From assembly GCA_002269645.1 (NCBI GenBank), contig NIVC01003645.1:1-55078 (forward strand): DNA of 55,078 nt. Direction: 5' to 3'. Source of the stretch: Macrostomum lignano (taxonomy: Eukaryota). Within the stretch, counting starts at the first letter, position 1. Each line of letters starts with the position of its first letter. Shown one piece after another: positions 1 to 55,078 of this stretch. A model generated the notes under the pieces. It was not told the origin of the DNA. It did no database searches and saw only the letters and a list, made by a program, of their open reading frames with translations. Made by a program: the position numbers and the translations under genes.

Positions 1-600
1 AATCTGACTGTCCTTAGTAATTCCCGTGAGCATTTGGCTAATCTGACTGTCCTAGTAATTCCCTGTGAGCATTTGCTAATCTGACTGTCCTTAGTAATTC
101 CCTGTGAGCATTTGGCTAATCTGACTGTCCTTAGTAATTCCCGTGAGCATTTAGCTAATCTGACTGTCCTAGTAATTCCCTGTGAGCATTCGCTAATCTG
201 ACTGTCCTTAGTAATTCCTGTGAGCATTCGCTAATCTGACTGTCCTTAGTAATTCCTGTGAGCATTTAGTAATCTGCTGTCCTAGTAATTCCTGTGAGCA
301 TTCTAATCTGACTGTCCTTAGTAATTCGCTGTGAGTATTTGGCTAGTCCTTAGTAATTCGCTGTGAGTAAATCTCGTCTGTAATTCGCTGTGAGTATTTG
401 GCTAGTCTGTAATAGTAATTCGCTGTGAGTATTTGGCTAGTCTGTAATAGTAATTCGCTGTGAGTATTTGGCTAGTCTGTAATAGTGTAATAGTAATTCG
501 CTGTGAGTATTTGGCTAGTCATATTGGCTAGTAATCCCTGTGAGCATTTGGCTAATCTGACTGTCCTTAGTAATTCCTTGTGAGCATTTGGTTAATCTGC
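1..600. repeat. About 40-bp minisatellite in a striatin intron
   Basis: Unit CTAATCTGACTGTCCTTAGTAATTCCCTGTGAGCATTTGG, with a diverged sub-block at about 340-520. Confidence 0.95.
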
Positions 601-672
601 CCCAGTAATTCCCTGTGAACCGTCCGATTTCCCGTGAACATTAGCAAGTCTAAGCTGGCAAATCACACACAG

Positions 673-3600
673 GAGATCGGCTACGTGGACACCATCCTGG
701 ATGCCAGACAGGCTCGCCTGCAGCAGCTCATTGGCGCCAGCGGTACGACAGCGTCGGCTGCGGCACCCGTTGCTGCCGCTGCCACCGTCAGCTCAGCCAG
801 TAACGATTCTAAGCCGCCGACGTCTCAGCAGCAGCAGCCGCCGCCCCCGCCGTCGCACCAGCAGCACCAGCAGCAGCAGCAGCCGCAGCAGATGCGCCAG
901 ATAACAAGCAGGTCGCAGCAGCAGCCGCAACAGCGCGGCCGAAGCATTCAAGAGCAGCTGTCCAGCCTCATTCCCGGCATCAATATTGCCGGCGACGACG
1001 AGGATGACGACGAAGATGACGACGCTGATGACGCCGACGTTGATGTTGGCGTCGGCGGCAGCGGACGGCTCGTCAGAGGCGGAGGAAAAACTGCGCTGTC
1101 TGAGGAGGATCAGGTGAGCAAAGCTGGCTTAATCCGCGATGCCAGTTTTTAAAAGTACATCATGGAGATGCTATAAGATAAAAGTACCAGCGAGATTCAG
1201 GTGTTATAGAGGATTTGGAATTAAGTTGTTGTAGCCTAGTGGTTAAGAGCGTCAAACTCACGACTGAAAGGTCGGGGTTCGATTCTCGACCCACTCTGAA
1301 CAACTTTTGTCCATGAGCGCTCTGGTTTCGGGACGATGTCGCCGAAGGCGTTGCGTCGAGGTGCGCACAGCCCTCGTGCGAATATTATTAGTGTTGTATA
1401 GATACTAATAATAGGGATTTAAGATAAAAGTACATTAAGGCGTTACTACGATAGACTGTAGACAGGTGTAAGATTGCTTCAATATTAAGGTGAGGTGGTG
1501 TAGGTAAAACAGAAGTACGCATTGCTTTATTTGTGATTTAAAAAAAATTAAATGTTAACTTGAGGGGTTGGCTAAAAGTTCATTAATTTAAAAGTACATC
1601 TGGGCGTCAGTAAGGTGACAAATCCATGGTGACAAATCCGCAGGCCATGGCCACCTTCGACTTCGTGCTGGACCAGCAGGACTCCGACATTCAGCAGCCG
1701 GCTGAGGACTCTAAAGACTCCGCAGCCGCTGCTGTTGCCGGCGGCGAAGACGGCGCCGGAGGCGTCGACGAGGACGCCGAGTGGAACCTGGATGAGCGAA
1801 CCCGGTCCAAGATGGAGGCCTTCAAGAAAGAGCGCATCAGGGGCTCGAAGAAATCCACCGGAAGCGCTGGCGGCGGCAGCGGCGGCGGAAGAGTCGGCAT
1901 GCTGGACGCTTTTCTTGACGGCTTCGACCGCGGCGAGGAGGGCGGCACCGTTGACGACTTCGACGGGGTGACGCCCAGCAGCGCGGCCGCTGCTGCCGTG
2001 GCCGCCTCCGAGGAGGAGGGCTTCCGGTCCGCTATGGGGCTCAGCCTGGGAGACCTGCAGGTTTGCGCGCGACTGTTGAAAGATTTCAGGAGATCTCTGT
2101 AAATGGATTTAGGACTGGGATCTCTGTGAATAGCTTTGGAATCTCGGTGAATAGCTTTGAGATCTCTGTGAATAGCCTCGAGATCTCTGTGAATAGCCCT
2201 GGCATCTCTGTGAATAGCTTTGGGAACTCTGTGAATAGCTTTGGGAACTCTGTGAATAGCTTTGAGATCTCTGTGAATAGCCCCGGGATCTCTGTGAATA
2301 GCTTAGAGATCTCTGTGAATAGCTTTGAGATCTCTGTGAATAGCTTTGGGATCTCTGAATAGCTTTGAGATCTCTGTGAATAGCTTTGGGATCTCTGTGA
2401 ATAGCTTTGGGATCTCGGTGAATAGCTTTGCGATCTCTGTGAATAGCCTTGGGATCTCTGTGAATAGCCTCGGGATCTCTTTGAATAGCCTCGGGATCTC
2501 TGTGAATAGCTTTGGGATCTTGGTGAATAGCTTTGAGATCTCTGTGAATAGCCTCGGGATCTTTGTGAATAGCTTTGGGATCTCGGTGAATAGCTTTGAG
2601 ATCTCTGTGAATAGCCCCAAGATCTCTGTAAATAGCCTTGGGATCTCTGTGAATAGCTTTGAGATCTCTGTGAATAGCTTTGGGATCTCTGTGAATAGCT
2701 TTGGGAACTCTGTGAATAGCTCTGAGATCTCTGTGAATAGCTTTGGGATCTCTGTGAATAGCCCGGGATCTCTGTAAATAGCCTTGGGATCTCTTTGAAT
2801 AGCCTCGGGATTTCTGTGAATAGCCTCGGGATCTCTGTGAATAGCCTCGGGATCTCTGTGAATAGCTTTGCGATCTCTGTGAATAGCTTTGGGATCTCTG
2901 TGAATAGCTTTGGGAACTCTGTGAATAGCTCTGAGATCTCTTTGAATAGCCTCGGGATCTCTGTGAATAGCTTTGAAGTATCTTTCTCTCTAACGCTTCC
3001 CACGCCCCGTGCCCCCAAATCCCAGAACATCGACGTGACCAACGAGCGCGACTACGACGACGATGTCGGCATTTCGGCCGGCGGATCCGCCTCGGCCCGC
3101 CGCACCTGGGCCTCCAAGTTCAACCTGCGCTCCCACCTGGACAGCGTTCGGAGCCTGGCCTTTCATCCCACCGATTCGGCCCTGCTGACGGCTTCCGAGG
3201 ATGGCACAATGAAGCTGTGGAATCTGAGCGGCAGAGCCGTGCATCAGGTGCGGTGAATGGCTGAGGACCAGGCGGGGAAGGGATCAGGAGGGAGAGGGGA
3301 TCAGGAGGGAGAGGGGATCAGGAGGGGAGAGGGGATCAGGAGGGAGAGGGGATCAGGAGGGAGAGGGGATCAAGAGGGAGAGTGGATCAGGAGGGAGAGG
3401 GGATCAGGAGGGAGAGGGGATCAGGAGGGAGAGGGGATCAGGAGGGGAGAGGGGATCAGGAGGAAGAGGGGATCAAGAGGGAGAGTGGATCAGGAGGGAG
3501 AGGGGATCAGGAGGGGGAGAGGGAGTCAATTGGAGAGGAGATCAGGGGGAGGGAAGGGGGTATCAGGAGAGAAGAGATGGAGAAGACATGCGGATGTAGG

Positions 3601-5400
3601 AAGAATAAGGAGGAAGCATCGCAATGTTGATAACCTAAAATCCGCTTGACCGCCCGGCACTCCAGGAGGCGGGCTCGCCCACATCGGCAGGGTCGGACAG
3701 CCAGCGCTCGGCAGGCGGCACGGCCGGTCCCCAGGTGGAGCTGGAGCCGGTGCACACATACCGCGGCCACGCTGGCCCTGTGCTGACCGTCTGCGTCTCT
3801 CCCGACGGCGGCCTCGCCTGCACTGGCGGCCTGGACGGCTGCGTGCGGGTCTGGCGGCTGCCGCCCAGCCTGTCCGGCCTGGACCAGTACGACGCCTTCG
3901 ATGCCAGCCTGGTCGGCGAAGCTCTTGAAGGCCACCAGGATGCCGTGTGGAGTCTGGCCGCTATGGGGCCGGTGAGTTGCATTGGGGAAGCCTTTTTAAA
4001 TAGTTTTGAAAATCCAAGGTGAGGAGTGAGCCTAGCGGTCAAAGCGACGGGCTCACGACTGAAAGGTCGGGGGTTCGATTCTCGACCTACCCGGAAAAAA
4101 TTTTGTGTCCTTGAGCAAGACGCTTAACTCTGCATTGCTTCAGTTCACCCAGCTGTAAAATGGGTGCCAGCATTAGCTGGGGTAATTGAGGGTGTGTGAC
4201 GACCCCCCCCCCCTCAGTCCTTGGACTGAACAGCCGTACGCAGCCTTCAGATGCGCCGCGCAATAGCTGCGGCTGAGCTGTCGGACCCCTAAGCACAGTG
4301 TTTACATGCAGCAGACAATCATCGTGTTCGCGGGGCTGCTCACAGAACTGAGAAAAGTGACGCTTCAGACTGGTTTCCATTGCAATTTTATTTTAATAAT
4401 TTACCCAGCCAATACCTGCTTTTTCAGGACACCGTGTTCTCCATCGGCGCTGATTCCACTCTGCGCGCCTGGCGCACTCGTCACCATGGCAACCAGCAGG
4501 GCGATGACGAATCTGGTTCGTCGAGTCCCCTGCTGCGCACCAGCGAGCTGCCCGGCCGGCCCACCAGCCTGGCTATTGTGCCCGCCGATCCCGGCAAGCT
4601 GCTCGTCTCCATGGCAACTGTTGCCGACTCGGCCGGCTCCTGTCTGCTGCTGGTTGACGCCGAGACCGGCCAGACAGTGCTGCGAATGCCTACGTCATCT
4701 GCTGGCGAGGGCGAAGGCGCAGCCGCCTCTGCGACTCGGGTGGTGGCGCACCCGACTCAGGTGAGTTCGGAATCCAAGCTTTCCCTATTCGTGGGCGTTT
4801 GGTTGCTATGGAGATTCTAATTGGTTGGGGATTCTGATCCCATCCTGACTCTGATTGATTGGGGATTCTGATCCCATCCTGACTCTGATTGATTGGGGAT
4901 TCTGATCCCATCCTGACTCTGATTGGGGATTCTGATCTCATCCTGACTCTGATTGATTGGGGATTCTGATCCCATCCTGACTCTGATTGATTGGGGATTC
5001 TGATCCCATCCTGACTCTGATTGATTGGGGATTCTGATCCCATCCTAAATCCCCCCACCAACAACTCCGTTGAATCTCACAGGCCACGGCCATGGCCGGC
5101 TACTCGGACCGCTGCATCCGTTGCTATGACTACGCATCGGGCGAGCTGACGCACAGCATGGTGGCCCACCTGGACTCGGTCACCAGCCTGGCCGTGGACC
5201 CCAACGGTCTCTACTTGGTGTCTGGCAGCCACGACGCCTCTCTGCGCGTCTGGAGTCTCGACGATCCGCGCAGCTGTGTGCAGGAGATCGCCGCGCACCG
5301 GCGCAAGTTCGACGAGGCCGTACACGACGTGGCCCTGCACCCGGCCAAGAGTCTCCTGGCCAGCGCCGGGGCCGACGCGCTGGCCAAAGTCTTTGTTTGA
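673..5400 (+). CDS. STRN: Striatin family protein (STRIPAK/PP2A B''' subunit), 3' part; N-terminal exons lie upstream of the window
   Basis: Six phase-0 exons bounded by AG/GT: 673-1113, 1644-2060, 3026-3247, 3666-3971, 4428-4760, 5083-5400 (678 aa plus stop). Striatin-like motifs: EIGYVDTILDAR, AMATFDFV, LGDLQNIDVTNE, WD40 repeats (KFNLRSHLDSVRSLAFHP, HTYRGHAGPV, AHLDSVTSLAVDPNGLYLVSGSHD) and the striatin C-terminus AGADALAKVFV. Confidence 0.95.
1226..1392 (+). mobile_element. tRNA-derived SINE with a short alternative body, in a striatin intron
   Basis: A-box TAGCCTAGTGG and B-box GGTTCGATTC. The head is similar to the copies at 4024, 31212 and 37322; only a remnant of the CORE start (TTTGTCCATGAGC) follows, then a different GC-rich body ending AATATTATTA. 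Confidence 0.75.
2088..2975. repeat. 21-bp minisatellite filling striatin intron 2061-3025
   Basis: Unit GATCTCTGTGAATAGCTTTGG, about 42 copies. Confidence 0.97.
3275..3545. repeat. 17-18-bp purine-rich minisatellite in a striatin intron
   Basis: Unit ATCAGGAGGGAGAGGGG. Confidence 0.95.
4024..4286 (+). mobile_element. tRNA-head CORE-SINE, lacking the 3' tail, in a striatin intron
   Basis: tRNA-like head, then GTGTCCTTGAGCAAGACGCTTAACTCTGCATTGCTTCAGTTCACCCAGCTGTAAAATGGG, which resembles the MIR CORE consensus as recalled. The 3' body is shared with the copies at 31212 and 37322. Confidence 0.88.
4822..5047. repeat. 34-bp minisatellite in the last striatin intron
   Basis: Unit CTGATCCCATCCTGACTCTGATTGATTGGGGATT; the array contains the hairpin GGGAT-TCTG-ATCCC across unit junctions. 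Confidence 0.93.
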
Positions 5401-5554
5401 TTGAAGCCCCCGTGTGACGGCTTCTGTAGAGACATTTTGTTTCTTGGAGTTTTCAAGGCTTTTTGAGAACAACAGAGCGAATAAGCAGCATTGGTAGTCT
5501 AGATTTAAATATTGATTATTCCGAGGCTTCCGGGTTTGTCTGTAGCAGATTTGT

Positions 5555-6160
5555 GTTCAGTTTCTGGCAGATTGGTGTGCAGTTACTGGCAGATTGGTGT
5601 GCAGTTGCTGGCAGATTGGTGTGCAGTTGCTGGCAGATTGATGTGCAGTTGCTGGCAGATTGGTGTGCAGTTGCTGGCAGATTGATGTGCAGTTGCTGGC
5701 AGATTGGTGTGCAGTTGCTAGCAGATTGATGTGCAGTTGCTGGCAGATTTGTGTGCAGTTGCTGGCAGATTTGTGTGCAGTTTCTGGCAGATTGGTGTGC
5801 AGTTGCTGGCAGATTGGTGTGCAGTTGCTGGCAGATTTGTGTGCAGTTGCTAGCAGATTGATGTGCAGTTGCTGACAGATTGGTGTGCAGTTGCTGGCAG
5901 ATTTGTGTGCAGTTGCTGGCAGATTTGTGTGCAGTTTCTGGCAGATTTGTGTGCAGTTGCTGGCAGATTTGTGTGCAGTTGTTGGCAGATTTGTGTGCAG
6001 TTGTTGGCAGATTGGTGTGCAGTTGCTGGCAGATTGGTGTGCAGTTGCTGGCAGATTGGTGTGCAGTTGCTGGCAGATTTGTGTGCAGTTGCTGGCAGAT
6101 TTGTGTGCAGTTGCTGGCAGATTGGTGTACAGTTGCTGGCAGATTGGTGTGCAGTATCTA
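5555..6160. repeat. 22-bp minisatellite just 3' of the striatin stop
   Basis: Unit GCAGTTGCTGGCAGATT(G/T)GTGT. Confidence 0.96.
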
Positions 6161-7404
6161 GCAGGTCTGCAATCCTCCCAAGCCTCCCCGCAGACAAGGA
6201 GAATGGCTGTTTCATTGAACTGATGTCTGTTGCAATGTGCGCTGGAGGCAAAAAATCCCACATCTCAAAACAGCCCACTCGAGCGAGTATAATTGAGCCT
6301 TCAAAAATTTCTAAAAAAAACAAAACTTTACCGTCATTTCACCGTGTTCAAGGACCTCTTTTAAGTTCCAAGTGGACTGCAGTTTGTCATCATAATTGTT
6401 TTCAGTCTGTTTGTCCCCCCTTGCCTAGTTGTCCTCGCCCCTCCGATTCTCAAGGACTACCGGAGCAATAAACTGGACTGTTGCACTTGTTTGCAACAGT
6501 ACTGCAGGGTTTCCAGTCCAAATGCTTAATCTTTAATAGTTCAAGAACTTCTAATTGCTTTCGCTGTCTGCCATCGTCATTGTAGTCTTATTAACAAAAT
6601 GTAGTAGTAAAAAGTGTAGTACAGTCGTTATAAAGTACTTTGTGCACTCTGCTGTCGCTTGCTCCCGCCTAATAAGAATACTAATATAATATAATATTAT
6701 TTTAATGCTACTACTAGTACTAATAGATAGTATGCCAGTCAGCATACGTGAATACTTGCTGTTTGTCTCTCTCCATATACACATATTCGATTACTATTTG
6801 CATATGTATTTGCCGATGGATCTAATAATATTGAAAATACACACATGTTCATAACTCTACTTAATAACAGTAGTCTGTAGAGCGCATATTTAGCCAGCTG
6901 TTTGGATGGAATTTTATTTGCTAAACTACTGACTGCGTAAATAAAATTATTTAAATAAACAATCTTTTTTTCGCTTTGTCAGTCCCTGATGTGTCTTGTG
7001 TTAAATGCCGTCATGTACTTTTATTTCTGTAATCCAGCCCGCTCGCCGTATGAACTTTCATACTCGAGCCGCCCTAAACTCGAATCTGTCACCAAGGATA
7101 CCAGTGCTAATTGAGGAGCTAACCCCACAAATAATCACATCTAGTAGTAATATATAATTTAGCATGCGTGGATTTACTGTAATTATTATTTAAAACGTGT
7201 TTTGCTTATTTAAACATTGCTCTTTTTGATAACAAATAGTTCTATATATTATACTGGAGCTAATTCACTGGCTGCTGTGCGGGCACTGTTGAAAATATAC
7301 CGTGCTGCTGGGTTTGTACTTTTAAGCTGCCGCAATCTATTAAATTTAATGGTCCTTTTATGAGTTCTTTTATTGCGTTGCTTTTACAGCAAACTGCTGG
7401 AGCT

Positions 7405-7700
7405 GATTCTGGGAGGCTGGTGGCCCAGCATCTGAAAATCTGGGAGGTTGGTGGGCTGGGTGGCCCAGCAACTGAGGAACTGGGAGGCTGGCCAAGCAAC
7501 TGAGGATCTGGGAGGCTGGCCCAGCAACTGAGGATCTGGGAGGCTGGCCCAGCAACTGAGGATCTGGGAGGCTGGTGGCCCAGCATTTAAGATTCTAGAA
7601 GGCTGGTGGCCCAGCAACTGAGGATCTGGGAGGCTGGCCCAGCAACTGAGGATCTGGGAGGCTGGCCCAGCAACTGACACTCCGGGAGGCTGGCCCATCA
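7405..7700. repeat. About 28-bp minisatellite
   Basis: Unit GGCCCAGCAACTGAGGATCTGGGAGGCT. Confidence 0.9.
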
Positions 7701-8467
7701 TCTGTTTAATGTGAATATTTTGTCACGCTTTCAACTAACAAAAAACTGGGCAAGTTTCAGCAATTCTAGCTTTTATGTGGCTTCGAAGCTCGAAGAAAAA
7801 GTCCGACAAAAGCGACTTGCGCAGCATATAGACTCGGTATATTTTTAATCACACATATATATATTATATTTTGCTTTGTGAAATATGGTTTCAAACTGAA
7901 ATACGCAAATTCTACGATGAGTATAAGATTCGCATTAATTAAAGTACTCTCTGATACCTATACGGCGCATGAGTCAAGAATAAGCCGCACAATGGCGACC
8001 ACAAAATGAAATACTAAGGGGGGAGGCGACAGTAGCTGATGCGGAGCACAAAACAGAAGAGTATGAAGAAAACCGGCCTTGACTAAAAGTACAAGAAAAA
8101 TTTTACAATGCACAACAATTAAGCTGTCCATATGCCTAGCATAAAAAGAAGTCAAAGAAAACAAATTTTAAGCGCTAATGTTAAAGCAAAACGAAAACCG
8201 AGGCGGAGCACTGTTGAAATTCTGTGAACCTTGCGCTGCATAGACTACTGATTGCAGAGACCTGGTTAGAAGACTATCGGAACAACCAGTAGTAATTAAA
8301 GTACATGTGCTATAGAGGCAAAAATCATTATTACTACAAAAAGCAGCTGCGACTACTGTAAGTAAAGTATTTAAGTGGCGCTGAAGTTACAGAATTATGC
8401 TTTGTGGCATACAAACAATATTTTAATTATTAGTTTGGGGCGAAGGCAAGAGAGTCGGTCAATCACC

Positions 8468-8481
8468 GTTGCCATAGCAAC
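8468..8481. promoter_or_regulatory. RFX X-box, canonical 14-mer
   Basis: GTTGCCATAGCAAC matches the GTNRCC-N(0-3)-RGYAAC consensus; function untested. Confidence 0.55.
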
Positions 8482-8689
8482 AAAGGAAGCTCAAAAGCTG
8501 AGGCATTTGAACCGATAAAAAAGTAGGGAAATATTTTTTGTTCACAAGGTAAGACAGAGCTGCAACTGGCTATTTTATGAATGGGAAGTTTCAGAGTCTG
8601 TGCGACAGTAACTGCAGACAACCCGATACTGCGTTGAAATTCGAGCACGGCAAGCACTGCCGTCGACTGAATATTCAATAGGAACTCTA

Positions 8690-9290
8690 ACAGGTGGGCC
8701 TGAGTTCGAGTCCCATCTGTGTCTTACAGGTGGGCCCGAGTTCGAGTCCCATCTGTGTCTTACAGGTGGGCCTGAGTTCGAGTCCCATCTGTGTCTTACA
8801 GGTGGGCCTGAGTTCGAGTCCCATCTGTGTCTTACAGGTGGGCCCGAGTTCGAGTCCCATCTGTGTCTTACAGGTGGGCCTGAGTTCGAATCCCATCTGT
8901 GTCTTACAGGTGGGCCTGAGTTCGAGTCCCATCTGTGTCTTACAGGTGGGCCTGAGTTCGAGTCCCATCTGTGTCTTACAGGTGGGCCTGAGTTCGAGTC
9001 CCATCTGTGTCTTACAGGTGGGCCTGAGTTCGAGTCCCATCTGTGTCTTACAGGTGGGCCCGAGTTCGAGTCCCATCTGTGTCTTACAGGTGGGCCTGAG
9101 TTCGAGTCCCATCTGTGTCTTACAGGTGGGCCTGAGTTCGAGTCCCATCTGTGCCTTACAGGTGGGCCCGAGTTCGAATCCCATCTGTGTCTTACAGGTG
9201 GGCCTGAGTTCGAATCCCATCTGTGTCTTACAGGTGAGCCCGAGTTCGAGTCCCATCTGTGTCTTACAGGTGGGCCTGAGTTCGAGTCCA
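8690..9290. repeat. 36-bp stem-loop minisatellite, about 16 copies
   Basis: Unit ACAGGTGGG-CCTGAGTTCGAGT-CCCATCTGT-GTCTT. Confidence 0.97.
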
Positions 9291-9659
9291 AAATTGCACC
9301 ATAGAACAATCTGAGTAACGGAAACAAAAAATAATAAATAAATAAACAAAAACATTAATGCTTAAAGCAAGACAAACATAAGGGTAGCAAGCAAGTGAAC
9401 TAAATAACTGTATTGTATTGCAGAATAGATGCATAATATATAATAATAATTGCATTGCGGAGCAACCCTAATCAAGTCAATACATTTTCAGAGTCTGAGA
9501 CAACGCACTGGTTGCAAAGGAAATTTTACTGTTCACCAGTCACTCATCGGCAATAATCCGGTATGAGTCATATTTTGCTGAGTAATCCTTAAGAAATGCA
9601 GCCATTTTAGCAACAACAATGGAGATGGGAGCGGATCATGGGCAGATTTTCAAGGACTG

Positions 9660-10925
9660 GGGGCTGATCAAGAGCGGATTCAAAGAGTGAGGGGGCGGAT
9701 CAGGGGCGGATTCAGAGTGAGGGGGGCGGATCAGGGGCGGATTCTTAAAGAGTGAGGGGGCTGGTCAGGGGCGGATTCAAAGAGTGAGGGGGCGGATCAG
9801 GGGCGGATTCTTAAAGAGTGAGGGGCGGATCAGGGGCGGATTCTTAAAGAGTGAGGGGGCGGATTGTCAAAGAGTGAGGGGCGGATCAGGGGAGGATTCT
9901 TAAAGAGTGAGGGGGCGGATTGTCAAAGAGTGAGGGGCGGATGAGGGGCGGATTCTTAAAGAGTGAGGGGGCGGATTGTCAAAGAGTGAGGGGCGGATCA
10001 GGGGCGGATTCTTAAAGAGTGAGGGGGCGGATGTCAAAGAGTGAGGGGCGGATCAGGGGCGGATTCTTAAAGAGTGAGGGGGCGGATTGTCAAAGAGTGA
10101 GGGGCGGATCAGGGGCGGATTCTTAAAGAGTGAGGGGCGGATCAGGGGCGGATTCTTAAAGAGTGAGTGGGCGGATTGTCAAAGAGTGAGGGGCGGATCA
10201 GGGGCGGATTCTTAAAGAGTGAGGGGGCGGATTGTCAAAGAGTGAGGGGCGGATCAGGGGCGGATTCTTAAAGAGTGAGGGGCGGATCAGGGGCGGATTC
10301 TTAAAGAGTGAGGGGGCGGATTGTCAAAGAGTGAGGGGCGGATCAGGGGAGGATTCTTAAAGAGTGAGGGGGCGGATTGTCAAAGAGTGAGGGGCGGATC
10401 AGGGGCGGATTCTTAAAGAGTGAGGGGCGGATCAGGGGAGGATTCTTAAAGAGTGAGGGGGCGGATTGTCAAAGAGTGAGGGGCGGATCAGGGGCGGATT
10501 CTTAAAGAGTGAGGGGGCGGACTGTCAAAGAGTGAGGGGCGGATCAGGGGCGGATTCTTAAAGAGTGAGGGGCGGATCAGGGGCGGATTCTTAAAGAGTG
10601 AGGGGGCGGATTGTCAAAGAGTGAGGGGCGGATCAGGGGAGGATTCTTAAAGAGTGAGGGGGCGGATTGTCAAAGAGTGAGGGGCGGATCAGGGGCGGAT
10701 TCTTAAAGAGTGAGGGGCGGATCAGGGGAGGATTCTTAAAGAGTGAGGGGGCGGATTGTCAAAGAGTGAGGGGCGGATCAGGGGCGGATTCTTAAAGAGT
10801 GAGGGGGCGGATTGTCAAAGAGTGAGGGGCGGATCAGGGGCGGATTCTTAAAGAGTGAGGGGGCGGATTGTCAAAGAGTGAGGGGCGGATCAGGGGAGGA
10901 TTCTCAAGGACTGAGGGGGGCGGAT
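9660..10925. repeat. G-rich compound minisatellite (33-bp and 23-24-bp units)
   Basis: AAAGAGTGAGGGGCGGATCAGGGGCGGATTCTT interspersed with AAAGAGTGAGGGGGCGGATTGTC. Confidence 0.96.
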
Positions 10926-10997
10926 CAGAGATGAGAGATTCAGGATCACGAAGAGCCAAAGCATGACTCGGTGGTGAGTTGGGTAACTCTGGAATCC

Positions 10998-13900
10998 TCA
11001 GCAAACCGCGGCAGCCCCGCCAGACTGTGAGGACGAAGACGAGGACGACAGCCGCTTCTTCCTGCAGACGCCGTCGGGATCGGAGGCGCTGTCGGAGCCG
11101 CCGCAGCCGCTGTCCCCGCCGCCGGGGTGCAGGCAGCAGCCGACGATCCCGGAGCCGGACGGGCCGCCGCCGCCGTTACTGTCGCCGTCAGCGGCCTCGG
11201 CAGCTGCCGACTGCAGCGATGCGACGTTGCCCGAGGCTGCCAGCGGGTCCACAGATGAGCCCAGGTAATCCAGGCTGTTCAAATTCATGGGCAATCCGTC
11301 CAGCTGGGCGGCTTTCAGCATCCGCTTGTCCAGATTGCGCCTGTGGAGGATAGGCAATTCGGACTGGTCATGCACACTTGTGATCTGGTCATTCGGACTG
11401 GTCATGCACACTTGTGATCTGGTCATTCGGACTAGTTATGCACACTTGTGATCTGGTCATTCGGACTGGTCATGCACACTTGTGATCTGGTCATTCGGAC
11501 TGGTCATGCACACTTGTGATCTGGTCATTCGGACTAGTCATGCACACTTGTGATCTGGTCATTCGGACTAGTCATGCACACTTGTGATCTGGTCATTACG
11601 GATCGGTCATAGATACCAGTGATCTAGTCATTACAGATCGGTCATAGACACCAGTGATCTAGTCATTACAGATCGGTCATAGACACCAGTGATCTAGTCA
11701 TTACGGATCGGTCATAGACACCAGTGATCTAGTCATTACGGATCGGTCATAGACACCAGTGATCTAGTCATTACGGATCGGTCATAGACACCAGTGATCT
11801 AGTCATTACAGATCGGTCATAGACACCAGTGATCTAGTCATTACGGATCGGTCATAGACACCAGTGATCTAGTCATTACGGATCGGTCATAGACACCAGT
11901 GATCTAGTCATTACGGATCGGTCATAGACACCAGTGATCTAGTCATTACGGATCGGTCATAGACACCAGTGATCTAGTCATTACGGATCGGTCATAGACA
12001 CCAGTGATCTAGTCATTACGGATCGGTCATAGACACCAGTGATCTAGTCATTACGGATCGGTCATAGACACCAGTGATCTAGTCATTACGGATCGGTCAA
12101 AGACACCAGTGATCTAGTCATTACGGATCGGTCATAGACACCAGTGATCTAGTCATTACGGATCGGTCATAGACACCAGTGATCTAGTCATTACGGATCG
12201 GTCATAGACACCAGTGATCTAGTCATTACGGATCGGTCAAAGACACCAGTGATCTAGTCATTACGGATCGGTCAAAGACACCAGTGATCTAGTCATTACG
12301 GATCGGTCATAGACACCAGTGATCTAGTCATTACGGATCGGTCATAGACACCAGTGATCTAGTCATTACGGATCGGTCATAGACACCAGTGATCTAGTCA
12401 TTACGGATCGGTCATAGACACCAGTGATCTAGTCATTACGGATCGGTCAAAGACACCAGTGATCTAGTCATTACGGATCGGTCATAGACTCCAGTGATCT
12501 AGTGATTACACAAAGCCAAGCCCTCACCTATACTCAGGTGTTATAGGATACAATCTGAGCACAATGAATGCTGCAACCACTAGCAGCATAGGCAAAGGGC
12601 CCATCATGACTCGCAGAGCGTAGCCAACCATCTCAGGCTGATGGCAGGAAGGCGGCAGCTGGTAGCCGGTGAGGTGAAGTCCCAGCTGCAAGCAGGCGGT
12701 GCTGATGCCCACAGCGAACTTGTTGAAGAACACGTACAGGCTGTAGAAGGCGGCCTCGTCCCGCCGACCGGTGCTGACCGTGTAGTCATCGATGACGTCG
12801 GGCAGCATAATCCAGGGCAGCAGCATGTTGATGCTGACGTAGCAGCCGGCCACCACCATGGTTGCGTAGTACTGGGGCACGAATTGCACTCTGGGGTTGG
12901 CGGGGGGGGGTTGGATGGCTTTGTATTCTGCTGCTTGATTTGATCGGAAATTCACTCTGGATTTATAAAAATGGCGGCCCTGGATGTGCAAAAATAGCGG
13001 CCCTGGATTTTCTCAAAATGGCGGCCCTGGATTTGCCAAACAAGCGGCCCTGGATTTTCTCAAAATGGCGGCCCTGGATTTTCTCAAAATGGCGGCCCTG
13101 GATTTGCCAAACAAGCGGCCCTGGATTTTCTCAAAATGGCGGCCCTGGATTTTCTCAAAATGGTGGCCCTGGATTTGCAAAAATAGCGGCCCTGGATTCG
13201 CAAAAATGGCGGCCCTGGATTTTCTCAAAATGGCGGCCCTGGATTTGCCAAACAAGCGGCCCTGGATTTTCTCAAAATGGCGGCCCTGGATTTTCTCAAA
13301 ATGGTGGCCCTGGATTTGCAAAAATAGCGGCCCTGGATTCGCAAAAATGGCGGCCCTGGATTTTCTCAAAATGGCGGCCCTGGATTTGCAAAAATGGTGG
13401 CCCTGAATTTTCTCAAAATGGCGGCTTTGGATTTGCAAAAATGGCGGCCACGGATTTGCAAAAATGGCGGCCACGGATTTGCAAAAATGGCGGCCACGGA
13501 TTTGCAAAAATGGCGGCCCTGGATTTTCTCAAAATGGCGGCCACGGATTTGCAAAAATGGCGGCCCTGGATTTTCTCAAAATGGCGGCCCTGGATTTGCA
13601 AAAATGGCGGCCACGGATTTGCAAAAATGGCGGCCACGGATTTGCAAAAATGGCGGCCCTGGATTTGACAAAAAATGGCGGCCCTGGATTTGCAAAAATG
13701 GCGGCCACTGATTTGACAAAAAATGGCGGCCCTGGATTTGACAAAAAAAGGCGGCCCTGGATTTGACAAAAAATGGCGGCCTCGGATTTGACAAAAATGG
13801 CGGCCACTGATTTGACAAACAATGGCGGCCCTGGATTTGACAAAAAAAGGCGGCCCTGGATTTGACAAAAAATGGCGGCCTCGGATTTGACAAAAATGGC

Positions 13901-14769
13901 GGCCACTGATTTGACAAAAAATGGCGGCCCTGGATTTGACAAAAAAAGGCGGCCCTGGATTTGACAAAAAATGGCGGCCCCTGGATTTGACAAAAAATGG
14001 CGGCCCTGGATTTACAGATTTACATAAACAGTCACTCTTAAAAATGCACCTGTGACCTTAAAAATGGCCCATAGAGAACAAACTGGCACTTGAGGAGTTA
14101 CAAAAATGGCCCACGTGACAAACCTGGCAGGGCAAAAAGTGGCAGACAGGCAGACAGGCAGTATCAGAGCCAGTCCGATGATGAAGACGCGCTTTTTGCC
14201 CAGCCGCCGGATCAGATAGAACACCAATGGGGTGACCAGGATGGCCGTTACCATGACAACGGCGATAGCAAATTTCAAATGCGGCTTCATTTTCAGACTG
14301 TAGATGGTGTACAGAGCCAGGCTGTTCTGCACAGTCTGGATGGCCAGGGAGCTCAGCATGAAGCTCAGCATGAGCAGCCGGTAGGGCCGGTGGCCGAGGC
14401 AGCTCCGGAACGTGGCCAGCATGCTGTCGCTGTTTGAGTCGGCGACGGCGTTGCCCAACGTTGGTTTGGCCTGCTTGACCTCGGCGGCGATCTCCTTGGT
14501 GCCGAAGAAGCCGATGCCGCCGCACAGCAGCACCACGGCGCCGATGATGGACGCGCCAAGGCGGTAGCGGGCCTCCTCCTCTGGGGACACGTGGGCTGTG
14601 GCCGGCGCGGACTGGTTGCTAGACAACAGGCTGCCGTTGGAGTGACTGTTGCCCGATGCCGAGGCCAGGGTGCACCTGTCCGGCCCGACCTGCGTGATGA
14701 AGGTGAAGGTCATCACGCCGAACAGGGTGCCGACCATCTCGAATACCATTCCTGCGGGTGGGTGGCGAT

Positions 14770-14840
<71 letters not shown>

Positions 14841-17800
14841 GCCTGTCTGTCTTAGTGTCTGTCTTTAGTGTCTTAGTGTCTTAGTATCTGTCTTAGTATC
14901 TGTCTTAGTATCTGTCTTAGTATCTATCTTAGTGCCTGACTTAGTGCCTGTCTTAGTGTCTGACTTAGTGTCTGTCTTAGTTTCTGTCTTAGTGTCTGTC
15001 TTAGTGTCTGTCTTAGTTTCTGACTTAGTGTCTGTCTTAGTGTCTGTCTTAGTGTCTGACTTAGTGTCTGACTTAGTGTCTGTCTTAGTGTCTGTCTTAG
15101 TGTCTGACTTAGTGTCTGTCTTAGTGTCTGTCTTAGTGTCTGTCTTAGTGTCTGACTTAGTGTCTGTCTTAGTGTCTGTCTTAGTGTCTGTCTTAGTGTC
15201 TGTCTTAGTGTCTGTCTTAGTGTCTGACTTAGTGTCTGTCTTAGTGTCTGTCTTAGTGTCTGTCTTAGTGTCTGACTTAGTGTCTGACTTAGTGTCTGTC
15301 TTAGTGTCTGTCTTAGTGTCTGTCTTAGTGTCTGTCTTAGTGTCTGACTTAGTGTCTGTCTTAGTGTCTGTCTTAGTGTCTGTCTTAGTGTCTGTCTTAG
15401 TGTCTGACTTAGTGTCTGTCTTAGTGTCTGTCTTAGTGTCTGTCTTAGTGTCTGACTTTGTGTCTGTCTGTCTGTCTGTACCGAAAAATTACAGAAAAAA
15501 CAAACAAAATAAACGCACTACCAGCCTACTCACAATCAGTAGAGTAATAAGACCAGCACGACTGCACTAAAAATTATCCAAACGATTCAAAACCGAGGCA
15601 GACATAAAAATCCCCAAACCCTCAATGGGAAAAGAGAGTGCGGGCGAACTTGGCTGGGGGCGGGAAGGAAGGGGAAGAGAGGAAAACAGGGGAAGAGGCA
15701 AGACACGGGGATGTGGTGGAGGGGAAATCCTCCCTCTCTCACAGCGGGTGTTTGGCGTGGAAACGCAGACAGCTAGTCAACCCCTCCCCCTGTAACAGCC
15801 ACCCCAGGTCCCCCATACCCAAGCCCCGAAGTCAGACCACGTGGCCGATCCACCCCATCCCCACTCCCCACATGAATTCTCCTCATGCCCAAGCCGCAGA
15901 GAGCGGCCTTAGTCACACCACCCGGGACTTCCAGTTCGGGCTGCACTGCAGGGCTTGGCAACTGATACAGGAGGAACAGGCCCTAAGGACCAATCGGCCC
16001 AGTCCAGAAAAACAGACAGCCACGTGGCCTGGCCAACATATTTAGCTCGCATATCTATGAAGCCATTCTATTCCGGCTATAAGGATAGGCTGGAAAGTAC
16101 AAACAGCATTTGTGCAGACTGTGTAGGTGGCTGGGTGGGGGCAGTGGTACCACTCTAAACGGCTTTCATTCCCAACTCAACACTGAAATTCCGCAGCCAG
16201 CTCTAAAAGATTTGTCTCTGTTGCGAACGGTACAGTTTAGCAGTCTTGAACTGGCAGCCTCGGGGTTCTAATTATTGCTTACTTAGCTGAGCTAGATTGA
16301 CTATTCTGCACAGGATTTACTAGCCATGTAGCTTTCGAATCTGCTCCCTGATCCACTCTTCCCTGCCTTCTCATTCTCACTGTCATTCCCCCTCTCATAC
16401 TGTCACTCCCTCCCTCTCTCACTGTCATTCCCCCTCTCATGCTGTCACTCCCTCCCTCTCTCACTGTCATTCCCCCTCTCACGCTGTCACTCCCATCTCT
16501 CCCACTGTCACTCCCCATCTCTCACGCTGTCCCTCCCCATCTCTCACTCTGTCACTCCCCATCTCTCACACTGTCAATCCCCATCTCTCACGCTGTCACT
16601 CCCATCTCTCCCACTGTCACTCCCCATCTCTCACTCTGTCACTCCCCCTCTCTCACACTGTCAATCCCCATCTCTCACGCTGTCACTCCCCATCTCTCAC
16701 TCTGTCACTCCCCATCTCTCACACTGTCAATCCCCATCTCTCACGCTGTCACTCCCATCTCTCACTCTGTCACTCCCCATCTCTCCCACTGTCAATCCCC
16801 ATCTCTCACGCTGTCACTCCCATCTCTCCCACTGTCACTCCCCATCTCTCACTCTGTCACTCCCCCTCTCTCACACTGTCAATACCCATCTCTCACGCTG
16901 TCACTCCCATCTCTCCCACTGTCAATCCCCCTCTCTCACACTATCACTCCCCCTCTCTCACACTATCACTCCCCCTCTCTCACGCTGTCACTCCCCCTCT
17001 TTCACATTGTTACACCCCATCTTTCACAGAATCCCTGTCCGCGCAAGCAGTGCCCAAACAAAGCACACAGGCAAAGCTTGCTCGCAGTGATTCACAAGTG
17101 ACACGGAGCCCCACCCCAGTGTTTACAAATTTTGTTCATAAGAAACAGTTGTTCTAATCAAGGTGGACCCGAGGGCAAAAAAACAGCGCCTTATCACTAT
17201 AAGGATCGCGGGCACTATTACGCCTGTTAACACCGCTATGAGTGAACTGCAGTCCAATATCTTTGGCACAACAAAATCTGTTCTCAACTTTCCGCTTGCA
17301 AGCGAAAAAAAGATTTACTTCTTGACCCAGCCAGATTGGTCCGGCCAACCGTCATGGCAGCTGTTGCAACTGGATATTCAGCACCCTCTCTCTCCTCCCT
17401 CTCTCTCTCCAAAAAAACAAAAGCAGACGAGAAAAATCAATTTCCACCTCTTCAACTAAACTTTCACATCCACCCACACGTGAACGGAAAACATGTTGTT
17501 AATAAAAAAATAGAAAAAATAAAGTTCTCACTAAAGGTGGTGGCGGCGTCCCTGTCTACAGTCCTGGTCGATATGAGCATTGTCATGGCCGTGTACGGGA
17601 TGTGATAGGTCTGAAACAGGAAATTTAACAGTTATGAGTTTTACTGAGCTATAGGCATAACTACGAGTAAATGCATGAAAATGAAAGCTCCATTCTGCCA
17701 CACACACTGGCAGTCAGCATATTCATACTTTTAGTTTATCAAGATTCTAGTTTATGATGATTTTAGTTTATCAAGATTCTAGTTTATGATGATTTTAGTT

Positions 17801-20800
17801 TATGATGATTTTAGTTTATGGCGATTTTAGTTTATGATGATTTTAGTTTATGGCGATTTTAGTTTATCGAGATCCTAGTTTATGGTGATTTTAGTTTATC
17901 AAGATTCTAGTTTATGGTGATTTTAGTTTATGATAACTCTAGCTAATGAAAGACTCCAGTCAGTGAAATTTATTTATCAGAACGAAATGAACTCTGGTCT
18001 CCGTCTGGCTCGCACTAGCCAAGGTCGAATTGGACAGCGAGGCACAGAAGAGAGGAACTTGGATAAGGCGACACGGGCTAAAAATAGGCCGACTAGGGGG
18101 AGGGGAGGCAAGGACTGAGTGCGGCAGGGTGGGGTGATTGGGGCGAGAGAGAGAGAGAGAAAGGAGAGAACACGAGTCACGTGACGCATGCGCACTAAGG
18201 CCGGCCCGCCCCGAGTGCGCCAGAACTCAAGGGTGGGCGTCGGTATTAGATTTAGAATTAGGCAGGGGGGGCAATATAGCATCAGCTTGATAGACATTTT
18301 GTTGGATGCTGCCGAAGCCTCGGGTGCATCAAGTGCGACTTAGCAAGCAGCGACATAAACAATTCGTGAAGCCATAACAAAATATTTTTAGTAGCAATGT
18401 TTTAAAAGGAATGAGATTCTCAATAGGGGATTTTTCAAGGGATGTGATTCTCAATAGGGATTTTTCAAGGAATGAGATTCTCAATAGGGATTTTTCAAGG
18501 GATGAGATTCTCAATAGGGGATTTTTCAAGGGATGAGATTCTCAATAGGGGATTTTTCAAGGAATGTGATTCTCAATAGGGGATTTTTCAAGGAATGAGA
18601 TTCTCAATAGGGAATTTTTCAAGGGATGTGATTCTCAATAGGGATTTTTCAAGGAATGAGATTCTCAATAGGGGATTTTTCAAGAGATGAGATTCTCAAT
18701 AGGGAATTTTTCAAGGGATGTGATTCTCAATAGGGATTTTTCAAGGGATGAGATTCTCAATAGGGGATTTTTCAAGGGATGAGATTCTCAATAGGGGATT
18801 TTTCAAGGAATGAGATTCTCAATAGGGGATTTTTCAAGAGATGAGATTCTCAATAGGGGATTTTTCAAGGAATGTGATTCTCAATAGGGAATTTTTCAAG
18901 GGATGAGATTCTCAATAGGGATTTTTCAAGGGATGTGATTCTCAATAGGGGATTTTTCAAGGGATGAGATTCTCAATAGGGGATTTTTCAAGGAATGTGA
19001 TTCTCAATAGAGGATTTTTCAAGGGATGAGATTCTCAATAGGGGATTTTTCAAGGAATGTGATTCTCAATAGAGGATTTTTCAAGGGATGAGATTCTCAA
19101 TAGGGGATTTTTCAAGGGATGTGATTCTCAATAGGGGATTTTTCAAGGGATGTGATTCTCAATAGGGATTTTTCAAGGGATGAGATTCTCAATAGGGGAT
19201 TTTTCAAGGGATGAGATTCTCAATAGGGGATTTTTCAAGGAATGAGATTCTCAATAGGGGATTTTTCAAGGGATGAGATTCTCAATAGGGGATTTTTCAA
19301 GGAATGTGATTCTCAATAGAGGATTTTTCAAGGGATGAGATTCTCAATAGGGGATTTTTCAAGGGATGTGATTCTCATTAGGGGATTTTCAGGGGGTGAG
19401 ATTCTCAATAGGGGAAGGGTGAGATTTCTTAGCTCTGGGGTGAGATTCTATACAATTTTCTATTGCAACAACAATTATTATTATATTTATAATAAATACA
19501 AACCGTCAGAAACGTGCAGAAGGCGAAGTAAACCACAAAGTAGTAGATAAATCTTCCAGGTGTCCAATGCCAGGAGGGCGTGTGGAACAGCAGAATGAAG
19601 GAGGTGGCGCACAGCGGAGCGGAGCACAGCACCCAGATGCGGCACTTGCCCCACCTGTGGATCGGAGACAGCAGGGAGGAATTTCAGCTTACTGGCTTGA
19701 TCAGCTAGAAGTATCGTTTCGTTGCATGGCCTAATGACCTAATGAAGTATCTGATTCTATCGCATGGCCTAATGACCTAATTAAGTATCTGATTCTATCG
19801 CATGGCCTAATGACCTAATTAAGTATCTGATTCTATCGCATGGCCTAATGACCTAATTAAGTATCTGATTCTATCGCATGGCCTAATGAACCGAATGAAC
19901 TATCTGATTCTATCGCATGGCCTAATGACCTAATTAAGTATCTGACTCTATCGCATGGCCTAATGACCTAATGAAGTATCTGATTCTATCGCATGGCCTA
20001 ATGACCTAATTAAGTATCTGATTCTATCGCATGGCCTAATGACCTAATTAAGTATCTGATTCTATCGCATGGCCTAATGACCTAATGAAGTATCTGATTC
20101 TATCGCATGGCCTAATGAACCGAATGAAGTATCTGATTCTATCGCATGGCCTAATGAACCGAATGAAGAATCTGATTCTATCGCATGGCCTAATGAACCG
20201 AATGAACTATCTGATTCTATCGCATAGCCTAATGAACCGAATGAAGAATCTGATTCTATCGCATGGCCTAATGAACCGAATGAACTATCTGATTCTATCG
20301 CATGGCCTAATGAACCGAATGAACTATCTGATTCTATCGCATAGCCTAATGAACCGAATGAAGAATCTGATTCTATCGCATGGCCTAATGAACCGAATGA
20401 ACTATCTGATTCTATCGCATGGCCTAATGAACCGAATGAACTATCTGATTCTATCGCATGGCCTAATGAACCGAATGAACTATCTGATTCTATCGCATGG
20501 CCTAATGAATGATCCTGAAGCTTCACTCTATCCTCATGATCAGGCGACTCTGAAGTCCCATACCCACATTAATCAAACGCAATGTCCTCACCTAGTCTTG
20601 GTCCGGGTGACCAAGTAGCCAATAAGTGGATCGGACACGGCATCCCAGAACCTGCCAGCAAAGGAGATGGTCAGCACCAGGCCAGGGGAGAGCTTGGCCA
20701 CCTCCAGCAGGTAGACAGACATGAGGAAGCCAAGTATATTGCCGCACATTGCCGATGGCGGGGCGGCCAAGCCATACAGAAGGCGCCGGCAGGTGGACAA

Positions 20801-20872
20801 AGCTGGCACTTCCATGACATTCACCTCCAGGTTGGGGTACACCGACTGATTGGAGGTGATCAGCGGGTCCAT
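10998..20872 (-). CDS. MFSD2: MFSD2-like Na+-dependent lysolipid transporter (MFS, glycoside-pentoside-hexuronide family), about 614 aa
   Basis: Exons 20872-20592, 19654-19504, 17610-17532, 14751-14124, 12890-12528, 11340-10998 join in frame with GT/AG ends. Motifs GRFWDAVSDPLIG, YHIPYTAMT, RMVFEMVG, PWIMLPDVIDD, FYSLYVFFNKFA and YPIT match recalled MFSD2A/B sequence. Confidence 0.92.
11358..12505. repeat. Two-block minisatellite (34-bp then a related 35-bp unit) filling the last MFSD2 intron
   Basis: CGGACTGGTCATGCACACTTGTGATCTGGTCATT to about 11600, then CGGATCGGTCATAGACACCAGTGATCTAGTCATTA. Confidence 0.96.
12965..14012. repeat. 21-22-bp minisatellite containing AAAATGGCGGC
   Basis: Unit CAAAAATGGCGGCCCTGGATTTG and variants, filling MFSD2 intron 12891-14123. 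Confidence 0.96.
14770..15480. repeat. (TCTG)n microsatellite grading into a 12-bp minisatellite
   Basis: (TCTG)n at 14770-14850, then (TTAGTGTCTGTC)n. Confidence 0.96.
16370..17000. repeat. CT-rich degenerate minisatellite
   Basis: Variants of CTGTCACTCCCCATCTCTCACA. Confidence 0.9.
17735..17930. repeat. AT-rich 16-18-bp minisatellite
   Basis: Variants of GATTTTAGTTTATGAT. Confidence 0.85.
18170..18245. promoter_or_regulatory. Promoter-like motif cluster inside MFSD2 intron 2
   Basis: GTCACGTGAC (18176-18185, CLEAR/E-box), CGCATGCGCA (18185-18194, NRF1-like) and CCCGCCCC (GC-box) lie within about 40 bp. Confidence 0.4.
18410..19410. repeat. 30-31-bp minisatellite with palindromic core TGAGA-T-TCTCA
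   Basis: Unit CAAGGGATGAGATTCTCAATAGGGGATTTTT. Confidence 0.96.
19730..20505. repeat. 39-bp minisatellite filling the first MFSD2 intron
   Basis: Unit TATCTGATTCTATCGCATGGCCTAATGAACCGAATGAAC and a GACCTAATTAAG variant block. Confidence 0.96.
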
Positions 20873-22602
20873 TGTCTGTAAAGAATTCGATCGATTGATA
20901 GTGTTCAATAAACTTACAAACCTACTAGTAAATCGAATCTATGCTATCAAACTATATTGGTTTTCTATGTATAGTCAGTCAGGCATCAATAATAATAATA
21001 TAACTAATAAATGTAGTTCAATACTAAGAGAAATAAAAAGTTGTCTATGATGATGAAAATTAAGATAAGAAAGATATCTAATACCTATTAGTTTAAGATT
21101 ACCTATCTAGAAACAAAATTTTCACTTTTCAGTTTTCTTTTACTTAGTTTAATTAAAATATAAATAACTTTTGTTAAAATGTGTTAAAAATGGAAAAAAT
21201 CCAATGATAAATTATATACTTGTTGTTTGTCATCAATTTACATCTTTATTAATATTAGAATGTTATGTCTATATAATTTTGGACTATACATGATTATATA
21301 GAAAACTTCTAGAAAAAAACTAATCAAAACAAATTCCTAATGTTATTTACTTACTGTTTACTATAGCTATATTTACCTATTCAGTATACCTTTATTATAG
21401 CAAATCTAAAATATTTATGCCCTTTCAATTTTAAGCACACAAGTTTATAATTAGACTTTAATACAAGTCATACATATGATTGCAATAGGAACAATTTAAT
21501 CAAATTTATTTAGCATTTAGTTTTTCTTTGAGCAGTTAAAATAGGTTTTGAAACTATTTACCTTCAATGATTTCTCAACTTAAAGATGTTAAACATATTC
21601 TAGTAATTAGTATATAGGCATACTAATTGGTTTTTTCATTTGTAAAAGACATCATAATAATTAGACTAATAATAGCAATGGGCCTATTCTTATCATAACT
21701 TTATTTTATATATAGTCAACCATTTTAACATAGGATGTTTCATAAAAGGCTAGATATTATACATAATGATAAACTTTAAAAGTCTAAGTTTGCAATGCAC
21801 TTGGTACTTAACTCTAAAAACTGATAATACCATACCAAAAGATACCATAGTATTATGGTATATAAATGAAATTGAATGTATAAAAGCATAAAGAGTACAT
21901 GTCAATATAAATTAAAAAATTTGGGACAAAATTATAAAACCCTAAAAATATATTTGCATGTTCACATAAAAACTCACACTTACATTCGAATGAGTTAATG
22001 TTGCAACACTTGGTATAGCGCTTGGTTGAGCACCATTCTCTTCATTTAATTCCATTGCAGATTCATTTGAGAATGGTTGGCCATGGCTTCTCATTTTTGG
22101 ACTTGAGTGATGGCGATGGGGATATGGTGGCATTCCAATCAAATTTCAGACGAGCAAGCTTAGAGCTAATGGCTTAGACTTATGATTTACTAAAAATTTA
22201 TTTATAAAATATTTTGAAAATTGGTTGAAGATTGAAAACTGTGCTTCACTGCTTTATTATTGCTTAATGATAAACTTTTAAGTAACAAACAAAGTAGATG
22301 AAGAACAAAAGGTAATAAATTTGCCGCAAAAAGGAGTCTTGAAAAATCGGAGAATACAAAAATTCAAAGTTTTGTCACGTGTTAGATACTAAAAGTCTTA
22401 AAAAAACATTTAGTTTTGTGACTTGCCAACTCCGGCGAGGCGGCGTGCGTGACTCATTATTTAATTATCGTGTGCACTTAATCAAATTTAAAAATGCACG
22501 TTATTAGATTAATAGTGTTAACAAAAGTTTGACTTATACTACAACTTAAGTTGAACAGCATTGAATGTTGATCGCAGCAAGATTTACTAAAATTATTTTT
22601 AT

Positions 22603-23727
22603 ATAATAATAATAATAATAATAGTTACGCCCCACGCCAGCCATAGAAGTGGCCAAAAAGGGGGAGCGTCAAATCGCGCGTTTCAGAGCTAGGTCTCTAA
22701 TGTGCTTCACACCGGCCGCCTGGCTGGGTGCTCGCGCATCTTCAAAAAGGCGGTCGACGGCCCCGGGACGGCGCTGATCGTCAGCGGGCCTAGCGGGCTG
22801 ATCGTCCCTGGCCACGCCTGCGGGTACCTGCGGTGTCCACAGCAGGACGTCCTGCAGCGGCTCTGGGCAGTAAGCTTCGGCCCGGATGACATGTCCGGCC
22901 AGCCGCAGGCGCCGCTGACTCAGCAGGGCAGAAGGCCGCGTCAGGCCTGTGCGCTTGTACAGGGACTCGGTTGTCTCGCTGCCAGGGCCACGGCGGGCGC
23001 CGAAAGCGGCGCGGACTAGGGCCGCATGTGCCGCGTCGAGCTGCGCCTCAAGCGCCCCGGTCAGCATCCAGGTCTCAGCATTGTACAGCAGGGCGGTCTC
23101 AACAACCGCCTGGAACAGCTGGGACCTGGCGCCGTCGGACAGGGCCTCGGAGAGCAGCACCGCCCGCACAGATCGGAAGGCCTTGCCGCGCCGTCTCGCT
23201 AGGTCGTCGCCGACGTCCGGCACCAGTCCGCCGAGGTAGACGAACTGAAGGCACTTCGGGAGCGCCGTCCCGGGGCCGTCGCCGTCTCGAAGTCGAATCT
23301 CGGCGGATAGATCATGCGGCACCGTCAGCACCTCGGTCTTCCTGGCGTTGATGACGAGACCGACCCTCGCCGCCGCCGCAGTCAAGCCGTCCAGCAGCCG
23401 TTGGGCGCCTTCGGCCGTCGAAGACAGCAGGGCGAGGTCGTCCGCGTAGCCAAGAACAGACAGTTTCTTCTCCGGGTGCCGTCTACTGGTGCGCCTTTGC
23501 AGCAGAAAGCCGTCCTCTGATGTCGGCAGGCCGGTCCTGAGCACCCAGTCCATCACCAGCACGAAGAGAAAGGGCGCCAGAGTGTCACCGTGTAGCACTC
23601 CGGACGTCGTGCTAAACAGGTCCGACGGTCCGTCTGGCGTCGCTACCGCGGCGGTGGTGTCCTGGTACAGCGCCATGATGGCGGAGATCAGCTGCTGCGG
23701 CACGTTGTAGGCACGGAGCACAGCAGA
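22603..23727 (-). mobile_element. 5'-truncated RTE-clade non-LTR retrotransposon
   Basis: Open 350-aa ORF 23721-22669 with RT motifs GVLHGDTLAPFLF and GYADDLALL and the RTE-like C-terminal [17 protein letters not shown]; short 3' UTR and a (TAT)n tail at 22622-22603. Confidence 0.92.
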
Positions 23728-25111
23728 TGTATATAGTTATACATCTCTCTTTTAAGGAGCTGCATATCTCAAAATCCGAAGAAGGTGCAGTAAAGACAAA
23801 TGTCTTTTGGTAGACTTACTAACGGAATGAAAACTCGCACTCACAGCGCCTCTATAAATTCGCTTTCACCTCAAACAGTTCAGGTTCATCTGGAACAGGC
23901 AGCTTCTCTATAGCCGTTTCTGAACTAGCTTGTAACAGGTCGTTTATCGGTAGTCTCTGAAAGGCCTCTCACGCCAACTACCTTACACGCCTGCTACCCC
24001 TCTGCCACGACAGACAGAAGCTTCGAAGAACTGAGACAAGTCCTTTTCTTAGGTTTGAGCTCAAACTTTACTCAACTCGGCAGTGGAGATCCTCGGCTCT
24101 TTCAATTGCATTGTATTTATAATGCTCGGCATTGTGCTTGGGGGCAGCGTTGGGGTGCTGGCGTGATATTTCCCCCCCCCACCCATCTTATTTGCTTTTT
24201 TGCATAGTTGAGCAGTTAGATAAATTAACACTGATATAGCTGTTTGCAAACTTAAACTCTCTGCAGTAATTATAAAATTTTACGGGCCTTGTTGATTACT
24301 TTGTAGCGTCCTTCGTTTATTTGCTGTAGTACTTCCATCTCATTTAGTGATTTCCCGTGAAGACAAAGTAGCTATGGCAGGTAGGTGCAGGGCTCTCTTG
24401 ATATCGCTTCTTCAACGCAGAGTCAAGTGCATGATCAGCCATGAAATCGCCACTGCGCCAATGCCTTGCTCCCAGCTTACGGCGTCGACTAGAGGGACCC
24501 TCAATTATGGGAGCAGTCCATGCACCTGTGCCGAGAACTCTGTCGCTCTTGGGAGTTCTGTCCTTAATGTCAAACGCAGTACTTTTCGAAAGTTTGCTTC
24601 CGTTAGTATAGATGACACGGTGACCAAAAATGTCGAATGACTTGAAGATTCAACAGCCGCATGGTCTATAATATTTTATCCACCGCTCCAGTTGTTGCAT
24701 TGAAGACTTGCTAACAATTGGTTTTCATTCGTTGGTCTATGGTTTAATTTCCAGCATGAGAGTCGATTCAGAATAAAAAGGGAGAACAGTTATCGGGTCT
24801 GGCATATTATACCGGGTCGGGTTTTATTCTTGTGGTTTACCACACCATATGCATTCACCTTTCTGTTCTTTAGCCTTCAGCGTGCAATTGCATTAGTTGT
24901 TTTAAAATATGATGAGATCAGCAAGAATATTGTTTGTCCAAAAACGTGATTTGAAAAAGTTCGAGAAAAAAAATTGCAATTGTCTTTATGAAGAAGAAAA
25001 AATAAAATAAATTTGCAAGTGAAAGTATAAGAGATTAAGAGATTATTATTAAAAAGTGCATCTGCATCAAGCGGGGCAGTGTTGCATCCAGAAGATGGAT
25101 CACGCGGACGC

Positions 25112-28100
25112 CTATCGGTGGTCGCGGTACATCTTTGTGAACGTTTCGCCAAATAATCGACGCAACTCGTTGCGCATAGCCTTGAACGTTGGCGTCAGGA
25201 GGCCGTTCTCAACGCTAAACGGCTCGTGGTGCAGGTGTATGTCCCGCACCTGCAAGTGACAGGATGGTAAGCGATATAGCCTCATACTAGCTGCTGAATG
25301 CATTCTAAAACCTACATGTAAATTGGCGTTGGAATGGATTGAAGTTGGAATTGGTTGTAAAGGGCCTTAGCGAGACACATGTAGTACATTTCGATTCGAT
25401 ATATCACTGAGCCTCCATTACCGCATATGATTAGCCTTTACACAAAACCAATTGCGCAGTAAAACTTTACATACGATGTCGCCGTACCTGCTCGAAAGAC
25501 TTGAGATCATTAGCCTTCCCCGTGGCTTGCATACTCTGCAGGATCTCCGTTTTTAGTTCCAAATCGTTGCACAGGTCTTTCAAATTTTCCGGTTTGCGCC
25601 GCTTCTTTGCCCAAGCCATCACAGCCTCCGGGTTGGGCACAACCGCGGCCAGAATGAAATTCTCCAGGCTGTCTCCGTGCACGAACACCTGATACACGTA
25701 GACGTTGGTGCTGTAAATCTGTTCAATCTTTTCTGGAGCAACGTACTCGCCCTGGGACAACTTGAAAATGTGCTTCTTTCGGTCGATAATCTTTAGAAAA
25801 CCGTCGCTAGTCCATTGACCAATGTCACCCGTGTGCATCCAGCCGTCGGAGTCCATGATCTTGGCCGTCTCCGCTTCCATTTGGAAGTAGCCAAGCGTGA
25901 CGTTCAAGCCTTTGATGCAGACTTCGCCCGAGCCGTCTTTAGCGTAGTAGCCCATTTCCGGGACGTCCTGCAGCTGGACGACGTTGTTGAACAACGGCAT
26001 GCCGACGTTGCCCGTCTGCGGGTTGCCTGGAAGCGTGACAGTGGAGCCACCTGTGGTCTCCGTCTGGCCGTAGCCTTCCACTACCGGACAGCCGAAGGCC
26101 GCCCTTGAGAAGCGCATCACCTTTTCGGCTAGAGGAGCGGAGCCCACAATGACCAGCCGGATGCGGTTGCCGGTGGAGGCCTGCTCAATGGGTTCAAAAT
26201 AAATTTGCTGCTTTTTTCTGGACTTTATGATCGTTTTGAAATTTAGAGCCCAAAATATAAATTATAAAGCTGATTTGAGACTTGCTGGAGGAACGCCTCA
26301 CATTACTGATGACCACTACCATAACCTGAATGGTCGATTTTTCACCGCGCTAATCGCGTCTTTCCACAATTTTTCATTGCCTTCCTTCCTAAAACTGCCT
26401 TGTACATTTTCACTGCACAGTGGTGTACGCAGAGGGGCACAGGTGTCATTAGTACGTGTACGTCAACAAAATTCGCCTAAGTGGTCTATCTACTAGTTAC
26501 AGTACGCGATCATGAGTCATGACCAATGCATCAACGTTAATAACAGGGAGCTCTCACCTGAATCTTGCTAAACACCAGCGAGTCCCAGATGGAATTCTTC
26601 CGAATGACTCGCCGATTAACTTCATTAGTTTTGCGTCTAAGCGCCATGCGGAAGATGGCAGCCCCAAGACAGTTGGAGTTCGCCTGGGCCAAGGTCTTGT
26701 CGTAAATCCGATTCAGCAGCCGAGGCACCGTGCAGAAAATGGTCGGCTTGAGCTCCTTCATGTCGTCGACTAGAGTGAGAATGTCGCCACGGTAGAATCC
26801 GATTCTCATGCCATGCATGAAGCATAAAACGTGCATAATTCGCTCGAAGATGTGAGCCAGAGGCAGGTAGCTCAGGTAGACGTCATCGCAGCTGGCGGTG
26901 GACACGTACTGTGAAATTTCCGGGTTTGAAGCTGTCGACACCTTCTTCACGCTTAAATAGACTCAGCCAGATAAAATATTGTCGACAGTCAATCGAATCA
27001 ATTAACTGTCGGCAACCTCAAACTTTAGCAAACTTGTTCTCTCACCTGCTTGCCGTGAGTTATCAAAAGGTCCGTCATGGCCAGCGATTCGGCTATTAAA
27101 TTGCCGTGCGTAATTTGAACGCCCTTCGGGAGGCCTGGGTGCAAAAGCAGGGGGAAAATATTAAAGAATGTACGAGCTAAGAATGCGATTCTCCCCTTCA
27201 TACTGTCCTTGTCTGCTCACATCTGTCTAATTTCAACATTTTGTGCTTTTGCCATAATAAACCTTGACTGCTGCTTTCCCAAGCCTGTGGTTTCGGTTTT
27301 GCCGGTAGACTCCATTGACCTACAGCGTATTGGCTATTTCTGTCTTCGGAGGGGCATTATATAAAACTGGAGAACGCTACACCTGTTGAAATCAGTTTCT
27401 TAGTTTCCGAGGTCCGGGATTGCTCTCGTTTGTAGCAATTTTAGAAGGAAAATGATTTGTTGATTTCTGCATACGCGCCATGCATTCATCAGATACTTAA
27501 TGGAATAGGACTCGCGACAAAAAAACTACATGTAAGGCTTCAAAGACTGTCAAACAACTTGAAGAGACTTGATTTTAGATACGTTTGCCTCTGAGATTCA
27601 TTTTCCCTTGACGCACCGGTAGTTCCGCTGGTGTAGCACAGCAGAGCCAGGCTTTTCCTGTTGGGCTGCTGGCGCTGCTCGACTGGATTTTCCCGCCCTG
27701 CCTTCAGCGCCTCCTGCCAGCCCCAGGCCTGCTGCTTGATCTCGTTGACCTTTGGTATCCGGCCGCTCAGCTGAATGATGTGCAGGATCTGGGCGGAGTT
27801 CTTCAAGCGCAGCAGATTGGTCACGTGCTGGGGAGTCTCGCACAGGATGACACTAATGCGAGTCTGCATCAGAATGTGGTCCGTGGCCTCCGGGCCCAAG
27901 GTGTCGTACAGCGGCACTGGGGTGAGGCAGTACAGGTAGCAGCCGAGCTCCAGTATCACCCACTCGGCGCGGTTCTTGGTGTAAATTCCCACAAAACTTT
28001 CCGGCGGCAGTTTGAGAACGGCGGCCAGGAATGCACCGATGTTGAGCGCTTCGGTGAACACCTATAAGTTTTTTTCAAGTTATAAGTCTGTGTTATAAGT

Positions 28101-29429
28101 CTGTCAAAAGTCAATGGGCTGCTAATTATTACGACAGTCAATCTACCGGGGCCGCCCACCCCCCCCCCCCAAATCACCCGCTACAGACTCGTTGAATAAC
28201 AAGAGCTCCATTTCAGCCACCTCTTCGACAGGGCATCTGAGTGTACAGCACACACCAAAAACCCACCAAGAGACAGTGACGTCCACCAAGAGACAGCCAC
28301 GTCCACCAAGAACGAAGAGACAGTGACGTCCACCAAGAGACAGTGACGCCCACCAAGAGACAGTGACGCCCACCAAGAGACAGTGACGTCCACCAAGAGA
28401 CAGCCACGTCCACCAAGAGACAGTGACGCCCACCAAGAGACAGTGACGCCCACCAAGAGACAGTGACGTCCACCAAGAGACAGTGACGTCCACCAAGAGA
28501 CAGCGACATCCACCAAGAGTCAGTGACGTCAACCAGGAGACAGTGACACGAACAAGAAACCTTATTCACAAACATACTGAGTACACTAAAAGAGATTTGC
28601 TTCACATTCTTTCTTTGCCACTCTTCAGTGGGATCTCAGATATTCCAGGAATTACCAACCCATCATGAACTGTGGTGACAGTCGGCCCGTTACCGCTCTA
28701 CTTTTTAATATAAAAAAATCAAAATACTCGTAGTATACATGTACAGGAGGGCTGTTGGCACCCTGGCGCTGAGGCAATTCTGCCCATTCCGCTGACTCCT
28801 GAGCACATGCAGGCGCGCCAATGCTGTACGCAGGCACGTACTCAAACACGCTCACACAGGATGCGCAGCGGTCCTGACTTTCTCAGGCGTGTACTCTAGT
28901 TCTGTGCATTGGAGGGTTGGCCCTCGTAGGGGGGGGGGCGGACTAAGCTGTTCTGCTTCCGAAATCGAAATTAAGGCCCAAAATTATGATGAGATTTATG
29001 TCTTAACTAAATTCTTCAGCAGGGCGCAAGCACATCCCACTAAATTACAAGTTCACAGTGAACTTTACCTCCTGATAAGACATCCAGGTGAATGGCGAGT
29101 TGATATCGAACCTGGTACCCAGACAGGGCCTGGACGCCGAGACCCGCATGCCGCTCTTGAAGACGTCCACAACGCTCGCATCGGGGTATTCTTCAAACCT
29201 CCGGCTGAACACTTTGAGTCGCTGGATTTTAAAGAAATAGGTAAAACCGTGCATGTAAAGTTGCTGATAAAGCGTATTATGCTTCAGCCTGCTCTCTCCC
29301 CTATGCCTAAAACTGTCTCTCCCATCGAGTACTCACATCATCTTGTTTGTCGATGGAGGTGCTCGACAAGATCTCGGCGTCCTTCTCGTTAACTTTATTT
29401 GCTGCTGGATTAACCTTAGCATGCGGCAT
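25112..29429 (-). CDS. ACSL: Long-chain-fatty-acid--CoA ligase (ACSL1/5/6 type), about 653 aa
   Basis: Exons 29429-29337, 29221-29069, 28061-27617, 27134-27046, 26908-26558, 26180-25488, 25249-25112 join in frame. AMP-binding motif YTSGTTGLPKG, YLSYLPLAHIFER, EGYGQTE, GWMHTGDIG, IIDRKKHIFKLSQGEYVAPEKIE and LTPTFK are present. The start exon is less certain than the rest. Confidence 0.93.
28265..28540. repeat. 20-bp minisatellite in an ACSL intron
   Basis: Unit CACCAAGAGACAGTGACGTC. Confidence 0.93.
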
Positions 29430-30117
29430 TGCTGCGTACGTAGATGCTCTGCTCTAGAAGGGAAATAACTAGCTTTGTCTTTCTCTGTGCTCAGATATAA
29501 ATATTCGCTTTTTTTGCTAGTGCCGAAAAAATCTCTATGGCTTTGAAGCTTTGCTCTTTAGATTTGAGGCTTAATAAAAAATCGAGTTTGTATCCATCTA
29601 AGCCCACATCAGAAACGCTCGGGTTTATACCCTCAAACAGCCAATGCTCCTTTCTATCCATAATTATCTTGTCCAGCAGTCCCGTGATTGGCTTTTTAGT
29701 CCAGTCCAGCCGCACCTGTGCTCAGATCCCTCTCGCTCAGTTTCTGCACCTGAGCCAATTGAGTCAGGCAGCGTCTGGGTCTTCTTACCCTCATCAAATC
29801 TTTCAAATCATCCAGTAATTTAAAAAAAATCGCTTCTCAGAAAACCGGAAATTAAGCGGTCCGGATTTTCTGCAGCAACTCTTCCTGTGCCGAAAGCAGC
29901 GGTCATTCGGTGCTAATAAATCTTTTGAACTCGGTAGGAATAGCAAAAAAATTAACAAATATTACGTAGTACAGCAGCGGTACATTTTAACAAACAAGAA
30001 TTATGCTCATTAGCTGTTGAACAAAACAAAATTTAGTTAAATTTCAACCCAATCAGCTTGATAAAATTCAATTTAAAGCTACCAAAAAGAGCTGGGTTCA
30101 CATTAAAATTCTATCAA

Positions 30118-33100
30118 TTAGAAATAGTGCGTCTCCGGCTGCCACTGAGCACTTCCTCCATTATTGTTTGACCCAGCCGAGTCCTGGTGCAGGTAGCAGC
30201 TGGGATAGACCGATGCCCGTCTCTGTCGGTAGCTTCCAGCGCTGAGCTCCATCAAAACAGTCGAACGCCGGTTGGAGGATGCACCGCAGCCACGGGAACG
30301 GCATCCGCATCTTCTGGCGAACTGCTGACCCACAGCGAGCCGGATGTAGCTCAGCAGCAGGTCGAGAATCTCCAGCACTGTCAGCACGCTGACGCCGATC
30401 CACAGGCCGAGGTTTCCGCCAAGATCCGACAGAAGCTTCTCCATGGTGTAGGCCAGCTCCTCGACCTCCAGATCGGCCAGGTAGCTCTCGGCCAGGACGT
30501 CGATTTTCGTGACTCACTGCTCGAGCTCGCTCATCGGCAGACTCCGATTGTTGGCGAATTCATTGAGCACGGTGAATCTGTAGGAGTTTGATGGAGTCTG
30601 AGTCAGTGTGCTCAGCGGCTACTCTTGTTAGATAATGAAGACGAAGCGAAGGAAAAGGAGAGACTGAGAAAGACGGCGATGAAAAGAAGAGTAGATGGTG
30701 AATGAAGGTAAAACTTAAGGTAAATTTAAGCGTCGAATATTCCAGTCAGTTCATAAAACCAAATGAAGTTGAATGTGTGAACTATACTAGCAGGCTTTAG
30801 CGGAGAAGGTGCAAAGAAGGTGCTTTATTTAAGCAAATTGCTTGACAGAAGATACTTTGAAATACCGTTAAGTAGTTCGACTCCTTACTGGAGGAAATAA
30901 GTAGAAACGCACCTGCCAGTCAGATTGGCCTGGTCGAACATGATGTTCAGCCGGGACATCAGAACCGGATAGGCAGCCGCGGTGGGCCACTTGGCCATGG
31001 ACACCACATTGGTGTAGGACTGCCTGACGCACGGATGCGCGCAGCTGTTCAGAGCCTCAGTGGTTGCGGCCGCTTCCGGACTGTTGAAGTAGCGATCGTG
31101 ACAGAGGCTCCTATCGATCAGGCGGTCGACCGCCTAGGAGCGAAGTGTGGTGACATTCGATAGATCGCGATGCCTACCACCGGGCATGATGGCATCCTCC
31201 TTGAGCAGGGTATGATAATAATTGACTACACCTGCCCCAATTGGGTCAGATGTGCAACCGACAGCTCAGCCGCAGCTATTGCGCGGTGCATCTGAAGGCT
31301 GCGTACGGCTGTTCAGTCCAAAGACTGGGAGAGGGGAGTCGCCACACACACCCTCAATTACCTCCAGCCAATGCTGGCACCCATTTTACAGGTGGGTGAA
31401 CTGAAGCAATGCAGAGTTAAGTGTCTTGCTCAAGGGCACAAATTGTTCCAGTGGGATTGGGAATCGAACCCCCGACCTTCAAGTCGAGAGTCCGACGCTC
31501 TAACCAGTAGGCTACAGCCCCCTCCCAAAAGTGCTCTCAAAAATTCCGCCGTATCTTGTTGGCGCGGGATAAAGACTTCTCTATTGATCAAGATTATTTG
31601 TCTGCTGTCCTGCTAGATATTGACCCAATATATTGGAAACTTTTTCTAATTGTTTCTGAATGAACTCTTCTATATGCTCATCTTTCTCGATCGTCCAGGG
31701 TATAGTTTTTCAAAATTTAGTACTCCGACTTATGAAACTGGAAGACACTTTAACTAATTTTTATTCGTACGAGCTACCTTTCGCCCTGTCTCATTCCAGC
31801 TCACGTAGTGCGTCGTAGCCAGGTATTTGAGCCATTCGGCTGACAGGTAGTGGCACTGGTCCCGCAGCTGGTACTGCTCAAACACCGGATAAGCGTACGA
31901 GATGCAGCCGCACTGCGAGTAGAGAAAAGTCTGATAGGAGCGCATCAGGCAGACCTCCTGGTCGTAGGCGAACTCCGTCAGCTGGCCGTTGGTCCTGTCC
32001 AGCACGCGCACCGAGCCCGCCGCCTGGTCCGTCTGGCACGGCTTGGCCGGGGTCGACAGGCTGCGGGTCTCCAGCATGCGCACGCTGAACTGGTAGGCCT
32101 TGGCCGAGGCCATGGTGACTCCCCGGAACTCCGGCACCGGGTAGGTCGTGTGCGGGTGGATGATGGTCTTGATGCCCTCAACTCGGTCCAGCCGCTCGCC
32201 ATCCGACCGGCCATCGGGCAGCAGCGTCGGGTTGCTCGCTACGGTTTCTGCATCGGCGGAGGAGCCGCTGTTCTCATTCTGCGTGAACAGCACCAGACGC
32301 ATTCCGTAGGAGAACAGGTCGATCTGTTTGGGGCAATCGAAATGTGATCGGAATTTTAACTGGCACCAACGGGGGGCGGAGTTCGCTAGTCCAATTACTA
32401 AATCAACAATCGCTTTATGATGCCTTTGTTTTGAAGGTCCTAAATATCGCTTAGGCTGACAATGAATAAGAAGCACTATATACAAGTACATAGAGTCTTG
32501 AAGCGACCCAACACGCATTGGTTCGGATTTCAAACTCAAAGTGGAACCGATCAAGCTTTTTTAAACAAAAAACCGTTAAAAAGCTTGACTGTCTTGAAAG
32601 CTACGAAACTTTAAAAGTTATTATTGGAGAGCGGCAACACCTGAAATTCTGTTACGCTTCCTAAACGGACTTCGGAAAGAAGTTGGAAGGATATATAGAT
32701 TTGCCTTCGCACAGTCCTGGGTGAGGTTTTGCCATAGACAAAACACGCACTTGCTTGATTTGGACTTGGGAAGTCCGTAAGGTGAGGCAATGGATAGTTA
32801 TAGATACAGTTTCAGAGGTAGATAATGATCAATTGTCACGAGTGGCGAAGCCCATTTAACCAAGTCCCCTGAGCAGGCACACAAGCGCGCAGATACGTAC
32901 GCAGTCATACGCACAGGCACACACTCACAGAAGTGTACAGGGCCGTTGTTTGTCGTTAGGCATGTACACTTCGCTGTGCCTTGGGGGTTGGCCCACAAAG
33001 GTATTAGTTGCACGAGCAGAGAGCCAAGCCGAGATTCCAATTTGGCCTCAAATTTATTTGACTGCACTCGGAATCGAGCCTGGGCCGCTGGCACATCAGA

Positions 33101-36100
33101 GCGCCGCGCGGGACCACGTGGGCTACGTCCCCCATTGTGTATTCATACTGAACTGCTGACGAACAACAAAGCTGAAAACTGATGAGTCTCCCCATCCCCA
33201 TGTCCACGGGAAAATTTGCACCATTTTTCTACTGGATTCGCTTCTGTCGCTTCTCTCAATTCTTTCGCTGTGAAACGTGTAGCAGCCGCGGTACTGGCTG
33301 CTGCTGTGCTGGGTGAACATACTGGCGTTGCACGGCACTCCATGAATCACGCAGTCCACCAGCATGTCCTCTAGCGGCAGGTAGAAATCCTTCTCGTTCG
33401 CGCTGCAGTACCTGCGCATTTTTTGAGGAGGTTTCGTTGTGCTGAGAAATCTGCTGTACATATAAAGTCCATTAATATCCAATAAAAGCCATGGAACTTC
33501 CACAACTAAGGGCTTATTGCAGCAAACGAACATTTTTGTTGAGAAAAGTAGCAGAAATACCAAATGTTGTTCCCTGATTTCTCCTACTCATACCTATTAT
33601 TTAGCCAATTTTCCTTTGAATTCGCTAGAAACCATTTTCGTGCAGGCAAGCAGAAGTTCTCTTTGAAGCCTTTGAATAGCGAACGACGCTTTTGAAATTT
33701 TTCATAAATCGAGAACAAACTGCTCGGTAAATCAGAGAAAGAAACTGAACTTGAAACAATTTTCGATGGAGAAAGTGGCAGAGAGGAGAGGCGGGAGAGG
33801 CAGAAATGAGAGGATAGAGAGGCACAAAGGGTGAGAGGCCTAGAGGAGAGGCAGATAAGCACACAGAGGAGAGGCAGATAATCACAGAGAGGAGAGGCAG
33901 ATAACCACACAGAGGAGAGGCAGATAAGCACACAGAGGAGAGGCAGATAAGCACACAGAGGAGAGGCAGATAATCACAGAGAGGAGAGGCAGATAACCAC
34001 ACAGAGGAGAGGCAGATAAGCACACAGAGGAGAGGCAGATAAGCACACAGAGGAGAGGCAGATAATCACAGAGAGGAGAGGCAGACAATCACAGAGAGGA
34101 GAGGCAGATAATCACAGAGAGGAGAGGCAGATAGTCACAGAGAGGAGAGGCAGATAATCACACAGAGGAGAGGTAGATAAGCAGAGAGAGGAGAGGCAGA
34201 TAAGCAGAGAGAGGAGAGGTAGATAAGCAGAGAGAGGAGAGGTAGATAAGCAGAGAGAGGAGAGGTAGATAAGCAGAGAGAGGAGAGGTAGATAATCACA
34301 GAGAGGAGAGGCAGATAACCACACAGAGGAGAGGCAGATAAGCACACAGAGGAGAGGCAGATAAGCACACAGAGGAGAGGCAGATAATCACAGAGAGGAG
34401 AGGCAGACAATCACAGAGAGGAGAGGCAGATAATCACAGAGAGGAGAGGCAGATAGTCACAGAGAGGAGAGGCAGATAATCACACAGAGGAGAGGTAGAT
34501 AAGCAGAGAGAGGAGAGGCAGATAAGCAGAGAGAGGAGAGGTAGATAAGCAGAGAGAGGAGAGGTAGATAAGCAGAGAGAGGAGAGGCAGATAAGCAGAG
34601 AGAGGAGAGGTAGATAAGCAGAGAGAGGAGAGGCAGATAAGCAGAGAGAGGAGAGGCAGATAAGCAGAGAGAGGAGAGGTATATAAGCAACAGATGAGAG
34701 GCAAATAAGCAGGGATAGAACGCCAATGATATTGCTAGGTGAAGGTGAAGGTGGCCTGTAGTGAGTTGCGTAGCAAGAGTACTTGTATGCCCCAGTCGCT
34801 AGAGCGGGGGTGGGGGTTGCTATTGTACAGCATGTACGTGCTTTCCACCCACCCCTGTCTCTGTCTTTTATACCCAGTTATGTAACAATGGTTGTATCGT
34901 ATTTAACCTGCGTATATCGATGGGATCGATCTAATAAACGCCAATAGGCTTCGTCAACTCTCAGTCGTATCTCTCTATCTTAGTCTACACCTCTATCTTA
35001 GTCTTTGGCAAGCGCTGCACGCCAAACGTGAGCAGTTTTCAGCCACGTGATGCCGAGAATTTCTCCCAAATAGCAACCATTTTTCGAAAACCTGAAGGCC
35101 GAATTCCTGCACAGGCTTTTTCCCCTAAAAACAAATCCCAAAGGGAATTAACATGTGTGCGGCTAACCTTATCAAAGCTCTTTAATCTGCTCAAATGTCA
35201 TGCAGTGATTCGAAGGATGTTGTTTAAGCGGCTTAGTCAAAAATCTGTGGGATTGATTCAATGCGCGAAGGCATTTTCATCGAGACTTATCCGAACAAAG
35301 CTTTGTCAACACTTTCCTCATTTCATTTCTGTAGCAAAGCAAGCCCTTGTCTCGAATCCCCATCCGAAACTCGAATCCCCATCCGAAACTCTAATCCCAA
35401 TCCGAAACTCGAATCCCAATCCGAAACTCGAATCCCAATCCGAAACTCGAATCCCAATCCGAAACTCGAATCCCAATCCGAAACTCGAATCCCAATCCGA
35501 AACTCGAATCCCAATCCGAAACTCGAATCCCAATCCGAAACTCGAATCCCAATCCGAAACTCGAATCCAAATCCGAAACTCGAATCCCAATCCGAAACTC
35601 GAATCCCAATCCGAAACTCGAATCCCAATCCGAAACTCGAATCCAAATCCGAACTCGAATCCCAATCCGAAACTCGAATCCCAATCCGAAACTCGAATCC
35701 CAATCCGAAACTCGAATCCCAATCCGAAACTCGAATCCCAATCCGAAACTCGAATCCAAATCCGAACTCGAATCCCAATCCGAAACTCGAATTCCCAATC
35801 CGAAACTCGAATCCTGAACTCAAATGTCCAACTCGAACCCCTGCCCATCTCACCGTATCCGGGACACCAGCTTGAACAGGTCTGGCACTCGGTTCTCGTT
35901 CTCCATCTGCAGGTTCTCAAGGTTGGCCTCCAAAGCCAGCAGCTGTTTGCTCTTCTCCAGCTCTGGCCGCTCCAAGAAGTTGCCGGCCACGCAGAACGTC
36001 AGATCGGGAAAGTGGAAGGCCACCGACTGAGACAGGCGCTTCACGGACACCGGGTACTGCTTGTACTGATCAAGCAGGATGCTGAACTGCACCAGGAAGC

Positions 36101-39100
36101 CCAGGATGCAGGCCACGGTCAGCAGAGACCAGCAGAGCCGGGCGTTCACCGTGCGGGCGCCGGCAGCGCGCCTGACACCGTGCATGGTGGTGGTGTCGGA
36201 GAATTCGCCAAACAGGCGGCAGGCTCGACTGCAGGGTGTCGACGGAGGTTCGACCGTTGGCAACATGCCGGAGGCGAGCTGTTCGAGGCTTGGAGTTTCT
36301 ACTTGGATAGCAGCTATGATAGTCGGTCACAATTTGAGCACGGTTTGAGCACAGTTTGGTAACGGTTTGAGCACAGTTTGGTCACGGTTTGAGCACAGTT
36401 TGGTCACGGTTTAAGCACAGTTTGGTCACGGTTTGAGCACAGTTTGGTCACGGTTTGAGCTCAGTTTGGTCACGGTTTGAGCACAGTTTGGTCACGGTTT
36501 GAGCACAGTTTGGCCACGGTTTAAGCACAGTTTGGTCACGGTTTGAGCACAGTTTGGTCACGGTTTAAGCACAGTTTGGTCACGGTTTAAGCACAGTTTG
36601 GTCACGGTTTGAGCACAGTTTGGTCACGGTTTGAGCACAGTTTGGTCACGGTTTGAGCACAGTTTGGTCACGTCTTGTTCACGGTTCGAGCAGGCTGTTA
36701 GAGCACTGTTTGAGCGAGGACTCAGTGAGGTTTGATCACAAACAAGAAACTTCGACAAAGCCCTCATTAGGTCCTTAACCCAACCGAACTTTACATTTGC
36801 ATGCCGCAAATTGCTAGGCCAGGTGGTTCGAGCGGCAATAGCTATTCGAATCTGATCGACTTTCAAGTGCCAATTGTTGCCAAGGCTGTCAAGAGGGCGT
36901 GGAAACACAGCTGACTAACGACTTCCGAGCCCCGCCCTCGACAGAATTTGATAGACGAGTTGCATTGATCTGGCGGGAATTTTCCACCGTTGGCTGTCTG
37001 AATTATTCCATTCGATTCTAGAATATTCTAAACTGGAGCTGCTCGATCCAGGCCAGGCATACCCTGATACGAATGCAGTTATACGCGTATCATTTTATAA
37101 AATCGATTGCGAATTCAAACTGTTCGAAAGTTGTCTAAAAAATCTGGGCTGTTGGCATTTTGTCAAACTGTAAGCAAACTGGCTGCCCTGCAGTCCCATA
37201 CTGCGCGAGTTGTGATTGGCTGGGGCTGCGCGGCTTACGCGTATTCTCCACCCCAGCTGCGCCCCACCCCATACAGAGGCTAATCTTTTAGCAGCCATAC
37301 GAAACGGGTTACAACCCCAAAGGGGATTGTAGCCTAGGGGTTAGAGCCTCGAACTCACGACTTTAAGGTCGGGGGTTCGACTCCCGATCCCACTGGAAAA
37401 AATTTGTGTCCTTGAGCAAGACACACGTGCATCGCCACCTCCAGGAAAAAATCTTTAGTGAGGAATGCCCATTCTGCCTCTCCGGTGTCGAGAATGCGGA
37501 GCACTTTATCTGTGAATGCCCCGCCTTTACTCAGGACAGGCTCACCCTACCTCGACCCAAACCCGGACCCTTCCGACGTTTTCAGGCCCGAGAATCTCTG
37601 CCAGCTCGTCCGCTACCTAAGGGCTACCGGGCGAGCGAACATCCACCTCCTGGATTCTCCGGAGGGGGACCGCGCTGGGGACACCGGCACCACCGGATCT
37701 CCCTGCGCGATACCGCAGCACCAGCTGCCCGTGGTCGCCAGGGGTTAGCGGAATGTCGGCAACGCCTCTGCTGCATCCGGATGCACGGAGCCCCCTGCAG
37801 CTGAGCCAAGTAAGTCAAGAACGTGTGGCGACCCCAAGTCCTTGGACTGAACAGCCGTACGCAGCCTTCAGATGCGCCGCGCAATAGCTGCGGCTGAGCT
37901 GTCGGTTGCTCATCTGGCCCATTTGGGGCAGGTGTAATTAATTATAATAATTATTATTGCGGAACGGGGCACTGTGCTGGCAGGTCTCTCAGACCCCATC
38001 CTAAGCTGCACGTTCCTTACGGAAGTGTAAATACCATATAAGCTGCATGTAGAAGTACTGCGGTCCGAGGCCCCACCTGACCGCCAGAAGGTGGCGCTGT
38101 TCCAAGCGGTGGTCGAGACCGTTCTGCTGTACAACGCTGAGACCCGGATGCTGACGGACTCGCTCGATCAGCAAGGAGACGCGGCTCACGCTGGCCTGCT
38201 GTGGGCGACTGCAGCTAGCAGGCCACATCATCCGCGCCGAGTCGCACTGCGCACAGCTGATGTAGGAGATGCTGCTGCTGACGCTGCAGGCTGCCTACCG
38301 CGGTGTGGACAAGCGTCTACTCGGCGTTTCGTCGAATGCCTGCTGGCTGACGCCAGCGCCGGCCGATTCGGTCGGCAGCGCGGCTTTCATTCACAACCTG
38401 GCCCAGAGCGGCGCCATGTGACGTTGCTTTTTTAAGACCCTGGCGGTGTGTACGCTCGTATTTTGTTGTTGTTGACCTTTCAGTAAATACGAATTTCCCA
38501 GCTGAGTTTATGCTTGTGGGATGTAAAATTAGGCAATTTGCAGAGTAGACTACTACTGGTAAGTAAGCGCCAAAAGATATAGCAGTCAAATTTACCAAGT
38601 TGGCAATAATCGAGAATGACGCAGAAGAACCGCTTTTTAGCAATATAAAAACAAGACTGCAGAGACAGTAACTTTAAACTGTAATAGGGCATGTGTATTT
38701 ATTTTAATAATTTAGACAAGTTCCACATGAATTTACTGGTTGATTCTTGAAATATTACATGGCTGCTCAAGTGTGCATTGTTGATAGCAGTCTTAATCTG
38801 TCTTAGTAAGGGCTGCTGGGCTATTGAATATTGTTCAGTTTCAGAGAATAAAGTTGAAATTTATGACAAAAACAGAAAAAATACGAAAAAAATCTGTTTG
38901 TTTATGCCAGCAGGTGGTCACAGTTTTTACAGTCACGGTTGGATCTACTTGTCGTGACCCTTCCCGTGCCCGTGCCCGTTACCGTGACCGTGACCGTGAC
39001 CTGCAATGCGTAAAGGTAGGACAAAATATCAACGCCAACGTATGGGAGAAATCAACGAATGTGTTGCGGGATCACTCACCGCGGCCGCCGCCGCCGCCGC

Positions 39101-39128
39101 ACACCAGTTTGCCATTGGCTCCGCCCAT
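30118..39128 (-). CDS. DEG/ENaC (ASIC/FaNaC-related) amiloride-sensitive channel subunit, about 636 codons, with an in-frame TGA at 30516-30514 (possible pseudogene, allele or sequencing error)
   Basis: Exons 39128-39080, 36298-35854, 33411-33222, 32323-31778, 31133-30913, 30577-30118 join in frame. Pre-TM1 TTMHG motif, TM1, FPDLTFC, EDMLVDC, Cys-rich thumb (CGC, C-x3-C), WPT, and TM2 [15 protein letters not shown] are present. Confidence 0.88.
31212..31521 (-). mobile_element. Full-length CORE-SINE copy in a DEG/ENaC intron
   Basis: The reverse complement reads head (TAGCCTACTGG, GGTTCGATTC), CORE, shared 3' body and a tail GGGGCAGGTGTAGTCAATTATTAT. Confidence 0.9.
32900..33133 (-). mobile_element. 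Second tRNA-derived SINE type; 3' limit uncertain
   Basis: The reverse complement begins GGGGGACGTAGCCCACGTGG (A-box-like) and has GGCTCGATTCC (B-box-like) about 45 nt later; the body is unrelated to the CORE-SINE. Confidence 0.5.
33780..34690. repeat. 23-bp purine-rich minisatellite with a higher-order duplication
   Basis: Unit AGAGGAGAGGCAGATAAGCACAC; the same run of variants recurs at about 34080 and 34400. Confidence 0.93.
35345..35815. repeat. 19-bp minisatellite
   Basis: Unit CGAATCCCAATCCGAAACT. Confidence 0.96.
36335..36670. repeat. 22-bp minisatellite next to the DEG/ENaC exon 2 acceptor
   Basis: Unit GAGCACAGTTTGGTCACGGTTT. Confidence 0.95.
37322..37958 (+). mobile_element. Chimeric CORE-SINE carrying about 400 bp of a LINE 3' end
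   Basis: The SINE head and CORE start end at 37424. Positions 37425-37822 encode [21 protein letters not shown] and, after a frameshift, [10 protein letters not shown] (C-terminal zinc knuckle typical of non-LTR RT ORFs). The SINE 3' body and an ATT-rich tail resume at 37823. Confidence 0.8.
38050..38410 (+). mobile_element. Degraded RTE fragment related to the 22.6-23.7 kb element
   Basis: Translates to [30 protein letters not shown]...DAAHAGLL, matching [30 protein letters not shown]...DAAHAALV of the other copy. Confidence 0.8.
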
Positions 39129-39643
39129 GTTTGCGTTATAGGAATAGGTTGTGAGTAGGTGCGATCAGCTCAATTTGCACTGCCTAGGCTGTTGACGCCT
39201 CTGCAATCAGCCCAGCCTCCCAGTTTTATATAAACGCTACTGAGAGTGGGTGGGTCGGTCTGCGGAGAATAACAAAATCCTAGCCTTCTCAGACTAACCT
39301 CTCACCCCACATACCCCGACATCCAACAACAATGGCTCATTGTGCACCCAGTATCTGTACTGTGTGCCCCCCCCCCCTGGGCCAAGTGCCACCCCTGCCT
39401 GCAAAAGCAGAGTTGTAGCAGACTTGGCTTGGGGTTAGGTGGGACTTTAGACAGATTGAAGTATAGCAGCTGTTATCAGTGAGACTTTTTGGTTGCGGCG
39501 CGGGGGTTTGCTAGTCACTCAACTGATGGGGAATGGGATGCTGCAAATTCTCTTCTTATCCTAGTTTCCCTACCTATCCCAACCCCTCCTGTCTCCTTGT
39601 AGATAATGCATATAATGATGCCTTGCCTTGCGTCATTCTTGCT

Positions 39644-39860
39644 TAGGGGCGTCGCCACCAGGGGGGACCTTGTCCCCCCCCCCACACCACCTCATGATCT
39701 GTTATGAAAATTGAAATCAATAATTTTGCTTCAGGTGCCAAAATAAAGCGCTAACAACACCCGGCCGATTCTCAAAATAATGTACATGTAGAAGTTTTGT
39801 CGTGTACATGTAGACCTCTTGGCTTGGTCCCCCACCATAAAATCTATGGTGACGCCCCTA
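39644..39860. mobile_element. MITE-like non-autonomous DNA transposon; superfamily unresolved
   Basis: 14-bp terminal inverted repeats TAGGGGCGTCGCCA and TGGTGACGCCCCTA (1 mismatch) around a 217-bp non-coding element; the terminal TA on each side may be the target duplication. Confidence 0.6.
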
Positions 39861-39894
39861 ATACTCGTAGCTTAACAGTAGGACGGGCCACTCG

Positions 39895-40660
39895 ACTACT
39901 ACACTACTACACTGCTACACTACTACATTAATACACTACTACACTACTACGCTACTACACTACTACACTACTACACTACTACACTACTATATTAATGCAC
40001 TACTACACTACTACGCTATTACACTACTACACTACTACACTGCTACACTACTACACTACTACACTGCTACACTACTACATTAATGCACTACTACACTACT
40101 ACACTACTACACTACTACACTACTACACTACTACACTACTACACTACTACACTACTACACTACTACACTACTACACTACTACACTGCTACACTACTACAT
40201 TACTACACTACTACAACTACTACACTACTACACTACTACACTACTACACTACTACACTACTACATTACTACATTAATGCACTACTACACTACTACACTAC
40301 TACACTACTACACTACTACACTACTACATTACTACATTAATGCACTACTACACTACAACACTACTACACTACTACAACTACTACACTACTACACTACACC
40401 ACTACACTACTATACTACTACACTACTACACTACTACACTGCTACATTAATGCACTACTACACTACTACACTACTACACTACTACACTACTACACTACTA
40501 CACTACTACAATACTACACTGCTACACTACTACATTAATGCACTACTACACTACTACACTACTACACTACTACACTACTACAATACTACACTACTACACT
40601 ACTACACTACTACACTACTACACTACTACACTACTACACTACTACACTACTGCACTACTA
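39895..40660. repeat. 8-bp satellite (CTACTACA)n
   Basis: Direct reading; occasional CATTAATG interruptions. Confidence 0.96.
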
Positions 40661-40908
40661 AACTGTAAATCAAAGTTGAAGTCTACTTGACAACTTGCCC
40701 AGTCCGTCAATAGTGTGTGACGGGTGGACTGGGTGTGAACAGTGCATCACCCGACCCCCGCTGCGATAAACAAGACCCCACCCCACTGCGTCTGCTCAGA
40801 ATGCATTCAACATCTGCTCCAGCCAATGGCAGCTCCGGAACGGCCTCTCGTACTCAGCTGAGGATTAGAGAGTTGGGGGGGGGGTGAGTCGCGTGACGGC
40901 TTCACTCC

Positions 40909-40923
40909 GTTGCCATTGGCAAC
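40909..40923. promoter_or_regulatory. RFX X-box, palindromic with a 3-nt spacer
   Basis: GTTGCCATTGGCAAC, about 1.8 kb upstream of DEG/ENaC exon 1; a CCAAT motif lies at about 40822. Confidence 0.5.
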
Positions 40924-41299
40924 ATGTGAATAGAAGAAGCGTGGAAAGGTCAATCACCAAATAAAAACTTTGCCACAGACTGACGCAGGGTTCACCAGTG
41001 GCTGCTGTTGTGCGCGACACAGACTAACGGGGAGAGAGGTGCGCCCCTGGCCATTGCTGGTCGGAGCAAGCATACCTACTTCTATTAAAAGCAACGAAAA
41101 GAAAGTTGCACTGCTACAATTAATGGTCACACCGCTCGAGAGCTCACCCACGACTGGCATAGTATAATAGACCCAACAATGAACAGAGAGAGGGCTTGGA
41201 GACTGAGAAGTGCTCTCTAAGGGGTTGTAAACTATAATATTTAAATATTCACTTGAGAATGTGACAAGCCTGTGACTGAGGGTGGCATGCTGCAAAAAT

Positions 41300-41680
41300 G
41301 TGTGATGACGCAAGAGAATGAGATTGAGAACTCTGTGAGAGAGATTGAGAATTCTGTGAGAATGAGATCGAGAATTTGATGAGAATGAGATTGAGAATTC
41401 TGTGAGAATGAGATTGAGAATTTGGTGAGAATGAGATTGCAAATTTCCTAAGAATGAGATTGAGAATGCTCTGAGAATGCTCTGAGATGAGAATGAGATG
41501 AGATTGAGAAGAAAATGAGATGAGAGTGAGATGAGAATGAGATGAGATTGAGAATGCTCTGAGATGAGAATGAGATGAGATTGAGAAGAAAATGAGATGA
41601 GAGTGAGATGAGAATGAGATGAGATTGAGAATGCTCTGAGATAATAATGAGATGAGAATGAGATGAGATTGTGATGAGAT
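41300..41680. repeat. Degenerate GAGAT/GAGAAT-rich repeat
   Basis: Runs of TGAGATGAGAATGAGATGAGATTGAGAA. Confidence 0.85.
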
Positions 41681-42011
41681 TAAAAATACTCCCGAAACGC
41701 GCATAACTGCTCAGAGGAGAAATTTTTGCACTTTTATTCTACTGCGTAAACAAAAAGATTTCCGCTTCAATTAGAATATTTTGGGGGAAAATGGGCTACA
41801 AGCTACTCAAAAGTAGTTTTCAGTAGTATTCATCATATATTTTAATTTTAATTCAAACAGTATTAAATTTAGCTTATAAATAGAGAAAGCATCATTGAGA
41901 GCGCTGTTAAATACACGTACAGTAAAACAGAATATTGAAATATATTTTCAAACTTTAATGATTTAAACATCATATAGTTTCTGTCAAAGTGTCAGATTGC
42001 CTGTTCCTCCA

Positions 42012-43258
42012 TCAATCAGATTCTGAAATGTATTGAGGATTGCTGCTCTAAAACAATTGCTAAAGAACTTCTTGAACTTGAATAAGAAAGTGTTTACTCT
42101 GCTCTGCCGGCTCCGGGTCGGCTTCGACGGTGCTTTTCGATGCCACGGCTTCAGAGTCCGTCACGTGACTCCCATCCCGCTGGCCGGCTTCCGCGGCTGA
42201 AAGTGGTCGATTTTAGTATTGAAAGCAAGCAAGCAAGATTGTGTGCTCGACTGTTCTTTGTCCTTGATTGGCTAGATTAGCAATCCATTCTATTCTATCG
42301 TCTCTGTGATTTGCTAGATTAGCAATCCATTCTATTGTATCGTCTCTGTGATTGGCTAGATTAGCAATCCATTCTATTCTATCGTCTCTGTGATTGGCTA
42401 GATTAGCAATCCATTATATTGTATCATCTCGGTGATTCGCTAGACTAGCAATCCAGCCAAATCCTAAAGTGCTTTACCATTAGGGTCGTCCTGGTTCTCA
42501 ACAGGTGCGACCTCCTCAGTCTCCGGGGCCGCATCATCCGGTTGCCGCGAAGACTCAGCCGCTGCCGTCGCTGCGGCCGTCCGTCCGCTTTCAGCGGCAG
42601 CCGCGGCTGCCTGTCGCTTGCCGGCGGGCGCTGGAAGCGGCGGGTGGTTAACAAAGAATGTGTTGCATAGCAACAGAGGGAGGCAGGCTAAGAAAGAATG
42701 AAGAGAGATCTAGAAGAGACGAGAGAGGAGTTGGATGCGGTAGTATCGACAGGATAGAGGTATAGAGGCATTAGAGGGATTAAGGATAGTGGGATTTGGG
42801 ACAGAGGGATTGGGGATAGAGGGATTGGGGATAGGGGGATTAGGGATAGAGTGATTGGGGATAGAGGTATTGGGGATAGAGGGATTGGGGATAGAGGTAT
42901 CGGGCATAGAGGGATTGGGATAGCGGGATTAAGGATAGAGTGATTGGGGATAGAGGTATTGGGGATAGAGGGATTGGGGATAGAGGTATTGGGGATAGAG
43001 GGATTGGGGATAGAGGTATTGGGGATAGAGGTATTGGGGATAGAGGAATCGGGGATAGAGGGATCGGGGATAGAGGTATTGGGGATAGAGGGATAGAGGC
43101 ATGAGAGGGATTGGCGACTGATAAAGAACCGAAAGGGGAAGCATGGAGGAACCTGTGTAGAAATCGAGCCTGAGCATTTCCCAGAGTCCAATGCAGGCAG
43201 CCAGCCCGGCCTCACCTTGACTTCCAACCGCTGCCGACTTGCTGCCTTCGCAACCCAT
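42012..43258 (-). CDS. Small acidic Ala/Glu-rich protein (101 aa) with N-terminal MGCEGSK acylation motif; not seen as one ORF in the track
   Basis: Exons 43258-43216 (GTGAGG donor), 42630-42478 (GTAAAG), 42196-42098 (GTAAAC) and 42022-42012 (ends in TGA). All three introns are phase 1 with pyrimidine-rich CAG acceptors, and the two internal exons are multiples of 3 (153 and 99 nt). The last exon is the least certain. Confidence 0.7.
42265..42450. repeat. 42-bp minisatellite in an intron of the small MGC gene
   Basis: Unit GATTGGCTAGATTAGCAATCCATTCTATTCTATCGTCTCTGT, about 4.5 copies. Confidence 0.9.
42785..43100. repeat. 15-bp G-rich minisatellite in an intron of the small MGC gene
   Basis: Unit GGGGATAGAGG(G/T)ATT. 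Confidence 0.93.
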
Positions 43259-43408
43259 GCTGTCTGCAGGTGAGGGCGATTGTTAACTGATGAGATGAGT
43301 CTGAGATCCGCTGAGCACAGCCGTCTGAGCCTGTAAACCTCATTAACTTTCGACAAGATTCGTATTTATATACTCTTAGCACGCTCATATTTTAGTCGCA
43401 CAAATTTT

Positions 43409-43568
43409 GTTGTCTCTAACAACCCGTAACCATGGCGATTTATGCTATATGAATATAGCATTCTGTTCTATATATTGAGTGGCTCTTTCGAGCGCCTCAC
43501 GCCTCACTACGAGCTATTTGTCTGTTTGGCGGAAAATTGCGCAGATTTACTTGGTTGCCAATGACAAC
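43409..43568 (-). promoter_or_regulatory. Cluster of X-box-like motifs upstream of the small MGC gene
   Basis: GTTGCCAATGACAAC (43554-43568), GTAACCATGGCGAT (43426-43439) and GTTGTCTCTAACAAC (43409-43423); all are imperfect matches. Confidence 0.4.
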
Positions 43569-45568
43569 AACAGAGTCGCTGTCGCTGGGTTAAAGCTACA
43601 AATTTAGGCAAAGATATTTGGATAAAAGTTAGTCCGCAGATTGAGACTAGACTCTTATCTTCTAGCCTAGCAATGTCCCTGTCACTTGAGCTTAGCTCAA
43701 AAATGACAAGTTTGTGTGCTTTGTGTGTCTGTCCGACTCAACATTTTGAGAGCTTGTGTGTGTGTGTGTGTGTGTTTGTGCATTAGGCATTTCTTGGGAC
43801 AAGCGTGTATAAACTGACCCGTGCTATTAGGACCAAAAATGTGTTGGGCCAGGCCCAATAAGTGCGTCCCGACACTTCCAAAAATGAATTCTATTGAAAT
43901 GAAAAAATATTCATTGGAACCGTCTTTCGATTCTCCTTTCAAAAATCAATGTCATTTTTTCATATTTTTAATCAAACACGGGGAATCTAATGATTTGCAG
44001 TGTCCTAAGAAGTTTAAAAAATTATGCGAACTGATGGTCTGATCCAACAGAACAATTGGGTCTCAAATCGGAATTCTCGTTTTATTACAATATTTCTTAC
44101 AATATCAAGAAAGTCTACTACAAGTAACAGATAGAGGTTCTCCACAGGGCTGCCAATCGACACTTGAAAGGATCCTGACATTTGGCATCGTGTTTACTAT
44201 AAAATATGAAATAATTTAATAAAGATTTAGAATATTACAATCAAGCATACAAACCTTATAGATTTAGTATATTTAGATTTTTGCATAGAAACAGCTAGCA
44301 TCTAAATTCATTAGCTTCCAATTTCACTTATACACGAAACATGGCAAATTAAGGTTACATCCGCCTGTGCCCTCGGCCATTTTAACTGAAATTCTCGTTT
44401 TCAGTCAGCTGCATTAATCTATTTGTCATATGTGAATGGGCATTAACTGACTCAAGTTAGTGACTGGAGGCCATTAACGTAAAGTGACACTTTGAGTGAG
44501 GTAGTTTTCCGGTGGAAATTCTCACAGTCTTATGAAGCGCTTTTAGAGCAAAGAAATAAAGGGCAAAGAAAAACTTTGCATTTCCCGAGAAAACCGAGGA
44601 CGAGTATTAGAGGGAAACGTTTAATCTCTAAGGCTTTAAATGACTTCCTTATTGGCCTGGGTTTGGGCAGCTATACTATGTAGAAAAATTTTTCCTAGAA
44701 TTATGATAATTATCGTCTGGTATACTGAAATGTACTGAGATACCAAGAAACTTAAGATGACTGCATGGACTGCTAGCACATGTTTGCGTGTCACTGTCAC
44801 TGTAAAGTCGAAATCGATGACTAGTTTGGCCCAAAACTAACTACTAGGCCTTCCTGGAAAACAATTCTGCTTATCTTGGATCGTAAAGATAAACCCACGT
44901 ACAGTGCAGAAGTGTTAGGACAAGCGTGTACAAGACCCAGGCAATCCCTTACCCAGGCCACGCGTACATTCCTATCGCGGCGGGGGGAAGCGGGGAGGAG
45001 AGGCGGGCGCAAGGGAGTCGGGATAAAGTTTACACTGAAGTTGAGGCCTACAAGAGGAAGAGCCAATTCTAACGGAAAGGTACATGTAGAAGTTCCCTTT
45101 GACAAACGGCGTACTGGCGGTACTGCATATGTTCAAGCGAATATAATTCATTTACGAGACCTGCACTACACAGACAAAATGTGCCACGTCACAAGAGTTT
45201 CCATGCATGACCTGGCATGAAAAGACTTGGCTAGGAACCATTACACATATGTAAGTAGAATTTAAAATTCTTTTTAAAATTTTATGATTAAATAAAAACT
45301 TAACTGGAATTTACATATGTACTTTTCTAAAATTCCAGATACGTTGATATCGATAAGCTACCGTTTTCTTCTATAACAAACAGATTTGCCTTCATTGTCA
45401 AGTAAGTCTTGTCTCGTACTCGTATATGTCGTATTTTTTGTACGTTGAAAAAAATAATAAGCAGCCTAGTAATACTCTGAGCTCAGTGAAATATAAGAGA
45501 GGCGGCACGATCACCTTATTTATCAATTAATTTACAACAGCCAATCATCCTGCATCCTGCATTTACAA

Positions 45569-48500
45569 CGCTGCATCCGTCATTTGGTTCACTTGCTGCT
45601 CACAAGCCGCAGCAGCAGCAGCCGCTATCCGTGCAGGCAGTCAGTCTCTTTGTGAATTTTCTGGTGGATCTGAAGAAAACCCGTCCGGCACAGGATTAAA
45701 GAGAAAGAGACGATCTGTTTTGGGTGAGTATTATCTGCTGTAGAAGTATTGTACACCAGAGTACTTGTGTTACTTGGTAGAGCACAATTCAAAAGCAATG
45801 CATCAATCTCAGTGGCATTGTTGGGACACAAGCTACAAACGCATTGAATAGTAAACACAGCCCAGCCTAGCTCAAGGCTAGTAATTTGTTGGGCATTTAT
45901 TGGGACATTGCAGCCAGGCCTATTTTTTGAACAGCATTTGTTGGGTCGCACTTATTGGGACAATACTGATTCTAATCGCGACTACTTCTGAGTTCTGACT
46001 TTTCAAAACAGACCCAGCATTAGTTGAACACGTTCTATTAAAGGGTTCCTTTATAGCCTATTAATGATTACTAAAGGCAAGCCTATCTTAATTGATTTCT
46101 TTTCCTCGCAGATTCTGAAGTCAGCCACGCCAGCGACATGCCTAAGAGACAAGAATGCGCTTTAACGATCAGCAGCGAGCATTCTGATCTCGCCGCTGCA
46201 TCCGTCATTTGGTTCACTTGCTGCTCACAAGCCGCAGCAGCAGCAGCCGCTATCCGTGCAGGCAGTCAGTCTATTTGTGAATTTTCTGGTGGATCTGAAG
46301 AAAACCCGTCCGGCACAGGATTAAAGAGAAAGAGACGATCTGTTTTGGGTGAGTATTATCTGCTGTAGAAGTATTGTACACCAGAGTACTTGTGTTACTT
46401 GGTAGAGCACAATTGAAAAGCAATGCAACAATCTCAGTGGCATTGTTGGGACACAAGCTACAAACGCATTGAATAGTAAACACAGCCCAGCCTAGCTCAA
46501 GGCTAGTAATTTGTTGGGCATTTATTGGGACATTGCAGCCAGGCCTATTTTTTGAACAGCATTTGTTGGGTCGCACTTATTGGGACAATACTGATTCTAA
46601 TCGCGACTACTTCTGAGTTCTGACTTTTCAAAACAGACCCAGCATTAGTTGAACACGTTCTATTAAAGGGTTCCTTTATAGCCTATTAATGATTACTAAA
46701 GGCAAGCCTATCTTAATTGATTTCTTTTCCTCGCAGATTCTGAAGTCAGCCACGCCAGCGACATGCCTAAGAGACAAGAATGCGCTTTAACGATCAGCAG
46801 CGAGCATTCTGATCTCGCCGCTGCATCCGTCATTTGGTTCACTTGCTGCTCACAAGCCGCAGCAGCAGCAGCCGCTATCCGTGCAGGCAGTCAGTCTATT
46901 TGTGAATTTTCTGGTGGATCTGAAGAAAACCCGTCCGGCACAGGATTAAAGAGAAAGAGACGATCTGTTTTGGGTGAGTATTATCTGCTGTAGAAGTATT
47001 GTACACCAGAGTACTTGTGTTACTTGGTAGAGCACAATTGAAAAGCAATGCAACAATCTCAGTGGCATTGTTGGGACACAAGCTACAAACGCATTGAATA
47101 GTAAACACAGCCCAGCCTAGCTCAAGGCTAGTAATTTGTTGGGCATTTATTGGGACATTGCAGCCAGGCCTATTTTTTGAACAGCATTTGTTGGGTCGCA
47201 CTTATTGGGACAATACTGATTCTAATCGCGACTACTTCTGAGTTCTGACTTTTCAAAACAGACCCAGCATTAGTTGAACACGTTCTATTAAAGGGTTCCT
47301 TTATAGCCTATTAATGATTACTAAAGGCAAGCCTATCTTAATTGATTTCTTTTCCTCGCAGATTCTGAAGTCAGCCACGCCAGCGACATGCCTAAGAGAC
47401 AAGAATGCGCTTTAACGATCAGCAGCGAGCATTCTGATCTCGCCGCTGCATACGTCATTTGGTTCACTTGCTGCTCACAAGCCGCAGCAGCAGCAGCCGC
47501 TATCCGTGCAGGCAGTCAGTCTATTTGTGAATTTTCTGGTGGATCTGAAGAAAACCCGTCCGGCACAGGATTAAAGAGAAAGAGACGATCTGTTTTGGGT
47601 GAGTATTATCTGCTGTAGAAGTATTGTACACCAGAGTACTTGTGTTACTTGGTAGAGCACAATTGAAAAGCAATGCAACAATCTCAGTGGCATTGTTGGG
47701 ACACAAGCTACAAACGCATTGAATAGTAAACACAGCCCAGCCTAGCTCAAGGCTAGTAATTTGTTGGGCATTTATTGGGACATTGCAGCCAGGCCTATTT
47801 TTTGAACAGCATTTGTTGGGTCGCACTTATTGGGACAATACTGATTCTAATCGCGACTACTTCTGAGTTCTGACTTTTCAAAACAGACCCAGCATTAGTT
47901 GAACACGTTCTATTAAAGGGTTCCTTTATAGCCTATTAATGATTACTAAAGGCAAGCCTATCTTAATTGATTTCTTTTCCTCGCAGATTCTGAAGTCAGC
48001 CACGCCAGCGACATGCCTAAGAGACAAGAATGCGCTTTAACGATCAGCAGCGAGCATTCTGATCTCGCCGCTGCATCCGTCATTTGGTTCACTTGCTGCT
48101 CACAAGCCGCAGCAGCAGCAGCCGCTATCCGTGCAGGCAGTCAGTCTATTTGTGAATTTTCTGGTGGATCTGAAGAAAACCCGTCCGGCACAGGATTAAA
48201 GAGAAAGAGACGATCTGTTTTGGGTGAGTATTATCTGCTGTAGAAGTATTGTACACCAGAGTACTTGTGTTACTTGGTAGAGCACAATTGAAAAGCAATG
48301 CAACAATCTCAGTGGCATTGTTGGGACACAAGCTACAAACGCATTGAATAGTAAACACAGCCCAGCCTAGCTCAAGGCTAGTAATTTGTTGGGCATTTAT
48401 TGGGACATTGCAGCCAGGCCTATTTTTTGAACAGCATTTGTTGGGTCGCACTTATTGGGACAATACTGATTCTAATCGCGACTACTTCTGAGTTCTGACT

Positions 48501-51234
48501 TTTCAAAACAGACCCAGCATTAGTTGAACACGTTCTATTAAAGGGTTCCTTTATAGCCTATTAATGATTACTAAAGGCAAGCCTATCTTAATTGATTTCT
48601 TTTCCTCGCAGATTCTGAAGTCAGCCACGCCAGCGACATGCCTAAGAGACAAGAATGCGCTTTAACGATCAGCAGCGAGCATTCTGATCTCGCCGCTGCA
48701 TCCGTCATTTGGTTCACTTGCTGCTCACAAGCCGCAGCAGCAGCAGCCGCTATCCGTGCAGGCAGTCAGTCTATTTGTGAATTTTCTGGTGGATCTGAAG
48801 AAAACCCGTCCGGCACAGGATTAAAGAGAAAGAGACGATCTGTTTTGGGTGAGTATTATCTGCTGTAGAAGTATTGTACACCAGAGTACTTGTGTTACTT
48901 GGTAGAGCACAATTGAAAAGCAATGCAACAATCTCAGTGGCATTGTTGGGACACAAGCTACAAACGCATTGAATAGTAAACACAGCCCAGCCTAGCTCAA
49001 GGCTAGTAATTTGTTGGGCATTTATTGGGACATTGCAGCCAGGCCTATTTTTTGAACAGCATTTGTTGGGTCGCACTTATTGGGACAATACTGATTCTAA
49101 TCGCGACTACTTCTGAGTTCTGACTTTTCAAAACAGACCCAGCATTAGTTGAACACGTTCTATTAAAGGGTTCCTTTATAGCCTATTAATGATTACTAAA
49201 GGCAAGCCTATCTTAATTGATTTCTTTTCCTCGCAGATTCTGAAGTCAGCCACGCCAGCGACATGCCTAAGAGACAAGAATGCGCTTTAACGATCAGCAG
49301 CGAGCATTCTGATCTCGCCGCTGCATCCGTCATTTGGTTCACTTGCTGCTCACAAGCCGCAGCAGCAGCAGCCGCTATCCGTGCAGGCAGTCAGTCTATT
49401 TGTGAATTTTCTGGTGGATCTGAAGAAAACCCGTCCGGCACAGGATTAAAGAGAAAGAGACGATCTGTTTTGGGTGAGTATTATCTGCTGTAGAAGTATT
49501 GTACACCAGAGTACTTGTGTTACTTGGTAGAGCACAATTGAAAAGCAATGCAACAATCTCAGTGGCATTGTTGGGACACAAGCTACAAACGCATTGAATA
49601 GTAAACACAGCCCAGCCTAGCTCAAGGCTAGTAATTTGTTGGGCATTTATTGGGACATTGCAGCCAGGCCTATTTTTTGAACAGCATTTGTTGGGTCGCA
49701 CTTATTGGGACAATACTGATTCTAATCGCGACTACTTCTGAGTTCTGACTTTTCAAAACAGACCCAGCATTAGTTGAACACGTTCTATTAAAGGGTTCCT
49801 TTATAGCCTATTAATGATTACTAAAGGCAAGCCTATCTTAATTGATTTCTTTTCCTCGCAGATTCTGAAGTCAGCCACGCCAGCGACATGCCTAAGAGAC
49901 AAGAATGCGCTTTAACGATCAGCAGCGAGCATTCTGATCTCGCCGCTGCATCCGTCATTTGGTTCACTTGCTGCTCACAAGCCGCAGCAGCAGCAGCCGC
50001 TATCCGTGCAGGCAGTCAGTCTATTTGTGAATTTTCTGGTGGATCTGAAGAAAACCCGTCCGGCACAGGATTAAAGAGAAAGAGACGATCTGTTTTGGGT
50101 GAGTATTATCTGCTGTAGAAGTATTGTACACCAGAGTACTTGTGTTACTTGGTAGAGCACAATTGAAAAGCAATGCAACAATCTCAGTGGCATTGTTGGG
50201 ACACAAGCTACAAACGCATTGAATAGTAAACACAGCCCAGCCTAGCTCAAGGCTAGTAATTTGTTGGGCATTTATTGGGACATTGCAGCCAGGCCTATTT
50301 TTTGAACAGCATTTGTTGGGTCGCACTTATTGGGACAATACTGATTCTAATCGCGACTACTTCTGAGTTCTGACTTTTCAAAACAGACCCAGCATTAGTT
50401 GAACACGTTCTATTAAAGGGTTCCTTTATAGCCTATTAATGATTACTAAAGGCAAGCCTATCTTAATTGATTTTTTTTTTTCTCGCAGATTCTGAAGTCA
50501 GCCACGCCAGCGACATGCCTAAGAGACAAGAATGCGCTTTAACGATCAGCAGCGAGCATTCTGATCTCGCCGCTGCATCCGTCATTTGGTTCACTTGCTG
50601 CTCACAAGCCGCAGCAGCAGCAGCCGCTATCCGTGCAGGCAGTCAGTCTATTTGTGAATTTTCTGGTGGATCTGAAGAAAACCCGTCCGGCACAGGATTA
50701 AAGAGAAAGAGACGATCTGTTTTGGGTGAGTATTATCTGCTGTAGAAGTATTGTACACCAGAGTACTTGTGTTACTTGGTAGAGCACAATTCAAAAGCAA
50801 TGCAACAATCTCAGTGGCATTGTTGGGACACAAGCTACAAACGCATTGAATAGTAAACACAGCCCAGCCTAGCTCAAGGCTAGTAATTTGTTGGGCATTT
50901 ATTGGGACATTGCAGCCAGGCCTATTTTTTGAACAGCATTTGTTGGGTCGCACTTATTGGGACAATACTGATTCTAATCGCGACTACTTCTGAGTTCTGA
51001 CTTTTCAAAACAGACCCAGCATTAGTTGAACACGTTCTATTAAAGGGTTCCTTTATAGCCTATTAATGATTACTAAAGCAAGCCTATCTTAATTGATTTC
51101 TTTTCCTCGCAGATTCTGAAGTCAGCCACGCCAGCGACATGCCTAAGAGACAAGAATGCGCTTTAACGATCAGCAGCGAGCATTCTGATCTCGCCGCTGC
51201 ATCCGTCATTTGGTTCACTTGCTGCTCACAAGCC

Positions 51235-51300
<66 letters not shown>

Positions 51301-53775
51301 GCTATCCGTGCAGGCAGTCAGTCTATTTGTGAATTTTCTGGTGGATCTGAAGAAAACCCGTCCGGCACAGGATTAAAGAGAAAGAGACGATCTGTTTTGG
51401 GTGAGTATTATCTGCTGTAGAAGTATTGTACACCAGAGTACTTGTGTTACTTGGTAGAGCACAATTCAAAAGCAATGCAACAATCTCAGTGGCATTGTTG
51501 GGACACAAGCTACAAACGCATTGAATAGTAAACACAGCCCAGCCTAGCTCAAGGCTAGTAATTTGTTGGGCATTTATTGGGACATTGCAGCCAGGCCTAT
51601 TTTTTGAACAGCATTTGTTGGGTCGCACTTATTGGGACAATACTGATTCTAATCGCGACTACTTCTGAGTTCTGACTTTTCAAAACAGACCCAGCATTAG
51701 TTGAACACGTTCTATTAAAGGGTTCCTTTATAGCCTATTAATGATTACTAAAGCAAGCCTATCTTAATTGATTTCTTTTCCTCGCAGATTCTGAAGTCAG
51801 CCACGCCAGCGACATGCCTAAGAGACAAGAATGCGCTTTAACGATCAGCAGCGAGCATTCTGATCTCGCCGCTGCATCCGTCATTTGGTTCACTTGCTGC
51901 TCACAAGCCGCAGCAGCAGCAGCCGCTATCCGTGCAGGCAGTCAGTCTATTTGTGAATTTTCTGGTGGATCTGAAGAAAACCCGTCCGGCACAGGATTAA
52001 AGAGAAAGAGACGATCTGTTTTGGGTGAGTATTATCTGCTGTAGAAGTATTGTACACCAGAGTACTTGTGTTACTTGGTAGAGCACAATTCAAAAGCAAT
52101 GCAACAATCTCAGTGGCATTGTTGGGACACAAGCTACAAACGCATTGAATAGTAAACACAGCCCAGCCTAGCTCAAGGCTAGTAATTTGTTGGGCATTTA
52201 TTGGGACATTGCAGCCAGGCCTATTTTTTGAACAGCATTTGTTGGGTCGCACTTATTGGGACAATACTGATTCTAATCGCGACTACTTCTGAGTTCTGAC
52301 TTTTCAAAACAGACCCAGCATTAGTTGAACACGTTCTATTAAAGGGTTCCTTTATAGCCTATTAATGATTACTAAAGGCAAGCCTATCTTAATTGATTTC
52401 TTTTCCTCGCAGATTCTGAAGTCAGCCACGCCAGCGACATGCCTAAGAGACAAGAATGCGCTTTAACGATCAGCAGCGAGCATTCTGATCTCGCCGCTGC
52501 ATCCGTCATTTGGTTCACTTGCTGCTCACAAGCCGCAGCAGCAGCAGCCGCTATCCGTGCAGGCAGTCAGTCTCTTTGTGAATTTTCTGGTGGATCTGAA
52601 GAAAACCCGTCCGGCACAGGATTAAAGAGAAAGAGACGATCTGTTTTGGGTGAGTATTATCTGCTGTAGAAGTATTGTACACCAGAGTACTTGTGTTACT
52701 TGGTAGAGCACAATTCAAAAGCAATGCAACAATCTCAGTGGCATTGTTGGGACACAAGCTACAAACGCATTGAATAGTAAACACAGCCCAGCCTAGCTCA
52801 AGGCTAGTAATTTGTTGGGCATTTATTGGGACATTGCAGCCAGGCCTATTTTTTGAACAGCATTTGTTGGGTCGCACTTATTGGGACAATACTGATTCTA
52901 ATCGCGACTACTTCTGAGTTCTGACTTTTCAAAACAGACCCAGCATTAGTTGAACACGTTCTATTAAAGGGTTCCTTTATAGCCTATTAATGATTACTAA
53001 AGCAAGCCTATCTTAATTGATTTCTTTTCCTCGCAGATTCTGAAGTCAGCCACGCCAGCGACATGCCTAAGAGACAAGAATGCGCTTTAACGATCAGCAG
53101 CGAGCATTCTGATCTCGCCGCTGCATCCGTCATTTGGTTCACTTGCTGCTCACAAGCCGCAGCAGCAGCAGCCGCTATCCGTGCAGGCAGTCAGTCTCTT
53201 TGTGAATTTTCTGGTGGATCTGAAGAAAACCCGTCCGGCACAGGATTAAAGAGAAAGAGACGATCTGTTTTGGGTGAGTATTATCTGCTGTAGAAGTATT
53301 GTACACCAGAGTACTTGTGTTACTTGGTAGAGCACAATTCAAAAGCAATGCAACAATCTCAGTGGCATTGTTGGGACACAAGCTACAAACGCATTGAATA
53401 GTAAACACAGCCCAGCCTAGCTCAAGGCTAGTAATTTGTTGGGCATTTATTGGGACATTGCAGCCAGGCCTATTTTTTGAACAGCATTTGTTGGGTCGCA
53501 CTTATTGGGACAATACTGATTCTAATCGCGACTACTTCTGAGTTCTGACTTTTCAAAACAGACCCAGCATTAGTTGAACACGTTCTATTAAAGGGTTCCT
53601 TTATAGCCTATTAATGATTACTAAAGCAAGCCTATCTTAATTGATTTCTTTTCCTCGCAGATTCTGAAGTCAGCCACGCCAGCGACATGCCTAAGAGACA
53701 AGAATGCGCTTTAACGATCAGCAGCGAGCATTCTGATCTCGCCGCTGCATCCGTCATTTGGTTCACTTGCTGCTC

Positions 53776-53807
<32 letters not shown>

Positions 53808-55078
53808 TATATCCGTGGCAGGCAGTCAGTCTCTTTTGTGAATTTTCTGGTGGATCTGAAGAAAACCCGTCCGGCACAGGATTAAAGAGAAAGAGACGAT
53901 CTGTTTTGGGTGAGTATTATCTGCTGTAGAAGTATTGTACACCAGAGTACTTACTTGTGTTACTTGGTAGAGCACAATTCAAAAGCAATGCAACAATCTC
54001 AGTGGCATTGTTGGGACACAAGCTACAAACGCATTGAATAGTAAACACAGCCCAGCCTAGCTCAAGGCTAGTAATTTGTTGGGCATTTATTGGGACATTG
54101 CAGCCAGGCCTATTTTTTGAACAGCATTTGTTGGGTCGCACTTATTGGGACAATACTGATTCTAATCGCGACTACTTCTGAGTTCTGACTTTTCAAAACA
54201 GACCCAGCATTAGTTGAACACGTTCTATTAAAGGGTTCCTTTATAGCCTATTAATGATTACTAAAGCAAGCCTATCTTAATTGATTTCTTTTCCTCGCAG
54301 ATTCTGAAGTCAGCCACGCCAGCGACATGCCTAAGAGACAAGAATGCGCTTTAACGATCAGCAGCGAGCATTCTGATCTCGCCGCTGCATCCGTCATTTG
54401 GTTCACTTGCTGCTCACAAGCCGCAGCAGCAGCAGCCGCTATCCGTGCAGGCAGTCAGTCTCTTTGTGAATTTTCTGGTGGATCTGAAGAAAACCCGTCC
54501 GGCACAGGATTAAAGAGAAAGAGACGATCTGTTTTGGGTGAGTATTATCTGCTGTAGAAGTATTGTACACCAGAGTACTTGTGTTACTTGGTAGAGCACA
54601 ATTGAAAAGCAATGCAACAATCTCAGTGGCATTGTTGGGACACAAGCTACAAACGCATTGAATAGTAAACACAGCCCAGCCTAGCTCAAGGCTAGTAATT
54701 TGTTGGGCATTTATTGGGACATTGCAGCCAGGCCTATTTTTTGAACAGCATTTGTTGGGTCGCACTTATTGGGACAATACTGATTCTAATCGCGACTACT
54801 TCTGAGTTCTGACTTTTCAAAACAGACCCAGCATTAGTTGAACACGTTCTATTAAAGGGTTCCTTTATAGCCTATTAATGATTACTAAAGCAAGCCTATC
54901 TTAATTGATTTCTTTTCCTCGCAGATTCTGAAGTCAGCCACGCCAGCGACATGCCTAAGAGACAAGAATGCGCTTTAACGATCAGCAGCGAGCATTCTGA
55001 TCTCGCCGCTGCATCCGTCATTTGGTTCACTTGCTGCTCACAAGCCGCAGCAGCAGCAGCCGCTATCCGTGCAGGCAG
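45569..55078 (+). repeat. 625-bp tandem array (about 15 units, runs off the window end); each unit holds a 388-nt intron and a 237-nt exon-like segment
   Basis: The MPKRQ ORF recurs at 46138, 46763, 47388, 48013, 48638, 49263, 49888, ~50515, 51139, 51814, 52439, 53063, 53687 and 54327, with a partial copy near 54950. Each unit has the acceptor TTTCTTTTCCTCGCAG and the donor TTGG/GTGAGT. Confidence 0.98.
46112..46348 (+). CDS. Representative repeated phase-1 exon (79 codons: DSEVSHASDMPKRQ...AAAAAAA...KRKRRSVLG); product unknown
   Basis: 237 nt between a strong acceptor and GTGAGT. Only the phase-1 frame is open; the other two hit TGA or TAA early. Expression is not shown. Confidence 0.45.

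Follow-up and report, generated by a model that had tools for sequence, protein, structure and literature searches.

An exon–intron macrosatellite in Macrostomum lignano that appears to be the internal repeat of one damaged copy of a dispersed element

Tandem arrays whose units contain whole exons are known from several quite different systems. Vertebrates have exon-containing macrosatellites and coding VNTRs, such as the kringle-IV type 2 (KIV-2) repeat of LPA, with a unit of ~5.5 kb and two exons, and the Olduvai exon doublets of NBPF; arrays of the LPA/NBPF type belong to single-locus genes that are demonstrably translated and have a normal first exon. Tandem-repeat polyproteins cut at tetrabasic sites are represented by the nematode ABA-1-type polyprotein allergens/antigens and by multi-copy neuropeptide precursors. 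DNA transposons can also give rise to satellites from tandem repeats in their interior, as with the foldback/Tetris-type elements of Drosophila and the MITE- or Helitron-associated satellites of bivalves. Finally, the SNORD116/115 snoRNA host-gene arrays are built of tandem exon+intron modules, yield one long spliced RNA and have non-coding leader exons. Where among these does the array belong that ends a stretch of 55,078 nucleotides of Macrostomum lignano DNA (the window, to which all positions refer)? It shares with LPA KIV-2 and NBPF the head-to-tail order of units made of whole exon(s) plus intron, the symmetric phase and a probable homogenisation by unequal crossing-over. Unlike them, its unit has 625 bp and one exon and lies on a dispersed element at at least 10 loci, and the array has neither a start codon nor a signal peptide in frame with its putative coding sequence. 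As in the ABA-1-type and neuropeptide polyproteins, repeats of ~80 aa carry an R-X-K/R-R site (RKRR|S) between units; unlike in these, there is no signal peptide, sequence or domain similarity or predicted fold, the units are parted by introns, and purifying selection is not detectable by tests of low power. The transposon-born satellites resemble it in that a dispersed element has fixed termini, unrelated flanks and an internal copy number that varies by insertion, and in that a terminus-related motif recurs within the repeat. In contrast to those satellites, what is repeated here is an ORF-bearing exon together with an intron that is spliced out, and the candidate terminal inverted repeats (TIRs) of the element are weak (17/24 matches), with no identified target-site duplication or transposase partner. 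Tandem exon+intron modules, a spliced transcript and non-coding leader exons recall SNORD116/115, whereas the M. lignano introns hold no detected structured RNA and the exons carry a continuous ORF.

Anchor searches found the repeat start CGCTGCATCC at 45569, as described in the first-pass annotation of this DNA, and the array can be followed from there to the window end with a modal unit length of 625 bp (Table 1). The 14 complete copies counted in that annotation are 14 complete exons; the full units number 15, plus a remainder of 72 nt. Each unit comprises one 237-nt GT-AG exon and one 388-nt intron (387-391 nt across the window array), the exons being bounded throughout by CAG| on the acceptor side and |GTGAGT on the donor side. 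The unit is thus the exon+intron module of symmetric phase that had been proposed: all 14 complete exons have a length divisible by 3 (237, 249 or 288 nt), are in phase 1 at both ends and are open in frame 2 alone. Direct translation ends each of them in KRKRRSVL, confirming the KRKRR read earlier at the exon end. The repeat peptide had been given as ending in RSVLG, but the codon across the junction is G|AT and its residue D, hence DSEVSH...RSVL. The exons had also been called identical, which holds for eight of the 14; the other six differ by substitutions, (GCA)n expansion or indels (three I>L, one S>Y, one (GCA)n expansion and one with four indels). Among the units from 46194 to 51194, seven of eight lack substitutions relative to the consensus, and shared variants sit in the edge units. 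TRF did not report the array because its period limit on the window was 500.

Table 1. Features of the array and of the adjoining 5' arm in the window (L001, L002: other loci of the same assembly).
Feature	Position	Strand	Remarks
5' terminus	43755..43800	+	(TG)n then TTTGTGCATTAGGCATTTCTTGGGAC; 14-nt motif GCAYTKNTTGGGAC, inverted copy 43852-43865
5' arm of dispersed element	43755..45543	+	equals first 1773 nt of the 2492-nt arm in intact copies
Further leader exon upstream of Eb	ends 45250	+	donor GTAAGT
Leader exon-like segment Eb	45339..45401	+	63 nt, acceptor TTCCAG, donor GTAAGT; conserved in L001, L002
Exon X, deletion chimera	45541..45723	+	first ~28 nt of leader exon E0 (45541-45568) + 3' 155 nt of first repeat exon
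Tandem array	45569..55078	+	15 full units (624-675 bp) + 72 nt; window end cuts array
Repeat exons, 14 complete	46112..54537	+	encode DSEVSHASDMPKRQECALTISSEHSDLAAASVIWFTCCSQ(A)nIRAGSQSICEFSGGSEENPSGTGLKRKRRSVL
Repeat exon 1	46112-46348	+	
Representative intron, 388 nt	46349..46736	+	GTGAGT...CTCGCAG; three copies of terminus-like motif GCAYTKNTTGGGAC
Repeat exon 2	46737-46973	+	
Repeat exon 3	47362-47598	+	
Repeat exon 4	47987-48223	+	
Repeat exon 5	48612-48848	+	
Repeat exon 6	49237-49473	+	
Repeat exon 7	49862-50098	+	
Repeat exon 8	50489-50725	+	
Repeat exon 9	51113-51400	+	288 nt
(GCA)23 expansion	51231..51299	+	in repeat exon 9; run of 24 Ala
Repeat exon 10	51788-52024	+	
Repeat exon 11	52413-52649	+	
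Repeat exon 12	53037-53273	+	
Repeat exon 13, variant	53661-53909	+	249 nt; four small indels, net +12; central 19 residues recoded (QQQQQQQQQQLYPWQAVSLF)
Repeat exon 14	54301-54537	+	
Repeat exon 15, partial (154 nt)	54925..55078	+	window end truncates exon

Are these exons joined in RNA? The junction predicted in the first-pass annotation, RSVL|DSEVSH (GTTTTGG/ATTCTGAAG), was to be looked for among spliced sequences, and it is present in transcript-derived GenBank models: BOX15_Mlig029855 g10-g16 use exactly this junction. Models P0007, P0031 and P0032-P0042 have the canonical junction with 388-nt introns; they are RNA-seq-derived from multi-mapped reads and speak for the family rather than for the window copy. 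The M. lignano annotation is transcript-based, made with STAR/StringTie/TACO (PMC5730564), and use of the predicted junction in RNA-seq-based gene models supports splicing. Database proteins show six junction types, all accounted for by GT-AG pairs, with three donors and two acceptors in use. Four of the six combinations break the frame, and the database models often show isoforms of this sort. Use of the alternative donor at exon position 153 keeps the frame.

The array had been taken for part of a single local gene, and it belongs instead to an element dispersed over at least 10 loci. The same layout of 5' arm, array and 3' arm is present in 10 further contigs of GCA_002269645.1, cluster members lie on six more contigs, and the genes are named g10 to g16; all named matches are from M. 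lignano. In an intact copy, such as that at NIVC01000487 341102-349140, a 5' arm of 2.5 kb containing several short non-coding leader exons precedes 4 to 19+ units, which are followed by a terminal exon and a 3' arm of 1 kb. The first exon of such a copy enters the repeat at CGCTGCATCC; the terminal exon is the same as the repeat exon as far as about exon position 156, beyond which it departs from it and reaches an in-frame stop, ~80 nt before AATAAA. The flanks compared, six on the 5' side and five on the 3' side, are all distinct and unrelated, with junctions at identical nucleotides; upstream of 43755 the sequence is unrelated in all six loci that include the 5' junction, and this junction is the same in the six, the TG tract beside it being variable in length. 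The motif GCAYTKNTTGGGAC has 47 matches against 0.31 expected, all inside the element and nowhere else in the window. It is terminus-like, recurs in every intron of the array and stands in inverted orientation at the 3' terminus of intact copies. Compared by eye, GTGCATTAGGCATTTCTTGGGAC and the reverse complement of the 3' end GTGCACGAGGCACTTATTGGCC give the 17 matches in 24 positions mentioned above; no target-site duplication is recognisable at the element ends, both of which adjoin variable (TG)n tracts. Array register and the start and end edges are alike in every locus compared, and because phase and both edges are the same throughout, the array predates the dispersal of the copies. Unit number does vary with no change of frame, as had been foreseen, from 4 to 19+ between paralogous arrays; variable unit number together with a homogenised centre is the pattern expected of unequal crossing-over.

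These comparisons of sequence indicate that the array is the internal repeat of an element whose copies are spread over the M. lignano genome, and that the copy in the window is damaged. Our preferred explanation, to which we give a probability of about 0.5, is that it is the internal macrosatellite of a 5'-damaged copy of a multi-copy dispersed element, the Mlig029855 family, which is transcribed and probably not translated. The element looks like a non-autonomous transposon, for which no autonomous partner or empty site was seen, and an intact copy is a complete transcription unit with sharp ends common to all copies. The array formed first and the copies dispersed afterwards, with locus-by-locus changes of copy number since then and homogenisation of the central units; the window copy acquired its exon X through a 694-bp deletion. 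In read-through transcripts, splicing at consensus GT-AG sites links the exons into chains. The exon is probably open and frame-preserving because the repeat is young and homogenised, perhaps as a legacy of an older repeat-protein gene, and not because selection now maintains the frame. A long repeat protein is then probably not made from the RNA, and the element would behave as a transcribed selfish or neutral repeat.

Could the frame be translated after all? A less probable reading is that the loci form a functional, lineage-specific multi-copy gene family, whose spliced exon chain is translated into a tandem polyprotein. Translation would start at an internal AUG or in an undetected 5' exon, a furin/prohormone-convertase-type cut at RKRR|S would release ~79-aa peptides with 4 Cys, or peptides of 51 aa via the in-frame alternative donor, and unequal crossing-over would serve to adjust both the dosage and the number of repeats. 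The single open frame and symmetric phase of all 14 window exons are consistent with this, as are the transcript-based gene models, the frame kept by the donor at position 153, a terminal exon with in-frame stop and poly(A) signal, and a GC content higher in exon (51%) than in intron (40%). The tetrabasic motif argues in the same direction, being the best-conserved element across three diverged subfamilies of the same period: RKRR|S is present in every unit and, at motif level only, in subfamilies P0050 and P0054. Both of these M. lignano subfamilies (P0050 with ~50% identity, P0054 with 31% over 120 aa, E 1e-8) also retain an open unit of ~80 codons, in which KRKRRS closes one exon and SEV opens the next. 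An open frame in both is difficult to obtain unless it is under some constraint, in a comparison where protein databases show only ORF-bearing relatives. P0050-type units are absent from all fetched loci.

Translation of the reading frame, into the protein of at least 14 repeats proposed in the first-pass annotation or otherwise, and its protection by selection are nevertheless unproven, and we find no good evidence for either. The leader exons are closed in every frame, with no in-frame ATG or signal peptide; the first in-frame ATG, at 46138, is internal to the repeat exons, and other AUGs lie upstream. No frame in the 5' arm is open from an ATG into the repeat ORF, no ATG-initiated, signal-peptide-like ORF in the arm ends at a phase-1 consensus donor, and an ATG carried by SL would read frame 0. 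The only ORF with a hydrophobic start, at arm position 885, was considered and rejected, as it has no good donor and is shortened to 33 codons in the window copy. Across 10 loci 85 of 119 exons are intact and 34 (29%) are broken, and in the L003 array a TGG>TAG nonsense change has spread through 11 of 16 units; this counts against a functional protein, although all exons are fully open in the window copy (14/14) and in L004 (7/7), and all exon length changes in the window, L004 and L011 are multiples of 3 (sampled units). Single-base indels occur in other loci and could be PacBio consensus errors. Constraint on exons relative to introns is absent: exons, with 0.052 substitution events per bp vs 0.034 for introns, are no more conserved. 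Nonsynonymous exon changes exceed synonymous ones (~10 nonsynonymous, 1 nonsense, 2 synonymous), in a weak within-family test whose power is low because copies differ by only 2-4%. The frequency of frame-breaking isoforms in the database models also speaks against a polyprotein, and the KRKRR codons are a purine-rich tract beside the donor that could be kept as a splicing enhancer.

Nor do protein comparisons point to a function for the repeat. Pfam searches with the repeat proteins and the 114-aa arm ORF gave sub-threshold or repeat-inflated noise (Bd3614_N, QIL1, 0 significant stretches), AlphaFold2 on the repeat unit returned no confident fold (pLDDT 43, pTM 0.20), and there is no credible homologue outside M. 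lignano among 1.84 billion representatives. The sole match in another species, P0055 from C. remanei, was discounted as an unrelated, convergent repeat protein, and the names 'UCH', 'Rho-GAP' and 'Kazal-like' that UniProt attaches to repeat-only fragments were not taken as evidence. Literature searches on the gene name, and on tandem repeats/satellites in M. lignano, yielded nothing specific. Slightly less probable than such a gene family is the further proposal that a transposon-like element disperses a working peptide factory, in which the polyprotein is cut at RKRR|S into ~79-aa Cys-containing peptides with two isoforms. If this were true, dose would be set by unequal crossing-over, the in-frame alternative donor would account for the two isoforms, and the three diverged M. 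lignano subfamilies would be a fast-evolving, species-restricted family of secreted peptides.

A non-coding host-gene array of SNORD116 type, with dispensable exons and an intronic small RNA (snoRNA, miRNA) or a small-RNA precursor as its product, would suit the tandem exon+intron units, the non-coding leader exons and an intron conservation equal to that of the exons. We consider it quite improbable: Rfam gave 0 matches even at E<=1 over 43500-47500, and the intron fold is unremarkable (MFE z-score -0.19).

Still less probable is the history first suggested for the array, namely an in-situ duplication with breakpoints in two neighbouring exons, X and Y, and subsequent amplification of the Y/X fusion. 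The segment called X is where it was said to be: anchor searches place it at 45541-45723 (183 nt), with acceptor TTTACAACAG ending at 45540 and donor GTGAGT. The unit boundary CGCTGCATCC falls inside an exon, the first exon has the 3' part of the repeat exon only and the last exon has a unique tail, all of which favours such a duplication. What, then, is X? The 5' arm of the window copy is 96-98% identical to L001 4420-6192 and L002 6198-7959 and also matches the 5' arms in L004, L008, L011 and L014; within 1.2 kb of arm the + strand has five consensus GT[AG]AGT donors, and every one of the three frames of the non-coding leader exon E0 contains stops. Aligned with L001 and L002, the window has 28 nt where all eight other copies covering the region, with the full arm, have 722 nt. 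X was therefore created by a 694-bp deletion private to the window copy and is a chimera rather than a unique exon of ancestral origin. Nor can X and Y be regarded as different exons, since both the first and the last exon of an intact copy share homology with the repeated one. In the terminal exon this homology extends ~75-100 nt past the junction, and the first exon carries a degenerate copy of the pre-junction sequence, so that X and Y were already repeats of each other. The same register and edges at at least 10 dispersed loci also make the array older than the window locus.

Expansion of one or two units by the assembler is hardly credible: although a contig or window end interrupts the arrays of the window, L003, L006, L008 and L011, complete arrays of 4, 7, 9, 10 and 17 units lie between both arms and unique flanks within long contigs, which shows that the array is not an assembly artefact, and the units carry ordered, locus-specific variants.

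The finding means that a whole exon+intron module can serve as the unit of a satellite and be handled as a module by the spliceosome, and that a discrete element can spread an array of such modules through a genome. For the very repeat-rich genome of M. lignano, it explains a family of 'hypothetical protein' fragments modelled in all three frames (Mlig029855 and many UniProt entries) and is a warning for annotation, as models of the Mlig029855 type may not be proteins. Should the frame be translated, the family would stand as a rare parallel among invertebrates to exon-VNTR genes like LPA, and would offer, in a flatworm open to transgenesis, a tractable system for the co-evolution of repeat number, splicing and peptide dose.

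Anchor searches of the window found CGCTGCAT recurring at spacings of 624-675 bp (mode 625), and the array holds 15 full units plus 72 nt; the period ceiling of 500 is the sole reason why it went unreported by TRF. Cutting at CAG/ATTCTGAAG (acceptor) and TTTTGG/GTGAGT (donor) yields 14 complete exons and a truncated one, with introns of 387-391 nt and a GC content of 51% in exons vs 40% in introns. All 14 complete exons have lengths divisible by three (237 nt in 12, 249 nt in one and 288 nt in one, the latter owing to a (GCA)23 expansion), frame 2 alone is open, and the spliced repeat translates as DSEVSHASDMPKRQECALTISSEHSDLAAASVIWFTCCSQ(A)7IRAGSQSICEFSGGSEENPSGTGLKRKRRSVL. The first-pass annotation described units, exons and frame accurately, but its 'identical' exons are the same in 8 of 14 cases. 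Seven of the eight units in 46194-51194 carry no substitution against the consensus, and the array's first unit has variants in common with its last several units, as expected from homogenisation by unequal exchange.

What carries this array? Fourteen loci on 10 contigs of GCA_002269645.1, reached through gene-model look-ups, have one common architecture as far as each fetched stretch extends (see table), and further cluster members lie on six more contigs. Upstream flanks are unrelated in all six loci with a 5' junction; among the six with a 3' junction five downstream flanks are unrelated, one pair being a haplotig. One copy (L002) lies antisense within an intron of a TIR-domain gene, and another (L004) inside a myosin heavy-chain gene. 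The termini, (TG)n-TTTGTGCATTAGGCATTTCTTGGGAC... and ...GGCCAATAAGTGCCTCGTGCACGTTTG-(TG)n, are identical to the nucleotide and, compared by eye, match each other as an imperfect inverted repeat at 17 of 24 positions. The window has 47 occurrences of a 14-nt motif, GCAYTKNTTGGGAC, where 0.31 would be expected, all of them inside the element: at the 5' terminus and in three copies per intron, and in intact copies also in the minisatellite of the 3' arm and, inverted, at the 3' terminus. This 38-bp minisatellite shares the TTGTTGGGAC motif with the introns and the element termini. No target-site duplication was recognised at the element junctions, and neither an empty site nor a transposase partner was seen. 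Judged from sequence, the element reads as non-autonomous and transposon-like, its transposon features being copies, flanks and termini only. Variable-length (TG)n tracts abut both ends of every copy and may mark a preferred target, slippage at the termini or a footprint of recombination. Three loci depart from the common layout (L014, L010 and L006), which may reflect secondary insertions or rearrangements.

Was the array made in place, by a duplication with breakpoints in two neighbouring exons, X and Y, as first proposed? A 139-nt exon-like leader segment (E0) lies directly behind the acceptor TTTACAACAG in L001 and L002; it has stops in every frame and the donor GTGAGT. Past the next intron comes the first repeat exon, whose separate acceptor is cacag/GTTCATCCGCATTCAAACTCGC-CGCTGCATCC.... 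This region measures 722 nt there vs 28 nt in the window, a 694-bp deletion, and is full length in all eight other copies covering it, so that X, formerly taken for a unique exon, is a deletion chimera private to the window copy. In intact copies the 22 nt preceding CGCTGCATCC are similar to the stretch before the junction in the unit (GCATTCAAACTCGC vs GCATTCTGATCTCGC), and homology between the terminal exon and the repeat exon extends some 75-100 nt past the junction. The degenerate pre-junction sequence and the terminal homology thus make the first and last exons edge copies of one repeated exon and, since the register is the same at every locus, the array is older than its dispersal. This leaves a two-breakpoint origin in place without support.

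Locations and properties of the features
Feature	Location	Details
Array	45569 to window end; anchor 45569-55007	starts at the same CGCTGCATCC in every locus; 4, 7, 9, 10, 17 or 19+ units
Exon X	45541-45723	
5' arm		2492 nt in intact copies
Last exon		tracks repeat exon to ~position 156, then diverges: ...IRAGSQLIDEFSGRAGYFLSF, stop codon
3' arm		988 nt, includes 38-bp minisatellite
38-bp minisatellite (3' arm, intact copies; outside window)	L001 11651-11840	4-5 copies, GCTATGCTGGAATTGTTGGGACAGCCCTATCCACACTG
(TG)n tracts	element termini: window 43755-43775; L001 12440-12457; 3' junctions of L002, L004, L005	
Array without matching 3' arm	L014 11383-14934	~4.3 units, then 3.5 kb without match to 3' arm
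Split array	L010 11150-11604; L006	~450-bp stretch between 14 and 3 units
Donors	exon positions 237, 153, 196	GTGAGT, GTCAGT, GTCCGG
Acceptors	exon positions 1 and 65	
Subfamily P0050		A0A1I8HX90; units ~80 aa; ~50% identity
Subfamily P0054/P0056/P0057		A0A1I8HFW1, A0A1I8J6G4, A0A1I8HBC5; 81-aa units ...NAKRKRRSAQ/ASEVESSAD...; 31% identity over 120 aa, E 1e-8
Minisatellites (examples)	2116-2975, 5545-6155, 8686-9289, 9627-10928, 11366-12509, 12957-14013, 14772-15469, 18406-19415, 33842-34711, 39895-40664	
Host genes (listed together)	25467-28061 (-), 31754-36266 (-), 12524-14749 (-), 2795-3256 (+)	
RVT_1 ORF (non-LTR-type retroelement) and second degenerate stretch	22669-23721 (-) and 37406-38435 (+)	

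Is the module spliced? A search with two spliced units matched 30 proteins, the named ones all from the free-living flatworm Macrostomum lignano and including the GenBank models BOX15_Mlig029855 g10, g13, g14, g15 and g16. The underlying annotation combined RNA-seq (STAR, StringTie and TACO) with a transcriptome assembled de novo and took its ORFs from TransDecoder (PMC5730564). The BOX15_Mlig029855 models carry RSVL/DSEVSH or RSVL/ASEVSN, the very junction predicted from the DNA, and the model of protein P0007 spans exactly 111+388+246+388+64 = 1197 bp. The support that the models give to splicing is real, if indirect; since the annotation allowed multi-mapping reads, they do not prove that the window copy itself is expressed. 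GT-AG pairs account for all six junction types in database models. The frame is kept only by the donor-acceptor combinations 237 to 1 and 153 to 1, and many models sit in the two other frames.

But is the frame translated? We favour, at a probability of about 50%, a repeat that is transcribed and spliced but untranslated or decaying; that it codes for a functional polyprotein appears doubtful. Coding would fit the single open frame with its symmetric phase, the poly(A) signal (AATAAA, about 80 nt past the in-frame stop of the last exon) and two diverged M. lignano subfamilies, known from UniProt proteins alone, which have retained the repeat period, with KRKRRS closing the exon and SEV opening the following one. 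Their central CAG/GCA tract reads as Gln vs Ala in the window family; the P0056 gene model looks chimeric, continuing into cadherin domains. KRKRR is encoded by AAGAGAAAGAGACGA, adjoining the donor, and this purine-rich tract, if it acts as a splicing enhancer, would be kept irrespective of coding. Where, however, would translation start? With leader exons spliced in silico, no in-frame ATG precedes 46138, out-of-frame AUGs lie upstream (one formed at the E0/first-exon junction of intact copies), and no ORF starting with ATG in the arm runs to a consensus donor in phase 1. The spliced leader of M. lignano has an ATG at its end (PMC8629364), but joined to the exon it reads in frame 0 and meets a stop after 17 codons. 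Exons are intact in 85 of 119 cases across 10 non-redundant loci, and in the array at L003 2449-11863 a single TGG>TAG change has come to occupy 11 of the 16 units, which shows cleanly how concerted evolution can take a nonsense codon through a repeat. Substitution events common to at least two units are no sparser in exons (0.052/bp) than in introns (0.034/bp), with about 10 nonsynonymous and one nonsense vs two synonymous (microsatellite excluded). The repeat protein has no Pfam domain, and AlphaFold2 gives a pLDDT of 43 and a pTM of 0.20, with helix over the hydrophobic/poly-Ala stretch only. An exhaustive HMMER search of 1.84 billion representatives found, outside M. lignano, a C. remanei repeat protein alone, regarded as convergent rather than homologous. 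Among the marks of a polyprotein, the array fails on signal peptide and selection. An intron-encoded small RNA is unsupported (no Rfam match, fold z-score -0.19), and assembly expansion, which the first-pass annotation had considered, is excluded by complete arrays of differing sizes bounded by unique DNA.

The surroundings of the element (window 1-43700) are extremely rich in minisatellites, with 74 TRF rows in about 30 separate arrays (periods 8-145 bp, lengths 0.2-1.3 kb). Many of the arrays separate the exons of ordinary genes, and they give rise to long ORFs that are spurious and occupy several frames. The adjoining host genes, AMP-binding (acyl-CoA synthetase-like), amiloride-sensitive sodium channel (ASC), MFS_2 transporter and WD40-repeat, are each divided by introns full of repeats. 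A degenerate second stretch has residues related to the RVT_1 ORF.

A literature search found no paper on this repeat family. Vertebrates have exon-bearing macrosatellites, LPA KIV-2 and NBPF Olduvai, which the array resembles in its working; nematode polyprotein allergens are tetrabasic-site polyproteins, which it would resemble if translated; and satellites can arise from internal repeats of DNA transposons, which it resembles in genomic behaviour. What is new, as a variation on known kinds, is an array on a dispersed element with a spliced exon-plus-intron module as repeat unit; evidence of translation would make it far more interesting.
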